Shown in pieces: positions 1 through 64,000 of a stretch of DNA of 64,000 bases. Within the stretch, counting starts at the first letter, position 1; every line of letters begins with the position of its first letter. Position numbers and translations under genes: made by a program. The notes beneath the pieces are model-generated. The model did not search any database and was not told the DNA's origin. It saw only the letters and a program-made list of their open reading frames with translations. The stretch comes from an uncultured virus (IMG/VR IMGVR_UViG_3300033463_000084) (taxonomy: Duplodnaviria; Heunggongvirae; Uroviricota; Caudoviricetes): IMG/VR virus record IMGVR_UViG_3300033463_000084. The stretch is one strand, 5' to 3'.

Positions 1-1
1 C

Positions 2-2293
2 CATAATAGCCCCCACTTGCTGAAACGTGCCGACGGCTCATTTATCGACCCCGAAACCGGCGAGCGTTTAGGCTTCGACCATAAGTTTATGTCAACTGGC
101 GAGGGCGCACAAGCGCACGGCTGGGGAACGTATGTAAGCGAGAAAGATTTACCCAATTACGCAGAAACCTATGTCAACCTAAACACATATCGCGGAAAGA
201 CAATAAACGAGATTAACGCCGAAGATATGCCGCGTCCATTGAGCGAGGCCATTTATAACGTATTAGAGGCGCTGGAAACACCCAGCCGCACACCGGCAGG
301 AATTATCGAGGAAAGAAAAGATTTCTGCACAAGAGAAATTGCCTATATAAAGGAGCAGAACAAGGCGGTAAGCAAAATCGCCAATATCGGCGACGATAGC
401 ATTGACTACGCGCACAATGAGGCCGAAAAGAAAAAACTATGCGATGAGATATGGAATAAAATAAGCGACACTACTGCTGGCCGCGATGTCGCAAGCCATA
501 TTGGAATGGATTTATATTACGGAACACCATACAGCGAATTGATAGCAGGCTGGCGCGATTGTTTTGAGCGGCAAATTGAGGACTATAAAGAGGAATACAA
601 GGCATACGAAAGGTTCGACCCCAACGACTTTGAACGGCACGAAAAAAAACGCCACCACTACATTGTTGAAATACCCGACAACAACGGCTGGAATTACATT
701 GAGGCCGACTTTGATTTGACGCAAGCGCAAATACAAAAAATACTCGCTGGCTGGAAATATATTGCCGACTACTCCTATATGGGAATGGCTTTGGAGTTGC
801 CAACCAACGATAAAGGCAAGTTGTTTGCGTATGATTTTGGCAAAGTGTGGGAAGGTGCAACATTATATCACTGGTTGAGAGATAGATTCGAGGGTGAAAA
901 CGACACCGAGAGAGCAATGCGCGCCAGCAAGTTCTTACACCGCTGCGGCTTTGTCGGAATACACTATTTTGGTCATTGGCGCGACGGCTCTTGCTACGTT
1001 ATCTTTGATGAGAACGACGCAAAGATTACCAGTCATAACTTGTTCGGGCTTGGCGAAGCGGACGAAGAAGCGATGGAAAAATGTCGCAAAGCGATAGAAA
1101 GGTCGAAACGGAAAATCGCAAATTGGAAAGCGGAATGGAAAATAGCCAAAGAGGTGGCAGCGGCAGAGGAACAAAGAGGAATAAAGGAACGGCTGGCGGC
1201 TATTTCGGCAAAGGCTGACGCGATAGTTGGCGAGAAACTGACAAGAGAAAGCTACAATAAGCTCAACCCGGCAGACAAAAAGAAAATTGACGAGCTGAAC
1301 GAGGAATATACTAACGTGCAACAAGAGTATAGTAAAACCATAGACCGCCCGTATGATTTGCTTGAAAAAATCAACGCTGAAGAACGGAAAGTCAGCGACC
1401 AAGAAGCCACGCTAAATAGGCTAATGAAAGAACACGCAGCGCAGCAACCAGCCGCCCCCGATAACAAAACAAAACTACTGAAACTCAAAGCAAAAGCGGC
1501 AAAGGCGAAGCTGGAGCTGATGAAGATTAGCGACGAATCGAAAGAACCGAAATACAAGGTTGGCGATAGGTTTTTAGATAAAAGAACGATAGTTGGCTAC
1601 AATCCCAAAAAAGGCTGGATATATCAAATAACGCAGGTTGGCTTCAATAACGCAAAAGGAAAGTGGATATACCTTGCCGATTTAATGAATGGCCGCGCTA
1701 TCAACAAAATACACGGACACGGCAAAATGTTTTATGACGAAGATTTGGATAGCTTTGCAAAGTTAAGTGATTCCGATAAAATGGGCGGCATAAACGATTT
1801 TGAAGAACGCCACGCGCTGTATCTTAAACTGCTGAACGACAGCAATTATTACGATGTAATGTTTAACCCCGAAAACGGTGGTTTGAAAGCCGTGCATTAT
1901 GGGCATAACTTTGATAAGGAAAAAGGCCATTACGAAAAAGAAGCAATGGAAGCAGGTTTTAGCGCAGGCCATTGTGTCGTTTTAGAAAATGAATCGGACG
2001 GAGATTTTAACCAAAGGTTTACGGAAGGGACTTGGGACGGGCTACCGCTTGAGATTGCTGGGCGAGAAACAGCAACGTCAAATAATATGCTTTCGGGGCT
2101 ATCACATTGTGCGTCAAAGCCAAAGACTAAAGTTGCGCTATTGTATTTGCCAAAGGAGTTTTCTCATAAGGTCTTTTACCGCACATTACAAAGATACAAG
2201 GGATTAAAAAAGGTCAACAACGGCCAATATAGAGAATTTGAAAGGATTATATGTATTCATAAAGGAGTTATAGTTGTTGATTGTGCGCTATAA
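2..2293 (+). CDS. Large polyvalent protein, 5'-truncated: ADP-ribosyltransferase-like domain, coiled coil, KLKAKAAKAKL tag, small KOW/SH3-like module, C-terminal CdiA-C-like nuclease
   Basis: Frame is open from base 2 (HNSPHLLKR...). Motifs GEGAQAHGWGTY, YIVEIPD, GFVGIHY and YVIFD fit polyvalent ART domains; the C-terminal YYDVMFNPENGGLKAVHYGHNFD...EGTWDGLPLEI resembles CdiA C-terminal nuclease domains of Bacteroidota phage proteins. Confidence 0.75.
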   Translation, partial: HNSPHLLKRADGSFIDPETGERLGFDHKFMSTGEGAQAHGWGTYVSEKDLPNYAETYVNLNTYRGKTINEINAEDMPRPLSEAIYNVLEALETPSRTPAGIIEERKDFCTREIAYIKEQNKAVSKIANIGDDSIDYAHNEAEKKKLCDEIWNKISDTTAGRDVASHIGMDLYYGTPYSELIAGWRDCFERQIEDYKEEYKAYERFDPNDFERHEKKRHHYIVEIPDNNGWNYIEADFDLTQAQIQKILAGWKYIADYSYMGMALELPTNDKGKLFAYDFGKVWEGATLYHWLRDRFEGENDTERAMRASKFLHRCGFVGIHYFGHWRDGSCYVIFDENDAKITSHNLFGLGEADEEAMEKCRKAIERSKRKIANWKAEWKIAKEVAAAEEQRGIKERLAAISAKADAIVGEKLTRESYNKLNPADKKKIDELNEEYTNVQQEYSKTIDRPYDLLEKINAEERKVSDQEATLNRLMKEHAAQQPAAPDNKTKLLKLKAKAAKAKLELMKISDESKEPKYKVGDRFLDKRTIVGYNPKKGWIYQITQVGFNNAKGKWIYLADLMNGRAINKIHGHGKMFYDEDLDSFAKLSDSDKMGGINDFEERHALYLKLLNDSNYYDVMFNPENGGLKAVHYGHNFDKEKGHYEKEAMEAGFSAGHCVVLENESDGDFNQRFTEGTWDGLPLEIAGRETATSNNMLSGLSHCASKPKTKVALLYLPKEFSHKVFYRTLQRYKGLKKVNNGQYREFERIICIHKGVIVVDCAL

Positions 2294-2376
2294 AAAGGGA
2301 GCGGGAGGCTGCGATTTCTCGCTCTACCCCCCGCATATCGTATTGCAAATATGGAAATAATATTTGAAACCGCAAA
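2292..2376 (-). ncRNA. Candidate small RNA with its own promoter, convergent on the 3' end of the polyvalent nuclease gene
   Basis: Minus strand: TTTG (2376-2373), 19 nt, CATATTTG (2353-2346, one mismatch to TAnnTTTG), then hairpin GCGGGGGG-TAGA-GCGA-GAAA-TCGC-AG-CCTCCCGC and a T run. Confidence 0.4.
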
Positions 2377-3223
2377 ACAAAATCGCAAAAAAATGATACT
2401 CGACAAATTCAACACGAAATTCAACCCCACACCAGCGCAGAAGCGCGTTTATAGGGCAGAAATGAACAAGTATATTCACAACGCGCACCCAATCCAGCCA
2501 ATCAACGGTTTGGGCGGTTGTGAGCCGCGCCACAACGACGAACCAGCCGCACCGCAGCCAGCTAAACGCCGTCTGCTTAAAAGCGACCAAATGAATAGTA
2601 TGGACTTTATGCGGGAAAAGTTTGAAATCATACCGCTTACTGGCCGGTGGAAGAAGCTAATCGGCTATCCTCAATCGGACAGCAAGATTATGTTTTATGG
2701 CAAGCCCGGAAACGGGAAAAGCACGCTGGCGCTCCAGTTTGCCGGTTACACCTCGCGGACGCTGGGCAGCAAAACGCTCTACGTTACCAGTGAGGAACCG
2801 TTCTCGTACACGTTGCAAGAGAAATTAAAGAGGCTGGGCGTAGCTAACCCTAATTTGACAATTACCGGCGAATTTCCAGCCGATGTCAGCAAATACAAGT
2901 ATATCTTCATTGATTCGGTTAATAATTGCGGAATGAAGCCCGAAGATGTAAGGAATTTGCCGCCCGACCACTTTTACGTGTATGTTTTTCAAACCACAAA
3001 GTCGGGTGCGTTTCGCGGCTCACAAGAATACTTACACGATGTGGACGCAGAGATAAAGGTTGAAGCAATGAGAGCCGTAGCTGGTAAGAATCGTTTTGGC
3101 GGTTATGAGGAAATTGAGGTGTTGCCGCAGCGCAACGAATCGCCAGCCGCAAAGCCGAAACCAAAATCAAAGCTCGACAAAGGCCGTGCGCTACTGGCTC
3201 AAACGCTGGCTGGCTTGAAATAA
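2351..3223 (+). CDS. RadA/Sms-like (RecA-fold) P-loop ATPase; start may be 2393
   Basis: Walker A GKPGNGKST, YVTSEE, Walker B YIFIDS, GSQEYLHDVD and KNRFG motifs; lacks the RadA Zn finger and Lon-like domain. Confidence 0.8.
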   Translation: MEIIFETAKQNRKKMILDKFNTKFNPTPAQKRVYRAEMNKYIHNAHPIQPINGLGGCEPRHNDEPAAPQPAKRRLLKSDQMNSMDFMREKFEIIPLTGRWKKLIGYPQSDSKIMFYGKPGNGKSTLALQFAGYTSRTLGSKTLYVTSEEPFSYTLQEKLKRLGVANPNLTITGEFPADVSKYKYIFIDSVNNCGMKPEDVRNLPPDHFYVYVFQTTKSGAFRGSQEYLHDVDAEIKVEAMRAVAGKNRFGGYEEIEVLPQRNESPAAKPKPKSKLDKGRALLAQTLAGLK

Positions 3224-3227
3224 AAAT

Positions 3228-3262
3228 AAAGCGAGGAAACCAACTAATGATTTCCTCGCTTT
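3228..3262. terminator. Bidirectional intrinsic terminator between convergent operons
   Basis: AAAGCGAGGAAA / TTTCCTCGCTTT perfect inverted repeat between the stops at 3223 and 3267. Confidence 0.8.
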
Positions 3263-3266
3263 TGCT

Positions 3267-3641
3267 TTATTTCTTTTTCTTTTTGCTCCGTTTCTTCCTG
3301 CTTTTGGCGATAGCCTTACTTTTCGGTGTTTGCTTGCCAAACACTTTGCCAGCCAGCGCAATTCCAGCCAACGCTAAACCGCCCATAATCCATCGGCGGC
3401 GTGGGGGAGTGGCGGTGGTGTCGCTTGGGGTTAGAATCTCGCCGCCCGGTTTGATAAGCTGGCCGATTTTCAGCAGCCCCAGCATTGTAAGGTTTTGTTC
3501 GGCGGTGCCGGAATAACTCTCGATGTTATTGGCTTGCGCTATTTGTGCGCGATAGTTGTATGAGGTTTGCTCACCCATTTCGGCCAAAGCGTTTACAAGG
3601 CTCGATTTTTCCTTTCCAATGTATTGTTTGAAATATTCCAT
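3267..3641 (-). CDS. Small membrane protein with C-terminal TM and basic tail
   Basis: RRRWIMGGLALAGIALAGKVF followed by KSRKKRSKKKKK. Confidence 0.75.
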   Translation of the reverse strand: MEYFKQYIGKEKSSLVNALAEMGEQTSYNYRAQIAQANNIESYSGTAEQNLTMLGLLKIGQLIKPGGEILTPSDTTATPPRRRWIMGGLALAGIALAGKVFGKQTPKSKAIAKSRKKRSKKKKK

Positions 3642-3645
3642 ATAG

Positions 3646-4125
3646 TTATAGCATTAAAAGTCCAGTGAAGATTGTAAACACAACCGCAATCTCGGCCCAA
3701 AACGTAAGGTTGCGGAATCGGTTGATGGCGCAGCCAGCCAGTCCTGCCACAGCGCCAATAACGATTGACTGCCAATCGCCAATGAGCGCGAAAAAGGCAA
3801 TGGCCGAAGCAGCCCAAACAGCGGCGGCGGTGTAGTGAGTGCCGCGTGTCAGTGTTTCTTTGAACGCGGCGGCAGCTCCAACAAACATCATTCCGCTGAC
3901 CGATAAAAACGGCAGAAACTCATACCGACCGGCGCACTTATGCTCCCAATAGATAACAGTGAGAACACCAACCGCCCATATCACAAAAGTAAATAGAAAG
4001 CGGAGGTTGAAAATGTGCCATAAGTAGTAGGTGTTACTTATGCTGCACGGTATTCCGAATACAATTATTGTGGCCGCAAGATAGACCACCAATATTGCCA
4101 AAGCAATCAGTAATAAATTTTCCAT
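3646..4125 (-). CDS. Multi-pass integral membrane protein (start corrected to MENLLL)
   Basis: About five hydrophobic segments; the N-terminal extension in the ORF track overlaps a terminator. Confidence 0.75.
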   Translation of the reverse strand: MENLLLIALAILVVYLAATIIVFGIPCSISNTYYLWHIFNLRFLFTFVIWAVGVLTVIYWEHKCAGRYEFLPFLSVSGMMFVGAAAAFKETLTRGTHYTAAAVWAASAIAFFALIGDWQSIVIGAVAGLAGCAINRFRNLTFWAEIAVVFTIFTGLLML

Positions 4126-4156
4126 ATTATTGTATTTTAAATCGTTAGTTTTCTTT

Positions 4157-4193
4157 AAAAAGGCCACCCCCCGACGGCGCGGAGCGTGGCCGT
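4157..4193 (-). terminator. Intrinsic terminator
   Basis: Minus-strand GGCCAC...GTGGCC stem followed by TTTTT, just after the stop of 4198..4491. Confidence 0.6.
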
Positions 4194-4197
4194 GCAA

Positions 4198-4491
4198 TCA
4201 CTTGCTCACCCTTTTCTTTGCAGATTTGATGATTCTGCTGGTTGCCTTTGCCGCTGACTTACGCGCACGGGCAAAGATTTTACCAGTGGCCTTGCGGATT
4301 CTCTTTGCAGCTGCGGTCATTACCTTACGAGCTGCGGCGGCTGAACGTTTCTTGCCGCCTTTCTTCTTCGTTCCTTCCATAGTTTTTACGGATTTTGAGT
4401 TAGACATCTTTTTGTTATCTTTAAGCAAGCGCGTGGCAAGCAGAGCCGCCGCCCCTGCAAAAATTATTTTCGTTGTAGTTTTTGTTTCCAT
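4198..4491 (-). CDS. Small Lys/Arg/Ala-rich basic protein with N-terminal hydrophobic segment
   Basis: KIIFAGAAALLATRLL followed by a histone-H1-like KKRSAAAARKVMTAAAKRIRK tail. Confidence 0.75.
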   Translation of the reverse strand: METKTTTKIIFAGAAALLATRLLKDNKKMSNSKSVKTMEGTKKKGGKKRSAAAARKVMTAAAKRIRKATGKIFARARKSAAKATSRIIKSAKKRVSK

Positions 4492-4502
4492 ATTGCTGAT
4501 TT

Positions 4503-5252
4503 TTAATTGTTCCCGTATATTTCTTTTAAAATATTCGATATATGGTGTGTGAGCTTGGCCTCAATATCGTCTTTCTTTGAGTTAAAGCCAGTTCCCCAGC
4601 CGTGCCAGCCTATTTTAACGTCAACCATAAGCGAATAATCGTCGCGGTGCATACTTTTGGGAGAATGATAAATGTTGATAACCCCAATTAGCTTATTGCC
4701 GCCCTTTACTTTTCCTCGTATTTCTATTTGCTTCGACGAATGGCCAGCATAGTCGCGGTCAAAAACACTAACTTTCAACTTTTTATCTTTGTATTCGTCG
4801 GTTTGCGCCAAACGGCTAACTATTTTAACCGCCAACTCTGCAAATTCTTGGCTTCGGTCGTTAGTGTCGGGATATAGCGCGTGTTCAACGATTAGGTCAG
4901 TTGTGTAAATTATCGCCCCTCTAAAATCTTTGTCGGAATAGGTGTTGATATAACAATCGTTGCTATTCTCGCCGTCGAAATGAAAACTAATAGTTCCCCA
5001 TTGATTAGTATAGGTTTCGATTGTGCCTATAACTTTGCCAGCCGAAAGAATTTGCATTGTTTTTCCGTCGGTGGTGCTGGTTAAACCCTTGTATTTTTCG
5101 GTGGCGGCAAGCTCTTTTATGTGGTCAGCGGCCACTTGCAGCCATTCCAACACCTTGCTATCGGGCGCGGTGTCGCCTATCTTCATAAGTGCCAGCTTCG
5201 CTTTTGCGGCTTTAGCCTTTAGTTTCAGTAATTTAAGTTTCTTGTTTTCCAT
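4503..5252 (-). CDS. Hypothetical protein with N-terminal KLKAKAAKAKL tag and two related alpha/beta repeats
   Basis: Begins MENKKLKLLKLKAKAAKAKLALMKIGD; internal similarity LAATEKYK...VIGTI vs LAQTDEYK...LIGVI. Confidence 0.75.
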   Translation of the reverse strand: MENKKLKLLKLKAKAAKAKLALMKIGDTAPDSKVLEWLQVAADHIKELAATEKYKGLTSTTDGKTMQILSAGKVIGTIETYTNQWGTISFHFDGENSNDCYINTYSDKDFRGAIIYTTDLIVEHALYPDTNDRSQEFAELAVKIVSRLAQTDEYKDKKLKVSVFDRDYAGHSSKQIEIRGKVKGGNKLIGVINIYHSPKSMHRDDYSLMVDVKIGWHGWGTGFNSKKDDIEAKLTHHISNILKEIYGNN

Positions 5253-5263
5253 AATTGCGCGAT

Positions 5264-8200
5264 TTAAAGTTTCATTAGTTCAAGTTTTGCCTTTGCTGCT
5301 GCGGCTTTGAGTTTTAGCAGCTTGATATTGCCATTGTCATTTTCCAGCTCTTTTGCCTTTTCTTGCGCGTCCATTGTTTCCTTGTTTCTAATGCCGAGCT
5401 TTTGGCAAGTTTTCACGAATTGTTCTTTGGTATCGCAATGAAAGGCCACATACCAGTTTTTGCTCTCATAGTAATCGTCAATATTCTCGTCGGTGTCTTT
5501 TGATTCGCTAACAACATCATCAATAATACCGCCAGCTTCAGTAACCTCGCGTCGCGCATAATTTATATCGCCCTCGTTTTCACAGTCGGCTATATAATAG
5601 ACATCGCGATATTCAGCAGCGCCAAGTCCGCTTAAACTCAATAGTGCCAGCTTTGCTTTGGCTGCTTTTGCTTTTAGCTTTAGCAGATTAAGGTTCGGGC
5701 GGCTTTCCTCTTGGTGTTTTAGCAGATAGCCGGTTTCGGTGTAGCCTACGGCTTTCTTCACTTTGTCGAGATAGCCGTCTTTGATTGTGTAGATATATTC
5801 GTTGTCGTTCTCGTTTTTACAGTCGAAAGCGTGTTTAATGCAGCGCCAGCCTAAATAAAAGTCAAATTCGGTTTTCGCCCGTTTGCTGTTCCAAGTGGCT
5901 ATACGCAAGTAGTCGCCAATAACCATTGCTTCAGTCGGTGGTGGTGTTTGGTCGTTGCGCTTTCGACTGACAAAACAATCGTGCAGCATAAAGGCCAGCA
6001 CCTTTCCTGCCTCACGGCGCTCGTCGATTGGGGTATCGGAGCCGGAAACGCCCTCGAAAATATTGTCGCTATCGGGACTGAAATGGCCGTTGTTGTAAGT
6101 GGCTGATTTTATTTGGTTGGGTTTGAAAACAACAAACAATTTATCGCTTTCATCAATCGGATTGGTTACAATGATTCCGTCGTAGTCGCCGGCCTCGTAT
6201 TGGTGCAATAACTTGGAAGTCTGCATATCAAACCATTGTTGACTGTCGTACCCACGTTGCGCTTTGAATTTGTCAATTTGAACAATCAACGGTTTTTCAA
6301 TCCGCAAATACACGCCTAACACAATCGGCTTGCCGCCAGCCATATCAACCGCACCCTCCGCGTGGTCTTTCGCTGTGGTTTTGTCGGCTGTGAAGAAAAA
6401 GCCTTTGTCTTTTAATGGTTTGTTTTCTTCAAAATCCCATTTTGTGCCATTATCCCAAAGTCCGAATTTGGCCACATCGAAAGTGTCGAACTCGGCGTTT
6501 GTGCCGTGATAGACTACAAGGGGGTTGCCGTCAGCGTCAACAACTTTTGAACCGCTGAACCAAATGTCGAATGGGGCGGCGGCGTTAGTGTCGGGAAGTG
6601 GGGCGGATTGGTCGGTAGGCTGTACTGCTTTTTTATGTTCTATTACTTTTGCGTAACCCGAACAATCAACAAATTCGCCAGTTTCTAATGCGTGGCCAAA
6701 TCCATTGATTATAGCATCAATAATTTTCTCGGCGTAAGCTTCGTAGTCCTCTTTTGAATATCGATATTCAGTGTATTCAACATCAGCGTCGGGATATTTA
6801 TGTTCAAACAAGGCCACATAAACGCTAATGTTAAAATCGGCATTGTTCGCTTTGAAATTTTTGGGATTCGCATTGTGGTTGCTAATACGGAAATTTAGCA
6901 GCCCTTTTGGTGTTATGTAATAGTTATAAGAACTTTGTCCGTGATAAATCATTTTAAACAAACGGCGCAACCATAAAAGCACTCTGCCCAAACTTTCAAG
7001 TTTGAGTTTTTTAAGCGGTATGTCAAACGGCTTATAATCGCCGTTTTGGTATTTCTTTAGATTGTTTTTTGCTGATTGTGTGTTTTTTTCTAACTTTGCC
7101 TCGTCAATGTCGATTTGGGAAAAGGTGTTGTTAGAGCTACCTAAAAGGCTTGACTTTCTTCCGAACAATGCTTCAACACTTGGCTCGGCATTGTGCAGAC
7201 GAAGATTAGCCGATTTCATATCGGCTTTTTTTGTGCCTTGCAGACCTTTTTCCGCTTCGTGTTGCTGGTCTTTCCATTGGGCAAATTCCAGCAGACAATC
7301 CCTTATCATATCGCAAACGGCTATAGCGGCTTTTACCCTTACTCCTTTGTCTAACAATTCCCCAGTAATACGTGTAACAATATCGTGCGCTGCCATACGG
7401 TTTTGAAAATATAGGCTGTCGGTAGTGTTTTCAGGGTTTTCGTACTGGCGTTTTTTCCATTGGCTGATTTCGACCATCGCATTAACTAACATCAACGACA
7501 ATTCCTGCGCCGCTTCAACCTTTACGCGGCCTTTGGTTATCAGTCGCATAAAGAATTTATGCCGCTCATCGTCAATGTATTTGCCCTCATTGGTCGGCTG
7601 CTTGGCTTTTTTTGTGCCGTGCAGACCCTCTAAACTCATTGTTTCAGCATTGAACATTTTGCCGCTTTTGCGCGGTACGGAGTGGGCAACGTGTGTGCCG
7701 TGTTTGCGGTTGTAGCGGTCGATTATGTCGCGCGCTTCGCGGTCGCTGATTATGCGGTTGATTCGGATTGCACCGGCAATGTACCAGTCCAGCTCGTCGG
7801 CTTGCGCGGCCTTGCGGTTGGCGTTAGTGCAGCGAATGTAATAGCCGTTTTCGGGCAGATAGTAAAGTTCGCCGCCATTGGCTCTTGCCACAGCGCAGTA
7901 GTCAATGTCGGCTGATATTTCGATTTCGGTAAAAACAAAACTCTCGTCGAGGAAGCCTTTTGGGTGGCTTTCGGTTTTGTCGTAGGCAACTTGGTTCATA
8001 ACTGGCAGCTGTCCGGCGTGCCAGCCCGGACGGTAGGAGTAACTATCGTTTTTAACCTCTTTGCCGCCGCTTTTTGAAATACCCCATTGCTTGTAGCCTA
8101 TCTTGGTGGCTTGTTTGATTACGTGAATCCAGCGCTGGTTATTGGCGTTGGCGCGTTTTATATCTTCTTTCGATATGCTGGCGCGGTGGTCGATAACGCG

Positions 8201-8425
8201 CTGCGTTTGCAGGTCGATAAGATGGTTGCCAAAATCGAGCCGTTGCAGAACATCGAGCGAGGGAGCGTCGGCATTATACCATACACCGATTTCCAGCGGT
8301 TTGGCGCGGTCAATGTATAGCGGATATAACTTGCCGTCAACCAGCCGCATAAGTTTGTACGCCTTAATTGTTTTGCGCGGTGCGGCTTCGGTGCGGATTG
8401 AGCCTAAAGAGTGTTCGTGTTCCAT
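5264..8425 (-). CDS. Large polyvalent protein with an ART-PolyVal-type ADP-ribosyltransferase domain and two KLKAKAAKAKL tags
   Basis: GSKVVDADGNPLVVYHGT...GFFFT...VYLRIEKP...YDGII...VVFKPNQIKSA (about 6060-6580); N-terminal KLYPLY...RPGWH module; RISNHNA module. Confidence 0.8.
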   Translation of the reverse strand: MEHEHSLGSIRTEAAPRKTIKAYKLMRLVDGKLYPLYIDRAKPLEIGVWYNADAPSLDVLQRLDFGNHLIDLQTQRVIDHRASISKEDIKRANANNQRWIHVIKQATKIGYKQWGISKSGGKEVKNDSYSYRPGWHAGQLPVMNQVAYDKTESHPKGFLDESFVFTEIEISADIDYCAVARANGGELYYLPENGYYIRCTNANRKAAQADELDWYIAGAIRINRIISDREARDIIDRYNRKHGTHVAHSVPRKSGKMFNAETMSLEGLHGTKKAKQPTNEGKYIDDERHKFFMRLITKGRVKVEAAQELSLMLVNAMVEISQWKKRQYENPENTTDSLYFQNRMAAHDIVTRITGELLDKGVRVKAAIAVCDMIRDCLLEFAQWKDQQHEAEKGLQGTKKADMKSANLRLHNAEPSVEALFGRKSSLLGSSNNTFSQIDIDEAKLEKNTQSAKNNLKKYQNGDYKPFDIPLKKLKLESLGRVLLWLRRLFKMIYHGQSSYNYYITPKGLLNFRISNHNANPKNFKANNADFNISVYVALFEHKYPDADVEYTEYRYSKEDYEAYAEKIIDAIINGFGHALETGEFVDCSGYAKVIEHKKAVQPTDQSAPLPDTNAAAPFDIWFSGSKVVDADGNPLVVYHGTNAEFDTFDVAKFGLWDNGTKWDFEENKPLKDKGFFFTADKTTAKDHAEGAVDMAGGKPIVLGVYLRIEKPLIVQIDKFKAQRGYDSQQWFDMQTSKLLHQYEAGDYDGIIVTNPIDESDKLFVVFKPNQIKSATYNNGHFSPDSDNIFEGVSGSDTPIDERREAGKVLAFMLHDCFVSRKRNDQTPPPTEAMVIGDYLRIATWNSKRAKTEFDFYLGWRCIKHAFDCKNENDNEYIYTIKDGYLDKVKKAVGYTETGYLLKHQEESRPNLNLLKLKAKAAKAKLALLSLSGLGAAEYRDVYYIADCENEGDINYARREVTEAGGIIDDVVSESKDTDENIDDYYESKNWYVAFHCDTKEQFVKTCQKLGIRNKETMDAQEKAKELENDNGNIKLLKLKAAAAKAKLELMKL
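7068..7232 (+). ncRNA. Candidate antisense sRNA unit (promoter and terminator) nested inside the polyvalent CDS
   Basis: TTTG 7068-7071, 19 nt, TAACTTTG 7091-7098 (full Bacteroidota consensus); terminator AGCCGAT-TTCAT-ATCGGCT plus T6 at 7208-7232. Confidence 0.5.
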
Positions 8426-8439
8426 AATCGGTGTGGGTG

Positions 8440-8736
8440 TTACTTTGCGGCCTCGTAGATTTCGGGCGCGGTCGTTACGTTGTAGATATAATCGCCGCAG
8501 CGTACCAGCAAGGCCATTTTAGCGTGGTATTTTTTTCTCATACCAGTTACGCTGCCGGGCTTGGCGAATTTCGGGTATTCACTGATTTTCCAGCGTTTGC
8601 CCTCTGCAACGGTCATTGATTTAACTCTCGGTGCGCGGCGAGTTGTCGCGCCTAATGTGCGTTTTGCCGATGGACGGCGTGTTGTGGTTTTCCTTGCTGC
8701 TGTGCGCGTTGTGCGCTTTCTTGTAGTAGTTGTCAT
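8440..8736 (-). CDS. Small basic protein with Arg/Thr-rich N-terminal tail ending KRTLG
   Basis: MTTTTRKRTTRTAARKTTTRRPSAKRTLG followed by a small globular domain. Confidence 0.75.
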   Translation of the reverse strand: MTTTTRKRTTRTAARKTTTRRPSAKRTLGATTRRAPRVKSMTVAEGKRWKISEYPKFAKPGSVTGMRKKYHAKMALLVRCGDYIYNVTTAPEIYEAAK

Positions 8737-8748
8737 ATTCAGCTTGTT

Positions 8749-9075
8749 TTAGAAAATAAATTCTTGATACACAATTTTGTCGCCTTTGAAAAAGCGTTCA
8801 TAGTTGACATTTCCCCAATTTTGGCAAGCGTAGGTTTTGCTGGCGCGGTCGTAGCCGTTGCGCTCCTTTATCCACACTTGATTCTCTTTGGGGTATTCGA
8901 TTGGCGACAGTGTAAACCAGCCCTCCGGCTTAACATCGCGCAAGGCAACCGCTTTCAGCCCCAACGTGGCTAACAGTTTATAGTCGATAGGCTTTTTGGC
9001 CGCGCCCAATGTGCGTTTTACGGCTGGCTTGCGTGTCGAAGCCTTTTTTGCCGTGCGTTTTGTAGTTGTTCTCAT
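8749..9075 (-). CDS. Small basic protein with Lys/Arg-rich N-terminal tail ending KRTLG
   Basis: MRTTTKRTAKKASTRKPAVKRTLG followed by a small globular domain. Confidence 0.75.
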   Translation of the reverse strand: MRTTTKRTAKKASTRKPAVKRTLGAAKKPIDYKLLATLGLKAVALRDVKPEGWFTLSPIEYPKENQVWIKERNGYDRASKTYACQNWGNVNYERFFKGDKIVYQEFIF

Positions 9076-9081
9076 AGTTTG

Positions 9082-9687
9082 TTAACTTATGGTTATCGTT
9101 ATTCTTTGGCCGTTCTTGTGTGCCTTTTCCAGTTCTTTGTAAAGGGCCCAAAACGCGCTTGACGAATTGTTGACGGCTTCGCCGCTGCTTGCAATTCCCT
9201 CGGCAACAAGCAAACAGCCCTCGGTGTCTTTCGGGTAGTTTCCGATGTGCATTAAAACGCCCTCATATCCCGGAACATTCAGCAGTCGCGGTAGCTTGAA
9301 GCCGATTTTTGCATAGGTGCTGTTTTGCCCACGCGATTGGTACTTTGGCGATACGGTGTTCATATCAATAACGTATGTGCCAGCCGGTATGCAGGTTTCA
9401 CCAGCTACCTTTAGTTTTTTGATGGCTGCGAGTGGCATATCGGCAGTAAGCCCTCTATCCACATCTTCCAGCGTGTAACAAAAATGTTTGCCGTTGATGA
9501 AAAGCTCGCCAATGGTGCAGGTTTTGCTTTTCTTGAATCGTTTGACTGTAATTTTCATTTCGTCTCCAGTTGTTTGATAATTGAGAAATAGGTTGCGAAT
9601 CGCAAAATGTTTTTTGTAGATGATATACCCCAGCGCCAGCGTACCGACACTTGCGGCTGCGATAATGACTTTTGTCTTTGTTTCCAT
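9082..9687 (-). CDS. DUF5675-family endolysin-like protein with N-terminal TM (start corrected to METKTKVII)
   Basis: TIGELFINGKHFCYTLED, IPAGTY and HIGNYPKDTEGCLLV motifs; N-terminal IIAAASVGTLALGYIIY. Confidence 0.8.
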   Translation of the reverse strand: METKTKVIIAAASVGTLALGYIIYKKHFAIRNLFLNYQTTGDEMKITVKRFKKSKTCTIGELFINGKHFCYTLEDVDRGLTADMPLAAIKKLKVAGETCIPAGTYVIDMNTVSPKYQSRGQNSTYAKIGFKLPRLLNVPGYEGVLMHIGNYPKDTEGCLLVAEGIASSGEAVNNSSSAFWALYKELEKAHKNGQRITITIS

Positions 9688-9847
9688 ATCGTTTTTTTCT
9701 AAAAAAATCAACCAAAACGCGGATTTTGCCGCGAGAGTTGTAAAAACTGAAAATCGAGCTGGCTGTTTTTGGGTGCAAGAAACTACAACAAAGTGCAGTA
9801 AAGTACAACTAACTACAATATAAAACAACTGATTTTCAGAACGTTAC
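9685..9847 (-). promoter_or_regulatory. Conserved upstream element, copy 1 (paralog of 62193-62357)
   Basis: Reverse complement shares blocks GTAACGTTCTGAAAATCA, TGTTTTATATTGTAGTTAGTTGTA, CTGCACTTT, CGATTTTCAGTTTTTAC and CGCGGCAAAATCCGCGTTTTG with the second copy. Confidence 0.75.
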
Positions 9848-10203
9848 AACGGAACAATGTATATTTTTTTTGTTAGAAACAAAAACTTGTGCGATTGATG
9901 AAAAATGTGTTGCTGACAATAAGAAGCAAGGTTTTGTTTTCGGCTTTTCTTTAAGAGCGAATCTTGCCAGCGGCTATCAACAGTTGAGTGTTGATTATTT
10001 GTTTAAAAACGGCATTTTTGCGCCATATATCATTGATAATTAGTTGATTGAATATTTGTACCACAGCAAAAATACCGCCGCAAATTCATAACTAATTGAT
10101 AATCAATGATATAAAAATAGTTTTTTGCTACAAATTTAGAAAACTATTTGTAACATATTGATTTATATGGTATGATTGCAACCCAGCTGGTTCACTTTTT
10201 TTT

Positions 10204-10235
10204 GTGCCGTAGGCGTTCCCTGCGGCACTTTTTTT
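10204..10235 (+). terminator. Intrinsic terminator after the att core
   Basis: GTGCCGTAGG-CGTTC-CCTGCGGCAC followed by T7. Confidence 0.75.
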
Positions 10236-10310
10236 ATTCGTAACAGACTAAAAACCAATAATTTGTGTTGTAGCAAATAATTCCTGCCGATTTTCGTTTT
10301 TCCACTTTTG

Positions 10311-10350
10311 TAATTCCGTTAAATTCCGTCTAATTCCGTTAAATTCCATT
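10311..10350. repeat. Four tandem 10-bp repeats (WAATTCCRTY)
   Basis: taattccgtt aaattccgtc taattccgtt aaattccatt. Confidence 0.8.
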
Positions 10351-10659
10351 ATATTCGCTACGATTTTTTAAAAACTGACAACTGAAACACAAGTATTTAC
10401 AAAGAAATGATGGGTAATTTATTAAAAATCAGTAATTTATTTATTGCTACGGTGCAACGGCTTGTAAATTAGCAATTTACAAAACGGACGCTTCCGCAAA
10501 ACACGCCCAAAAGGGGTTTTTGAGGTTTTGTAGCAAACAATTTCAGCCGCAAAAGCCTTAAAAACAGCGTTTTGGCGACTGCTGTCCGCAAACAGCGTTG
10601 TAGCAAACAATCGTTTTTCAAATAACTATATAACAACATTTTAACTAAAATCTATCATT

Positions 10660-11889
10660 ATGGCAAGGCCGAGGATAAACAAAGATGAGAGGGTCGCCCA
10701 AAAAGCGCGGTTTGACATCATTCACTCGCGGCGCGGCGACAACAAGTTGGAGCTGCTAATCAATTTTGGGTACTCGACGCGGCGGTATGTGGCGGCAAAA
10801 ATTGAGGTTCCGAAATCCGCGTGGAACGCCGAGACGCAAACGGTGGTGCAGCAATACCCGAACAGCGACAAGATAAACCTATACCTGCTCCAACTGAAAA
10901 GCAAATACGAGGCCGTGGAGCTTGACTGTATGGCAAAGGGTATTCCGTTCAGCCCCGAATCGCTCAATATGGGGCTGAAAATAGGCAGCGGCAGCGTTGT
11001 GGCGTACTGTCGGGAGAAAATCGACATCGACATAAGGCGCAACCTCTACGCGCCCGGAACGGTGAAGCACTATATGACATTCTGCAATGTGCTTGAGCGG
11101 TTTGAAAGGCAGATGGACATTCTGCTGACATTCGACATTCTCAACAAGGATATGCTGGTTCAGCTCGACATATTCTACAAGGGCATATATACAAGTTTTG
11201 AGACCGTGAGGAAGCAGTTTGTATATCTGCGCAAGTTTGCGAGGCTTGCCAAAGACGAGGGGCTTTTGAGCCACGACCCATTTGCCGGTTTCAAGGTTGA
11301 AAAGGGCAGGGAGACAAAGCAGACCGTGCGCGACGCACTGAAATTTGATGAGCTGCGGCGGCTGGAGCAAATAGCCGCTGACGGCTGGCTCGACGAAAAC
11401 ACGCAGTTGGTTCTCGACCGATTCCTGCTGTCGTGCTACACCGGCCTCCGAATTTCGGACAACGCCGACTTGCGCCGCACCGACATCACCTACGACGAAA
11501 ACGGCCACTTGGTTATTGACCGTATCACGCTTAAAACCGGGATAAGAGTATTGCTGCCTCTGCACTATCTTTTTGACGGAAAAGGCGAGGAGATTGTGAA
11601 GAAATACTTGGATAATAACAAGTATGGTAGTCCTTATGTTTTTCCTCAAATAAGCGACCAAAAGACAAACGCGAAGCTGAAGCTGCTTGCCGCAGCCGCG
11701 CAAATCCGCAACTTGGGGCTGTCGTTCCATATTGCCCGGCACACTTGCGCCACAATGCTTGCCGAAAAGACTGGCAACCCATATACCATTATGCAGCTGT
11801 TAGGCCACGCGGACATTAAAATATCAATGACCTACATTCACAACAGCTACGCGACAGTGGTAAATAGCCTCATTGGTATCAAGTGGTAG
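10660..11889 (+). CDS. int: Tyrosine recombinase (integrase), Bacteroidota type with arm-binding and SAM-like domains
   Basis: YTGLRISD (Arg), SFHIARHTCAT (HxxR), LLGHADIKISMTY (His, Tyr). Confidence 0.95.
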   Translation: MARPRINKDERVAQKARFDIIHSRRGDNKLELLINFGYSTRRYVAAKIEVPKSAWNAETQTVVQQYPNSDKINLYLLQLKSKYEAVELDCMAKGIPFSPESLNMGLKIGSGSVVAYCREKIDIDIRRNLYAPGTVKHYMTFCNVLERFERQMDILLTFDILNKDMLVQLDIFYKGIYTSFETVRKQFVYLRKFARLAKDEGLLSHDPFAGFKVEKGRETKQTVRDALKFDELRRLEQIAADGWLDENTQLVLDRFLLSCYTGLRISDNADLRRTDITYDENGHLVIDRITLKTGIRVLLPLHYLFDGKGEEIVKKYLDNNKYGSPYVFPQISDQKTNAKLKLLAAAAQIRNLGLSFHIARHTCATMLAEKTGNPYTIMQLLGHADIKISMTYIHNSYATVVNSLIGIKW

Positions 11890-11970
11890 TTGCCAATTCC
11901 TGCTAATTCTTTCCAATTTAGCAAGAATTGGGAAAAACTGGAAAGATTTTTTAGTGCCATTTTTAATAGG

Positions 11971-12041
11971 TATATTTGTGGCAAATTCTATACATATAAT
12001 TTCATTTTGAAAGGCCGCGTTGTGAAATGCCGCCTTTTTTT
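11971..12041 (+). ncRNA. Possible short RNA or integrase terminator
   Basis: TATATTTG box at 11971, then an imperfect hairpin AGGCCGCGTTGTGAAATGCCGCCT and a T run. Confidence 0.35.
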
Positions 12042-12188
12042 GCATAAACCGTATAAAAAGTTTATTTTTGCATAAAAATTATTGCTAATCATAATGGGCA
12101 TACCCTTAATGGTTGTGGCAAATGATTTTTCCAAGCTCAAAAACTCAAAAGGCCGGCGAAGCATAGTACCCGGCCTTTGTTGTTTATA

Positions 12189-12221
12189 ACAAGCAAGCCG
12201 CACCATTCCGGCGCGGCTTGC
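12189..12221 (-). terminator. Terminator hairpin ending the morphogenesis operon
   Basis: GCAAGCCGCACC / GGCGCGGCTTGC stem just downstream of the stop at 12253. Confidence 0.6.
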
Positions 12222-12252
12222 AACACACAAAACAAATTATGAAATACACATC

Positions 12253-12525
12253 TTAATCAAACTCAAAGTCCTCGGTCGGCTTGTAGGTTAAATCTTCGTG
12301 GCCGTTCCACGCTTGGTTGTAGGCGCGGCTTCCGTTGGCCGTGAAGATTGTTTGCAGACCGTCGCTGGTTGTCTCAATCTTCTTGATGAGCCACTTTTTG
12401 TCGCCGTAGCCCTTGCAGTCGGGCGTGCAGTAGCCGACATACATTAGATTGTCGTTCTTTGTCTCAACAACTTGCGGGCTTCTGCCCTCGTCGCTGATTG
12501 CTAAAATGAATGGTAATGCGTTCAT
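12253..12525 (-). CDS. Small structural protein, paralog of 23974..24351
   Basis: RSPQVVET...YVGYCTPDCKGYGDKKWLIKKI...ANGSRAYNQAW. Confidence 0.8.
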   Translation of the reverse strand: MNALPFILAISDEGRSPQVVETKNDNLMYVGYCTPDCKGYGDKKWLIKKIETTSDGLQTIFTANGSRAYNQAWNGHEDLTYKPTEDFEFD

Positions 12526-12544
12526 AGTTATTTGATTTTAAAGG

Positions 12545-14110
12545 TTAATATCCACCATAATAAGATTCTTCTTTCGCCGCCGCCAAAACATCGGGGTCGG
12601 TTGCGTACTGGTTGTTAATTATATTAGTGCCGACGCCGCCTTTAATCCAGTTTTGGTTGTTTGGAAAATAATCGTTCTGCTTCGCGGTCTCAAAGTCCGC
12701 AATATTTATGCCGTTAGCTTTAACCCACGCGCCGCCGCCTTGTGTGGTTTGTAATGAATAGCACCTTGTAAGGGTAGGTTCGGAATCACCAGCCCAATAA
12801 CTTATACAACCAGTATAGGGCGCTTTTTGGTTCAAGTCGAGAATGTCGGTTACGTTTTTCGGTTTTGTGCCGTCCGAAATATGCACACACACACGAAGCC
12901 GAGAATCGCCATTCACAAGGATACACTTGCTGAAAACACCATTTACGAACAAATCCGGGTTGTTAACTTTTGGCGTGTCCGTAAGCGAAAAGGCTGTCCT
13001 AATAGCGTAATTTTGAGCTGTCTCCATAGATTCTAACTTGCCTATTGAGATGGTTCTTGTCGCATTGCTGATAGAGTATGCGGATATACCACCAGTGTTT
13101 TTTTTCGCATAAGCATAACCGCAAACGAAAACGTCCTTTATCGTTACTTTGTGTCCGGGCTTTGCCGTGGTGTCCCCATAATAAGTTGCGTTGCTGTGAA
13201 GAAGCAACGAGGCTTGCTGGGTTGTTGATATTACTTGAACCTTTGCCTTCACTCTTTCTATTGTGGAATACGTTGCTATCGCGACAACACCGCCGACTTG
13301 AATAGAGCTTGTTATACTGCCAGTAACGTTCAAATTCACTATTTTAGCACCTCTAATATTACCGAACACTCCACCATTCCTGCGTTTGGTTGCCGTTTCG
13401 GGGTGTGTGCCGCTTAACGTTATAGTGTTATCAGCTCCATCAAAAACACCCATAAAAAACCTTTCCAACGAGCGGTTTTCCGAATCGTAAAAACCTATGG
13501 AGTAGTCGGCTGTATTGTAGTTAAAGGTTAGGTTGCAATCAAGTCTAAACCTCTTATTGGCGCAGCCAGTGGTGGCGTTGAGATAATAATAGGATTCTTG
13601 ACCCTCGTTAATGGCGGTTTTCAATAACAGCCAGTCGCTGATATTGCGAATAACAAAGTTAGCCGGTGCGTAGGTGCAGTTAACATCGAAATAAATTGTT
13701 TTATTGGAAACGCCATTGCCGTTGATTGTCGCACTTATACGAATGTCGCGGCGTTGTATGTTACGCAGAATGTTCAAGTGCATTTTTTCGGAGCTTGCAC
13801 CAGTCGAGCAGGAAACGTTTTGGCTGTTTGCCGTCCACGAAATCGAGTAGCCGCCCGACACATTTGCGTCGTTTGTAACTCTATCGCTCACAAGCGTCAT
13901 TGTCTGCTTGTCAAGTATGCTGTAAACGCCAGCACGGACATCTCCGTCGATGGTGTCAGCACCAACTATAATAAACCGACTGTCGGGCGTGAATGGTGTC
14001 AGCGCCTCGTCCGCGTATGGCGTGGCGGTGTTAACCGGCTCGTCAATAAGTGGATAAATCGACGCTGGCTGTTGGCTCACCTTGCTTGCTATTAGCAGAT
14101 TTCTAAACAT
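12545..14110 (-). CDS. Adhesin/spike-like protein with GLUG-like beta-helix region
   Basis: FMGVFDGADNTITL...GGVFGNIRGAKIVNLNVTGSI...VGGVV pattern. Confidence 0.6.
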   Translation of the reverse strand: MFRNLLIASKVSQQPASIYPLIDEPVNTATPYADEALTPFTPDSRFIIVGADTIDGDVRAGVYSILDKQTMTLVSDRVTNDANVSGGYSISWTANSQNVSCSTGASSEKMHLNILRNIQRRDIRISATINGNGVSNKTIYFDVNCTYAPANFVIRNISDWLLLKTAINEGQESYYYLNATTGCANKRFRLDCNLTFNYNTADYSIGFYDSENRSLERFFMGVFDGADNTITLSGTHPETATKRRNGGVFGNIRGAKIVNLNVTGSITSSIQVGGVVAIATYSTIERVKAKVQVISTTQQASLLLHSNATYYGDTTAKPGHKVTIKDVFVCGYAYAKKNTGGISAYSISNATRTISIGKLESMETAQNYAIRTAFSLTDTPKVNNPDLFVNGVFSKCILVNGDSRLRVCVHISDGTKPKNVTDILDLNQKAPYTGCISYWAGDSEPTLTRCYSLQTTQGGGAWVKANGINIADFETAKQNDYFPNNQNWIKGGVGTNIINNQYATDPDVLAAAKEESYYGGY

Positions 14111-14113
14111 AAC

Positions 14114-14581
14114 TTACTGGTAATTATTGACTTTGCCGAAAACAACAACGCCTTTAAAATAACTCATAATGTAGGTCTCGCCGTCGGCAAATGTTGGTTT
14201 CTCGCCCACCATTTGAACGCCCTGCGGTAATGTGAGTGTAAAATTGCTGCCCGATACCGTAAATTTAATATTTGCCTCTTGCGACCCGTCAACAATGTTT
14301 GTTACAGCCAGTGCCACAACCGCCGCTGGGAGCGTATAGTTCACACCCGATTCAAGAGTGCCGTCGAAGGTGTTTTTGTCAATCATTCCGAGCAGCACCA
14401 CCCAGCCGTCGTTAGTGTAGCGGTAAATCTTATCGTCAGCCTGCTGATAGCAGATAGAGCCAACGGTTACAAACCCCTCGCCAGTAGCCGCGTTGTGAAC
14501 GGGTAGCGCAAGCCGCGCCTCTGCGTTGGGAACGGAAAAAAACTGTCCGTCAATGTCTTTTGTATTCAATCTCTTTTTCAT
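14114..14581 (-). CDS. Fibre-associated structural protein (start corrected to MKKRLNTK)
   Basis: N-terminal EARLALP...VGSICYQQADDKIYRY module; C-terminal LTLPQGV...KPTFADGETYIMS beta domain. Confidence 0.65.
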   Translation of the reverse strand: MKKRLNTKDIDGQFFSVPNAEARLALPVHNAATGEGFVTVGSICYQQADDKIYRYTNDGWVVLLGMIDKNTFDGTLESGVNYTLPAAVVALAVTNIVDGSQEANIKFTVSGSNFTLTLPQGVQMVGEKPTFADGETYIMSYFKGVVVFGKVNNYQ

Positions 14582-14585
14582 AATC

Positions 14586-14783
14586 TCATTCTTCTTCGCT
14601 GTCTGCCAATTTCTTTTTTTCGGCGGCAAGCCATTGTTCGTAATTCTCTTTGTATTGGTCAGTTACCATTTCAAACTCTGCCAGCGATTGCTCATCGCCA
14701 GTCAGCCGTGTGAAAAATGTGCGCTGCTTTGGGTTGGCCGGCTTTTTTGTCAGCCAAAATCCATCTTGTGCAATTCTCTCCAT
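14586..14783 (-). CDS. Small fibre-associated protein
   Basis: 65 aa ORF tiling between fibre genes (RIAQDGFWLT). Confidence 0.6.
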   Translation of the reverse strand: MERIAQDGFWLTKKPANPKQRTFFTRLTGDEQSLAEFEMVTDQYKENYEQWLAAEKKKLADSEEE

Positions 14784-14794
14784 AATCTATTATT

Positions 14795-17700
14795 TTAAGG
14801 TTCCATTGGTTCGTCCATTGGTTCGTCCATCGGCTCGTCCATCGGGTCGGGGTCGTCCATTCCGTAATTCGGGTCATAGTCGGGGTCTTGCTGGCCGCAG
14901 CGTGTGCAGTAGCCGTCTTGATAGTCGTGTCCTAAATCATCACACTCATTATAGTCGGGGTCGGTTGCTCCACAGCGTGTGCAAGTGCCGTGCTGGTAGT
15001 CGTGGCCGTATGCGTCGCACTCGTTCCAGTCGGGGTCGGGTTCGCCGCAGCGCGTGCAGTAGCCGTCTTGGTAATTATGTCCTAAATCGGCGCACTCATC
15101 ATAATCGGGGTCGGGCTGGCCGCAGCGCGTGCAGTAGCCGTGTTCGTAATTATGGCCGTCTATGCAGGGGTTATATTCGGGGTCGGGTTCGCCGCAGCGC
15201 GTGCAAGTGCCGTCAACAAAATTGTGTCCTAAATCGGCGCACTCATCATAATCGGGGTCTATTGCACCGCAGTAGATACATTCGCCGTGTTCGTAAACGT
15301 GAACGTGGGCGTGGTGCGTAGTGGTGTATTGTGCTTCAAAGCTCAAATCCTCGTCGGGCATTGTTGCAGGAACGCTCGGCGACCAGCCGTTAAAGTGGTA
15401 TTCATTATAGCCGTCGGGGTTGGTGCTGTCGCCATCAACGCTGTCAACCACAGTTGGCGGTGTAATAGTGCCGCCGTATGCAACCGCAATTTGTCCGCTC
15501 GCGGTCGGTTGGCCGTCCGAATCACGGTACGAGAATTGAACGTAGTGCGTGTTGGCCGTCCATTGTGCTGTAAATTCAAGGTCGGCGCTGCCTATTGTGG
15601 CAGGAACGCTCGGCGACCAGCCGCTTAACGTATAACCATATTTAGTAGGGGCTGGTGCGGTTATGGCCGCGCCATATAAAAGAGGAAGAATCACATCGGC
15701 CTCGCCGTTGTCGAGATGAAATGTCGCGGTGTGTACCAGCAGTTCCAAGTCGCCGATTGTAACTCTAATATTTTCCTCGGTCAATTTGCTGTCAATAGCT
15801 GAAATAACATCGGTATCGGCCTTAACCGCGTCGTAAGTGCTATCGGAAAGTATGATGGTAACATCGGCAGTGGCGGCGTTTATCAAATTAAGCACGCTCT
15901 GCTTTGTCAACGGACAATCCTCAAATGATATTGCTTCGACATTCAGCGCGTCAATCTCAATGTTGGCAAGACTGGTGCAGCCACGCACGATATTAGCAAC
16001 ATTAGTGCCTCTCGGTATCGACGGCATTTTGAATGTTGTTAGAGCAGTGCAGTAACTGATGAAATTGCTAAAGCCGTAGTCGGCCAAATCTGCATTTTCG
16101 GGGTCGATTGTCCACTTGCGTAAATCGCCGATATTTATCAAGTATGGATTGTTTGCCGCGAAGCCGTTAAACCGTCCAGCGCTGCTTACGTTCCAATTTT
16201 CGACGAACGACAAGTCGGTTTTTGGGTCAACAATCTTGCGGCGTATGATAGCAAGGTTTTCTTCCTCGATTGCGCGGAGTTGCGCGTCGGTCAGTACGTT
16301 ATATTTTGCACGAATGTTGTTCTCCGCTATTTTGTAAATATCCGTGTCGATTCGGGTGTATAGCTGCATAGTTGGCATACCGTCCTGCGGGAAATTTTCG
16401 ATTATGAAATAGGCAAACATAAAACGGAAATTGGTGCAATTACCAACGTTCCATTTCCATAGCGAGTGCAGAGTGTTGTCGCCAATGCACAGCGTTGAAT
16501 CAAATGTGCCGTTCATAGCCGCAACGTTGGAAACATTCCAGTTGCCTATTTCCGATGAAATACCGCGCAGTTTGAAGCAGGCGCGGAACATATTTTTAAT
16601 CGTGTGGTGTTCAACGTTCCATTTGCCTATATCGCCCACAAATTCGAGGCAGTGGTTGAAACTGAACAATTCTTCCAGCTTTGTTACCTTACTAATGTCA
16701 AGTCGTGTAAGGTCGCCGTAGGTGCGGACAAAATAATTGGTTGAAAGCCCCAGCTTGCAACCGTAGTTGGCTTTGCTCAACGCTGCCGAAAGAGTTGCGA
16801 AGCTGCCCATTGATTCGCCCTTGTAGGCGCTGACAATGCGGTCGAAATAGCCCATATTGTTGTCAGCGTACTTTATTTTTGTAAAGTCGAGCTTGTGGAT
16901 TCCTTTGAACAAATATAACGGGTCAACGTTCAATATGGCCTTGTTGATACTTGAGTTAACGCCCATTTGACTAAAAATGGCGTAGTATTTGGTTATCTTC
17001 GACATATCCCAATTAGCCATATAGCAATAACCGATAATGTGTTCGGGGTCGATTGAGTAGTGCGTATCGTCTATAACATTCCAAGTTGACATCATTAGCC
17101 CGAATGTGTTGTCGCCCGACAAGTTGCCTAATGAATAGACGGCCTTTGTGTGCTGGTCGGATAGCGTGTATTCGTGCGTTCCTGCGGCATACATAGAGCC
17201 GCATTGTGGGTTGCGTGCCCAATAAACAATCTCACCGTCGTAGTTTTCGGTTACTGCGTAGCCGTTCTTCGATTTAACATCAACATCGGAATAATCAACG
17301 TATGAATAAACCGTTTTAACGCTTGATATTGAGCTGGCTGTTATATATGGAGCGTTAATCTGCAACGATATGATAATCGTGTCAGCAACATTGCCGACAA
17401 GCGTATCGTTGCAGTAAACATTAAGGCTTTGGCCGCTCCTAACCACTTTTATAGCGGTTGTTTCCAAATCGCCGACAACGTGAGAGTTACCCAAACTAAT
17501 TATTTGACCGTTCACAACGATTGTGTCAGCGTCGGTTGTTGAATACGTGCCAGTGTAGGAGAGTGCCGCCTCTTGGCAGAAATAACTCCTATCGTGGTCG
17601 GGCAGAATGTCTTTTTTCCATACACCATCGGTAAATGATTGTGCAGCGAAAATGATTTCCTCGCGCCGGTCGCCCTTTATGGCGTTTTCAAGATTTTCAA

Positions 17701-18031
17701 CTTTCATCTGCAAGGCTGTCAGCGCTTCGATATAACTGCGCTGTGCAGCAACCGACGATTCAATTTGGTCTAATTCGTTGGCGGTTGGCACAACAATCCA
17801 CTCGCGGCCATCGTACTTGTAAGTTGTATCGGTAGCCTCGACATAAACGGTCGAACCAGCTTTGATAATGCCGTCCTGCACAACAGCTCCATTCTCAACA
17901 ATAAGTTTAGGCAGCGCGTCGCGTTCTGCAATCGTTCCGACGGTGCAATGACCGCCTTGTATGTTGTTGGCGTTAAGCAGGTGTTTGCTTGCCATTCCAG
18001 CCTCTAATGTTTGATATATTTTGTAGCCCAT
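14795..18031 (-). CDS. Receptor-binding/spike-like protein with DUF285/BspA-type LRRs, InlB-B-like repeats and C-terminal Cys/His repeats
   Basis: IGKWNVE..MFRAC, IGNWNVSNV..MNGTF and WNVGNCTNFRFMF repeats; APTKYGYTLSGWSPSVP repeats; six CxxCG repeats and a PMDE tail. Confidence 0.75.
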   Translation of the reverse strand: MGYKIYQTLEAGMASKHLLNANNIQGGHCTVGTIAERDALPKLIVENGAVVQDGIIKAGSTVYVEATDTTYKYDGREWIVVPTANELDQIESSVAAQRSYIEALTALQMKVENLENAIKGDRREEIIFAAQSFTDGVWKKDILPDHDRSYFCQEAALSYTGTYSTTDADTIVVNGQIISLGNSHVVGDLETTAIKVVRSGQSLNVYCNDTLVGNVADTIIISLQINAPYITASSISSVKTVYSYVDYSDVDVKSKNGYAVTENYDGEIVYWARNPQCGSMYAAGTHEYTLSDQHTKAVYSLGNLSGDNTFGLMMSTWNVIDDTHYSIDPEHIIGYCYMANWDMSKITKYYAIFSQMGVNSSINKAILNVDPLYLFKGIHKLDFTKIKYADNNMGYFDRIVSAYKGESMGSFATLSAALSKANYGCKLGLSTNYFVRTYGDLTRLDISKVTKLEELFSFNHCLEFVGDIGKWNVEHHTIKNMFRACFKLRGISSEIGNWNVSNVAAMNGTFDSTLCIGDNTLHSLWKWNVGNCTNFRFMFAYFIIENFPQDGMPTMQLYTRIDTDIYKIAENNIRAKYNVLTDAQLRAIEEENLAIIRRKIVDPKTDLSFVENWNVSSAGRFNGFAANNPYLINIGDLRKWTIDPENADLADYGFSNFISYCTALTTFKMPSIPRGTNVANIVRGCTSLANIEIDALNVEAISFEDCPLTKQSVLNLINAATADVTIILSDSTYDAVKADTDVISAIDSKLTEENIRVTIGDLELLVHTATFHLDNGEADVILPLLYGAAITAPAPTKYGYTLSGWSPSVPATIGSADLEFTAQWTANTHYVQFSYRDSDGQPTASGQIAVAYGGTITPPTVVDSVDGDSTNPDGYNEYHFNGWSPSVPATMPDEDLSFEAQYTTTHHAHVHVYEHGECIYCGAIDPDYDECADLGHNFVDGTCTRCGEPDPEYNPCIDGHNYEHGYCTRCGQPDPDYDECADLGHNYQDGYCTRCGEPDPDWNECDAYGHDYQHGTCTRCGATDPDYNECDDLGHDYQDGYCTRCGQQDPDYDPNYGMDDPDPMDEPMDEPMDEPMEP
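14800..15300 (-). repeat. Tandem coding repeats: about 60-bp GHxYxxGxCTRCGxxDPDY units and 12-bp PMDE units
   Basis: Visible in the translation and as near-identical DNA units (cgcagcgcgtgcagtagccg; ccattggttcgt). Confidence 0.9.
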
Positions 18032-18044
18032 AGTTTTATGTTTT

Positions 18045-19133
18045 TTAACCTACGTAAACGTTAATATTACTTATTGGCTCAATGTCGTTGGTGCTACGGT
18101 AGCAGTTCCAGCCGTCAACCACAATAGCGGCCTCAAAGCCAAACGGAATAACATCGCCTTGATTTGGCACAATCTTGTTGGTGTCGAGCGTACCCTCGCA
18201 GCACAACCATACATAGCCGTTGGCGTTGCCCGACGGGGTTATCACATACGCGCCACTCAACTTGTTCGATTTGACTGAATTACCCAATGCGGCAATATCA
18301 GCCGCGTTTGCAAGCGCGGTGGCGGTACTGAATCCGTAGTAAGCCTTTTTCTTGTTTACCACAATAGCCTGCGACTGGTTGGTGTCGGAAGCGGCGTGGC
18401 CAGTCTTGGTTGCTCTTACCTTGTATTCGCCAGCAGCCTTGTTTGCGCTGACGGTTATTGTTTTTGAGTTTTCGGTTAGTTCAGTCCAGTCGCCGTCCCC
18501 AACCTTATACTCGGTGGTTGCGCCAGTGGTGGCTGACTTGCTGATGGTAACGGTTGCGGTTGCCTCATATTGGTCGGTGTTACTTGCTGAAAGCGCCGGT
18601 GTTGCCACTTTCGGGGTAATAACAATCTCGTATGGCTCGGCAGTTGCGTCGCTGTCAACTCCATTCTTCACGGCTTTGAGTATGACGAATTTTGAAAACG
18701 CCGCATTGTCGCTGGCATTGTCGAAGCTGCTATCTATTGAAAATTTACTACCCGAAATAGCCACGTATGAGGCGTTTGCAAGCCCTGCGACGGTATCTGC
18801 AATCTTATAGTATGCGGTGGCACCCGAATCAATACCCGAAACGGCAATTTCCGCGCTGCCGGTAACAACGCTTTTCGCCAGCTGTGCGTTGGCGATTGTC
18901 GGTGTGTTAGGCTTCGTCAGCTTGGTGAGCGACGCAAAATAGCGGTCGTTTCCTGCTGATACAATCAACTGATTGTTGTTGGTGTCGATTGTGTAGGTTT
19001 CGGGAGCGTCGCCAGCTATAATCTTGCCGTCGTTACCAATTTTAAGAATCTTGCCAGCCTCGGCGTTATCAACCGTTGCATTACGCAACTTGTTGCCGTT
19101 TAAGTCTATATCCGTCAAAAATTTCTTTGCCAT
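18045..19133 (-). CDS. Structural protein with Ig/Fn3-like domains
   Basis: N-terminal KKFLTDIDLNGNKL, beta-rich VATP..S / TTEYKVGDGDW / YKVRATKTG segments, C-terminal YYG...YVWLC domain. Confidence 0.65.
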   Translation of the reverse strand: MAKKFLTDIDLNGNKLRNATVDNAEAGKILKIGNDGKIIAGDAPETYTIDTNNNQLIVSAGNDRYFASLTKLTKPNTPTIANAQLAKSVVTGSAEIAVSGIDSGATAYYKIADTVAGLANASYVAISGSKFSIDSSFDNASDNAAFSKFVILKAVKNGVDSDATAEPYEIVITPKVATPALSASNTDQYEATATVTISKSATTGATTEYKVGDGDWTELTENSKTITVSANKAAGEYKVRATKTGHAASDTNQSQAIVVNKKKAYYGFSTATALANAADIAALGNSVKSNKLSGAYVITPSGNANGYVWLCCEGTLDTNKIVPNQGDVIPFGFEAAIVVDGWNCYRSTNDIEPISNINVYVG

Positions 19134-19144
19134 AGTATTTAGAT

Positions 19145-22100
19145 TTAATTATTATTCGGTCGGGTTGCGCCCCAAACGACATTAAAATCAACATTTTCGC
19201 CATTATCCCAATCTCTCGGCCATCCGCTCGGTCTCTCTGCCGCTTCGCAATATATGGTTGTGCTATCAACGCCGCCGCCGTCAAATTCCGAAGCAGAACC
19301 AGTATAAGTGTCTATTATGGCATATCCCATATTGGTAACGGAAGCAGGAATGAAAATAGAATCAAGCCTTGCCTCAAAGAACGCATAGCTGCCAATGGTT
19401 GTAACACTGTCGGGAATAACCAGCTCACCAATATTGCTGCACCCCATAAATGCACTGCGCTCTATTTCGGTAACAGTGGACGGAATAGTGTATTTTGACA
19501 ATTCTTTACCAATCGGGTAGCTGATAATCTTCGTTAGGTTTTTGTTGAACAGCACACCATCAACTGATTTGTAATTCGGGTTGTCCTCGTCAACTATAAT
19601 GTTTTGCATAGTTTTGCAATAGCCTAACGACCAGCCTATATCGCTCACATTTTTGCCGATATGGATAGTGCTGATGTTGCTACGCATAAATGGGTTGTCG
19701 GAAATCTTTGTTATAGTGTCGGGTAAAACAATTTCGGTTATAACTGCATTGCTTAATGACGAAACGGCTGTAACGGTCAATTCCTCGCCATTTAGAATCA
19801 CTTTTTCGGGTATAGTGATACTGTTTACATTCAAGTTGCTATTCGCCGATACCGAGCAATTTTGAGTGTTGTTAATCTTATTGAATCTCAAATACGGATA
19901 ATCGCTTGCGTCGTGAATAGGCTCTTGTTCTTCTTCTGCCGTTACCGCCATACCAATAATGCTGATAGTAAGTGGATTGGCAGGAGTAATATTTGCAAGA
20001 CCGCTCCAGCCTACGGTTACATCGCCACTTGTATTGCAAGCAATGTCGAGGTCAACTACATTGCCAGCAAGATAACAAACCACAAACGGCGCAACTCCGC
20101 AGCCGTGCGTAGCGGCTTCGATGGTTTTTGTGGTGCTTCCAGCGTAGTTTTTACAAATGTAAACGTACTGGTTAAGACCAGCCAGCTTATTTTTCTCGGC
20201 TGTTGTGTAGTCGTTAGTGCTTAACCCTTTGCCTTGTTCTTTGTCAACTTTGCTTTGAATGGCAGTGTTCATTGCAGCTGCACTTTCAGCGTGGTTGGTT
20301 ATCCAGTCGGAAATTTCTTTGAGTGTATCGAATGAAGCCGGTGCTTCGGCCACAACCTCCGCGATTTTTGCTACTACGGTGTTTTGTACCGAGCCGGCGG
20401 TTTCCTCGTCGCCGTTAAGAATGGCAATAGCGGCCTCGTTAGCGTCAACCTTGTCTTTGTAGGTATTGTTGAAATTGTCAACGTAGCCCTTGTAAGTGTT
20501 GTTGAAATTATTGTCGGTATGAACATACTTGTTATCCGATACAAGATTTTGGTCGTTGATAAGCTGGCTGGCGCGGTTAATTACAAAATCAATGTCTGCG
20601 CCAGCGAAAGCGCCATCGCCAAGATTCTCGAAGAAAGTGTTGCTGACGGCCTCGTACAAGCCGACAATACCATCGCTCAAACGTTGTGCAGGAACAAAGT
20701 GTGCTTGCAGTGCTGTGCCGTCATATACTTTGAACGAGTAGAGACGAACCGAAGCAAATTGAGCCACGCCGCCCTCGTTGTTGCCAGCAAACAAAAATAA
20801 CGTGTTAGCTGTTTCAAACTCGTCAATTTCGGGCATTTCTGCGGTTGTGCCGTCGGTGTATGTGAATACGCGGTTTTGATATTTCAATACCAGCCGTTTG
20901 TTTGCAACAAGTTTCGGGTCTATTGCCGATTTGTTTGTATTTACCGCAAATTCGCCGCCGGGCTTTGTTGTGTATAGAGCTATACCAAATCTTGCAACCG
21001 CCGCTTTTTTGCCGCCAGCATTAAAGATAACGGGCTGGCCGGTCGCGTTTTTAGGTGCGTGAGGTGTGCTAAAATCAATTTCAAAACCAGTGTTTTGGTT
21101 AGGTTTTATGTTGGTATCAATATACTGGCTATAATCTTTGTCGCTTTCAATGTATGCGAGTTGTTTGTAGCCGTCCATTGCCACCGGCGCGGCTATTTGA
21201 GCATAAAAGTTGTCATTTTCAAAATCGCTAACCTTTGTCGGCTTGTCGGTTAGGTCGTTATAGCTGCCCGAATTAGCTACTGGATTGAGTTTCTTAACCT
21301 TATTAAAATCTTCGTTACTCAAAAGATTGCCGTTTTGGTAGCCGTTGAGCCATTGCCATTGTGCGCCGTTCCACTGAATAAGCGAACCAGCAGGGTAGAT
21401 AATTTGCTTCTCGACAAGATAATCAAAATACTCGCGTCCGTCGAGTGGGTTGCATTGGTTGTAGCCAGTTACAAAGCGGTCTATCCAAACATCAGCGTTG
21501 TTTCTATCCATTCGGATTGTGCCTTGTGCGAGATAGGTGTTCATATCATCATCGCTCACAAACGAATATTGAGTTGGAGCAAAGCGGCAGCGGCCTATTG
21601 ACGGCTTATACTGTACGTTACCCGGAGCAAACTTGATATAGGTGTTCTCTCCAGTTGAGAACGCGCCCACGGTGTCGCTTTCCGCGTCCTGCACAAGACG
21701 GATTGACGATGAGCAAAAACTTGTTGCCCAATCATCTTTAAAGTTGACGGTGTTCTTCTTGAAGCGTCCGTCGGCATTTGCGTCGGGCTTGGCGTTGAAG
21801 AAAATCTGCCACATTGTCGCGTATTGCGCCTTTTGCTGCGTTGATGAAAGATATAAGCCCGTGCGCTCGTTTGCCTTGTATGGTACGTGATATGTCGGGG
21901 CTGCACCGCCCTCAATATAGAAGAAATTGGCCATAGGCAGGAAAACCGCGCCGTATTGTTCCATCACAGCCCATTCGCTTTCATTGAATGTCAGCTCATC
22001 GTAATACACAACCGGCACAAACTCCCGATTGTAGAATTTGAGCCGCTCGTCGGCGTTCCAATCCCAAGCGTCGGGGAGCAAAAGCAAGCCCATAACACCG

Positions 22101-22531
22101 CAAACCGTGGCCGGACTTTGCAGATTGGCCGCGTTTGGCCTTGTATTTCCAATGTAATACGATTCGTCAGCTGTGAACAGTCGCCAGTCAGCCGCTGGAA
22201 TAACATTGTCGGCATACTCGCGCACGGTTGCTGTTGTGGCTTCGCGTATGCGGTATGTGTCGCCTTTTTTGGGGGCGGCTGGTAATTGTGCAAGCGATTG
22301 GATTGTTTCCGCAATCTTGCTTATACCGCCAGCAAACACCTCATTTATAGTGTGTTGGTCGTATTGCCCTACGCCGCCTAACTTGTCGGCCAGTTCGGAA
22401 TTTTGCTGTGCAATATCCCAAATATTGTCGCCGTATGCAATCGGGTAGTTAGCAGGGTTGCCACTCTCAAATGTCAAGCCCATACTGCTGATGGGGCTTT
22501 TTGTAGTCGTTGGTTTCTTTGCTTGTGCCAT
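19145..22531 (-). CDS. Mosaic fibre/receptor-binding protein with C-terminal BspA (LRR_5) repeats
   Basis: SGSYNDLTDKP and APASFDTLKEISDWI / GKGLSTNDYT fibre motifs; YKQLAYIES..YIDT beta-sandwich; IPSTVTEIERSAF and IPDSVTTIGSYAF LRRs. Confidence 0.8.
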   Translation of the reverse strand: MAQAKKPTTTKSPISSMGLTFESGNPANYPIAYGDNIWDIAQQNSELADKLGGVGQYDQHTINEVFAGGISKIAETIQSLAQLPAAPKKGDTYRIREATTATVREYADNVIPAADWRLFTADESYYIGNTRPNAANLQSPATVCGVMGLLLLPDAWDWNADERLKFYNREFVPVVYYDELTFNESEWAVMEQYGAVFLPMANFFYIEGGAAPTYHVPYKANERTGLYLSSTQQKAQYATMWQIFFNAKPDANADGRFKKNTVNFKDDWATSFCSSSIRLVQDAESDTVGAFSTGENTYIKFAPGNVQYKPSIGRCRFAPTQYSFVSDDDMNTYLAQGTIRMDRNNADVWIDRFVTGYNQCNPLDGREYFDYLVEKQIIYPAGSLIQWNGAQWQWLNGYQNGNLLSNEDFNKVKKLNPVANSGSYNDLTDKPTKVSDFENDNFYAQIAAPVAMDGYKQLAYIESDKDYSQYIDTNIKPNQNTGFEIDFSTPHAPKNATGQPVIFNAGGKKAAVARFGIALYTTKPGGEFAVNTNKSAIDPKLVANKRLVLKYQNRVFTYTDGTTAEMPEIDEFETANTLFLFAGNNEGGVAQFASVRLYSFKVYDGTALQAHFVPAQRLSDGIVGLYEAVSNTFFENLGDGAFAGADIDFVINRASQLINDQNLVSDNKYVHTDNNFNNTYKGYVDNFNNTYKDKVDANEAAIAILNGDEETAGSVQNTVVAKIAEVVAEAPASFDTLKEISDWITNHAESAAAMNTAIQSKVDKEQGKGLSTNDYTTAEKNKLAGLNQYVYICKNYAGSTTKTIEAATHGCGVAPFVVCYLAGNVVDLDIACNTSGDVTVGWSGLANITPANPLTISIIGMAVTAEEEQEPIHDASDYPYLRFNKINNTQNCSVSANSNLNVNSITIPEKVILNGEELTVTAVSSLSNAVITEIVLPDTITKISDNPFMRSNISTIHIGKNVSDIGWSLGYCKTMQNIIVDEDNPNYKSVDGVLFNKNLTKIISYPIGKELSKYTIPSTVTEIERSAFMGCSNIGELVIPDSVTTIGSYAFFEARLDSIFIPASVTNMGYAIIDTYTGSASEFDGGGVDSTTIYCEAAERPSGWPRDWDNGENVDFNVVWGATRPNNN

Positions 22532-22542
22532 ATTGTCTTATT

Positions 22543-23961
22543 TTAAGAAAGTGGAACACTTAATTGGAATTTAGGCGAAGCTCCGTTTGCAAAGTCGCCG
22601 GTTGTAAAATATAGGTTGTAGCCCGACAATGTGATACCGCTGTTTGATGGCGATACAAAAGATTGAGAGACTATCTTCGGGTCGATTACCGGGTTGCCCG
22701 ACTGTTTAACGCTTACCGAACCGCTCTTTGAAAGCACAAACAAATGTGCAGCAGCGCCAGTATTATTGTTTACTGTAACCTCACCATTGGGGTTAGCTGT
22801 AAGGCGCGTGAGTTTGTTATTGCTCCATAATATGCTTTCAATGTTCTTTGCAGTTGCCCAACCGTAATAAGCAGGGTAATTAGCTGAAATTGTCCTTTTT
22901 GCGCTTGATTTGGTGCATTTTATGTTTTTGTATTTGCCGCTGGCTGGGGTGTATTCAATACTTTCGGCCTCTATTGCTCCGCTTGCTGCGGTGAGCGATT
23001 TGGTATATACGCCAGTTTCGGCGTTCGTCCAGCCGCTCTGCAAGAGTGCAGCGTGGTTGTTTGGTTTAACTTTCGTATCATCAAATTTAACGACGATTGT
23101 AACGGTTAAAGTAGTGTTGGCCGTTTGGTCTGCCCAAAAACTTACATTGTTGTTCGGTGAGGTTGAAACACTGAATTTAGAGAGCGCTTCCTCGCCTAAT
23201 TCGGCTTGCATTTTCTCCTGCACCCAAACAATTTCGGGGCTTTCATAGTTGACATCGCCAGTGTCGCCCTTATCGCCCTTGTCGCCCTTATCGCCTTTAT
23301 CTCCTTTGTCGCCTTTTGCTCCGAAGCCGCCAGTTGCGCCTTTCTCGCCTTTAGGAATGGCAAAATCGAGCGTTATAATTACATCGCCGTTAGGTAGTGT
23401 TAGCGGCGTGGCAGTTACATTCGGCGTTGCGTCGGGTGCTACGGCGGTTATCGAGCCAATTTGGAATGTGGGCGTTTTGCCGTTCTCACCTTTGATAACC
23501 GAAGCGTCTGCAAGGTTGCAAAACCAAGCAAAACCATCGAGGCTGTTACCGTCAGCCGTGCGGTTACGGTCGCGCAAATAAACATCGGCGGTTGGCGGTT
23601 CGGTGGCTGTATCAACCACTGCAACCATCTTGCCGTCGGCTATATCGTTGGCGTGCTGTTGCATTTCGGCGGTTGTGGCAAAAACATTGCTGATGGCAAA
23701 GCCCTCGCCGCTTGCGCCGTCGCGTCCGTTGCGTATATCAAAAATGGTTTGTGAGCCGTCGGTAAGAATCAATGTTACACGAGTTTTTTCTCCGGCCTCG
23801 ATGAGTTCGTGGTTCACCGAGCGGACACCAACGCCCTTTTCGCCGCGCAAAAGCGACGAATCGAACAGCCGTTCTTTTCCAGCTGCGGTTATACCCAAAA
23901 GCCGTGCGCCCTCAATCAATGATTGCGCCGCTTGTATTTGATTTAATACTACACTATCCAT
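22543..23961 (-). CDS. Collagen-repeat fibre protein
   Basis: GEKGATGGFGAKGDKGDKGDKGDKGDKGDTGD; LDFAIPKG motif. Confidence 0.8.
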   Translation of the reverse strand: MDSVVLNQIQAAQSLIEGARLLGITAAGKERLFDSSLLRGEKGVGVRSVNHELIEAGEKTRVTLILTDGSQTIFDIRNGRDGASGEGFAISNVFATTAEMQQHANDIADGKMVAVVDTATEPPTADVYLRDRNRTADGNSLDGFAWFCNLADASVIKGENGKTPTFQIGSITAVAPDATPNVTATPLTLPNGDVIITLDFAIPKGEKGATGGFGAKGDKGDKGDKGDKGDKGDTGDVNYESPEIVWVQEKMQAELGEEALSKFSVSTSPNNNVSFWADQTANTTLTVTIVVKFDDTKVKPNNHAALLQSGWTNAETGVYTKSLTAASGAIEAESIEYTPASGKYKNIKCTKSSAKRTISANYPAYYGWATAKNIESILWSNNKLTRLTANPNGEVTVNNNTGAAAHLFVLSKSGSVSVKQSGNPVIDPKIVSQSFVSPSNSGITLSGYNLYFTTGDFANGASPKFQLSVPLS

Positions 23962-23973
23962 ATCCGTATTTTT

Positions 23974-24351
23974 TTATATCACTACAATAAACTTGTTATC
24001 GCTGGTCATTATGTAAGCTCCATCGGCGGTCATAAGTGCGCCAGCCGGTACATCGCCGTTACTGTCAGCAGGACGCAAATCGTAGTCAAAGTTTGGCGCG
24101 ATTGTGTATTTCAGCTGCTTGCGCTCACTCCACGCTTGGTTGTAGGCCGTTGAGCCGTTGGCAAACAAAATCTGCTGCAAGCCAGTTTCGGGGTCGGTGG
24201 TAATGAGCTTGATGAGCCATTGCTTTTGTCCGTAGCCCTTGCAAGTTGGCAGACAGTCGCCTACATACACGTTGCCCGAAGCCTCGGTTTCAACCACTTT
24301 CGGGCTGCGGCTATTGCGAATGTGCTGGTATATGTAGGGATTGATTAACAT
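23974..24351 (-). CDS. Small structural protein, paralog of 12253..12525
   Basis: RSPKVVET...YVGDCLPTCKGYGQKQWLIKLI...ANGSTAYNQAW. Confidence 0.8.
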   Translation of the reverse strand: MLINPYIYQHIRNSRSPKVVETEASGNVYVGDCLPTCKGYGQKQWLIKLITTDPETGLQQILFANGSTAYNQAWSERKQLKYTIAPNFDYDLRPADSNGDVPAGALMTADGAYIMTSDNKFIVVI

Positions 24352-24353
24352 AG

Positions 24354-24920
24354 TCAGTCGATTATATCTATTTCGCTAACACCCACTATTTTAGCGTTAG
24401 GGTTGCGGTTCTCAACCACAACCTGCCCGGTGTAGCGTTTGATTGTCCAAAACAAAAAACGGCGGCGGCGTTGGTAACGCACCACCGTAAGGCTGTCGCG
24501 TGTCTCAATGTTGACAGCACCGGCCAGCATACGAAAATCAATCCATTCGTCGTGATATTCGTATTGCTCCATCGGTTCACTGGTTGCCGTATCGGTTATT
24601 ATAACCGTGTCAACCAAGAATTTGTATTCGGTTTTTTGCTCAATCTTCTGCACTGATTGCAGATGTTTGAGCTTTACGCCCAAGCTCTTAACCTCGTTGG
24701 CAAGCTGGCTGTTGTCGGCCTTTAACTCGCTGATTGTTGCTGACTGGCGTTTGGTTCGTGCGGCCAAAACGCTGTCGGCGGTCATAAAGTAATCGAGCCC
24801 GTCTTTCAGCGCACTGATGTTGCCGCGCAGACGGTCGCTCTCACCGCACTGGTGAAAATTGAACAACACGCTGATTATTAGCGCAAGTATTGACAATATG
24901 GTTAGATAGATTCGTGTCAT
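24354..24920 (-). CDS. Spanin-like protein (DUF6549-like): N-terminal TM and coiled coil
   Basis: TM, coiled coil, DTVIITDT, YHDEWIDF, RDSLTVV..RRRRFLFW, typical of Bacteroidota phage lysis proteins. Confidence 0.6.
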   Translation of the reverse strand: MTRIYLTILSILALIISVLFNFHQCGESDRLRGNISALKDGLDYFMTADSVLAARTKRQSATISELKADNSQLANEVKSLGVKLKHLQSVQKIEQKTEYKFLVDTVIITDTATSEPMEQYEYHDEWIDFRMLAGAVNIETRDSLTVVRYQRRRRFLFWTIKRYTGQVVVENRNPNAKIVGVSEIDIID

Positions 24921-24924
24921 ATTT

Positions 24925-25320
24925 TTACTTTGCTAATTGTAACAAGTCCATAGCCTTTTTTCGCAAACTACTGTTATTCCAAGCCTCTACGTTGCTTTCT
25001 ACATAGTAGCCTCTTTTTCTTCCTTCTTCTATCACTTTCTTCATATCGGCGTGGGTGTCCGAACTGCCTACAATCGCACTTTCCAGTGCTTTGTATTTTT
25101 CTTCTTCGGTTTTGGCCGCATTATATGACTTTAAAATGTCGAGATAATCTTTGCCATTAGTTAAATACCAAGTAGATTTGTCTGCGTCGCCTTTTTGTAT
25201 AGGTTTGGCTGTTGGCGTTGGTATTTGAGATTTCTTTCGCTTGTAGATTCGATAACCCACGAAGCCAGCCACACCCAGCCCTAATACCGAAAGTCCAATT
25301 AGTAATCCTTTGTTTTCCAT
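24925..25320 (-). CDS. Single-TM membrane protein
   Basis: NKGLLIGLSVLGLGVAGFVGYRIYKRKK. Confidence 0.75.
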   Translation of the reverse strand: MENKGLLIGLSVLGLGVAGFVGYRIYKRKKSQIPTPTAKPIQKGDADKSTWYLTNGKDYLDILKSYNAAKTEEEKYKALESAIVGSSDTHADMKKVIEEGRKRGYYVESNVEAWNNSSLRKKAMDLLQLAK

Positions 25321-25322
25321 AA

Positions 25323-25922
25323 TTACTCAACTCCCCATTCTTGCAGTTTGTTTTCAAACCATTTCAAATCGCTTCCGCTCAATTCCTCGCGAAGCCAGCC
25401 GGTCAAGTCCATTTTTCTACCCTCTGCGTTTAACTTGCCGTTTTTATAGCCTTTATCTTTGAACGCCTTGTAAACAAGCAGATAATCGTCTTTTGTCTTT
25501 AAATTGTCGAGTTCCTTTTTGATGGTGTTCTCGTCAGTTCCCCACTTGTTCATTGCGGCCAGCAGGCGGCTTGCCTTTGTTGCGGCGGTAGTTTCGTCGA
25601 TGGTTGTGTTTGCCATATTCACTTTGATAGCGGCAATAGCGTCGGCAAATTCGCGACCCTCTTTAGCCTCTTTAATCTTTTTGACAATCTTGCGGCCAAT
25701 GAGGAAACATAAACCACCAGCGGCTGCACCAACCGCCAGTTTAACGGCGGTTTTGTTGGTTGCCACAACTGATTTAACGGCGCTGCCAGCGTCGCCCAAT
25801 CCTTTCTTGCGGCGCACAAGCGCTTTTGATTTCTTGCCGCAGCCGTTCAGCTTTCTTGCGGCTTTTGCTTTCTTTGCGGCTCTTGCCTTACGCATTGCCG
25901 CGTTTTGTTTAGGTGTTCCCAT
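25323..25922 (-). CDS. Membrane-anchored protein with one annexin-like repeat
   Basis: ASRLLAAMNKWGTDENTIKKEL...YKAF...DLTGWLREELSG matches the annexin repeat pattern; TM AVGAAAGGLCFLIG. Confidence 0.7.
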   Translation of the reverse strand: MGTPKQNAAMRKARAAKKAKAARKLNGCGKKSKALVRRKKGLGDAGSAVKSVVATNKTAVKLAVGAAAGGLCFLIGRKIVKKIKEAKEGREFADAIAAIKVNMANTTIDETTAATKASRLLAAMNKWGTDENTIKKELDNLKTKDDYLLVYKAFKDKGYKNGKLNAEGRKMDLTGWLREELSGSDLKWFENKLQEWGVE

Positions 25923-25940
25923 AGTAGTATCGTTTAAAGT

Positions 25941-26195
25941 TTAATATCCCATTGCTTTTTTCTTGCCGCGTCTTTTGCCGATGATAAAGCCGAAAAGAAA
26001 CAATCCGAAGCAACCGGCCACTTTAAGCGCTTTGTTCATATTGTCGCCCTCGTTCAAGTAGGCGAGTGCCTTGCTTGCGGCGGTAGCGCCCTTTTGCGCC
26101 ACTTTGTCGGCTGCGGCTTTAGCTTGCGCTTTCAGTGCGTTTTTCTGCTCCGCGCTGATGTTTCCCAGCTGTTTCTTATTCCTTTTCCTGCTCAT
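25941..26195 (-). CDS. Small basic single-TM protein
   Basis: ALKVAGCFGLFLFGFIIGKRRGKKK. Confidence 0.7.
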   Translation of the reverse strand: MSRKRNKKQLGNISAEQKNALKAQAKAAADKVAQKGATAASKALAYLNEGDNMNKALKVAGCFGLFLFGFIIGKRRGKKKAMGY

Positions 26196-26271
26196 TGCTG
26201 TAAGATTTTAGGTTTTGGTGCCGGGCAGTGGAAGAATGGCACAAAAACCAACGCCCAGCACCAAATCACCA

Positions 26272-26448
26272 TCAAATGAATTTCAATGCGGTTTTCACCA
26301 GTTGTGGCTTCGCGGCGGCGGCGGAGAGTAGTTTCTTCGCGTCGTTGATGTCCACTTTGTTGAGCATACGCTCCAATACGCTTTCAAGCTCTTGGTCGGC
26401 GCGGTCGCCAGCCAGTGTTTGTTCGGTAACTTTTACTTTGTAACTCAT
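26272..26448 (-). CDS. Small 58-aa protein absent from the ORF track (MSYKVKVTEQTLAGDRADQ...ALKFI)
   Basis: Own translation; fills the operon gap and has an A-rich leader. Confidence 0.6.
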   Translation of the reverse strand: MSYKVKVTEQTLAGDRADQELESVLERMLNKVDINDAKKLLSAAAAKPQLVKTALKFI

Positions 26449-26479
26449 AACTGTTTGTGTTTAAATGTTTATAAATAAA

Positions 26480-26887
26480 TTATTTGGCAACGGCTTTGCC
26501 TTTCGGTTTGCGCGTTGTGCTTTTTCTTGATTTGAGCGCGTCTATCTTCGCGGCTGCGGTCTTGTCTTTTTTCTTCAGTTCGGCAATAAGAGCCTTATTT
26601 TGTGATGTCAACAATTCAAGTTGCTGGGTAGTTATCTCCAGCTTCTTCATCAGCTGCGCGTTTTCGAGTTGCAGTTTGGCAATCTGCGCGTTGTTGTCGT
26701 TCACAGTGCGGTACATTTCCGTCAGTCGGATAAGCATTTCGTCGTTTACGCGGCGCAATTCCTCCACAATTTCGTTGCGGCGATTCTCGGCCTCGCGGCG
26801 TTCACTGCGGCGTTGACGGCCTCGCACCGTAAGCCAGTCGAACACCACGCCTAATACTTGTAAGATTTTTGTTAATAAGCTCATCAT
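26480..26887 (-). CDS. Holin-like or coiled-coil membrane protein
   Basis: N-terminal hydrophobic helix followed by a long coiled coil. Confidence 0.5.
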   Translation of the reverse strand: MMSLLTKILQVLGVVFDWLTVRGRQRRSERREAENRRNEIVEELRRVNDEMLIRLTEMYRTVNDNNAQIAKLQLENAQLMKKLEITTQQLELLTSQNKALIAELKKKDKTAAAKIDALKSRKSTTRKPKGKAVAK

Positions 26888-26910
26888 AGTTTGTTACTTT
26901 TAATGCGTCA

Positions 26911-29900
26911 TTATTCTACCACCTCTAATATTCCGTTCCTAACAACATAGGTTATTGTGCAAGTCGGGCGCAAATCGCTTGTGCTGCTTTGGTTAAAGTT
27001 CAATCCTTGTGTGGATAGGCGATAAACCATATCGTTTATTTTTATAAAGATGTAGTTGTCGTAAGCGTGGGGGGTGTCGGAGCCAGCCAATCTATATAAT
27101 TGATAAGTGATTATCACTTTATCGCCGTCATATAACTGTTGTGGTATGTCGTGTGAGAAAAGAACATAATAGCCATTATCGTCGCCGCCATAATAATATT
27201 CGTCTTTTATATCTCTAATTTTATTAGGAACATAAGTTCTTTCAGTGTAGTTGGAGGTGGCGTTGATATGATATGTGTTGCCACTCGGTATTACATCAGC
27301 GTTGACGCTGTTGTTTGCTTGGATTGCCTCGTTGATTTTACCAATTACATAAGTGTTGACAAAATCAATAACCGCTTGGGGGGTAACGGCTACGCCGAAA
27401 GAACTGTCGAGATTGTTATTTAGTATTTCGTCGGTGAGAGTTACGTGGCCAACGGTTTCGCCAGTAGCCTTTTTGTCGGCGTGGTTGTCAATGGCGTTTA
27501 AGCAATGTGCTGTTGCTCCGGCTATCATTTCTTCCAGCGCAACATCTGCTGCTGAACGCTTATTTTTCTCGGCTTCAATGGCTGCTTGACGAGTTGCTGC
27601 TTCGGCTGCAATCTGCCCGGCAACCGTAATTATTTCAAACATTCCGGCAAACGTGGCAGGGTAGTTGTATCGACTGCGATAGATAACTGACGCACGACGG
27701 ATAAACGCTCCGCGAGCGACCGTCAACGCACCGTTGGGGGTTGTGGCTTCGGGCGCGGTGAAATAGTCGGCCACACTAAAGGCTGGCGCACCTGCGGCAA
27801 GGCGGTATATCACACCACTCTCCATCAGCCAAGTTTGAGCGTCGAAAGAGGTTTGGATATTCCATTCGGCAAATATCAGTCGGCGCGAGTTAGCTTCAAG
27901 CCATTCGGTAACATTGGCAGAATTAAAGTAGTGATAGACAAATCCGACACCGCTTACATATTCGCTTTTGTGTTTGTGTTGATACTGAATCCAGCCGTTT
28001 TGCCTTTCGTCCCAAATTCCATATATTGCAGTAGAATAACTGGCATAGCCACCATAACTGCTATAATCTTTCGTAATATCAAGTATGGGGTATGAATTTT
28101 CTTCATACAAGAAGCTACTCCATTTATCAAAGAATCCGCTATCCGTCAGTAATTTACCGAGCGTACAATTCTCTAAAATTAGATAGTGTGAACCATTCCA
28201 CGTTACAATGTCGCCTTTGTCATAATTATATCGGCTTCCAAATGCAATAGGGGGTTGAGCCGCCTCAATCACAGCGCCGAAATCAACGCTGTTAATACAC
28301 TGGTAATTGTTTCCACTGTCGGAAATCCAATCGCCGGCTTGGTAAGCGCTGCCGATGTTCAACGCAGGAATCTCGCCAGCTGGGGCGGTAGCCACCTCTA
28401 TAAAGTCGGTCTGCTCAAAATGTTCGGCTATATTCAGTGCTGTGTCGGTATCAACAAGACGGTAAATAAAGTCGTTGAGTTTTACCACATTTAGCTCGTT
28501 AAACGACGAGTTTAGCTCAAACCCATCAACAACGTCAAGTTGTGTGGCGTTGGCTGCAAGCCAATTTGTCAGTACGGCGGGGGATAAATATTCGGGGTTT
28601 AAAGCATACGCCCAGCGTGTATAGTAATAATACCATACATTTTTTACCTCGTCATATATCTTAACATCGTCGTGGCTGTCGTAAGTGGTATGTGGGTTGT
28701 AAGTGTAGAAGCCGGTGCTGTAATTACCGCTACTATTGGTTGCCCATAGGTGTAAATAATTTTTAAGCACCGCGAAAAGCGTTACATCGTCGTTGATTTG
28801 ATAATAATTGCCAAGCCACTCAACAATGTCGCCAGCTGCGTAGTTGTAGCAGCTGCCAAACTCAACTGGCTCAATCTTTTCCAGCAAATTGGGCAGGTCG
28901 AGAGCTGATTTGCAACGGTAAAGGTTATGGCCAACAACCACAAAATCGCCAACAACATACGGTGTTTCAATGTCGATTGTAGCATTGTCGCCAACCGCCT
29001 CAAAGTTGGTCTCAAACGAATTGGGGTCAGCATAATCGTCGATACAACGGTATAGATTGCCGCTGCGTGTTACAAGGTCGCCAACTGCGTAGGTGGCCGT
29101 TGGGTCAAACTCCGCTGCAAGGGTGGTGGTGTTCGCTTTCTTTGAAACGGCTTTTGGAGTGGCTGCAACGTGTTCGTATGCGTCGAGTTCGGGCTGATAT
29201 TCCGAATCCGACAACCTTACGTGCGCCGATACCGCGCCAGTGGCTTTGTTATTTGCGTGGTTTTCAATTTTTTCGTTCAACAAATTGTCCGCGTTTTCTC
29301 TCGTTGCGGCTTCGCCGTCAATATTCCCTTGCAGGGTAATGTCGGCTTGTACGCGGTTTACCGTTTCCTCGTTGAGATTGTTTTGCAGTGTGGTGTCGTT
29401 GGCTGCGCGTGTGCCAGCTTCGCCAGTCAGCTCACCGCAAACCGTTACTTTTGCAAAGTAGTCGCTAAATTGTATCGGGTACGATTCTTTGAAGCGATAA
29501 AGTGAAAATATGCGAATGTCAGTAAAATCAAACTCACCCTCGGCATTTTTATAGAAATATTTGCCAGCCTCGGCACTCTCCAGCCCTGCAAATTGGGCTA
29601 TCGAATCCTGCTCCACGGTCGAGTGATTTGTGTATGTCTCGCCAACGTATTTGAAAAATCTTCCCGATTGATAAAGGTCGGTAGCATTATCAAACACATC
29701 GCCGTTTATAATAGAAAAATTCGCCTTGCTAAACCAAGTGTCAACATTACCCAACAAGCGGAGCAGGGTACAGTTTTGGTCAAGTATTTGTCTAATGGTG
29801 CTGGCTTGGTATTTCCTTTGAAAACGGTAAACTTTATCACCAATTTTAACCGTTTTGCCAATATTATAACTATTTGAATATGAGAATATTGTTGTGGTGG

Positions 29901-31833
29901 TTTCGCCGTCAACAACGTAAACATAACTATTGAAGAAATCGACAAGATTTAAAATGTCAAGTGATTGAGTGGTCAAGTATATCGCTGAATTTGCCCAATT
30001 TATATATTTCCCAGCCTCATAAGTTCCAGTCAAAGAAAATTCCTCTACCTCTATTTCCTCAAACACAATAGGGTGTAAGAGTTTCCGCACTGGTGTTTGT
30101 TGTTGGCTGTTTTTATTGCCTTTTACAAATTCACCGTCGGCGTAGTTGTGTTCCATATCCCAACCGCCAAACCGCTCTTGTATCAACTCTGCGTAGGTCT
30201 CAAAGGCTGTTTCGTCGCGGTGCGGCTTAATGCAGCGGTAAAGGTCGCCATTGTGAGTAACATAATCGCCAACTGCGTAGGCGGCCGTTGGGTCAAACTC
30301 CGTGGCAAGGTCGGTAAGGTCGGCTTTTGCGTCCAGTCCGGCTTGCACGGCTTTCGGCGAGGCCGCAATGCCAGCGTTTTTGTCGTTGGCAGGGTCAATC
30401 TCATCGGTCAGCAGAACGTGGCCGGGCTGCGGCGTTGTTATGTCGTGGTCGGGGTCAGTCCAGTTGGCTTGCTTGGCAGCGTGGACAGCCAGTGCTGCGG
30501 AAAGTGTCGCGTTTAAGTTGGCAACTGCTTTCGGAGTGGCGGCAACGCCATCGCCTGCGTCGTTAGTATCGTTGTCAATAACATCAGACAATTTTACCAA
30601 CCCGTATTTTTGGCTATCGGGTACAATTCTATTATTCCTATCTCTTTCGGCAGTGGCTTTAAAGTCGGCAGATAATTTTATAAGTCCGTGATTGATATAG
30701 TCAGCCCGTGTCGATATTGCAACGGCTGTTTTTATGCCATTGTCGTTTGTTAGCTTGATATAATATGGCTGCGCGGTCTCTGCTGTGCTGACCAGCGGAA
30801 AATCGTACTCATCGCCGTTGTTGTCGCGCACAAACTTTACTCCGACCGGCAAATCAACGTGCATAAACAGCCATTTTTCGGAAATCTCGCCAAATACAAT
30901 CGGCAGTCTTATTCCCGATTCGGTATCGTTGCTGTTTTCGCGCTCCACTGGTGTTATGTTCAAAATACGCGCTACGCTCGACGGATTTTGCTGATACCAT
31001 ACTGGATATGCGTCGGCAGGGTTGTTAGCGTCAAGATTTGCTTTCCCGATTGCTGTTTTTCTAACGATTACTCCATTAGTGTTACGCTCGGTCAGTGTCC
31101 GCTTATATAGATTGTCGCCGATTTTTTCAATTACCAGCCCGAATTGGCCGGAACCATCGGGGTATGCGCCATAATAGAAGCCGCTCTGCGTTGTGTAGAG
31201 CATTTTCTCTTTCAATTTTTCGGTTTGTTCAGCGATTGTGCGCTCTCGCTCTACACCGTCAACCGTTATTCTTTGTTCTTCAATCGTGAGATTAAGAATT
31301 TCGGGGTAGAAAAAGCCCGATTCAACGTTGTCTTGACCGTTAAAGGCGTGTCCTTGTATGTTACGCGGAGTCCTTAAATAATCGGCTGACGTTGCTTGCT
31401 CTACACGGCTCGACATTACTTGAAACTCTCTCCAATGTTCGCTGCCGTCAATAGGAGCAAGATAATATGTTTTGTTGTGCGCTGGCTCATCGTCGCTTGT
31501 GAGAGCGTAACGAGGCTCGCTGTTAGTGCCTACATTTTCAAACCAGCCCTCGTTGCGAGGATTTTTCCCGACAGTGTTAGTAATTGCTGTATAGCCGTTA
31601 TCATAATAACAATAGAGCTTGTGTTCATCTTTCACCCATACGCGCATACCGTCGTAGCATACGTTATCCTCTATATCATCTTCACTACCAGCCTCACCAC
31701 TTAAAACAAGTAGCCCGTCCCGGCTGCTAACCTCGGCTCTTGCGTCGATGGGCGCTTGCTTTGAGAACAAATATCTCTCACCCAATACGCCGTGCGCCAT
31801 TCCATCGAATATGGATTTTTTTTCTATTCCCAT
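26911..31833 (-). CDS. Large fibre/spike protein with phage fibre repeats and many CBM5/12-like aromatic repeats
   Basis: G(H/L)VxLxD...AATPKAV repeats; repeated FDPTAAYAVGDYVTHNGDLYRC-type modules; internal DNA duplication at about 29080 and 30270. Confidence 0.8.
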   Translation of the reverse strand: MGIEKKSIFDGMAHGVLGERYLFSKQAPIDARAEVSSRDGLLVLSGEAGSEDDIEDNVCYDGMRVWVKDEHKLYCYYDNGYTAITNTVGKNPRNEGWFENVGTNSEPRYALTSDDEPAHNKTYYLAPIDGSEHWREFQVMSSRVEQATSADYLRTPRNIQGHAFNGQDNVESGFFYPEILNLTIEEQRITVDGVERERTIAEQTEKLKEKMLYTTQSGFYYGAYPDGSGQFGLVIEKIGDNLYKRTLTERNTNGVIVRKTAIGKANLDANNPADAYPVWYQQNPSSVARILNITPVERENSNDTESGIRLPIVFGEISEKWLFMHVDLPVGVKFVRDNNGDEYDFPLVSTAETAQPYYIKLTNDNGIKTAVAISTRADYINHGLIKLSADFKATAERDRNNRIVPDSQKYGLVKLSDVIDNDTNDAGDGVAATPKAVANLNATLSAALAVHAAKQANWTDPDHDITTPQPGHVLLTDEIDPANDKNAGIAASPKAVQAGLDAKADLTDLATEFDPTAAYAVGDYVTHNGDLYRCIKPHRDETAFETYAELIQERFGGWDMEHNYADGEFVKGNKNSQQQTPVRKLLHPIVFEEIEVEEFSLTGTYEAGKYINWANSAIYLTTQSLDILNLVDFFNSYVYVVDGETTTTIFSYSNSYNIGKTVKIGDKVYRFQRKYQASTIRQILDQNCTLLRLLGNVDTWFSKANFSIINGDVFDNATDLYQSGRFFKYVGETYTNHSTVEQDSIAQFAGLESAEAGKYFYKNAEGEFDFTDIRIFSLYRFKESYPIQFSDYFAKVTVCGELTGEAGTRAANDTTLQNNLNEETVNRVQADITLQGNIDGEAATRENADNLLNEKIENHANNKATGAVSAHVRLSDSEYQPELDAYEHVAATPKAVSKKANTTTLAAEFDPTATYAVGDLVTRSGNLYRCIDDYADPNSFETNFEAVGDNATIDIETPYVVGDFVVVGHNLYRCKSALDLPNLLEKIEPVEFGSCYNYAAGDIVEWLGNYYQINDDVTLFAVLKNYLHLWATNSSGNYSTGFYTYNPHTTYDSHDDVKIYDEVKNVWYYYYTRWAYALNPEYLSPAVLTNWLAANATQLDVVDGFELNSSFNELNVVKLNDFIYRLVDTDTALNIAEHFEQTDFIEVATAPAGEIPALNIGSAYQAGDWISDSGNNYQCINSVDFGAVIEAAQPPIAFGSRYNYDKGDIVTWNGSHYLILENCTLGKLLTDSGFFDKWSSFLYEENSYPILDITKDYSSYGGYASYSTAIYGIWDERQNGWIQYQHKHKSEYVSGVGFVYHYFNSANVTEWLEANSRRLIFAEWNIQTSFDAQTWLMESGVIYRLAAGAPAFSVADYFTAPEATTPNGALTVARGAFIRRASVIYRSRYNYPATFAGMFEIITVAGQIAAEAATRQAAIEAEKNKRSAADVALEEMIAGATAHCLNAIDNHADKKATGETVGHVTLTDEILNNNLDSSFGVAVTPQAVIDFVNTYVIGKINEAIQANNSVNADVIPSGNTYHINATSNYTERTYVPNKIRDIKDEYYYGGDDNGYYVLFSHDIPQQLYDGDKVIITYQLYRLAGSDTPHAYDNYIFIKINDMVYRLSTQGLNFNQSSTSDLRPTCTITYVVRNGILEVVE

Positions 31834-31835
31834 TA

Positions 31836-32885
31836 TTATTTGAATGAAAGTGTTACTTCTTCAACTTTTCCGCTTGACGGCATATCGGGATAATAGATAA
31901 ACCACCCCTCTTGCAGCGGCGGAGAAACCTTTGCTTGCCCATTAACTGTCCAAAGAACTTTAATCGGCTTTTTGGGCAATGAAAAAAGTGAGCTTTGACC
32001 TACATAATAGCCGTTGAACTTATCACCTTTAGTTATAACAATCAATCCCTCGGTGTTTGTTCCCTGCTGATAATCCATTGTTAACTTTGTGGCAGACAAA
32101 CTCTCGTATTGTGTTGGAATCGCCCCGCTGCCAAACAATCCTGCCGAAATAAAACCATCGGTATCAAGACCATTTTGTTGAATAATGCCATTATCGACAA
32201 TACTTAATTTATTGTTGGCGGTTGTGTCAATGTCGAGGTGCAACATTGGCTCAACAAAGTCTTTAATGATAGATGTTCTTGCGTAAATGAACATTCTCGG
32301 ATAATAGAAACTTACGCTTTCAACGGCTGTCGGCAAATCGCGGTCGAAATTGTCTTGACTGTCTTTTTTCCGTTCATATACCTTACAAGTCCAAGTATTG
32401 TTTACGGCTATTCCCGGAACCGTCGGCAGTGTGATTGTTAGGTTACGGTTGCTGTTTAAAGCGCCAAGAACATCGTTGTTATTTATACCACCGTTGCTTT
32501 CAAAAGAAATGTTGGGCAGACTGTCGTTGGCAATAGTAAACCTTTCTTTTTCCGAGCCATTTTCCAGTCTTACAATGGTTATTGAAGATATTTCAAACGA
32601 GTTTTTGGTAATTTCAAATTTTGGGGTGTACGACACCTCCAATCCCTCTAATTTGGACACGTTGCCGGTTTTTGCAGCGACCGTAGCTCTTGTATCGGGG
32701 AAGATGATTGTCTCCAGCGTGGATTTAACCGACATTGGTTTTTGTGCAAAATCGTAATTCTTGCCCAATCCGCCGTGGTTGGTAAACACAACACCATTGT
32801 CAATCATCAGTTCTTCGGCGATTTGTGATTCCGAAGCCCCGGTCATATCCAACTTGCCAGTAAAAGGATTGAATTTATACCCCAT
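31836..32885 (-). CDS. Structural protein
   Basis: N-terminal MGYKFNPFTGKLD motif seen in phage structural proteins; beta-rich body. Confidence 0.6.
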   Translation of the reverse strand: MGYKFNPFTGKLDMTGASESQIAEELMIDNGVVFTNHGGLGKNYDFAQKPMSVKSTLETIIFPDTRATVAAKTGNVSKLEGLEVSYTPKFEITKNSFEISSITIVRLENGSEKERFTIANDSLPNISFESNGGINNNDVLGALNSNRNLTITLPTVPGIAVNNTWTCKVYERKKDSQDNFDRDLPTAVESVSFYYPRMFIYARTSIIKDFVEPMLHLDIDTTANNKLSIVDNGIIQQNGLDTDGFISAGLFGSGAIPTQYESLSATKLTMDYQQGTNTEGLIVITKGDKFNGYYVGQSSLFSLPKKPIKVLWTVNGQAKVSPPLQEGWFIYYPDMPSSGKVEEVTLSFK

Positions 32886-32900
32886 AGCTCGTCATTTTTA

Positions 32901-34007
32901 TTATTGCTCATCATCGGCTGGCTCTGCCGTGGCGGTGTTGCCGCCGCCTTTAGCCATTGTCAGCACAATGCCTATTGTTTCTTTATTTGCGTTGAATACG
33001 CGCATAAGCTGCCAAAAATCGTCAAACTCGCTGTCGCTCAATGTCTTTAAGAACTCGCGAATCATTTTATATTGCTCGGCGCGTGGGTCGTTGCTGTCCT
33101 CATCGTCGGTCTCGGCTGGCAGCTCTTGGCTGTCGGGCTGTGCAAGCGCGGTTTTTAGCGCCTCGCCGTCAATGCCGAACAAACCGCCAATTCCTGCGGC
33201 GTGGCGTGTGGCAAAGCCCTCAATGCCCTTTGTCAGCAAAGCGGTTAGGCTTGTGCCGAACAAACTGGCTTCGGGGTGCAACTTTCGGATTTCCTCATTC
33301 TTATCTTCAAGCTCTATCTCCAAATCCTCAATGCGCTCGTTGGCGCGTTCAATACGCTTCTCGTATTTGTCTATTTCAGCCTTTAGCTGGTCGCGTTCCT
33401 GCGTTCTAACGGCAAGGTCGGCGGTTAGCTGGGCTATCTTTTCTTCTCTCTTTTCGTCGGCGTGGCGCTTCTCGTTAAGACCGTCGCGCACTTGCAGTAT
33501 TTGATTCAAGCCGCCAGTGCCATCGTCAACTCCGGCCAAACCGCCCAATCCCATCAGCGTAAGCACGTTGGTAACTTGCTTGAACGCCTCAAACTGTGCG
33601 TTAGGAACTTGTGGCTGCGGTTGCGGCTGTGCGTTTACTGGCTGCTCTTGTTGCTGTTGTCCTTCTCTAAAACTTGCCGGGTGATTTTCCCACGGGTCTT
33701 TTAGCGCAATGTCCTCGTTGAACTTAACATCGTCATTGCCGCGCCCGACAATTTTAACGTGGATTGTGGCTATTGTCGAATCGTGGGTCAACGAATCAAT
33801 GTCGTTTTTGAATTTTTCCGTCAGCATAGCCCTTTCTTCGGGTCGGTCTTTGTAGTTGTTGTAGTGTTCCGAGAAACGCTGCAAGGGTTTGCCAAAACTG
33901 GTGTCGGTGGCTGATATTGTGTAGCCGAATACTTTGTTTTTGTAGCCGTCAACAAACGCTTTGCATTTGTCGATTTTTGCGTTGATGTCTGCTAATGATT
34001 GTGCCAT
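32901..34007 (-). CDS. Coiled-coil protein with Gly-rich motifs
   Basis: Q/P linker, LMGLGGLAG, long heptad region, GIGGLFGIDG. Confidence 0.7.
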   Translation of the reverse strand: MAQSLADINAKIDKCKAFVDGYKNKVFGYTISATDTSFGKPLQRFSEHYNNYKDRPEERAMLTEKFKNDIDSLTHDSTIATIHVKIVGRGNDDVKFNEDIALKDPWENHPASFREGQQQQEQPVNAQPQPQPQVPNAQFEAFKQVTNVLTLMGLGGLAGVDDGTGGLNQILQVRDGLNEKRHADEKREEKIAQLTADLAVRTQERDQLKAEIDKYEKRIERANERIEDLEIELEDKNEEIRKLHPEASLFGTSLTALLTKGIEGFATRHAAGIGGLFGIDGEALKTALAQPDSQELPAETDDEDSNDPRAEQYKMIREFLKTLSDSEFDDFWQLMRVFNANKETIGIVLTMAKGGGNTATAEPADDEQ

Positions 34008-34031
34008 AATTCTTTGTTGTGTGTTGTTTTG

Positions 34032-34460
34032 TTATTTTTTTCTTCGGTTTAGCACAATAGGCTCATCATCATCTTCGAGCCTAATGGGTTTGACCGGCGT
34101 AATCTTTATAAATTCGAGAACGTATCTCGGACAAGGTTCTTCGCGCTTCCAACCATCGAGGCCGCAAGTCTTGATGGTGATGTTGCGCCGGAATAACTTG
34201 TTGATTCCGTTGCCCATTGCCGCAATAGTGCGCTGCGTGGCTTCCAAGCAGGCGTTGGGCGATATGAGCTGCACTTTGGTAGCGTCGTCCACAATGTCGA
34301 TGTCCGACGGACGAATACCGCAAAGCACGTAGCTGTCGTTGCCGCAAGTGATGTTTGTCAGCGTGTCGCTCACAAAAATCTCAACCGGCGTTAGAACGGT
34401 GTCGTAGCCGTTTCGCTGAAACCGCTCTTGTTCCATCTTAATTATTTGAGCGTCAGTCAT
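34032..34460 (-). CDS. Small beta-rich virion protein candidate
   Basis: 142 aa, in the cluster downstream of the capsid candidate. Confidence 0.6.
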   Translation of the reverse strand: MTDAQIIKMEQERFQRNGYDTVLTPVEIFVSDTLTNITCGNDSYVLCGIRPSDIDIVDDATKVQLISPNACLEATQRTIAAMGNGINKLFRRNITIKTCGLDGWKREEPCPRYVLEFIKITPVKPIRLEDDDEPIVLNRRKK

Positions 34461-35130
34461 AATTCAAGTAGATTTTAGCGGTGTAATTGTTAGTTGGCTC
34501 GGTTGTGGTATTACCCTCACCGAAATACCCCTCTTTGGAAATGTCTCCCAGCGCGTTCCATTCCTCTTTTGTAAGTAATGGACTTAATTGTTGTTCTTCA
34601 ATAATGATTCGCAAGAACGAGCCGCCCTGCACTTTTTCGGGTTTGGGCAGAGTGATTGTGTTGGGCACAATGCCCTGCTTATTAAGATGTTGGCTGACGC
34701 AAAGCGGAGTGCTGTCGGCAATAATCTGCGTATTGTTTAGGCTCAAACTGACAACGCCAATCTGCGACGATATGGGTTGTTCTACAAGTTGGTCGTTTGT
34801 TATTGGCTCTTGAAATTTAGCCAACAGTGCCAAACCGTCAATTACAGCCGATTCGCTGCTGTCAGCAAAAACTTCCAACTTATCGTTTGTAATAAAAATC
34901 GAATCGTCGGCGTTGCGACTGACAATGTAGGTCGTTTGTCTCTTAATCACGCCGCCCTCCATCGCAAATTGACTGGAATAGCAGCGTTTGAGCCGCGTAT
35001 TAGCCCCTAATACTGCGTTGGTCAAAAAACCGTTGATACGGCGAATTTTTGACGGCAAAAGCAGTTCAAGGCTGTGAACACTGCCCCATACTCCACGGTT
35101 AGGCACATCTATTTGAGCTACGTACAACAT
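34453..35130 (-). CDS. Beta-rich virion protein candidate
   Basis: Alternating hydrophobic strands (RRINGFL, IGVVSLSLNN, YTAKIYLNY). Confidence 0.6.
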   Translation of the reverse strand: MLYVAQIDVPNRGVWGSVHSLELLLPSKIRRINGFLTNAVLGANTRLKRCYSSQFAMEGGVIKRQTTYIVSRNADDSIFITNDKLEVFADSSESAVIDGLALLAKFQEPITNDQLVEQPISSQIGVVSLSLNNTQIIADSTPLCVSQHLNKQGIVPNTITLPKPEKVQGGSFLRIIIEEQQLSPLLTKEEWNALGDISKEGYFGEGNTTTEPTNNYTAKIYLNYD

Positions 35131-35134
35131 TGTC

Positions 35135-35503
35135 TTACTCGCTTTCGTTTTCCAAAATGAAATAGAAATTGAACTTTACATCTTTCTCCGAAGAGTTGTA
35201 AAGAACCAGCTCGGCGTTTGAGCTTCGCGCAGGTATTTTGTCGGCTTTGAAATCGTAGATACAGTCCTTTCGGGCGCAATTACCGTTGTAGGAAATCAGC
35301 ACCGCGTCAGTACCCGACGGCAAAACCTCTTTTTGCGCGATTCGGCACGACAAATTCAAGCCCGATATATCGTCGGACAAGTTGTGCGGCACAATCATAA
35401 CGCCGGTAACGTGTTCGTAATCGGCCAACATTTGTTCGCGGAGCGTTTTATTGCCGTGTGCGGCTACGGTTATATCCTCGATAATTTGAAATGTCTTTTT
35501 CAT
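35135..35503 (-). CDS. Small jelly-roll-like virion protein candidate
   Basis: 122 aa, strand-rich (HVTGVMIV, LSCRIAQKEVLP, VKFNFYFILE). Confidence 0.55.
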   Translation of the reverse strand: MKKTFQIIEDITVAAHGNKTLREQMLADYEHVTGVMIVPHNLSDDISGLNLSCRIAQKEVLPSGTDAVLISYNGNCARKDCIYDFKADKIPARSSNAELVLYNSSEKDVKFNFYFILENESE

Positions 35504-35504
35504 T

Positions 35505-36611
35505 TTATGCTAATTTTTTGTAAATGAAAATCATAGCCAGTTTCCAGTTGGCAATGCTGACACCGTTGCCAGCTTTCAGCAAATCCTCATTGCCGCATAT
35601 CTCGAATGTGGCCTTGATATTTTTGGTGGTCTTTTGCTGAAATTCGTAAACAGCGTCGGCGTAGGGTATGCGGTTGGTTATCGACACAATGCCCAAATCG
35701 AAGCCTTTTGGCAGCTCTTGGTTGTCGCCAGTTTCCATCAGCGCGGCAAGGTTGATGTCGCATATCTGCATAGGCTCAATCTCGCCTCTCGATTTTGCCC
35801 CCTCGGTCAATATTGGCGATGTGTAGTTGAAAACCACCATCTTTTCGGGTTCGTGGTCAAGATTGATGTTCTGCTCTTTTTCCAGTACGTTAATGTTGAA
35901 CGTTGGAGCAAGATTGTTAATTATTCTTCGTGCGTATGCTTTGATGAGGTATTGTATGGTCGCGTCGTTGGTGTATGCTGTATTCCAATTCTCATAACTA
36001 TCGGCAATAACATCACCTAAACCCAAGTGAGCGACATCTTCTTTAGTCAAACTGACCGATTCTTCAACCAGTCGGCCATCTACGTATGTTGCCCCCTTGT
36101 ATAAGGTTACAGCTACTGCGTCGTTAGGTGCGTCGCTGGCTAATATTGATTTGATTTCGGTAAATTTTTGCCTTATCATATTGTTAACAACCTCAATAGC
36201 CTCGTTTTCGGTGAGTGTGGATTTTAGTGTAAACTCCTTAAACTCAACAAAATCGAAGCCGCCCGATTCGTCAACTGGCTCATCGTTGCAAACAAAGACA
36301 ATGTTATACTCGTTGTTGACCGTGCCGCTGATTTTAATCTCGCTGTTGTCAACGTTCAAATTCACCTCAAGGGCGCACTTTTGCCAATCAAATCTTCCTG
36401 CGCCGTAGGGCGTGGTGGTACAAAACGGACAAATGGGCAGCTCTTGTGCTATCTGCTTGCCGTCTATTGCGATTGAAACGGTGTCCAGCTTACCGCCGTA
36501 GTGGAAAATCTTATCGTTCTTGTTCTCAAAAAACAAGTAGCGGATAGACCTTACATTGTGCGGTGTAACGGTTATCACCTCGTCAGCCGATGATGGAATG
36601 GAGTAAAACAT
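35505..36611 (-). CDS. Virion protein candidate with two beta-rich domains
   Basis: VSIAIDGKQIAQELP and QELPKGFD segments resemble 35135..35503. Confidence 0.55.
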   Translation of the reverse strand: MFYSIPSSADEVITVTPHNVRSIRYLFFENKNDKIFHYGGKLDTVSIAIDGKQIAQELPICPFCTTTPYGAGRFDWQKCALEVNLNVDNSEIKISGTVNNEYNIVFVCNDEPVDESGGFDFVEFKEFTLKSTLTENEAIEVVNNMIRQKFTEIKSILASDAPNDAVAVTLYKGATYVDGRLVEESVSLTKEDVAHLGLGDVIADSYENWNTAYTNDATIQYLIKAYARRIINNLAPTFNINVLEKEQNINLDHEPEKMVVFNYTSPILTEGAKSRGEIEPMQICDINLAALMETGDNQELPKGFDLGIVSITNRIPYADAVYEFQQKTTKNIKATFEICGNEDLLKAGNGVSIANWKLAMIFIYKKLA

Positions 36612-36667
36612 CTTGTTTGCTTATTTGTTGCTAATTCTTATCTCTAATCTTCAAATCGTTCTTTTAA

Positions 36668-36714
36668 AGAAGCCCGAACCGCAACCACAATGTCGGGTTG
36701 CGGTTTGGGTTTCT
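36668..36714 (-). terminator. Strong hairpin after the capsid candidate
   Basis: AGAAGCCCGAACCGCAACC / GGTTGCGGTTTGGGTTTCT long stem. Confidence 0.7.
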
Positions 36715-36746
36715 CGGTAGGTTTGGGTTAGATTCGCCCTCGCTGC

Positions 36747-37340
36747 TTATGCGCGGTGAGTTTTCACACCGTGCAGCACCAGCTTGATAATTGTATTGGC
36801 TGGGCAAGCGGTCGGAGTGTAAATCTTTGCGTCAATGTTAGTAAGCGGCACAAGCATTTTCGGACATTCAAGCTGCCAGTCGCCAGCTAACTTGCCGTTT
36901 CCGGCTGGCTGACGGAACACCTCGTTTGAAACGCGAGGAATCAGCACTGTTGCGTTTGACTTCAACTCGAACTCACCGTTTGCAATCAAATTGGTGATTT
37001 GACCATAGTTTGCGGCCTTTTGTTTGTCCTCGTCGGCACCGCCATCACCAACTGCGCTCAACAGCTGAATGTGTGTTACCAGCATATAGGTATTGGCCTC
37101 AAGCTGGCGTTTGCTGATGTTGGTAAGACCAACTTCCTCTGCGTCGCCCGATTTGAACAAGTCAACGGTTGATTCTGCGCCCATTGAGCGTACTACGTAC
37201 AAAGCGTAGTCAACGCTCTGCATTTGGCCTGCAAGCACGGCTTGTGCCACAGTTGCGTTAATCGAAGAAAGACGAGCCTCGAACTCGGCTTTTGCGGTAG
37301 CCATTTTAGAACCAACAAAAGCATTTTTTGTAACTTCCAT
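36747..37340 (-). CDS. Candidate major capsid protein, 197 aa, beta-rich (start corrected to MEVTKNAF)
   Basis: N-terminal helix then about eight predicted strands (YALYVV, YMLVTHIQL, GEFELK, WQLECPKML, IIKLVLHG); followed by a strong hairpin; no HK97 features recognised. Confidence 0.5.
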   Translation of the reverse strand: MEVTKNAFVGSKMATAKAEFEARLSSINATVAQAVLAGQMQSVDYALYVVRSMGAESTVDLFKSGDAEEVGLTNISKRQLEANTYMLVTHIQLLSAVGDGGADEDKQKAANYGQITNLIANGEFELKSNATVLIPRVSNEVFRQPAGNGKLAGDWQLECPKMLVPLTNIDAKIYTPTACPANTIIKLVLHGVKTHRA

Positions 37341-37401
37341 AATTCTAATTTTTAAAGGTTTGAAAATTGTTTTTTTTTGAATGTTTGCTTTTTTCTTTCG
37401 A

Positions 37402-37956
37402 TTACAAAAGAACTTGCTGTGCGACTGCGGGTTCACCGGCCATAAAGCCTAAATCGCCCATTTCGCCCATATTGCCCTCGGTAGGCAGAGGCTGCGACGC
37501 AAAGTCGTTCACGTAATCATTCTCGTCCGGCAGCTCGCCGTAAACAACATCGCCTACGCCGGGGAGTGCTGGTGCTGCGCCAACTCCCGAAATGGGAACA
37601 GCGTTATCATCATCATCACCGCCGTTAAGCGTACTCAAGTCTTTTTTGAAAGCCGACTGAACAAGGCTTACGCAACCACTGGCCATAACGCCGAGAGCAG
37701 CGTCTTTGGCTTTTTGGTTTTTTACCGCGAGTGTTGCACCAACACCCACTCCGGCAACGACTGCCGGAACAACCCATTTGGACACTTTCGGCGAAAGTCC
37801 GAGCAAATCTTCCTCCTCGCCCGATGTGCCAACGGTCTTTTTCGACACAAAGTTGTTAATCAGCTTGCCGCAGATGCAACCAAGTGCCACAAAACCAGCG
37901 CGTACCAAACTGTTGACCGCGATAGTTTTCTTCTCTTCAAAAGTTTTCTTTGACAT
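37402..37956 (-). CDS. Membrane protein with 2-3 hydrophobic helices and an acidic Gly-motif tail
   Basis: AGFVALGCICG and VVPAVVAGVGVGATLAV; tail ISGVG, LPGVG, MGEMGDLGFMAG. Confidence 0.75.
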   Translation of the reverse strand: MSKKTFEEKKTIAVNSLVRAGFVALGCICGKLINNFVSKKTVGTSGEEEDLLGLSPKVSKWVVPAVVAGVGVGATLAVKNQKAKDAALGVMASGCVSLVQSAFKKDLSTLNGGDDDDNAVPISGVGAAPALPGVGDVVYGELPDENDYVNDFASQPLPTEGNMGEMGDLGFMAGEPAVAQQVLL

Positions 37957-37976
37957 TTTGATTTGTTTTTAAGTTA

Positions 37977-39371
37977 TTAAAACAGTTCGATTTTCTTGAC
38001 GGCTGATTTCTTGCGTTTTTTGCGCCCAATGCCGCTCAACTTTGCAGCCGGTGCCTCGGCAGCCGGTTTCTTTTTGAGCAGCTTGTAGCCCACAACGCCA
38101 AGAACAACAGCACCAAGACCTATTCCGCCCCAAAGCAGAATTTTTTTCTTTTTGGTGTCAGCCGCTGCCGCGTTGACAACCGTTTCTTGGATTGTGTCCA
38201 TAGTAGATTGATTTTGAATATTAAGATTTGAATTAGCTCCAGTGTTTGCAGGGGCTGCACCAGCGTTTTGGGCTGCGGTGGCAGCTTGCTCAACTTGCTG
38301 TGCGGCGGTGGCAATCTCCGAGGCGGCTGAAGCCGCGTCTTTAGCCTTGCCGGTTACTTTTTGCGCTGCGTTTTTAATGCCAGTGCCTATTGTTTTTGCC
38401 GCGTTCTTAACGCCGTTAGCAATGTTTTTCAGCAAACCGTTCAGTGTTTCCTCATCGTCAAGACCATCAATGCCGTCGAAGCCGTTAATGCCTTGCAGGG
38501 TAATGCGGAAACCGTTGTTGGTGCGCTGAATGTTGATTACCTTGTTTGCCTCGTACACACCTTTCGATGTTACCTTAATCGGGTTGCCAGCCGAGCCTTT
38601 TGTGGCGGCAGCGTTTTTAGTGGCTTTTTTAATAGCCTCTTTCAATCTTCCAAACAAACCGTCCATTACCTCCGGCTCATCAATTCCGTCGAAGCCATCG
38701 AAGCCGTCAGTACCCTCAAGGGTGATTGACAAACCTTTCGGTGTGCGCTCAACGCTCACAATCTTATTGGCCTCATAGACTTTTGCGGCCTCGGCTTTTG
38801 TGAGTTTTTTTGTCGGCTCAACCTTTGCAACCTTAACAGCCGATTTTGCTTTGTCAGCGATTGCTTTTGGATAGCCGGACATTTTTAGCTCTTGTGGTTT
38901 TGCTTGGGCCATAGCTTTTTTAAGCGTGGTTGAAACCTTTGTGGCTTTTGCTGTATTCTTAACAGCGTTGGTGGCATTGGCAACCGCGTCTTTCACAGCA
39001 GCGGCTGATTGCGGTGCGGCAACCACGGTTTTAACTGGTGATACTGTCGATTTAATCTCGACAACCTTTGCCGGTGCTGCCTTTTTGGTGCTGGACTTAC
39101 CAGTTACCTTCTTCACGGCTTTGGCTACGGCTTTTGCGGCTTTCACCTTTTTGCCGTCCAAACCCTCAATGCCGTCAAGCGCTTGAACAAACTTACCGTT
39201 GATAAAGCCCTCGTCGCCCTCGAAGTTCACAGCATACCAGCCGTTGTCGTATGATTGGAGTTCCAATTCCGTGTTCGGCTCAAAAACGCCAATCATTTCG
39301 CCGTCCTTGCTGGGGAGCTTGCGAAAAGGTGCGCCTTTGCCGGCTTCCGTTATGACAATTCCTTTTCCCAT
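37977..39371 (-). CDS. SH3b-domain protein with Gly-motif clusters and C-terminal TM
   Basis: N-terminal FRKLPS..GEMIG...NGWYAVNFEGDEGFINGKFV (SH3b); TM ILLWGGIGLGAVVLGVVGY. Confidence 0.8.
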   Translation of the reverse strand: MGKGIVITEAGKGAPFRKLPSKDGEMIGVFEPNTELELQSYDNGWYAVNFEGDEGFINGKFVQALDGIEGLDGKKVKAAKAVAKAVKKVTGKSSTKKAAPAKVVEIKSTVSPVKTVVAAPQSAAAVKDAVANATNAVKNTAKATKVSTTLKKAMAQAKPQELKMSGYPKAIADKAKSAVKVAKVEPTKKLTKAEAAKVYEANKIVSVERTPKGLSITLEGTDGFDGFDGIDEPEVMDGLFGRLKEAIKKATKNAAATKGSAGNPIKVTSKGVYEANKVINIQRTNNGFRITLQGINGFDGIDGLDDEETLNGLLKNIANGVKNAAKTIGTGIKNAAQKVTGKAKDAASAASEIATAAQQVEQAATAAQNAGAAPANTGANSNLNIQNQSTMDTIQETVVNAAAADTKKKKILLWGGIGLGAVVLGVVGYKLLKKKPAAEAPAAKLSGIGRKKRKKSAVKKIELF

Positions 39372-39385
39372 TTTTTTAAAATGTT

Positions 39386-42300
39386 TTAATTGTTACTTTG
39401 ATTGTTATTTCTGCCTCTAAATGCAAAGGCAAACAGCCCCAAACCTACCACGGCGGCTCCGCCTATTATTAAAGTCTTTTTGTTGATTCCGCTTTGCTGC
39501 GATTCCTGCTGCTTTGGTTTAGCGGTCTGCATTTGTTGTTCGCCCTGCGACCAGTTCTGCTGTCCGTTGCCCGGCATTGGATATTCGGGGCTGTAAGACG
39601 GCTGCTGTTGCTGCGACTGCGAAGATGATGGAGCTGGTGTCGGTTGTTCACCGTCGCCGCCCTCGTCGCTGTCATTGTCGGCTGGCGAAAAATCTTCTTT
39701 CAGCTCTTGTCCAAACTCGACAACTCCCTTTACATTCTCGTAGAAATTTTTGAGTTTCAAGCAGATTCCCAAGATGGTTGACGAAGCGGCTGTTACCGAA
39801 GCTGCAACGGTTGCGGCCTCGCCAAGCCCGGCTATCGAATCGTAGCCATTGTTGCACAATCCCGAAATAACCGCAACCGGCTGACCGTCGGGAGTGTAAA
39901 CCTCGTCCAATGCCGATATTTTCACATAACCGCTATACTTATTGTCGGTTGTGGTGGCGGCAATCCAAGTGCCGTCGGTCATTGTCTTATCTTCGGTCTC
40001 AATATAGAGTGCTGTACCCTTTGGCAGTTCCGCAACTTTTTTTGAGCTTTCACCGCCTTGTTCATACATCACGGTAGCCTCTTTGGTTGTGCGCTGGTTG
40101 GTAAGCTGCGTTTCTTCCTTATCCTCTTTGTATGGCACATCTTCGGGGAGCGTATCGTCAGCTTTGACGGTTGCGCCCTTGCTTTCGGCAATGGCTTTGA
40201 GTTCGTTATTACCCTCATCAATGTCGGCTTGAAGTTCCTCTACAATTTCCTCGTCGGCTTCAGCTTCTTGTGCGGCTGCTTTTATCTCGTCCTCGGTTGG
40301 TTCGAGTGTGCCGCTCCACTTTTTCGACGCACCTTTTTCAAGAGCTGCCAGCAGCTTGCTTTCCTTTCCACCAAGTTTTGTAAATATCTTGTGGATATGG
40401 TCGTAGGCTTTCTTTTGAGCCTCGTATTCTTCGGGTGTTATGCCGTATGTGCTGATGGCTTCTTCCTCGGTCATTGAGCCTAAATAGCTGCGGCTGGCCA
40501 TCTTAAACATATTCAAGCGGAACGCAACCAGCAAACCGGCTTTTATAAGCAGGGTGATAGGGTTGTAAAGCAGCACGGCGCGGACAATCTTCTTTGTCAT
40601 TTGCAGCGCCACTTTGGTAACTTTCTTTGTTATCTTGATAGCCGCCACGGTCGGCTTAACAATAGTCTCTTTTACAAGCGTTTTTGTCGGTTCAACCACG
40701 GCTTTTTTAATCACATCTTTCCCCGATTCAGCGGTTGCTTTAGCCACGGTCTTTGTCGGTTCAACCACGGCGTTTTTAACCAAATTTTTGGTTTCCTGCA
40801 CTGTGGTTTTAACAGCCGTTTTGGTTGGCTCAACAACCGTTTTCTTAACCAAATCCTTTGTTGTGTCAACAGCTTGCTTTACAACGGTTTTTGTCGGAGC
40901 TACAACAGTGTTTTTAACAAGGTCTTTAGTTTCCTTAACAGCGGTTTTAACAGCCGTTTTGGTTGGCTCAACCACGGTGTTTTTAACCACGTTTTTGGTG
41001 GTGGAGACAGCCGTTTTAGCATTGTCTTTTACAACTGCGGCGGTTGTTTTAGCCACATCTTTAACTGCGGTTACAACGGCCTTTGCAGGCTGCGTAACTG
41101 CGGCTTTGGCTTGTTCGCCAGCCTTTTTCAGTGTCTCCTTTGCAGCTTCTTTGTTACCAGTTGCTGCTTGCACACCAGCTTTCACGACATTAGCTGTGGC
41201 CTTTGTCGCGTTGACAGCCGATTTAGCGGCTGCGGCGGTTGTTTTAGCAGCCGTTTTTACGGCAGTAGTGGTTGTTTTAGCCACGGTCTTTGCTGCCGTT
41301 TTGGTGGTATCGGCCACGGCTTTAGCCACTGATTTAGTAGCGTTTGCTGCGGTCTTTGCTGCGGCGGTAGTTACATTCTTTGTGGTGTTCGCCACTTGTT
41401 TGACAGCCGTACCAGTCGCTTTTACGGCGGCTTTGGTGGTGTTGGCTGCGGCGTTAGCAACGCTCTTTGTCGCGTTTGCCGTTGTTTTTACGGCGGCGGT
41501 GGCAACGTTCTTTGTGGTGTTCGCCACTTGTTTGACAGCCGTACCAGTCGCTTTTACTGCGGCTTTGGTGGTGTTGGCGGCGGCGTTGGCCACGCTCTTT
41601 GTGGCGGTGGCGGTTGTTTTTGCAACATTGGTTGCAGTGTTGGCAACCGCTTTTGCAGTGTTGGTGGCGGCGGTCTTGACGGCGCTTGTGGCCTTTTTAA
41701 CCAATTTTTTAAGTTTGCCGTTCAATTCACCCAATCCCTCAAAACCGTTAAGCGTCTCGTATTTAGAGACTAAAGCGTCCATCGCCTTATCATTGCCTAT
41801 AACTGGTATGAGTTGCGAAAGCATTTTACGCACAGCGTTTGCCTCGGCTTCGGTGTCATAGAAAGCCAGCGGTTGAGCTGCTATTGCTCCGCTCAATCGT
41901 GCAAAATAGCGTCGGCAGTTGTCGATATTATCCTGCACTGTCAAGCCCTCGTCGGCATTGTAGGCGAAATCAACGCCATACATCAAGAATTGCAAATCAT
42001 CGTCGATTCCCGAAAGTCCGTTAAGACCTTGCAGCGAAGCGATTGAGATTGTTACGACCGGCACGCGGATTGTCTTTGTGCGGACATAACCGTTTTTAAT
42101 TTTTGTTTGGCGCAAGTTCTTTGTTGTCGGCTTGCGGTTCGCGCCAACATTCTGCCTAATTGTGGCTTTCAGCTTGCGAGTGAATGTATTGTCGTTCACC
42201 AATTCAGCGTCTTTCGAGGCTACATTGGCGAATGTTGTTGTCTTTTTCAGTCGGTTGAACAAACCGCGCTTGTTGGGCAGCGTCTCAACAGCACCATTCT

Positions 42301-42853
42301 TCAAAACGCGCTGTGTGTCCGGGTCGTAGTTTTCGCCCGGCTCCAAAAAATGAGCGTCGCTCTCGTTGTTTGCGAGGCGAATCTTGCCCTCGTCGATAAG
42401 ACGGCTTTCCTCACGCGCCATATTATCAATGGCTTGTTCACGGTTTGCGCTATCCCAATTATCAATAACGTAGCCGAGCATATCGCTTAATTGCTGCGGA
42501 TTTTGATAAATGGCCACGGCCTGCGGCGCACTGTCAACCACTTGTTTTGTGCGGAGCAGATGATTATAAATCATTTCCGAATCCTCAATCGAGCCGTTGC
42601 CTTGATAACCAACGAAATCCAGTCCTTTGGTAAGATAGCCGATGTTACGCACCGTCTTGTTGTCGAGGCCGCGAGTGTAATACTGCACGGCGGCTTGACG
42701 GCGGCGAATTTTATCCGGCGTTTCCATCGTCCAACGCTGAAATTTGCCACGGCGAGTTTTGCCAGCAGTATTGAGCTGCTGATTGTAGGCTGTCTCGGCT
42801 GGTGCGCCATTCAAAAACTGTATAGGTATTCCGTTCATAATGTTATCCTTCAA
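39386..42853 (-). CDS. Large membrane-anchored protein with 11-mer amphipathic repeats and an SH3b domain
   Basis: About 360 aa A/T/K/V repeat region; SH3b-like TVMYEQGGESSKKVAELPKG...GTWI...YSGYVK; C-terminal TM LIIGGAAVVGLGLFAFAF. Confidence 0.8.
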   Translation of the reverse strand: MKDNIMNGIPIQFLNGAPAETAYNQQLNTAGKTRRGKFQRWTMETPDKIRRRQAAVQYYTRGLDNKTVRNIGYLTKGLDFVGYQGNGSIEDSEMIYNHLLRTKQVVDSAPQAVAIYQNPQQLSDMLGYVIDNWDSANREQAIDNMAREESRLIDEGKIRLANNESDAHFLEPGENYDPDTQRVLKNGAVETLPNKRGLFNRLKKTTTFANVASKDAELVNDNTFTRKLKATIRQNVGANRKPTTKNLRQTKIKNGYVRTKTIRVPVVTISIASLQGLNGLSGIDDDLQFLMYGVDFAYNADEGLTVQDNIDNCRRYFARLSGAIAAQPLAFYDTEAEANAVRKMLSQLIPVIGNDKAMDALVSKYETLNGFEGLGELNGKLKKLVKKATSAVKTAATNTAKAVANTATNVAKTTATATKSVANAAANTTKAAVKATGTAVKQVANTTKNVATAAVKTTANATKSVANAAANTTKAAVKATGTAVKQVANTTKNVTTAAAKTAANATKSVAKAVADTTKTAAKTVAKTTTTAVKTAAKTTAAAAKSAVNATKATANVVKAGVQAATGNKEAAKETLKKAGEQAKAAVTQPAKAVVTAVKDVAKTTAAVVKDNAKTAVSTTKNVVKNTVVEPTKTAVKTAVKETKDLVKNTVVAPTKTVVKQAVDTTKDLVKKTVVEPTKTAVKTTVQETKNLVKNAVVEPTKTVAKATAESGKDVIKKAVVEPTKTLVKETIVKPTVAAIKITKKVTKVALQMTKKIVRAVLLYNPITLLIKAGLLVAFRLNMFKMASRSYLGSMTEEEAISTYGITPEEYEAQKKAYDHIHKIFTKLGGKESKLLAALEKGASKKWSGTLEPTEDEIKAAAQEAEADEEIVEELQADIDEGNNELKAIAESKGATVKADDTLPEDVPYKEDKEETQLTNQRTTKEATVMYEQGGESSKKVAELPKGTALYIETEDKTMTDGTWIAATTTDNKYSGYVKISALDEVYTPDGQPVAVISGLCNNGYDSIAGLGEAATVAASVTAASSTILGICLKLKNFYENVKGVVEFGQELKEDFSPADNDSDEGGDGEQPTPAPSSSQSQQQQPSYSPEYPMPGNGQQNWSQGEQQMQTAKPKQQESQQSGINKKTLIIGGAAVVGLGLFAFAFRGRNNNQSNN

Positions 42854-43874
42854 ATGTTCTTGTTGGTTTTTTCTCGGCGAAGCACTGGTCTAATACCGGG
42901 TCAACCGTGTAATAGCCGTTCTCGTAAGGCACAATCACGTAAACGTGCTGCCAGCCGCGCTGATAAGCTGCCACGCGAAACTTGTATTTGATGTTCAAGT
43001 TTTCAAGAATAGAGCCGATGAGAGTTGCAAAACAGTCGCAGTCGCCCTTTTGGTCGTACAGTGCGCGAAGCGGACGGCGTACTTGTTCAACCATCGGGTT
43101 GTCTTTCACGTACTGAACGTGCGAATAGACAAAATCGAAGATGTTTTGCAGCGTTTCTTTCAGCGTCGGGCGTTTGAGCCATTGAGCCAATTTTGTGGTG
43201 TCCGATTTATATTTGACGGCCACTTTACGCATAAGCGCAACAGTGTCGTGTTCGTCGCCATTTTCAAATAGGATAGGGTCGGTTTGCTCCAGTGCCTCAC
43301 GCGGTGGAATATAGGCGGCATAATCGCTTATCGGGCGAATATTGCGGACGGTCGAGGCAGTAAGCCCCAAACCGTTAACACCCATAAGGCTCAAATTGTA
43401 GCTTTGTGTTTGATTGAGCGGCTGGGCAAACTGCAAGCGGTAGTTGTCAACGCCTATTGTAGCCTTGACTTGCAGGTATTTCAACAGCTCATCATAGTTG
43501 CCTTTTGTTATCCAGTCAGTGATGTTCTGCCCGGCGACAGCAACCAATCGGGAAAATGGAACGGCGCATACCATTGAGATAACGCCGTTTTTGCCCATCT
43601 TCCGACTAACACTATTATAAACCACACTTGAGAGGTCGTAGCCATTGTAGGTAAGCCCTACGCCATCAATCGAAACGGTTGATTCTTTGTATTGGTTGAT
43701 TGTGAATGACAAAGGAATGTTGAGCGCGGAATTGCTAAACGACAGCGCATTATTTATTTGTGCGCGTGCAGAAAAATTCTCGCCAGTGGACTTTAGAAGC
43801 CCCTTTTTGGTGAGAACCTTGTAAATCCCGAAGCCAACGGCAATCGCAATCAATATTTTCGTTCCTTTATTCAT
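42843..43874 (-). CDS. Transglutaminase-like (Cys-His-Asp) protease with N-terminal TM
   Basis: GDCDCFATL (Cys), WQHVYV (His), TVDPV (Asp); first gene of the morphogenesis operon. Confidence 0.8.
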   Translation of the reverse strand: MNKGTKILIAIAVGFGIYKVLTKKGLLKSTGENFSARAQINNALSFSNSALNIPLSFTINQYKESTVSIDGVGLTYNGYDLSSVVYNSVSRKMGKNGVISMVCAVPFSRLVAVAGQNITDWITKGNYDELLKYLQVKATIGVDNYRLQFAQPLNQTQSYNLSLMGVNGLGLTASTVRNIRPISDYAAYIPPREALEQTDPILFENGDEHDTVALMRKVAVKYKSDTTKLAQWLKRPTLKETLQNIFDFVYSHVQYVKDNPMVEQVRRPLRALYDQKGDCDCFATLIGSILENLNIKYKFRVAAYQRGWQHVYVIVPYENGYYTVDPVLDQCFAEKKPTRTFEG

Positions 43875-44291
43875 ATCGTTTCAAAAAAGGCGGAGGGGCG
43901 TTTGAGACCAACTAAAAAGTGCAGCGTCCTGCGAAAAAATATGGTAGCTCCTCACTTAAAGCCTTGTGAAACAAATTTATGTAGGCTGTGGGCGGTTAAA
44001 AATTCCGTGAATTTCCAAATGTAGTTTAGAGGCTGTTTCGGGATAATTATGGTTGTTTATAAGAAATAATGGCCGATTGTGGCAGATTATAAGTAATTAA
44101 ACGGAACAACAAGCGCGTGGTTTGGGTGTTTTACAACAATCTCTAATTCCGTATAATTCCAAGCCACGGCATATTTTTTAAAGGGCATAGGTGGCGGCTG
44201 GTGATTTCCTTACGAACAAAACGCTGATTGCAGCGCCCAAAATGTTGTTTGTTCAAACTACAAGAAACTACAATAAATTACCGTCTCAATC

Positions 44292-44395
44292 GGGAAAGTT
44301 TTGAAAAGTGGTCGGGTTGGGGTCGGAAAGTGGTCGGAAAGTGAACGGAAAGTGGACGGAAAAGTTTTGGAAAAGTTTTGGAAAAGTTTTGGAAA
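44292..44395. repeat. Tandem 11-bp repeats (GGAAAAGTTTT / GGAAAGTGGTC family)
   Basis: ggaaagtggtc ggaaagtgaac ggaaagtggac ggaaaagtttt ggaaaagtttt ggaaaagtttt. Confidence 0.85.
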
Positions 44396-44571
44396 CGATT
44401 GGATTTCCAATCGGAAACCCCAAACTTTTCCGATGGAAACAAGGCTGATTTTGGTTCGCGTTCCTGCGAAAAACTGCCCGAAACCTAAAACTCTGCGGAG
44501 CTACGCGCAAAATTGTTCGGTTTGCGTTCCGATGGCGTATCGAGAGAGTTGGCGACGATTATAATATTAAG

Positions 44572-44808
44572 TTACGGCAATATTGTGTTCTCGGCCTTTT
44601 CTGCCTCTATTATTGCACTCAACGATTCTTCTATCAGCCGCGCCAGCCTTTTGCTTGGCTTTTCTTTTTGGGCAATTTCCAATAGCTTCTTCTTTTCGTT
44701 TCTATCAATGGTTGTCATTGCTTTATTGTAAAGCCGTCTTGCCTTTGAAAACAAGGCAATAATTCTTTCAATCAATCCAACGGTGGCGGTTACATTTGAA
44801 AATTCCAT
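44572..44808 (-). CDS. Small helical protein co-transcribed with the repressor
   Basis: 78 aa ORF immediately downstream of 44815..45129. Confidence 0.6.
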   Translation of the reverse strand: MEFSNVTATVGLIERIIALFSKARRLYNKAMTTIDRNEKKKLLEIAQKEKPSKRLARLIEESLSAIIEAEKAENTILP

Positions 44809-44814
44809 ATATTT

Positions 44815-45129
44815 CTATTTTAATATCTTAACCAGCTTCTTATCATTGATATATTTAAGCACATCGGCGATTTTGTTCTCATCAATCTTTATTTGTAGCA
44901 GCACTTCGGTTTTCGTTTCCTCTTGGTTTTTGAATAAGTAAGAAAAATCATAATCAAGAAACTCTCCAGCCTTAATCAATTTGATTACGTGCCAGTCTGC
45001 CGATTCCAACATTCGGTTAATATTTTGCACGTTTACACCCATATATCGGGCAAATTCCGACTTGTTTATACCGCCTTTATCTGCAATTATTTGCGATATT
45101 ATCTTACCTATATGTATCTCCCCTTTCAT
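44815..45129 (-). CDS. cI-like HTH repressor
   Basis: IHIGKII...GINKSEFARYMGVNVQNINRML; divergent from a Cro-like gene. Confidence 0.8.
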   Translation of the reverse strand: MKGEIHIGKIISQIIADKGGINKSEFARYMGVNVQNINRMLESADWHVIKLIKAGEFLDYDFSYLFKNQEETKTEVLLQIKIDENKIADVLKYINDKKLVKILK

Positions 45130-45215
45130 AAAACACTATTTAACAAACATTTATATATACTACCATAAATTTTGATTAAAATACTTAATTTTTTTGCTTA
45201 AAAACCATTGTTGGT

Positions 45216-45237
45216 TTAATCATAATGATTAAGTTTG
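45216..45237 (+). promoter_or_regulatory. Early promoter -7 box overlapped by a palindromic operator
   Basis: TTAATCAT-A-ATGATTAA (45216-45232) overlapping TAAGTTTG (45230-45237). Confidence 0.7.
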
Positions 45238-45260
45238 CAACGTTCTTAAACATTAAGAAA

Positions 45261-45440
45261 ATGGAAACATCGAAAATCAATCCAGTACAGCCGAAGCGCG
45301 GAACGCTGCAACGAATGGCAAGAGCGTTTGACCGCTCAACGGCCTCAATCAGCCAGCACTTGTCGGGCATAACCAACAACGATTTAAGCCAGCGCATACG
45401 CAAAATGGCGTTAGAGCTGGGTGGACGCGAAACAAAGTAA
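45261..45440 (+). CDS. Cro-like HTH protein (start corrected to METSKIN)
   Basis: GTLQRMARAFDRSTASISQHLSG...LSQRIRKMALELGG. Confidence 0.75.
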   Translation: METSKINPVQPKRGTLQRMARAFDRSTASISQHLSGITNNDLSQRIRKMALELGGRETK

Positions 45441-45463
45441 TCACACTATTAAACTATACAACT

Positions 45464-45589
45464 ATGGACTTATTTACACTTGGTTACATCGGAGTTTGCA
45501 CGGCAGTTTTCGCGGTCGTTATCTGCGCGGCGGTACTGTGCCAAAAATGGGAGAACTACATCAAAGAGAACATCATCAACAAAAAATGA
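45464..45589 (+). CDS. 41-aa single-TM peptide absent from the ORF track
   Basis: Own translation MDLFTLGYIGVCTAVFAVVICAAVLCQKWENYIKENIINKK. Confidence 0.55.
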   Translation: MDLFTLGYIGVCTAVFAVVICAAVLCQKWENYIKENIINKK

Positions 45590-45740
45590 CACAAAAGCGG
45601 TGCGGCGACACAAGCCTATGGCACTCAAGGCAATTACTCATAATTATTAAGGATAACTTTTTTCATTGTCAGTTTAAGTTTTTCACACAACAGCCGCACC
45701 GCTTTTTAAAATCGAATAATACACTTTAACACTTAACACT

Positions 45741-46133
45741 ATGACCACACAAGCAGAAAACATTATTGCAGGATTGAGCGACGAGCAAAAACTATTGCTT
45801 GCCGACACAATCGTTTATGGCGGCTGGGGCGACACCGGCGGCGAGGATTTTAACGGCGAGGAAGATTATGGCTTCGTCTATCTGCCTAACGAGGCTTGGC
45901 GCGGAGAACACTTTGAACGCAAGGAGCTGTCCGCAAAGTTTAAAGAACTATACAAGGCTTTAGGAATGACCGACGAGGGTGAATGGTTCAAAACCAATGG
46001 CGTTATCAACTGGCATAAAGACTGGTGGGACGATGGCAGCGGTTCGGTAATCATTATACAAAGCGGTTTGTATGAAGAACTGAACACTTGGGCTGAATCA
46101 TACGTGAAGCAATACAATTCCAATAACCAATAA
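45741..46133 (+). CDS. Hypothetical acidic early protein
   Basis: In-operon ORF with A-rich leader. Confidence 0.7.
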   Translation: MTTQAENIIAGLSDEQKLLLADTIVYGGWGDTGGEDFNGEEDYGFVYLPNEAWRGEHFERKELSAKFKELYKALGMTDEGEWFKTNGVINWHKDWWDDGSGSVIIIQSGLYEELNTWAESYVKQYNSNNQ

Positions 46134-46145
46134 TCACTTTAAGAT

Positions 46146-46562
46146 ATGAAAGAGGCAAACAAAGTAGTAACGGTCGCTGACGTTGCAAAAACAATTAAAG
46201 GCGTTCAATCAGCCGAAAAACTTTCGGCTATGGTCTTTAAAAAGGCCGAAAATGAAATGAAAGAACTGTTAGTTGGCAAGTGCTTCATCTGCCAGTATGT
46301 TGATGGTGAGCTACTGGTTATCGACGCTGAAAGAAACAGCAAGCGCAGCTTTATCGGACGCAGATTCTCAATCGCCGATTATGAGATAATCGAGTTTTAC
46401 GAAACCACTTGGTTAGCTCCTGCAAAAATCAAATCGCTAACCATCATCAGCCGCGATGAGTTTGAACGCTTATACAAGGCCGCTCAAAACATTCGTAAAG
46501 ACTATTTGACCCAAAAGAACGAGCTGGCAAAAATTATCAATGACACTATTAACAACCAATAA
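46146..46562 (+). CDS. Hypothetical early protein
   Basis: In-operon ORF. Confidence 0.7.
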   Translation: MKEANKVVTVADVAKTIKGVQSAEKLSAMVFKKAENEMKELLVGKCFICQYVDGELLVIDAERNSKRSFIGRRFSIADYEIIEFYETTWLAPAKIKSLTIISRDEFERLYKAAQNIRKDYLTQKNELAKIINDTINNQ

Positions 46563-46574
46563 AAATTTTGAATT

Positions 46575-47096
46575 ATGACAAGTTGGGAATTTTTTGAGAA
46601 ATGGACAAAAGAGGTTGAGTTTTATAAAAACGACCAACCACTTAACGCAGACGGCCTTGCCATCGCCACGTTTACGATGGACAACAACCTTTTAAAATTT
46701 GTGGTTATGGCTGACGAGCAAATTGTTGATGTAGTTTTATGGATTTATGATTATGAAGAAGAAGATAGTTCGGATAAGGAGCTTGTAGATTTTGTCGATA
46801 TTATCAAAATCATCAAAAACATTATCAATTTAATCGAGCTATACGAACACCACGACCACAAGGCCGTAGATTTATACACTCCGCTTGATAGCGACAGCTT
46901 CATCTATTCGTCATTGAAGCAGGTTAATGAGGCCGTTGCGCGGCTCTCAATGCGACACGATTCTAACTACGTATCGTTTGAGCTGACACATCAATCGCTT
47001 TCTCTTTTTAAAAAGGAGCTGAAAATAAACTTAACCCACTTGCAGAAAGTATTGGTTGGGCTTGGTGCTAATGAATTGATTGACTGTAAATCATAA
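46575..47096 (+). CDS. Hypothetical acidic early protein
   Basis: In-operon ORF. Confidence 0.7.
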   Translation: MTSWEFFEKWTKEVEFYKNDQPLNADGLAIATFTMDNNLLKFVVMADEQIVDVVLWIYDYEEEDSSDKELVDFVDIIKIIKNIINLIELYEHHDHKAVDLYTPLDSDSFIYSSLKQVNEAVARLSMRHDSNYVSFELTHQSLSLFKKELKINLTHLQKVLVGLGANELIDCKS

Positions 47097-47100
47097 GGAT

Positions 47101-47280
47101 ATGGCAAAACACATAATTGCAGTGAGTGAAGCTCAAAAGGAAATTTTTGAAAAGTTGTGTTTTGAGCTGAATAACGCACCGATACAGCCCGGAGGAAAAA
47201 AGGTTATCACTTTTGATTGCACCCCATACACCGACACCCAATTAAAAGGGCTTATGAAACAAGTTTTTACAATTCAATGA
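47101..47280 (+). CDS. Hypothetical protein (start MAKHII)
   Basis: In-operon ORF. Confidence 0.55.
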   Translation: MAKHIIAVSEAQKEIFEKLCFELNNAPIQPGGKKVITFDCTPYTDTQLKGLMKQVFTIQ

Positions 47281-47290
47281 AGTTACCAAA

Positions 47291-47590
47291 ATGAGCGAAT
47301 CTATTAACAATCCGAAGCCGGTTGATACCAACAACACGGAGCCAACACCGGCACAATGCGTCGAGGCGTACCACTGGTATATGCAGCACGAATGGGACTT
47401 GCACGAATGTCGCTATCTATTTGGACGCGACGCGGAACACCTTTACCGGCTCTATGAGCAATACGAAACACAATGCACAACTACAAAATGGGGCGTTGAT
47501 GATTTGTTTTTTTCAATTCTCAAAGACGATGAGAAAGAGTGTTTGGTGAAGCAGGCAACCGCTTGCTGGTTACAACGGCAAAATGCGTAG
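47291..47590 (+). CDS. Hypothetical protein
   Basis: In-operon ORF. Confidence 0.65.
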   Translation: MSESINNPKPVDTNNTEPTPAQCVEAYHWYMQHEWDLHECRYLFGRDAEHLYRLYEQYETQCTTTKWGVDDLFFSILKDDEKECLVKQATACWLQRQNA

Positions 47591-47948
47591 AACTATGAGG
47601 AAAAACCTTTCATATAACGATGTTCCAGCTGTGTTGAGCGATATGCAAGCCGATTTGAAAGAGGTAAAATCTTTGCTCAAAGAGGTGCTTTCGGGTGCGG
47701 CGGCGGCTAAAGAGGATAGGCTTGTGTTCGGGTTGTTCAAACGCAATGAGATAGTTGCGATGTGCGACAAGCGGCTATGGAACGAACCAAGCTCACCTTT
47801 TAAAGACTACAAAGATGTTTACCGCGCAAAGGAAAACGGCTGCAAATTCAAACGGCCAGCCGGTGAACACCGATACTACATAAAGGCTTCCGTATTGGAA
47901 GATTGGTTTTGTGAATGGAACGGTCATACTGAAATACCAAAACTATAA
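47583..47948 (+). CDS. Excisionase-like DNA-binding protein
   Basis: N-terminal LSYNDVPAVLSDMQADLKEVKSLL resembles Bacteroidota Xis proteins; C-terminal RYYIKASVLEDW. Confidence 0.45.
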   Translation: MRRTMRKNLSYNDVPAVLSDMQADLKEVKSLLKEVLSGAAAAKEDRLVFGLFKRNEIVAMCDKRLWNEPSSPFKDYKDVYRAKENGCKFKRPAGEHRYYIKASVLEDWFCEWNGHTEIPKL

Positions 47949-47960
47949 AACTTAACAACT

Positions 47961-48209
47961 ATGGACGAAAAGGGACACGAACTGATATTGGGCGTTTTCA
48001 TTCCCAACTGCCCAATTTTATCAACTGACCCTCGGTTACTCACCGAAAATGGCGGTTGGTTTAAGAATCATCGTGCAGTGCTTACAGCGGCACAAAACAA
48101 AAATTATGGCTTTTTCAAAACTAAAGGAGTGAAGCAGCTGATGATTATGCCCGAAGATTTGGAACGCGCCCTTGTCGGCAAGAAAGCAAAGTTTGAACCA
48201 TTAAGATAA
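47961..48209 (+). CDS. Hypothetical protein, possibly related to 47583..47948
   Basis: LILGVF...GWFKNHRAV vs LVFGLF...SPFKDYKDV. Confidence 0.55.
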   Translation: MDEKGHELILGVFIPNCPILSTDPRLLTENGGWFKNHRAVLTAAQNKNYGFFKTKGVKQLMIMPEDLERALVGKKAKFEPLR

Positions 48210-48216
48210 TGAGATT

Positions 48217-48705
48217 ATGAGAAACAAGATGAATGAATCGGACTGCCTTTGCCCACGCTGCGGCGAGAGCTGGCACGGAATGACGCTGCAAAGTATCTTT
48301 TTTAAAACCAACAAAAAGGCTTTTCCAAACAAGACAACCGCCGAAATCAACGAGCTTGTAAAACAACAACTCAAAGAAAACGGCAAGAACGGCCAAGAAC
48401 ACGTTACGGCCTTGATTGGTGTTGGCGGTGTGTGGTGCTGTCCTAAATGCGGCCTATCGGTAGCTGAAAAAGATGTTTTCCGACTGGTTGACAATAAGGA
48501 GCGTCGCTTGCTGTCGTACTTGATTGGTGTGCAGATTAGGCTCAAAGCGTATTTTAGGCTGAAACACCACATTAACGAGTGGCTGGTGCGCCGTTATATG
48601 CTGCTTAACCAAAATCCAAGCAAACACCTTTGCAATATGCGTAAATGGGTGCTTTTCACTTTCATTTACTTGTTAGATAAGAATGTACGCAACCCTAAAG
48701 CCTAA
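48217..48705 (+). CDS. Zn-ribbon protein
   Basis: CPRCG and CPKCG pairs. Confidence 0.65.
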   Translation: MRNKMNESDCLCPRCGESWHGMTLQSIFFKTNKKAFPNKTTAEINELVKQQLKENGKNGQEHVTALIGVGGVWCCPKCGLSVAEKDVFRLVDNKERRLLSYLIGVQIRLKAYFRLKHHINEWLVRRYMLLNQNPSKHLCNMRKWVLFTFIYLLDKNVRNPKA

Positions 48706-48710
48706 TACCT

Positions 48711-48932
48711 ATGACTATTGCAGATTACATAAACAAGCCAGCCGCCATCTACAAGAATGAGCTTGCAAGAATTGTCGGCTATTCGCGCTGGCGCAATATC
48801 CAGCAGATTATCTCACGCAATAAAGAACTGGCTGATAAGCTGACACAACACGGCTATCAAAAAGCCTCAAAGTTTCTTACTCCGGCGCAGGGACTGATTA
48901 TTGCCACCTTTTTATACAACGGCCAAATCTAA
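48711..48932 (+). CDS. DUF4248-like small DNA-binding protein
   Basis: YKNELA...ISRNKELADKLTQHGYQKASKFLTPAQ. Confidence 0.6.
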   Translation: MTIADYINKPAAIYKNELARIVGYSRWRNIQQIISRNKELADKLTQHGYQKASKFLTPAQGLIIATFLYNGQI

Positions 48933-48938
48933 ACACCT

Positions 48939-49271
48939 ATGTACTTTGACAACTGCACAACGATTGATGAACTGAAAGCCGTCCGTAATGAGCTTTTGCG
49001 GCAATACCACCCCGACGCTAACGGAAACGTTGACAACGACGAGATACGCGAGATTAACGCCGAATACACAAAGCGTTCAGCTGAATTTGCACTGCAAGAA
49101 GAAGCAGAGCAAAACACCGATGCCGTCGCAATGTTTTTGAAAGGCGCAGTGGTTGCTGGTGTTGAAGCCCTTTACAAAAAACAGCCGAAAGTGGTTAAGA
49201 CCATCAATGATGTGTTGAGCAAAAGCGTTGGCGAGAATATCGCCGATTTAATCAACAATTTTAAAAAATAG
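48939..49271 (+). CDS. J-domain-like protein
   Basis: YFDNCTTIDELKAVRNELLRQYHPD...IREINAEY (HPD motif). Confidence 0.7.
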   Translation: MYFDNCTTIDELKAVRNELLRQYHPDANGNVDNDEIREINAEYTKRSAEFALQEEAEQNTDAVAMFLKGAVVAGVEALYKKQPKVVKTINDVLSKSVGENIADLINNFKK

Positions 49272-49273
49272 CT

Positions 49274-49513
49274 ATGAACCAAAATCAAAACAATAATGAG
49301 AAAGAAAACAAGTCGGCAGTTTCTAAACGTGCCGGGCTACGAGAGCGTTGTGGCGCACGTAGGCAACGCAGAGGTGAGCGTAACTGGCTCCAGCCAATAC
49401 GCAGTTTGCTTCGTTTCCTCCAAATCCAAATGTGGGCAAATATCATCATCGGCGCACTGACGCTGACAATGTGGATAATCTTCTTTATGCTGATTTTTAA
49501 ACAAGTATTATAA
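49274..49513 (+). CDS. Small membrane protein
   Basis: C-terminal hydrophobic helix. Confidence 0.55.
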   Translation: MNQNQNNNEKENKSAVSKRAGLRERCGARRQRRGERNWLQPIRSLLRFLQIQMWANIIIGALTLTMWIIFFMLIFKQVL

Positions 49514-49532
49514 ACCTAACAACTATAAAACT

Positions 49533-49787
49533 ATGGTAACACGCAAACTCACAAGAGAGCAAAGCGATAAAGGCAAAGCTATACGCGAATACCTTATCAA
49601 AGGCAACACACTGACACAATTAGAGGCTTCGCGCAGATTCGATGTCCTGCACCTTGCCGGTGTAATAAGCAAAATGCGGAAGAAAGGCTATCAATTTAAA
49701 GTGGATAAGATTGTAAAGCCCGACGGCTACACTTACGCACGATACCAGTTAATCAAATTACCAAACGATAAAAACAATAAACAATGA
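49533..49787 (+). CDS. Winged HTH protein
   Basis: IREYLIKGNTLTQLEASRRFDVLHLAGVISKMRKKGY...YARY. Confidence 0.75.
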   Translation: MVTRKLTREQSDKGKAIREYLIKGNTLTQLEASRRFDVLHLAGVISKMRKKGYQFKVDKIVKPDGYTYARYQLIKLPNDKNNKQ

Positions 49788-50002
49788 GAACAATAGAATC
49801 AAAAAGCTCGGCAATACGCCAGTGGCTGATGAGAGGCTTGCCGCTCACACAAAGAGAGTGTACGCGCAGATTTAAGTTTTTGCGACTGGCCGCTCTTATT
49901 CACGATATGAAGCGACACGGCGCTAATATCAAAGTTGATATGGTGAGAGAGCAACAAGGTAGCAGACCGTGTGCAAGATACTGGCTGATTCAAACAACCT
50001 AA
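49784..50002 (+). CDS. Winged HTH protein, tandem paralog of 49533..49787
   Basis: IRQWLMRGLPLTQRECTRRFKFLRLAALIHDMKRHG...CARY. Confidence 0.75.
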   Translation: MRTIESKSSAIRQWLMRGLPLTQRECTRRFKFLRLAALIHDMKRHGANIKVDMVREQQGSRPCARYWLIQTT

Positions 50003-50472
50003 CACCAATGTTAAACAACCAACGGTTAATTTTTGAAACAACCTAAAAACAACCAATGGTTGATTTTAAAAACAACCTAAAAACAACCAAAACGATTGAA
50101 AGGGTAATTAAAATGGCTCGCGAAAGTTTCATTTTCTATGCAAGTTTTTATGAGGGTATGAAATACCTCGACGAAGCTAACTATAATGCTGTAAGTAGGG
50201 CAGTTAATGAGTATGCGTTATATGGCAATGAGATTAAGCTGGAGGGTATAGCAAACGGTTTTTTTCAACTGATTAAACCACAACTCGACGCTAATATACG
50301 CCGCCGCGAAAACGGTATGAAAGGTGGTGCGCCGATGGGTAACAGCAACTCAAAAAAGAAAAGCGAAATGCCCGAACTTGATTTTGAAAACAACCCAAAA
50401 CAACCAATGGTTGATTCTAAAAACAACCAAAAACAACCAATGGTTGATTCTAAAAACAACCAAAAACAACCT
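50003..50472. repeat. Iteron-like repeats (about 33-bp period, core CAACCAATGGTTG), candidate replication origin
   Basis: AAAACAACCAATGGTTGATTYTAAAAACAACC units upstream of (about 50010-50092) and inside (about 50380-50472) the initiator gene. Confidence 0.75.
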
Positions 50473-50964
50473 AATGTAAATGTAAATGATAATGTAAATG
50501 TAAATGTAAATGATAATTTTTTGGAGAGTGAAAATTCTGCCGTCGCTGACGCGACTACCCAAACAAATAGAGTATCGGACGATGTTTTAGCCGATTCTAT
50601 TGAAAACTCGGCTTCGCCGAAAGAAAAAGAAAAAAGTTCCGCGAAAAAAGAAAAAGAACCTGCACCAGCCAAAAAACCGATTGAGGAACGCCATCTTGAT
50701 TTTTGGCAGGAAATCGAACAGCACAAAGACAAATACGACTGCGAAATGCTGCAAGCCTTTTACAATTATTGGGGCGAATACAATGAGGGGGGCAAAAAAA
50801 TGCGCTGGGAAATGCAGCCAACTTGGAATCTTGCTGGGCGACTGGCAACGTGGGCTAAAAGAGAAGCCTTTATAAACCGCCGCCCGACCTACACACAACC
50901 AGCACCGTCGGATATTAAAGCACCCGACTACTATCCGCAGCACGATGATTCTGACCAATTCTAA
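50113..50964 (+). CDS. Phage replication initiator, DUF6291-like (start corrected to MARESF)
   Basis: ESFIFYASFYE...ENGMKGGAP, internal iteron-coded repeats, NVNVNDNVNVN, C-terminal AFYNYW..MRWE..TW..RLATW. Confidence 0.75.
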   Translation: MARESFIFYASFYEGMKYLDEANYNAVSRAVNEYALYGNEIKLEGIANGFFQLIKPQLDANIRRRENGMKGGAPMGNSNSKKKSEMPELDFENNPKQPMVDSKNNQKQPMVDSKNNQKQPNVNVNDNVNVNVNDNFLESENSAVADATTQTNRVSDDVLADSIENSASPKEKEKSSAKKEKEPAPAKKPIEERHLDFWQEIEQHKDKYDCEMLQAFYNYWGEYNEGGKKMRWEMQPTWNLAGRLATWAKREAFINRRPTYTQPAPSDIKAPDYYPQHDDSDQF

Positions 50965-50983
50965 CACTTAAACGCATAATGCT

Positions 50984-51238
50984 ATGACCACACCAAACAC
51001 ACAACAACAACTGTTCAACCCCGATGATTTTATCTACGAGCGCATAAAAGAACAAATGTTTGGCAAAACGTGCCGCACTTGCGCCCATCGGTATTTGAAC
51101 CCCGAAACACTGAAACGCAGCTATGTATGCGACGCCATCACCAATGGCCGCACAACCGCTAAACGGTTGAGAGTGCGGAGTGAGCAACCGGCTTGCATAC
51201 GTTATGAGCCGCAAGTAACTAAAAACCAAAACGCTTAA
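50984..51238 (+). CDS. Small Cys-rich (Zn-binding) protein
   Basis: CRTCAH...C...AC. Confidence 0.65.
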   Translation: MTTPNTQQQLFNPDDFIYERIKEQMFGKTCRTCAHRYLNPETLKRSYVCDAITNGRTTAKRLRVRSEQPACIRYEPQVTKNQNA

Positions 51239-51242
51239 AGCT

Positions 51243-51560
51243 ATGAACGTTAACCCAATAATTGTTAAGGCGCAGAAGATTGCCGAACTCGATGAGCTTA
51301 CGCTTGGCAAGACCCAATTCTATGCTGGCAACCTATGCCTTTCGGAACGCGAATCTTCCATCATACGCGAGGCGTTTAAGGTAGAAGCCGACCGCTTGCG
51401 TAAGGAGCTGGAGGCCGAAATTAAGCCCGAAACCAAAGCCAAACCGTGCGACACCGATTGCTGTCTTGATTGCGGCAACTACAACGACCCTAACTGCTGT
51501 ATGTTCTGCCGTATGCACACTGGCAAAGGCAAGTGCTATTTCACCGAAGATAAAGACTGA
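51243..51560 (+). CDS. Hypothetical protein with Cys-rich C-terminus
   Basis: CDTDCCLDC...CCMFC. Confidence 0.65.
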   Translation: MNVNPIIVKAQKIAELDELTLGKTQFYAGNLCLSERESSIIREAFKVEADRLRKELEAEIKPETKAKPCDTDCCLDCGNYNDPNCCMFCRMHTGKGKCYFTEDKD

Positions 51561-51586
51561 TTTCAAACATTTTAAACTATAAGAAA

Positions 51587-51877
51587 ATGAACACTAAAAA
51601 GAATTTTGGCGAGGCTTTAGAAGCTCTCAAACAAGGAAAGAAAGTAACCCGCGAGGGTTGGAACGGCAAAGGTATGTTCTTGTGGCTCAAACCGCAGACA
51701 ACCGTCAAATCGGAGTTTTGCAAAGACCCGATTCTTAAATCAATAGCTGACGCTAACGGTGGTGAGATTACGGCTCTCGGAACCGTATGTATGAAAACCG
51801 CCGACAACAAGGTGCTGACCGGCTGGCTGGCCTCACAAACCGATATGCTTTCAAACGACTGGATAATACTCGGCTGA
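51587..51877 (+). CDS. DUF2829 / Tad2-like anti-defence protein
   Basis: NFGEALEALKQGKKVTREGWNGKGMF...GWLASQTDMLSNDW. Confidence 0.8.
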   Translation: MNTKKNFGEALEALKQGKKVTREGWNGKGMFLWLKPQTTVKSEFCKDPILKSIADANGGEITALGTVCMKTADNKVLTGWLASQTDMLSNDWIILG

Positions 51878-51878
51878 T

Positions 51879-52196
51879 ATGTTCAAACGATTGGCAAACT
51901 GGTTATTAAGGCACAGCCACAACAGCGGACAGTCATACGTTAGACGGACTGACCCGTATGGCAATATGAGAGAGGTGAGCTTAACTCCCGAAGAAGCTAT
52001 TGTTATTGAGGCGATTATGAACAAAAAGGCTGGCTACTTTATGATTGTCCGTTGTGCTGGAAAGCCGATAACACTTGTCAACGATATGGATTTCGACACG
52101 CTGTTGGGCGAATTGCGAGAGCTTGCCAATGACTGCCCGACATTCAAAGATGAACTCACGAATCTTGTTATTGACCTTAACCAACCAAAGCAATGA
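51879..52196 (+). CDS. Hypothetical protein
   Basis: In-operon ORF. Confidence 0.65.
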   Translation: MFKRLANWLLRHSHNSGQSYVRRTDPYGNMREVSLTPEEAIVIEAIMNKKAGYFMIVRCAGKPITLVNDMDFDTLLGELRELANDCPTFKDELTNLVIDLNQPKQ

Positions 52197-52660
52197 GCGC
52201 CAAACAAAAACACGCAACCGCATTGTGCAAGGCGAGAACCGCAAAGCTGACCAAAAGAGCCGAGCGCGAAGCCGAAAAAGCACAAAAAAAAGCCGAGCTG
52301 GAGCAACTGAAAGCCACCGTAAAAGCCGAGCGAGAGGCCGCGATGGAAATTGAGAAAGCCAAGCGCAAGGCCGAGCGAGAAGCCATAAAAGCCGCCCTCG
52401 CTTTAGAGGCCGCGCAGGAAGCCGCCAAGAAGAAAGAGCCTACACCGCTGGAGCGTTGGCAACAAGAGTGCAACGATATTCTTGACGAGCTGCAAGGCTG
52501 TCCGAAAAACGCCACCGAGCTAATGCGCCGTTACAGCGAGTTGCAGTATCGAATCGAAACGGAGCAGAATATGAAAGACCCACATTTTGCCGATGGTCGC
52601 ACACGCGCCAGCCGCGAGTTGAAAGTGGCATACAGCCGCCCAAGCGGATTGAGTAAATAA
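52193..52660 (+). CDS. Coiled-coil protein
   Basis: E/K/A-rich heptads. Confidence 0.7.
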   Translation: MSAKQKHATALCKARTAKLTKRAEREAEKAQKKAELEQLKATVKAEREAAMEIEKAKRKAEREAIKAALALEAAQEAAKKKEPTPLERWQQECNDILDELQGCPKNATELMRRYSELQYRIETEQNMKDPHFADGRTRASRELKVAYSRPSGLSK

Positions 52661-52680
52661 CACTAAAAAAAACACTTGAA

Positions 52681-53487
52681 ATGGAAAAGAAAGTTATCAT
52701 CGAGCCGACAGCCTACCAGCAACCGGCTCACCAAACCGAGCCGACCGCAAAGCAAATGGCAAAGGAAACAACGTTCTCCATCGGGCAGATAATGCAGCGC
52801 GAACCGTCGGCAACCCGAAACGCGCCAGTGCCGGTCAAGGCCGAGATACGCCGCAAGCTGCTACAAATCGGCTACGACGAGGCGCACCTTTACGACGCGC
52901 TGCTAATCAAGTATCGCAACATTATGGCCGAGCGTTGGGGCGACGCTTTCAGCATAAGCCCAAACGTAAGCCGAACAATCAATGTTGTGGCGCGTTGGTT
53001 CACCAGCGAGGCGGCAATCAAACCAAACTTGTTTATCACCGGCACGGTCGGCACTGGCAAAACAACCCTTGCGCGGACAATAGCAGGAACAATAGGCATA
53101 ATCAGCGGAAACCAGCTGCAAGCCTTTAGAATCGGCAGCAGCTACGTTGCAGCCACCCAGCTGCGCGACTTTCACGCCGACGGCAGACTGGCCGAGTTCA
53201 AATACCGCGACCTTATGGTTTTAGACGATATAGGCAGCGAGGAAATGGCCATTGTGAAAGACTACGGCAACGACATCAACCTATTCGCTGACATCATATT
53301 CACGCGCTACGACCGTGCCTTGCCAACCGTCATAACCAGCAACCTTTCGATGGCCGACCTTGCCGCCCGATACGGCACAACCGAGGCTGGCCGCGACCGT
53401 CTTGCCGACCGCTTGCGCGAAACGTGCTATCTGCTGGCGATGAACGAGGCTTTCCGCACCGACAATGCAAAAATCAAAATGGTATAA
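52681..53487 (+). CDS. DnaC/IstB-like AAA+ helicase loader
   Basis: GTVGTGKTT, MVLDDIGSE, RYDRALPTVITSNL, RLADRLRE. Confidence 0.85.
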   Translation: MEKKVIIEPTAYQQPAHQTEPTAKQMAKETTFSIGQIMQREPSATRNAPVPVKAEIRRKLLQIGYDEAHLYDALLIKYRNIMAERWGDAFSISPNVSRTINVVARWFTSEAAIKPNLFITGTVGTGKTTLARTIAGTIGIISGNQLQAFRIGSSYVAATQLRDFHADGRLAEFKYRDLMVLDDIGSEEMAIVKDYGNDINLFADIIFTRYDRALPTVITSNLSMADLAARYGTTEAGRDRLADRLRETCYLLAMNEAFRTDNAKIKMV

Positions 53488-53506
53488 CATCTTAACACAC
53501 AAGACA

Positions 53507-54154
53507 ATGAACACTATTATCGACACACTTAAACTCTTTTCCGACCCCGACGCTCTGCACCCGTTTGAGCGGAAACCGTTTCTCTACAAGATGAGCGACG
53601 GCAAGATGGCCGCTGTCGCTACTGACGGCCACCGGCTCTGCCTATTCAACTCCAACCAGTTGTTCAATTCCAACCGGCCAGTGGTAACGCTTGACGAATT
53701 GACCGAGCCGAATGTTGAGAGCGTTATAATAACCAACACGCTTTTGCGCGGCACAATTTCAGTCAGCAAACTGCAAAAGGCTATTGCCAAAGTGCCAATC
53801 ATTTCAACCGAAAAGTGCTGCGACTGCCACGGCACCGGCTACGTTGACTATGTTTTTGAGGCACACGACGGCGAACACTATTGGGAAAAGCTCCAATGCC
53901 CGGTATGCGGCGGTTCGGGCTTTGTCGGGGTAGAGGACGGCGAGGAAGATTTTGATTACACCTACTGCATAAGAATCGACGGCTCCAATTTCCTGCCCAA
54001 ACACTTGAAGCCGATAGCCGACGCGCTTACGGCAATGCAGATTGACGTGCTGCCATTCATACACGCCCGCCACCGCATACAACTGCAAAACGAGCAATTC
54101 ATTATGCTGGTTATGGAGTGTATGCTTGATTTTGAACACACTATTGATTACTAA
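53507..54154 (+). CDS. Phage protein with DnaJ-type Zn finger in a clamp-like fold (start corrected)
   Basis: AVATDGHRL; CCDCHGTG and CPVCGGSG. Confidence 0.65.
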   Translation: MNTIIDTLKLFSDPDALHPFERKPFLYKMSDGKMAAVATDGHRLCLFNSNQLFNSNRPVVTLDELTEPNVESVIITNTLLRGTISVSKLQKAIAKVPIISTEKCCDCHGTGYVDYVFEAHDGEHYWEKLQCPVCGGSGFVGVEDGEEDFDYTYCIRIDGSNFLPKHLKPIADALTAMQIDVLPFIHARHRIQLQNEQFIMLVMECMLDFEHTIDY

Positions 54155-54173
54155 CACTTTAAAACTTAAAACA

Positions 54174-54464
54174 ATGAACGTTACAACAAAATTCGATGTA
54201 GGCAATAAAGCCTTAATGATTTGGAACAACCAACTGCAAGAGGTTATTATCAGTGGGGTTAAAATCCTACGCACCGGCTACAAGGAGTGGAACACCGAAG
54301 AGCCACAATCGGCTGACGATTTTCATTACAAGGACATTGACAACCAAATCACCTATGCGGTGTCGTTTTACGACTGCGACGAGGGCGATATGAGCGACAT
54401 TGAGGCGTGGATTGACCAAAACAAACTTTTCCGCACAAAACAAGAACTTATTGATTCACTTTAA
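54174..54464 (+). CDS. Hypothetical phage protein (start MNVTTKFDVG)
   Basis: TKFDVG...KLFRTKQELIDSL, a common Bacteroidota phage pattern. Confidence 0.7.
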   Translation: MNVTTKFDVGNKALMIWNNQLQEVIISGVKILRTGYKEWNTEEPQSADDFHYKDIDNQITYAVSFYDCDEGDMSDIEAWIDQNKLFRTKQELIDSL

Positions 54465-54478
54465 AACAAAAAAAAACT

Positions 54479-54640
54479 ATGAAAATTAAATTTGAGTTAG
54501 GAACGAGCCGTTATCCGAACACGCCCAAGAAAGACTGTGTGTTTCATCTTCTGCCAACCGTTGTGTTTACCCGAATCGACGGCGATGTAAGAGTGTGGGT
54601 CAGCTGGCTATGCTTCTACGCAGGAATATCTATTTACTGA
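54479..54640 (+). CDS. 53-aa protein absent from the ORF track
   Basis: Own translation MKIKFELGTSRY...WLCFYAGISIY. Confidence 0.5.
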   Translation: MKIKFELGTSRYPNTPKKDCVFHLLPTVVFTRIDGDVRVWVSWLCFYAGISIY

Positions 54641-54656
54641 TAAGGCTGATAAAGTA

Positions 54657-54866
54657 ATGAGAGCGCGAGGCTTACATTGGGAAAAAATAAGCTGTAAAGA
54701 GGCAAGATTGGCAGCTCTCAATGATATGCGCGATTATTACCACAACATTGGCAAATCGTTGATTTATGGAGAGTTCAATAACTACAACCCAAATATGCAA
54801 AGAGTAAAAGAGATTCTTGATACTGCCGATAAGATTGCCGACGATTACAAACACTATAAAAATTAA
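54657..54866 (+). CDS. Hypothetical protein
   Basis: In-operon ORF. Confidence 0.55.
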   Translation: MRARGLHWEKISCKEARLAALNDMRDYYHNIGKSLIYGEFNNYNPNMQRVKEILDTADKIADDYKHYKN

Positions 54867-54870
54867 CACT

Positions 54871-55455
54871 ATGAAGCGTTTAGTTACACCAAAAGAACGA
54901 CAAGCATATAGCGAGGCGCTGGAGTTTATCGAGGCGTTTGTTGACTACTACTTTGATGATGAGCCGGTTGAACCCGGTGAAGAAACCGACGCGCAACGGC
55001 TTGCCAAGATTTTACCAACATTGAAAGGTTTGTTTGGCAACCAGCAAAAGCGGCTGAATCGGGTGATTGCCGAAGAACGAGAAAAGGCAAGAGCCGAATC
55101 TTGCCAGCAAAACGAAACCGAGTTGAAAGATAAAATCTATATGGCGGTTAAAGACGCAAGAGAATCAGTCAACCCCAACTACAAGTATTGCGTCTGCGAC
55201 GGCGACATATACGAGTGCTGGCTGACTGACGATATTGGCGCGGCTATGCAAAAGGCTCACACGCTGGCCGTCAGCAAACACCGTATTCACCACGTACTGA
55301 AGATTTTTAAAGCGAAAGACGGTTCATACGAGACCACTATCGAATGTTGCTATTACGACGATGGAAGCTGTATCGACCGTAGCGATATACACGTTTTCCT
55401 GCACTTTGATTTTATCGCTCAAAAAGTTGGCGATGAGAACATACACAAGATTTGA
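54871..55455 (+). CDS. Hypothetical protein (start MKRLVTPK)
   Basis: In-operon ORF. Confidence 0.7.
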   Translation: MKRLVTPKERQAYSEALEFIEAFVDYYFDDEPVEPGEETDAQRLAKILPTLKGLFGNQQKRLNRVIAEEREKARAESCQQNETELKDKIYMAVKDARESVNPNYKYCVCDGDIYECWLTDDIGAAMQKAHTLAVSKHRIHHVLKIFKAKDGSYETTIECCYYDDGSCIDRSDIHVFLHFDFIAQKVGDENIHKI

Positions 55456-55479
55456 TAACACTTTAAAACACAAAACACT

Positions 55480-55692
55480 ATGGCACAAGAAATTGACACT
55501 TGGAGCGACGAGGGTAAACTTATCTGCCCTTTCTGCGGCTACGCTGATGAGATAGACCACACTGAATATTTTGGCAACTGCGATTTGGAGTTTGACGATA
55601 TGGAATGGGATTGTCCACACTGCGGCGAAACCTACCTTGTAAGCCAGCGCGTTTCCTTTACACACGAAACTTACAAACCCGATAAGATATGA
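55480..55692 (+). CDS. Small Zn-ribbon protein
   Basis: CPFCG and CPHCG. Confidence 0.75.
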   Translation: MAQEIDTWSDEGKLICPFCGYADEIDHTEYFGNCDLEFDDMEWDCPHCGETYLVSQRVSFTHETYKPDKI

Positions 55693-55934
55693 AAAGTGAA
55701 ATGTTTTTACTGAAGATAATTGCCCGGCTGGGATTCTTCACCACGGTATTTGAAAGTGGCAGAAAAATGTCAATTATTTCAAGCGGAAAGCTGTTTGAGC
55801 TTGAATTTGACGATGATGGCGAATTTGTCGTTGGCCGTATCTACAAAGAGCGGCGCGGCAAGGAACATCTTGATAGAACAATAACCGACCCGTCCGAAAT
55901 GGTCGATGAAATTGCATACTGCAAAAAACGATAA
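55689..55934 (+). CDS. Hypothetical protein
   Basis: In-operon ORF. Confidence 0.6.
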   Translation: MKSEMFLLKIIARLGFFTTVFESGRKMSIISSGKLFELEFDDDGEFVVGRIYKERRGKEHLDRTITDPSEMVDEIAYCKKR

Positions 55935-55937
55935 ACT

Positions 55938-56141
55938 ATGGACACACAACAATTTATAAGCAAAGTTTGCGCTATGCGGAAATACCAAAAGGAGTTTTTC
56001 AAGACCCACGACGCAACGGCGCTTCGCCAGTCGAAAGCACTGGAAAAAGAGGTTGACGATATGATTGCCCAAAACGCGGCCACCCTGCACCAGCAACCGC
56101 GCCAGCCAAAACAACAATCACTTTTTCATTGGGAACGATAA
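55938..56141 (+). CDS. Hypothetical phage protein
   Basis: MRKYQKEFFKT...SKALEKEVD, a common Bacteroidota phage pattern. Confidence 0.7.
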   Translation: MDTQQFISKVCAMRKYQKEFFKTHDATALRQSKALEKEVDDMIAQNAATLHQQPRQPKQQSLFHWER

Positions 56142-56154
56142 AAAACACAAGACT

Positions 56155-56553
56155 ATGAAATGTAAAAAGACACACCAACAATGCCCGTATGCGCTGCCTA
56201 TTAGCGCACAAGACGGCTGGCGATTCATCGGTTGCTGCTATCCACCGTACAAGGGCAAACACGTTGACGAATTTAGCGAATGTCCGCGCCGGTTGGAGCA
56301 GAAGATGGACGAAGCAAACATTGACAAGTATTTGACCGATTTTTACCATTTGTCGCGAGCCGGCAAAGATATGCGCGAATCTTTGAGCGATTTGTTATGC
56401 CGCGCCATAAAAGCCAGCGGCGTAAAAGTTGCCGACGGACGATTCAAGAAAAGTATTTTGCTATCGGGTACGATAAGTTTTGAAATCGCAGTCAAGGACG
56501 ATGATATAACCGTTAGCACAACTGACGATAAAGTACAACTCACATTCTTATAA
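56155..56553 (+). CDS. Cys-containing hypothetical protein (start MKCKKTH)
   Basis: In-operon ORF. Confidence 0.65.
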   Translation: MKCKKTHQQCPYALPISAQDGWRFIGCCYPPYKGKHVDEFSECPRRLEQKMDEANIDKYLTDFYHLSRAGKDMRESLSDLLCRAIKASGVKVADGRFKKSILLSGTISFEIAVKDDDITVSTTDDKVQLTFL

Positions 56554-56575
56554 AACCACTAAAACACAAAGAATT

Positions 56576-56935
56576 ATGAAAGTAAAAGATTTAATGCTCG
56601 GTAATTATGTAACCGACCAAAAAGGCAAACCAGTAAGGGTTGCAAGTATCAACAGCAAAGGCATAATCTACGGCAAGGGCAATATGATGAACTTTCTCTC
56701 CGAAAACGAAATGAAGGAGCTGCCGCTGACCGCCGAAATCTTGGATAACACATTTGAACGGTGCGTAAATATGAGCTGGACGGTAACTGATAGGTTAAGA
56801 ATCTTCCATACACGCGGCTTTGCACTGTGCTTCTGCGAGGGCGCTTCAATCACAAGAATCTGCGAACTGGAAACCGTCAGCCGTCTGCAACTGGCGCTTA
56901 ACCTGCTTCAAATCGACACGGAAATTAAGTTATAA
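56576..56935 (+). CDS. Hypothetical phage protein
   Basis: DLMLGNYV...LPLTAEIL...VSRLQ, a common Bacteroidota phage pattern. Confidence 0.7.
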   Translation: MKVKDLMLGNYVTDQKGKPVRVASINSKGIIYGKGNMMNFLSENEMKELPLTAEILDNTFERCVNMSWTVTDRLRIFHTRGFALCFCEGASITRICELETVSRLQLALNLLQIDTEIKL

Positions 56936-56951
56936 CTAAACACACAAAACA

Positions 56952-57779
56952 ATGGACATTAAAGAATTACAACAATTAGGCGACACTATCCGCGAATACT
57001 ACGAAATTAAAAACAACATAACTGCCGACCGCTTCAAGTGGGTTGCAATGGCGCAAGGCGAGAGCAGCGAGAACGCGGAGCTGCTTTATTGCGTTTTCAA
57101 CGAACTGAAAGACGGCCTTTTCGCATTGTCGAACCAATCGCGGTATAACCCAGCCGACCGACGGCTGGGGTACGCCAAAAAGCTGACAAAAGCACTGGAG
57201 ATTGCGAAACAAACCTACCAGCTTTGCGGCAGCGGCAAAAAGTATTCGGGCGACATTCCGAATATCAACCGCGATGTGTATGAGCAAGACCGTCGGCGTT
57301 ACTTTATCCGCAGGGCTGGTGCGCTGCTTACGGTCGATGTTAATCTAACCAACTCGACCGACATAATCTGCCTTGCCCGACTTTTAGAATCGCTCGACCC
57401 CGAAAAACACTACGACGATGGAGTTATCGACCTAACGCACTATATCGACAAGATACGCACCGACAACGGCAAGGAAATACCGTACTATGAGGGCGACATT
57501 TTCTTCCTGCACTTGAATCCCTACGACAGCTTGTTCGACATTTGGCACACCGACGATTGTGGCGTGTTCTTGGCCACTGATAGAGGCTTTGTGAAGCTCC
57601 TATACACACAAGGGCGCGGCTACATTGACAAAGACGGCAGACCGAACATTGATGAGCAACACCATTATTCGGACTATATGCTCAACGGCAGCTCAAAGGT
57701 ATTCGACATTGTGGGCAACATTCACAAAGATATTTCAGTGCTGGTTGACAAACCGCAAACCGAAGAAGAAAGGAGGTAA
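56952..57779 (+). CDS. Protein with YopX-like C-terminus
   Basis: DNGKEIPYYEGDI...DIVGNIH. Confidence 0.6.
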   Translation: MDIKELQQLGDTIREYYEIKNNITADRFKWVAMAQGESSENAELLYCVFNELKDGLFALSNQSRYNPADRRLGYAKKLTKALEIAKQTYQLCGSGKKYSGDIPNINRDVYEQDRRRYFIRRAGALLTVDVNLTNSTDIICLARLLESLDPEKHYDDGVIDLTHYIDKIRTDNGKEIPYYEGDIFFLHLNPYDSLFDIWHTDDCGVFLATDRGFVKLLYTQGRGYIDKDGRPNIDEQHHYSDYMLNGSSKVFDIVGNIHKDISVLVDKPQTEEERR

Positions 57780-57781
57780 TT

Positions 57782-58003
57782 ATGGATAAACCTTTAACAA
57801 TCTCCGAGGCAAACCATATCAACAAACTGGCCGAAAACTTTTTGTGCGCGATGTTTAGCGACGGCAAGTGGTGGCAAATATATAACGAGGACAAGGAAAA
57901 CGCGGTGGAAACCGCGTTCAAGTATGCCGAATTGTTTTTTGAACGCGAGAAACAAACAAAAAAAAGGATAATAAGAAATGAAAAAGATAATGTTCAACGA
58001 TAA
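57782..58003 (+). CDS. Hypothetical protein
   Basis: In-operon ORF. Confidence 0.6.
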   Translation: MDKPLTISEANHINKLAENFLCAMFSDGKWWQIYNEDKENAVETAFKYAELFFEREKQTKKRIIRNEKDNVQR

Positions 58004-58520
58004 GTACGGCCTCACTGAAGCCGTAATGCAAGGCCGCAAGACAATGACGCGGAGAGTGATAGACTGTGCAACGTTGCACTGGTTACAAATGCAGTATGGA
58101 AACAATACACTTGACTGGCTGCGGCACGTACCATACATACCGAATCTAAATGTTGCCGTTGCTCAATCATACGCAAAACTAAACGCGCAAGGCTTGTTGC
58201 TCGACGATGGCAAGCAGACACTTGCCAATAGCAAAGGCTGGAATAACAAGATGTTTGTAAAAGCTGACCTTATGCCGCACCAAATTCGCATAATCAACGC
58301 GAGAGTAGAACACTTGCAGGATATTAGCAATGAAGATTGTTTGCGCGAGGGGATAAAGCAAATAAGCAGGGGCTATGTGTTCGACCCTATGCCAAATGGT
58401 GTTGACGATTACCACACCCCACGCGAAGCCTACGCCGCGCTAATTGACAAAATTGGCGGCAAAGGCACTTGGAAAAGAAACCCATACGTGTTTGTCTATG
58501 ATTTTAAACTTGTTAAATGA
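57978..58520 (+). CDS. ASCH-domain protein
   Basis: GRKTMTRR...VEHLQDISNEDCLREGI...WKRNPYVFVYDF. Confidence 0.8.
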   Translation: MKKIMFNDKYGLTEAVMQGRKTMTRRVIDCATLHWLQMQYGNNTLDWLRHVPYIPNLNVAVAQSYAKLNAQGLLLDDGKQTLANSKGWNNKMFVKADLMPHQIRIINARVEHLQDISNEDCLREGIKQISRGYVFDPMPNGVDDYHTPREAYAALIDKIGGKGTWKRNPYVFVYDFKLVK

Positions 58521-58527
58521 TTGAGTT

Positions 58528-58752
58528 ATGAGTATGAAAGATTTTTTAGGCACAATAGCCTCGTCGCTTTTCGGGTCGGCGGTCAACCGCCAGCCAGTTT
58601 TATACGGCGTACCGCCTCGCCGTGCAGTTGAACCGCAGCCAGTATGGAAGCGCAAAAAGTGTAAGAGCTGCCGATTGTTTAAGTCGAATGATTGCAGTGT
58701 GATTAACCCGATTGGTGCTGCTTGTGAGTTTTACAAACCTAAAAACAAATGA
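58528..58752 (+). CDS. Small Cys-rich protein
   Basis: WKRKKCKSCRLF...AACEFYKPKNK. Confidence 0.65.
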   Translation: MSMKDFLGTIASSLFGSAVNRQPVLYGVPPRRAVEPQPVWKRKKCKSCRLFKSNDCSVINPIGAACEFYKPKNK

Positions 58753-58755
58753 GTT

Positions 58756-58971
58756 ATGTTTTGCGATGAAATACCCTTGTTTGTGTCGCCACGCTATAAG
58801 CCGAAAGCGACCCACGCGCCCTCGCCAGCGCAGAAATGGCAGCGTAAAACGTGCAAAACGTGCGGGCTGTTTTGGAACAGCCACTGCCCATATTGCCACA
58901 GTGAGTTTGGCTTGTATCGAATCAAGACCACCCACGCCGCTTGTCCAAATTATGAATCTAAAAACAAGTAA
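58756..58971 (+). CDS. Small Cys-rich protein, paralog of 58528..58752
   Basis: WQRKTCKTCGLF...AACPNYESKNK. Confidence 0.65.
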   Translation: MFCDEIPLFVSPRYKPKATHAPSPAQKWQRKTCKTCGLFWNSHCPYCHSEFGLYRIKTTHAACPNYESKNK

Positions 58972-58974
58972 GTT

Positions 58975-59190
58975 ATGACTGACAAGAAATGCCCGAAATG
59001 TGGCTCTCGCAACTTTGGAATAACGGCAAAAGTAACGGCCTATATGCTATACACGGTTATTGACGGCCACGTTTACCCTAATGGTGCTGATTATGATGAT
59101 AGCGACACGCTTTCCGAAACGTGTATCTGCGACCAGTGCGGCCACCGCTGGCACCCGAAAAACTTTGATTACACGATTGATGAGGAATAA
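58975..59190 (+). CDS. Zn-ribbon protein
   Basis: CPKCGS and CDQCGHRW. Confidence 0.7.
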   Translation: MTDKKCPKCGSRNFGITAKVTAYMLYTVIDGHVYPNGADYDDSDTLSETCICDQCGHRWHPKNFDYTIDEE

Positions 59191-59223
59191 GGTGAGTTTT
59201 ACAAATCTAAAAACAAATGAGTT

Positions 59224-59550
59224 ATGACAAAAAATGAAGAAATAGTTACAAGTGTTGTTTGTGAAGGTTGCGAAATGCTCTCCAAAGATTGCTTTAAATC
59301 TTGTAGTGCATTTTGTTCCGCGTTGAAAGTTGCAAACTTTAAAGATGAGCAACTAAATCAACTACAAGACGAGCGTAAGACAATCAAGTTTTGGGTCAAT
59401 GGCGAAATAAAATATGGCGACCTTCGTCGCCCAGCGCAACTTTTGATTTCTTTCTCCAACGAGCCAACAGTGGAAGAAATATTAGAAGATGTGGCCGACG
59501 AATGGGGTGATTATCAAGATTATCTAATTGAATCAATTACAAGAATCTAA
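59224..59550 (+). CDS. Hypothetical protein
   Basis: In-operon ORF with an N-terminal Cys cluster. Confidence 0.6.
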   Translation: MTKNEEIVTSVVCEGCEMLSKDCFKSCSAFCSALKVANFKDEQLNQLQDERKTIKFWVNGEIKYGDLRRPAQLLISFSNEPTVEEILEDVADEWGDYQDYLIESITRI

Positions 59551-59561
59551 CCGAATCAGTT

Positions 59562-59864
59562 ATGGAAAAGACAAGTTACATTAAAGGCTTCGGCCACGTA
59601 AAATTCGGCGGTGCAATTCAGCTGTGCTTCGGCGTTAGCAAAAAGACCAACAATCCAGTCATAGGCTTTTCGGAGCTGCCTAACCAGCACGAAGCCGGTG
59701 CCGACATTACCGACGATGAGATTGCCCAAATTAAATACAAGGGTCAAATCGTCTTTGAGTTTGACGATGTGCGGTCGATTGATATTGTCCGCAGGGCGCT
59801 CGATAAGGTTGAAAGCTATTTGAAAGAGAAAAAGGAAGATGTTGAACTTTTTAATAAAGAATGA
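59562..59864 (+). CDS. Hypothetical protein
   Basis: In-operon ORF. Confidence 0.65.
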   Translation: MEKTSYIKGFGHVKFGGAIQLCFGVSKKTNNPVIGFSELPNQHEAGADITDDEIAQIKYKGQIVFEFDDVRSIDIVRRALDKVESYLKEKKEDVELFNKE

Positions 59865-59867
59865 GTT

Positions 59868-60014
59868 ATGAAAGATTTTATTCACTACCTACTATTCGAT
59901 AACGACATTGTGAAAGCGTGCATAGTGGTTGTTTTGTTTGGCCTTGCCTTATATGCTGCTGTAACGCTTGTAACGTTTGTGGAACAAGAAATTAACAAAA
60001 ACTCTAAAGAATAA
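59868..60014 (+). CDS. 48-aa single-TM peptide absent from the ORF track
   Basis: Own translation MKDFIHYLLFDNDIVKACIVVVLFGLALYAAVTLVTFVEQEINKNSKE. Confidence 0.5.
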   Translation: MKDFIHYLLFDNDIVKACIVVVLFGLALYAAVTLVTFVEQEINKNSKE

Positions 60015-60017
60015 ACT

Positions 60018-60287
60018 ATGACACTGGAATATAAAGCCGAAGCAAAAGCAAGGGAGTATCAAGTTGGCGATGTGTGCCGAGTATGGAACGGCGGTTGCCC
60101 TAATGTAAGAGACTCCGCGATGAGAATGTTTGAGTGGACTAAAGAGCAATACGAGAAAAAGCTCGACGAGGCCATACAGCTGGCTCACGAAGCCCTAAAA
60201 GGAACAAACAGCAGTCAGCACACAACCGATTTTAAAGAAAACGAATGGGCTGAAAAGCTGTTCAATTTTGTATCAAAAGAATTATAG
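60018..60287 (+). CDS. Hypothetical protein
   Basis: In-operon ORF. Confidence 0.6.
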   Translation: MTLEYKAEAKAREYQVGDVCRVWNGGCPNVRDSAMRMFEWTKEQYEKKLDEAIQLAHEALKGTNSSQHTTDFKENEWAEKLFNFVSKEL

Positions 60288-60289
60288 CG

Positions 60290-60667
60290 ATGAAAAAAAT
60301 TAAACTACCGCGCCGACTGAAAAAGGCGTTATCATACAGCTACATTCTGCACAGCACTAAACATCAATACACAAAGGCTGTTCGCAAGTTACTGAACGAT
60401 ACCACAACGGCAAACAAAACGCTGCGTTGGTTACGAATGGAAGATTTAAGCAGGCGTTTTAATGAATCGCCCTATCGTTTGTATGAAACGTTAGGCAGCG
60501 TAACACTCGAAGATTTGGCTGGTTGGGAATATATGAACAAACTTTTGCCGGTGGAGCGCCGTAAGTGGCAACTCCGCGAGAAATATGTCAAAATTCTTTT
60601 AGCCGGTCATATTGTGGAAGAAATGCACGGAATCAGCGGCGGCGAATTAAAAGAGTATGAAGATTAA
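60290..60667 (+). CDS. Hypothetical basic protein
   Basis: KIKLPRRLKKA N-terminus. Confidence 0.65.
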   Translation: MKKIKLPRRLKKALSYSYILHSTKHQYTKAVRKLLNDTTTANKTLRWLRMEDLSRRFNESPYRLYETLGSVTLEDLAGWEYMNKLLPVERRKWQLREKYVKILLAGHIVEEMHGISGGELKEYED

Positions 60668-61058
60668 AGAATTGAAAATACCGCTTTACGGCTACGATTT
60701 GGCCATTGTGCAGCTGGAAGCCAGCGACACCAGCCAGCAGATAGCCCGGTTTCTTCAAAGGCGAGGATTGGGCAAAGACGAACTCGACGAAGAGCTGTAC
60801 TACCACAACGGCGAGTTGTGTTTCCAAACCAACCGAATCGACGGCGGCATAACCCTATCCAATCCGAAGCTGAAGCAGATAATTGTGCTGTTTTATCCGT
60901 TTAGCAGCGAGATTGAACGGGAAAATGTCTTTTCGCACGAAAAACGGCACGTAGAAGATAGGTTGCTCCGTTACGCGCAAATCGACGATTACGAATCGGC
61001 TGGCCTGCTTGCCGGTTGGCTCGGTGTTAAGTTTTATGAGTTTAAGAAAACATTGTGA
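60657..61058 (+). CDS. Zincin-like metallopeptidase-fold protein
   Basis: SHEKRH (HExxH) with downstream ESAGLLAGW. Confidence 0.6.
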   Translation: MKIKELKIPLYGYDLAIVQLEASDTSQQIARFLQRRGLGKDELDEELYYHNGELCFQTNRIDGGITLSNPKLKQIIVLFYPFSSEIERENVFSHEKRHVEDRLLRYAQIDDYESAGLLAGWLGVKFYEFKKTL

Positions 61059-61066
61059 AATGTTTA

Positions 61067-61074
61067 TATATTTG
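61067..61074 (+). promoter_or_regulatory. Bacteroidota -7 promoter box of the TA cassette
   Basis: TATATTTG upstream of the ATG at 61100. Confidence 0.6.
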
Positions 61075-61099
61075 CAGAAATATTTTAAACGTAAAGGAT

Positions 61100-61276
61100 A
61101 TGGAAACGGCATCATTTTACACGGAAACACCAGTTTTGAAAGGTAAGGACGCAAAACGTTTCGTTAATAAAATGGCGAATGTCAAACAATTGCCACGAAA
61201 TGTAATAGATAGAATTGCCGCTAACGCTGCACAATTTGAAGGTCGAGAAATAAAAGAGGGAATTAGTATAATATGA
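61100..61276 (+). CDS. Putative antitoxin (start corrected to METASF)
   Basis: 58 aa, TPVLKGKDAKRF motif, overlaps the GNAT start (ATGA). Confidence 0.65.
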   Translation: METASFYTETPVLKGKDAKRFVNKMANVKQLPRNVIDRIAANAAQFEGREIKEGISII

Positions 61277-61866
61277 TTGGTTCAACTGATGATTTTGATT
61301 GGCGCTGGGGAGTGTTGACACCTAATTTTTCAATTGAAAATTTTAAGTGTTTGACATATAACCATCATTTTGAGAATTTCTTAAATTTGGAAGCCTTACA
61401 ATATCAAAATCAACACCTTTCCACCACAAGAGTAATTACAATAGACAATGTTGTAATTGCATATTTCACATTGGCAAACGACAGAATTTCTACTGATGAA
61501 ATTGAGAATCCTATAAGGAATCGAATCAATAGAAAAATACCACACGACAAACAACGACGAGGCTATCCCGCATTAAAATTATGTCAATTAGCTGTTGATG
61601 ATAATTATGCTTCAAATGGTTTTGGAAGTTTGATTATTAGTAAAATAATAAAAGACGCATACAATTTTGTAGGTTGCCGTTTTATAACCGTTGATGCCCT
61701 GCCTAAAGCCCGAAAATTTTATAAGAGAATGATGTTTGATTATTTATGTAATATTGACGAATCGAAGATACCCGAAGATGAAGAATTAGACGAATCCACA
61801 ACAAAAACATATCCAATGTATTTTGACCTTATGAGCGTAAGGTTTAAACCACGAAAGGCACTTTAA
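61273..61866 (+). CDS. GNAT acetyltransferase toxin (TacT/AtaT-like)
   Basis: IAYFTL, YPALKLCQLAVDDNYASNGFGS, GCRFITVDA, ARKFYKR; AT-rich cassette. Confidence 0.8.
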   Translation: MIGSTDDFDWRWGVLTPNFSIENFKCLTYNHHFENFLNLEALQYQNQHLSTTRVITIDNVVIAYFTLANDRISTDEIENPIRNRINRKIPHDKQRRGYPALKLCQLAVDDNYASNGFGSLIISKIIKDAYNFVGCRFITVDALPKARKFYKRMMFDYLCNIDESKIPEDEELDESTTKTYPMYFDLMSVRFKPRKAL

Positions 61867-61972
61867 TTAGGATAGAGCCGCCGTTAGGCCACGCGCCCAA
61901 GCCCAACGGCAAGCCGCAAGGCAAGGCAGACGGCGCACTTGATTATGCTGGTGTGTTCAGCCGTCCAGCAAT

Positions 61973-62006
61973 AACCGTCCAAAACGAACACGCAGGACGG
62001 TTTTTT
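61973..62006 (+). terminator. Intrinsic terminator of the early operon / TA cassette
   Basis: AACCGTCC...GGACGGTT followed by a T run. Confidence 0.7.
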
Positions 62007-62034
62007 ATTTTGTAGTGAACGTTCACTACAAAAT
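62007..62034. repeat. Perfect 28-bp palindrome
   Basis: ATTTTGTAGTGAAC GTTCACTACAAAAT, no spacer. Confidence 0.9.
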
Positions 62035-62192
62035 CTAACCGCCTAATAATCAGCCAGTCCCCAAAATTCCCCAATTTTCCCCAATCCGCACCCAAAAATT
62101 CCCAATTTGTAACCATTACAGCACTGGTTACACGCCCGAAAAAATTTTATTTCGGTTTGTATCATTCCAAAAAACATTTACATTGTAAGCGC

Positions 62193-62357
62193 GTAACGTT
62201 CTGAAAATCAACTGTTTTATATTGTAGTTAGTTGTAGTTTTCTGCACTTTCTTGTGTTTTGTTGTAGGATAAAAGCAGCCGTCCGATTTTCAGTTTTTAC
62301 GCCCTGCGCGGCAAAATCCGCGTTTTGAAACGATTTTTTAAATGTTTTGATGATATG
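62193..62357 (+). promoter_or_regulatory. Conserved upstream element, copy 2 (paralog of 9685-9847)
   Basis: Same ordered blocks as the reverse complement of 9685-9847, ending GATATG at the start codon in both copies. Confidence 0.75.
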
Positions 62358-64000
62358 AAACACTACGGGCATACTGGCAATTTAGGCCGAACCGAACCCG
62401 AATACTGGTCGGAAGAAGAATCAACTCCGTCTATCAACGGTCTTTTTGGAATCAACGATAATCTGCAATCAATCGAAATGCAGTTGCTCACGATTGACGA
62501 ACTGAAAGATTTTGGCGAAAAGATTGGCGGCTCGGCAAAAGACCGATATAACGGTCGCAAAGTAAAAGCCACTGGCGACGGCGAGAAACGCATAGACTTT
62601 AACCGCCTGCCCACCGACGATGAAGCCGCAACGCACTACGGCGATTTGAACAAAAAGTATAGACCCCAACTTTCCGATTTTGAGGAAATTGGATTGAACA
62701 AGGTTTGCGCTCGATTATACTTGTTAAAGTATTACAGTGAGTACGGAATGTCAAGCAGTAGTTTTAAAACAATGAAAGAAGTCGCTGCTGGCAGCTCAAC
62801 ACAAGAGGAAATGACGGAATATTTCCTGCTCAATCGCCGGTCGCTCAACTTTGTTGATAATTGGCACGGCTTTAAAATGAATGATGATAGCGTTTCGCCG
62901 TTCAGCCGCAACGATTACATATATGCCGCGCTCGGTATGAATCTTGAAAAAGAAATGGGCGAAGATTTTGATTGGCAGATTGTTGTCAAACAAAGCAAAC
63001 GCGGCAATCAAAAATTTAGGGGTTATATCGACTGGAGCATTTTTAAAAACGAGAAAGTATCAGTAGAAACAAAACAACGGGTATTCAACATTGAATATAG
63101 CAACACACGCGACGGCCAACCGATTTACCGCGTTATGTATTCAAACCGATTAGGCCACGCAATTTTCACGGAACAAAAGCACTTAACCGAAAACCGCAGT
63201 TCGTATCGGTTTGATACGCACTATGTGAAAGCTGGCGATTGTTATTCGTGGGATAACTGTTTTATCAACTACGCTGACCTTTATATGGCCGGACTAAAGA
63301 AATACCTTGAAGAATACGGCAACGAGGAAAAGCCGGAAAAATGGCTCTATGAAGATAAGGTTGGCGTATTCGCCAAAATACGCGATGGCAAAGACTGGCG
63401 CAACGGACGCAACGCCGAGCCAAAAGATTTTACCGACACATTTGGCTTCCGCGCCGTAGAGTTTGGCGAAACAATGCCACAAAAGGAGCGTTGGGAACAC
63501 CTTAACCGCACCTACGATTCATTTATGGACTTATGCGACATTCTCAATATCAAGCCCGAAAACATATCGCTGGGCAAAACGCTTGCAATTTGCTTCGGTT
63601 CACGCGGACGCGGAGGCAAACACGCGCCAGCAGCACACTACGAGCCAGTAAAAAAGGTTATCAATCTTACACGACGCAGTGGTGCTGGCTGTTTGGCTCA
63701 CGAATGGTTCCACGCTTTCGATAATCAAATCAACACCGACCGCCACCAATTCTCGTATGCGCCTAAAGACCGCAACCACTTGGAATACGGCACTGTTTCC
63801 GGCGCAACCGGCAACGACGATTTAACCGTTTATTTGGGATATTTCAACGACGCGACAAAAGACAAATGGTATCAGTCAAAATGTTTCAAATATTTCCTTT
63901 CTGCCGCCAAACTCGATGAGGAAGAAGGCCGCAGCAAGAAATACTGGTCAACGATTGTTGAGTGTGCGGCTCGCGGCTTTGAGTGGTACGTAATTAAGAA
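62355..64000 (+). CDS. Large polyvalent protein with LPD1/zincin-like domain, 3'-truncated and absent from the ORF track
   Basis: Own translation, open to the window end: DFGEKIGGSAKD, FGFRAVEFG, FGSRGRGG, AAHYEP, GAGCLAHEWFHAFDN (HEWFH 63699-63713), ECAARGFEWYV. Confidence 0.85.
   Translation, partial: MKHYGHTGNLGRTEPEYWSEEESTPSINGLFGINDNLQSIEMQLLTIDELKDFGEKIGGSAKDRYNGRKVKATGDGEKRIDFNRLPTDDEAATHYGDLNKKYRPQLSDFEEIGLNKVCARLYLLKYYSEYGMSSSSFKTMKEVAAGSSTQEEMTEYFLLNRRSLNFVDNWHGFKMNDDSVSPFSRNDYIYAALGMNLEKEMGEDFDWQIVVKQSKRGNQKFRGYIDWSIFKNEKVSVETKQRVFNIEYSNTRDGQPIYRVMYSNRLGHAIFTEQKHLTENRSSYRFDTHYVKAGDCYSWDNCFINYADLYMAGLKKYLEEYGNEEKPEKWLYEDKVGVFAKIRDGKDWRNGRNAEPKDFTDTFGFRAVEFGETMPQKERWEHLNRTYDSFMDLCDILNIKPENISLGKTLAICFGSRGRGGKHAPAAHYEPVKKVINLTRRSGAGCLAHEWFHAFDNQINTDRHQFSYAPKDRNHLEYGTVSGATGNDDLTVYLGYFNDATKDKWYQSKCFKYFLSAAKLDEEEGRSKKYWSTIVECAARGFEWYVIK

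Follow-up and report, generated by a model that had tools for sequence, protein, structure and literature searches.

The only cultured relative of the phage analyzed here is the Salisaeta phage SSIP-1, whose mature virion contains gp34 as a structural protein, which would also be compatible with an entry enzyme. Several described enzymes share the fold of a transglutaminase-like protein encoded in the window, that is, in the whole stretch of 64,000 nucleotides under study (IMG/VR record IMGVR_UViG_3300033463_000084). Comparison with VIA-align placed a putative Bacteroidales protease, 3kd4, closest (Z 11.8, rmsd 2.6, 130 aa aligned), with the true protease LapG near (Z 10.1-10.9), the virus-encoded cell-wall endoisopeptidase PeiP almost as close (Z 9.6, rmsd 3.0, 118 aa aligned), and the transglutaminases TG3 and factor XIII at Z 8.4-8.8. 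The initial annotation had also drawn a parallel with adenovirus; this likeness holds for the site pattern only, and the enzyme itself is not an adenain. We know of no adenovirus-style protein-cutting step in bacterial jelly-roll viruses, and the system of motifs and enzyme described herein, which resembles such a step, would be new for these viruses if cleavage indeed takes place.

Our best overall reading, to which as a whole we give a fairly good chance, is that the late block in the window belongs to a tailless phage of rumen Bacteroidales (Salinivirgaceae MAG) that is large (>60 kb), bears an integrase and probably has an internal membrane in its particle, and that the enzyme is the maturation protease of this SSIP-1-like lineage. 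A candidate for the single-jelly-roll capsid protein, likely to start at Met33 of a 229-aa ORF, gave an AF2 model with a pLDDT of 90.1. Its top fold matches were the PBCV-1 capsid protein (Z 8.5), SPV1 MCP (8.4) and EhV-201 (8.3), followed by HCIV-1 (7.3), P23-77 VP17 (6.9) and PRD1 P3 (6.8). The capsid gene is present in 33 of 401 Bacteroidales genomes. The enzyme occurs in 32 of these 33, and in 30 of the 32 the two genes share a contig, 2.3-6 kb apart; the enzyme is a core gene of the capsid-bearing lineage. The capsid module has four additional conserved genes, with synteny in 17-21 ORFs of related loci; the C-terminal part of the 368-aa member and the 122-aa and 225-aa families match the same ORFs in relatives.

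The enzyme gene opens the late operon and lies beside the capsid gene. The encoded protein consists of a TM helix (residues 3-23), a beta-sandwich (34-159), a floppy linker (165-171, pLDDT <50) and a catalytic domain (approximately 206-343), and its AF2 model has a pLDDT of 83.8. The Cys-His-Asp protein of transglutaminase fold proposed previously was recovered by Pfam (PF01841, 26.5 bits against a cut-off of 23; PF04473, 28.5 bits against 20.5), by the proximity of LapG, and by an alignment of 27 sequences in which G277-D-C279-D-C281, H310 and D325 are invariant. We take Cys279 rather than Cys281 to be the nucleophile because it fits the pattern G-x-C-x-x-[FY]-A. A Pfam scan of 65 distinct window ORFs revealed no other protease family.

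Features of the window. Coordinates refer to the 64,000-nucleotide stretch; residue numbers refer to the encoded proteins.
Feature	Position	Strand	Basis or remark
RecA/KaiC-like ATPase	2351..3223	(+)	Motif enrichment, SSIP-1 match
INGLGG, ATPase residues 51-56, ahead of core	2501-2518	(+)	
Polyvalent protein, 1053 aa, ART-PolyVal domain at residues 630-782	5264..8425	(-)	Pfam PF18760, 93.6 bits
FEGVSG of the 1053-aa protein, directly after the ART-PolyVal domain	6041-6058	(-)	
Membrane protein, 199 aa, basic N-terminal peptide with KLNG and KGLG	25323..25922	(-)	Sequence
Scaffold-like protein, 368 aa, coiled coil and acidic tail	32901..34007	(-)	Stacks, homologue alignment
Four further conserved capsid-module genes (368, 122, 225, 142 aa)	34032..36611	(-)	Synteny
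Single-jelly-roll capsid protein candidate, 197 aa	36747..37340	(-)	AF2 model, fold matches
Small membrane protein, 184 aa, conserved loop motifs	37402..37956	(-)	19 homologues
464-aa protein	37977..39371	(-)	Motif enrichment, SH3_3 27.2 bits
Virion protein, 1155 aa	39386..42853	(-)	Motif enrichment, synteny, fused forms
Stacked motifs of the 1155-aa protein	41717..42031	(-)	Sequence
LNGFEGLGELNG, residues 368-379 of the 1155-aa protein	41717-41752	(-)	Lysine-rich repeats directly after
LQGLNGLSG, residues 275-283 of the 1155-aa protein	42005-42031	(-)	
N-terminal tag NGIPIQFLNG, residues 7-16 of the 1155-aa protein	42806..42835	(-)	18 N-termini
Membrane-anchored transglutaminase-fold Cys-His-Asp enzyme, 343 aa	42843..43874	(-)	Pfam, alignment, AF2
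Predicted catalytic triad codons	42900..43040 (Asp325 42900-42902; His310 42945-42947; Cys279 43038-43040)	(-)	Invariant alignment columns
Junction motif LMGVNGLG, residues 163-170, between anchor/beta-sandwich and catalytic domains	43365..43388	(-)	Alignment, AF2

Motifs of the form [LIMF]xG had been reported to recur in late proteins, often stacked, and all of the quoted strings are present at the places given for them. We compared motif counts in the 71 ORFs of the window with 1000 shuffles of each. Only four ORFs lie above chance: the 464-aa protein (19 motifs against 6.7 expected; 4 stacks against 0.09), the 1155-aa protein (20 against 9.0; 2 stacks against 0.07), the scaffold-like protein (9 against 5.2; 2 stacks against 0.08, p 0.005) and the ATPase (10 against 4.1, p 0.002). 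By this test, enrichment is lacking in the majority of the window's late proteins, the polyvalent ones among them, with 12 motifs against 12.4 expected in the 1053-aa polyvalent protein, 12 against 10.2 in the one at 17-2293, 6 against 4.0 in the small membrane protein, 4 against 3.1 in the 199-aa membrane protein and 4 against 4.5 in the enzyme itself. The anticipated difference between late and early genes narrows to a subset of late proteins, and the statement that early genes lack stacks was nearly right, with one two-unit stack apiece in ORFs 54817-55455 and 60290-60667. The conservation expected in homologous elements was borne out. Across 32 non-redundant related loci, ORFs of the late module contain 88 stacks against 12.45 expected from composition-preserving shuffles (7-fold) and all other ORFs contain 20 against 17.2; since these loci are mutually related, the counts are not independent and represent fewer events than the raw numbers imply. 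An unbiased tripeptide scan ranked GLG (97 against 27.3 expected) and LNG (82 against 21.2) highest in the late module and GKT highest outside it. The enrichment is absent from SSIP-1 proteins.

The motif is kept in position in five protein families of the relatives, and, as proposed for domain boundaries, it occupies conserved junctions in the enzyme and its two downstream neighbors as well as in the small membrane and scaffold-like proteins and the ATPase. Homologues of the 1155-aa protein come after the enzyme in 27 ORFs of related loci, and in many relatives the two form one polypeptide. In this protein the N-terminal tag and a conserved N domain are followed by a stretch of Ala/Lys/Thr repeats (approximately 350 aa), after which come a conserved C domain, an SH3-like region and TM segments. 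The tag lies at the extreme N-terminus in 18/18 homologues examined; in these, L14 and G16 are invariant, across proteins with only 15-33% identity, and Q12 is found in at least 90%. Leu and Gly are likewise the invariant residues of the motif at large; Gln lacks such conservation in most copies outside the tag, and in the ATPase motif it is common four residues before Gly. Motifs also stand where acidic segments give way to lysine-rich ones: of 38 relatives, 30 have a hydrophobic-x-Gly motif no more than 25 aa ahead of the basic tract, and it frequently takes the form G-[KR] behind an acidic stretch.

The 464-aa protein, with only three homologues in related loci, begins with an SH3 domain, stacked motifs and Lys/Ala-rich segments, and continues with two small repeated domains that each close with a stack, a TM segment, LSGIG and a basic tail. 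In the small membrane protein, 'SG-TDLLGLDG', 'SL[SN]G' and 'LPG[VIM]G' are kept in position in 19 homologues, as are LMGLGGLAG and IGGLFGIDG in 14 homologues of the scaffold-like protein, which presumably acts as a scaffold. The ATPase resembles SSIP-1 gp40 (25% identity, E 2e-9). Among 66 long-form homologues, 51 carry a stacked motif 46-80 aa (mode 55-56) ahead of Walker A. Ten short forms start 19-70 aa before Walker A, and eight of them have no such motif, the exceptions being P0148, with a stack at residue 8, and P0190, in which the regex match overlaps its own Walker A.

Within the enzyme, L169 of the linker is nearly invariant and G170 invariant in the 27-sequence alignment, and all 38 ORFs that hold both anchor and catalytic domains have a hydrophobic-Gly pair at this column (Leu-Gly in 36). 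In relatives, this junction can coincide with a gene boundary: the two domains are encoded by separate, overlapping genes in 8 of 18 further loci, and the second ORF could be aligned over this stretch in seven of these split loci, always starting at the motif column. The motif is absent from six of these seven forms; the seventh, L050, retains N-I-G. The opposite arrangement, fusion of the catalytic domain to the next protein, is found in 18 ORFs of relatives, in which the 60 aa after the catalytic domain contain 64 motifs against 21.8 expected. The 1155-aa protein of the window opens with the same tag that follows the catalytic domain in these fused relatives.

From these observations we infer that the TM helix and beta-sandwich would hold a cysteine protease (Cys279, His310, Asp325) on the viral membrane, where it would recognize a short motif built around a Leu-x-Gly core, often stacked or extended (Q-x-L-x-G-hydrophobic-x-G, V-x-G-L-G, G-F-D-G-F-D-G), and cut precursor proteins there during particle maturation. 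Putative sites are the linker between its own anchor and catalytic domains, the N-terminal tag of the next protein, and the junctions of acidic pro-regions with lysine-rich amphipathic segments in the two large membrane-associated proteins; the scaffold-like protein, the small membrane protein and the N-terminal extension of the ATPase may be further targets. The basic peptides so released could be membrane-active or DNA-condensing.

For a complex prediction we paired the catalytic domain (residues 172-343) with a peptide spanning residues 1-45 of the next protein. The motif peptide docked with a score of 0.87, against 0.00 for the best of three controls; of 157 solved complexes 116 attain this mark, compared with 2 of 215 mismatched pairs. 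Contact agreement between runs was at least 69% and partner pLDDT at least 48. The predicted interface joins partner residues 7-18 to enzyme residues 192-207, 261-267, 270 and 273-274 (the loop leading to Cys279), and names neither Cys279 nor His310. Because the tag trails the catalytic domain by only 3-8 residues in fused relatives, the docking may reflect intramolecular packing, with the tag a structural strand rather than a substrate. One could then regard Leu-x-Gly as an uncut docking tag that binds a groove, either in the transglutaminase-fold domain or in capsid or membrane proteins, and so tethers cargo and membrane proteins into the particle with the enzyme domain as assembly hub. The strand-like predicted contacts with residues 261-267 and 195-207, the spacing in fused relatives and the resemblance of an extreme N-terminal tag to a targeting signal agree with this idea. 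We nonetheless think it unlikely: an invariant Cys-His-Asp triad would be purposeless in a pure adaptor, tandem stacks between acidic and basic segments are typical of redundant cut sites, and the junction motif is missing from all aligned split-gene forms except L050.

Slightly less likely still, in our estimation, is a virion-borne cell-wall peptidase for entry or lysis, like the pseudomurein endoisopeptidases PeiP and PeiW or the NlpC/P60-type lysins, with Leu-x-Gly unrelated to it and serving as linkers or as sites for a host or other protease. The closeness of the PeiP fold, the structural role of SSIP-1 gp34, and a window without a clear endolysin family (the only candidate is DUF5675 at 9082-9828) are consistent with such a role, and the large lysine-rich, amphipathic protein with TM helices to which relatives fuse the domain could be a genome-delivery device. 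However, proteases are the nearest folds, and this explanation accounts neither for the predicted docking of the motif peptide nor for the retention of hydrophobic-x-Gly, rather than generic flexible sequence, at junctions in six families.

We consider it very improbable that the enzyme is a true transglutaminase that cross-links the Gln of Q-x-L-x-G to Lys-rich segments in an isopeptide-stabilized particle. The TG3 and factor XIII matches, the nearly invariant Gln of the tag, its counterpart in the ATPase and the extremely Lys-rich partner proteins would suit this activity; yet most motif copies conserve Leu and Gly without Gln, Gln12 is predicted to contact residues 199-202 and 263-265 rather than the Cys loop, and in bacteria the closest relatives by fold are proteases. 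That the motifs lack a specific function and arose as by-products of low-complexity, Gly-rich linkers and of common ancestry, as low-complexity carriers, non-independent loci and the many unenriched late proteins might suggest, is already unlikely and has very little chance in our view, given the excess of stacks over composition-preserving shuffles, fixed positions in unrelated families (e.g., 55-56 aa before Walker A) and invariant Leu and Gly in highly divergent proteins. The maturation system put forward in the initial annotation is partly supported, by fold, junctions, gene boundary and predicted docking, with enrichment limited to a subset of late proteins.

That polyvalent proteins are cut into separate effectors, as also suggested there, is weakly indicated: sites are few and overall enrichment is absent, but FEGVSG follows the ART domain in 4/4 close homologues, effectively one lineage-specific observation. 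A stacked motif follows the ART domain in 2 of 97 other ART proteins. INGLFG sits in a 3'-open ORF (62325-63998, + strand).

The initial annotation had assigned a transglutaminase fold to the 343-aa enzyme whose gene heads the late operon, and Pfam, an invariant triad and the modelled core fold all agree with this assignment. The protein matches PF01841 (Transglut_core, 26.5 bits; cut-off 23) and PF04473 (28.5 bits; cut-off 20.5), both over residues 225-326, and 27 sequences, at 33-79% identity to the window protein, share G-D-C279-D-C281, H310 and D325 without exception. In the structural model (pLDDT 83.8), residues 206-343 align to papain-like transglutaminase core folds. Fold matches of this catalytic domain (VIA-align) include a putative Parabacteroides protease (3kd4; Z 11.8, rmsd 2.6, 130 residues), LapG (4fgo, 4fgp, 4fgq, 4u65; Z 10.1-10.9, rmsd 2.9-3.2, 124-126 aa), 3isr (Z 9.8), TglA (Z 9.6) and PeiP (8z4f; Z 9.6, rmsd 3.0, 118 aa); animal transglutaminases (TG3, factor XIII) and PNGase match at Z of about 8.4-8.8. 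For the N-terminal beta-sandwich, similarity was seen to LEA-type domains and to the luminal domain of TMEM106B (Z 8.9-10.1). LapG, the closest characterised fold, is a true endoprotease with a Cys-His-Asp triad; it cuts LapA at Ala-Ala, that is, at small residues. LapG is, however, soluble, periplasmic, cellular and regulated by LapD and calcium, whereas the enzyme here is viral and membrane-anchored. The LapG/BTLCP sequence family did not appear in a Pfam scan of the enzyme (E up to 0.01), which listed only PF04473 and PF01841, nor did LapG in a PDB-sequence profile search at E up to 1; such searches with the families of the enzyme and of the 197-aa and 368-aa capsid-module proteins returned nothing meaningful. 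The enzyme has no Pfam match to Peptidase_C5 (adenain, MEROPS C5), and neither fold search has adenain among its 50 listed entries; this absence is weak evidence, though the enzyme's fold does differ from that of adenain.

The enzyme family gave 137 database matches, and 35 genome loci and two viral loci were taken with their flanks; scans of viral contigs with either query returned just two related contigs. A conserved gene order runs from the enzyme through homologues of the 1155-aa protein (encoded by the next gene), the small membrane protein, the 197-aa capsid protein and four capsid-module genes to the coiled-coil protein. Among 401 sampled Bacteroidales genomes, the capsid gene was found in 33 and the enzyme in 43. 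The enzyme was present in 32 of the 33 genomes with the capsid gene, the exception being a 228-base contig-end fragment, and in 30 of these 32 it lies 2.3-6 kb upstream of the capsid gene, on the same contig and strand. From this co-occurrence and linkage, the enzyme is a core gene of this virus group. One genome has a complete contig with two copies of such a relative.

Minus-strand genes extend from 43874 down to about 3267 and plus-strand genes from about 45400 to 61900. Only a handful of proteins of the minus strand could be assigned by Pfam and PHROGs; those assigned are fibre- or adhesin-like proteins, an ART polyvalent protein, a tyrosine integrase, a RecA/KaiC-like ATPase and, heading the block, the transglutaminase-like protein (Pfam). 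In PHROGs, neither the enzyme nor any of 16 other late proteins had a match. Portal, terminase, tail-tube and tape-measure families were not detected in the window by Pfam or PHROGs, although fibre-like proteins are present, and no prohead-protease family was found among 65 distinct window ORFs (Pfam) or 25 ORFs (PHROGs). The sole source of matches among 50,697 phage records was SSIP-1, a Salisaeta phage and the only cultured relative, which passages of PMC6356626 describe as tailless, with an inner membrane and a genome that has hardly any database relatives. Its structural protein gp34 resembles the catalytic domain (28% identity; tblastn E 3e-6, local blastp E 4e-11), its ATPase gp40 resembles the window ATPase, and its packaged proteins include gp43, a giant one of polyvalent type. 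The SSIP-1 capsid proteins gp44-48 showed no similarity to the window late proteins when seven late-protein families were compared with 21 SSIP-1 proteins (hhalign, best probability 5.5); its genome measures 43.8 kb, compared with more than 60 kb here, and its host is a halophile. Given the SSIP-1 matches, a capsid-like jelly roll and the lack of tail, portal and terminase families, we interpret the element as a Bacteroidales phage that is large, temperate and tailless. Among genome records, a Salinivirgaceae MAG is nearest (98% identity). From the many small transmembrane proteins of the late block, we infer that the phage probably has an inner membrane. The large receptor-binding-like proteins of the minus strand form a set that is unusually rich for a tailless phage.

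Features of the window and, in the last two lines, of related loci
Feature	Coordinates	Strand	Remarks
Transglutaminase-fold enzyme	42843-43874	-	343 aa
1155-aa protein	39386-42853	-	gene after the enzyme
Degenerate Ala/Lys/Thr/Val repeats	40650-41700	-	residues ~385-735 of the 1155-aa protein
464-aa protein	37977-39371	-	
Small membrane protein	37402-37956	-	
197-aa putative capsid protein	36747-37340		
368-aa, 122-aa and 225-aa proteins	34453-36611		capsid module
Scaffold-like coiled-coil protein	32901-34007	-	
Late ORF	25323-25922		
1640-aa protein	within 14795-31833	-	CBM_5_12, phage fibre repeat (Pfam/PHROGs)
472-aa protein	within 14795-31833	-	collagen repeat (Pfam/PHROGs)
1128-aa protein	within 14795-31833	-	BspA-type LRR (Pfam/PHROGs)
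1078-aa protein	within 14795-31833	-	DUF285, Listeria-Bacteroides repeat (Pfam/PHROGs)
Tyrosine integrase	10660-11889	+	Arm-DNA-bind_5; opposite strand, mid late-gene block; the phage's own or an insertion mark
DUF5675 protein	9082-9828	-	N-terminal TM segment; 95.7 bits; sole lysis-enzyme candidate seen
ART polyvalent protein	5264-8425		
249-aa protein	4503-5252		
ATPase	2351-3223	+	
ORF with one Lys/Ala helix	17-2293		
Lys/Ala helix copies	5181-5240, 5267-5326, 5621-5683	-	
Lys/Ala helix copy	1469-1525	+	
Tad2-like (Thoeris anti-defence 2) domain protein	51587-51877	+	early genes; 88.6 bits
Second polyvalent protein	62325-63998	+	3'-open; at least 558 aa
Enzyme with expanded linker	L015:9074-10540		
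Enzyme with expanded linker	L016:8331-9773		

The 197-aa protein is the most conserved late protein, and its model (pLDDT 90.1) is a single eight-stranded jelly roll. In a fold search against 48,161 chains, 11 of the 16 best chains were capsid proteins or capsid-like scaffolds of the PRD1-adenovirus or P23-77-type lineage, with matches to PBCV-1 (Z 8.5), SPV1 (8.4), EhV-201 (8.3), HCIV-1 (7.3), faustovirus (7.2), the orf virus scaffold (7.1), P23-77 VP17 (6.9), STIV (6.8), PRD1 P3 (6.8), HHIV-2 (6.8) and ASFV p72 (6.4). These Z values are just middling, yet most of the leading places go to this capsid lineage. For the 197-aa protein, the nearest named clusters in the ESM Atlas carry corticovirus P2 domains, at a score of 0.75, which is below the trust level. 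The 368-aa protein gave a poor model and weak leads in the ESM Atlas, and no tblastn match among the phage records. Its C-terminal part, the 122-aa protein and the 225-aa protein all match the same small ORFs of relatives (loci L041-L058), and in some relatives the 122-aa family is represented by three adjacent paralogues. Several related small jelly-roll-like proteins may make up the capsid module.

All the hydrophobic-x-Gly strings quoted in the initial annotation are present in the window. We compared the frequency of the [LIMF]xG motif with composition-preserving shuffles of each of 71 window ORFs. The enrichment that had been claimed for late ORFs holds for only four of the 71, namely those encoding the 464-aa protein (19 observed versus 6.7 expected; tandem stacks, 4 versus 0.09), the 1155-aa protein (20 versus 9.0), the coiled-coil protein (9 versus 5.2, with two stacks) and the ATPase (10 versus 4.1); by count, it does not extend to the polyvalent proteins, the small membrane protein, the ORF at 25323-25922 or the enzyme itself. 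Early genes, described as free of stacks, are nearly so, with one two-unit stack in each of two early ORFs. Conservation in homologous elements, proposed as a check, was found both as a late-module excess and as fixed alignment positions in relatives. Across 32 non-redundant loci, whose shared ancestry means that the following stack and tripeptide counts overstate independent events, we found 88 stacks downstream of the enzyme (12.45 expected) and 20 in all other ORFs (17.2 expected); the top tripeptides downstream were GLG (97 versus 27.3 expected) and LNG (82 versus 21.2), with LCG, LSG, GFD, LDG, VSG and GIG also over-represented, and elsewhere in related loci GKT ranked first. Motif-site sequences of the system include GFDGFDGIDE, LNGFEGLGELNGK and the ATPase string INGLGG. 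A collagen-like reading of the G-x-y stacks was rejected, as these have just 2-4 triplets and hydrophobic residues at X; a calcium-binding reading of the D-G repeats was also considered and set aside, because Asp is not conserved across the copies.

Within the enzyme model, residues 165-171 (GVNGLGL) are the sole internal stretch with pLDDT below 50, and this linker separates the transmembrane helix and beta-sandwich from the catalytic domain. A hydrophobic-Gly pair occupies the linker column in 38 of 38 two-domain ORFs (Leu-Gly in 36), a set that includes two duplicate loci and the window's near-twin. Anchor and catalytic domains are encoded by two overlapping genes in 8 of 18 further loci from a genome survey. 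In the seven split loci aligned across the stretch, the second ORF starts at the linker column, and the motif is missing from six of these second ORFs; the seventh, in locus L050, keeps N-I-G. The catalytic domain is fused to the domains of the window's next gene in 17 of the 18 loci (the eight split and nine others), the only window-like arrangement being that of L057, and three fused ORFs hold all domains in one polypeptide. The 60 residues that follow the catalytic domain contain 64 motifs versus 21.8 expected in 18 fused ORFs (16 from the 18 surveyed loci, plus L035 and L038). This same element forms the N-terminus of the 1155-aa protein, where all 18 homologues examined carry [IQ]-Q-[FYL]-L-[DN]-G; its Leu and Gly never vary, and the element is sometimes duplicated. 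Two relatives (L015 and L016) have an enzyme linker that is longer by 130-150 Lys-rich residues and carries an ISGLDG-like motif at one edge and VSGLG at the other, so that a basic peptide is bracketed by two motifs inside the enzyme.

Of 38 proteins that share the conserved C domain, about 30 also have the motif at most 25 residues before a Lys/Arg-rich tract, a count that is approximate because the tract-start heuristic fails in repeat-rich proteins. K or R often comes directly after the final Gly of the motif, and the stretch before the motif is acidic; in one protein, 15 D/E and 1 K/R lie upstream, and 24 K/R and no D/E downstream. In the window, about 350 residues of the 1155-aa protein are degenerate repeats (…TKSVANAAANTTKAAVKATGTAVKQVANTTKNV…); at the same place, relatives have a far shorter Lys-rich amphipathic tract of 11-100 residues, which resembles cationic membrane-active peptides. 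An N-terminal extension is present in 66 of 76 ATPase homologues, and in 51 of these 66 a motif, either stacked or of the form hydrophobic-x-G-hydrophobic-G, lies 46-80 residues (mode 55-56) ahead of Walker A; several of the other 15 have a single motif at the equivalent place. The ten short forms, some of which may be fragments, begin 19-70 residues before Walker A; eight are without the motif, the exceptions being P0148, with a stack at residue 8, and P0190, in which the regex match overlaps Walker A. Homologues of the small membrane protein and of the scaffold-like coiled-coil protein likewise have motifs at fixed alignment positions.

A complex was predicted for the catalytic domain (residues 172-343; 27-row alignment) and residues 1-45 of the 1155-aa protein (18-row alignment). 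The docking score was 0.87 (three runs, 0.86-0.89) versus 0.00 for the best of three controls; solved complexes attained this score in 116 of 157 cases and mismatched pairs in 2 of 215, a calibration that is rough with user-made alignments. The runs share at least 69% of contacts, with a partner pLDDT of at least 48. The predicted interface comprises partner residues 7-18 (NGIPIQFLNGAP) and enzyme residues 192-207, 210-211, 214, 218, 261-267, 270 and 273-274. Leu14 is predicted to contact enzyme residues 264-267 and 270, and residues 270-274 run into Cys279; the catalytic residues are absent from the listed predicted interface. The prediction supports binding of the motif tag to the catalytic domain, although it may capture intramolecular packing, because the tag is contiguous with the domain in fused relatives.

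Such predicted binding would also suit a docking tag that is never cleaved, which we consider an unlikely role for the motif. A putative enzyme of another kind, a protease with the motifs as its cut sites, accounts best for the whole set of facts: the triad is invariant, the fold is protease-like, the sites are stacked and lie at acidic-to-basic junctions, the motif is missing where the junction is a gene boundary, its position before the ATPase core is fixed, and the tag is predicted to dock. Such a protease would first release itself from the polyprotein and would then cut Leu-x-Gly sites, so that Lys-rich amphipathic peptides would be freed from acidic pro-regions; it would also trim the ATPase and remove the scaffold. 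The freed Lys-rich peptides would be membrane-active or DNA-condensing. We tentatively propose, with a little less than even confidence, that tailless jelly-roll Bacteroidales phages, as a widespread lineage, independently evolved an adenovirus-style maturation via an unrelated, membrane-anchored transglutaminase-fold LxG protease.

The enzyme could instead be a cell-wall peptidase to which the motifs are unconnected, as the fold match to PeiP, a virus-encoded pseudomurein endoisopeptidase with a transglutaminase fold, and the place of gp34 among the SSIP-1 structural proteins might suggest. We regard this as quite improbable. PeiP acts on the cell wall and not on viral proteins, and it differs from the enzyme here in its N-terminal part and in having no link to a recurring virion-protein motif. 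Motif enrichment was not found in SSIP-1 proteins, so this phage, though sharing the enzyme, may lie outside the motif system. A true cross-linking transglutaminase is scarcely credible: the Gln of the tag is near-invariant and the partner proteins are Lys-rich, but Gln is not conserved in the other motif copies.

The proposed protease recalls the adenovirus protease AVP (adenain), whose sites are (M/I/L)XGG-X and (M/I/L)XGX-G: in each case short hydrophobic-x-Gly sites would serve for the processing of several proteins of a jelly-roll-capsid particle, namely scaffold, core and membrane-active ones. Adenovirus pVII and mu have basic segments with flanking protease sites, and the basic segments here are similarly flanked by motifs. 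The copies VNGLG, IAGLG, FEGLG and LSGIG fit (M/I/L)XGX-G as a site pattern only, and V/L/I-x-G-L-G copies are numerous in the window and its relatives. The adenovirus pVI site, given as IVGL-G in PMC4246237, fits this pattern too. The enzyme here, in contrast, is non-homologous to adenain, has a transglutaminase fold, is membrane-anchored and belongs to a virus of a bacterial host, and the commonest spacing and dominant stacked form is L-x-G-hydrophobic-x-G rather than L-x-G-x-G. Tailed phages likewise have prohead proteases with a short recurring site (T4 gp21, with L/I-x-E sites and capsid-targeting sequences; phiKZ gp175). The likeness lies in the use of one protease, one short recurring site and the removal of N-terminal tags and scaffold, as proposed here; prohead proteases, however, are serine proteases of the assemblin/HK97 fold, and the virion type differs.

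Proteolytic maturation is not known in bacterial or archaeal tailless jelly-roll viruses (PRD1, PM2, P23-77/SH1), and an adenain-type protease is usually seen as an innovation of the eukaryotic branch. Full-text literature searches found no paper on a transglutaminase-like enzyme in phage virions or maturation, and those on Bacteroidales viruses of the tailless or single-jelly-roll kind did not turn up this system either. If the protease reading is true, no earlier maturation protease would be on record for the prokaryotic members of the jelly-roll lineage, and viruses of this architecture would have gained cleavage maturation on two occasions or more, converging on one site pattern. The system would also provide a sequence rule for spotting virion proteins and their mature ends in unannotatable phage genomes, and the released cationic amphipathic peptides would be a possible device for membrane penetration or DNA condensation. 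The lineage with the proposed system occurs in 33 of the 401 sampled Bacteroidales genomes, and the system is directly testable with recombinant enzyme and peptides.

The enzyme had also been suggested to cut polyvalent proteins into separate effectors, a claim that draws weak support from sites at module edges and none from motif counts, which show no enrichment. In the ART polyvalent protein, LEGLHG-TKKA and GLQG-TKKA bracket a repeated module, FEGVSG directly follows the ART domain and LSGLG follows a Lys/Ala helix. A stacked motif occurs at most 40 residues after the ART domain in 6 of 101 proteins with a full ART domain; these are four close homologues of the window protein, effectively one observation because they are 83-100% identical there, and two among 97 unrelated proteins. 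The parts of PMC5512222 that deal with polyvalent-protein processing ascribe it to zincin-like peptidases and do not mention a transglutaminase. The second polyvalent protein has INGLFG near its N-terminus and a HEWFH string, and it possibly carries its own zincin-like peptidase; an LPD1 polyvalent-protein domain also begins in it, with a match (E 7e-4) that falls short of the Pfam cut-off. A near-identical Lys/Ala helix, LLKLKAKAAKAKL(E/A)LMK, is present in four copies, one at the N-terminus of the 249-aa protein, two in the ART polyvalent protein, of which one is the extreme C-terminus, and one inside the ORF at the start of the window. This helix has the look of a delimiter between modules, or of a packaging signal, that the polyvalent proteins share.
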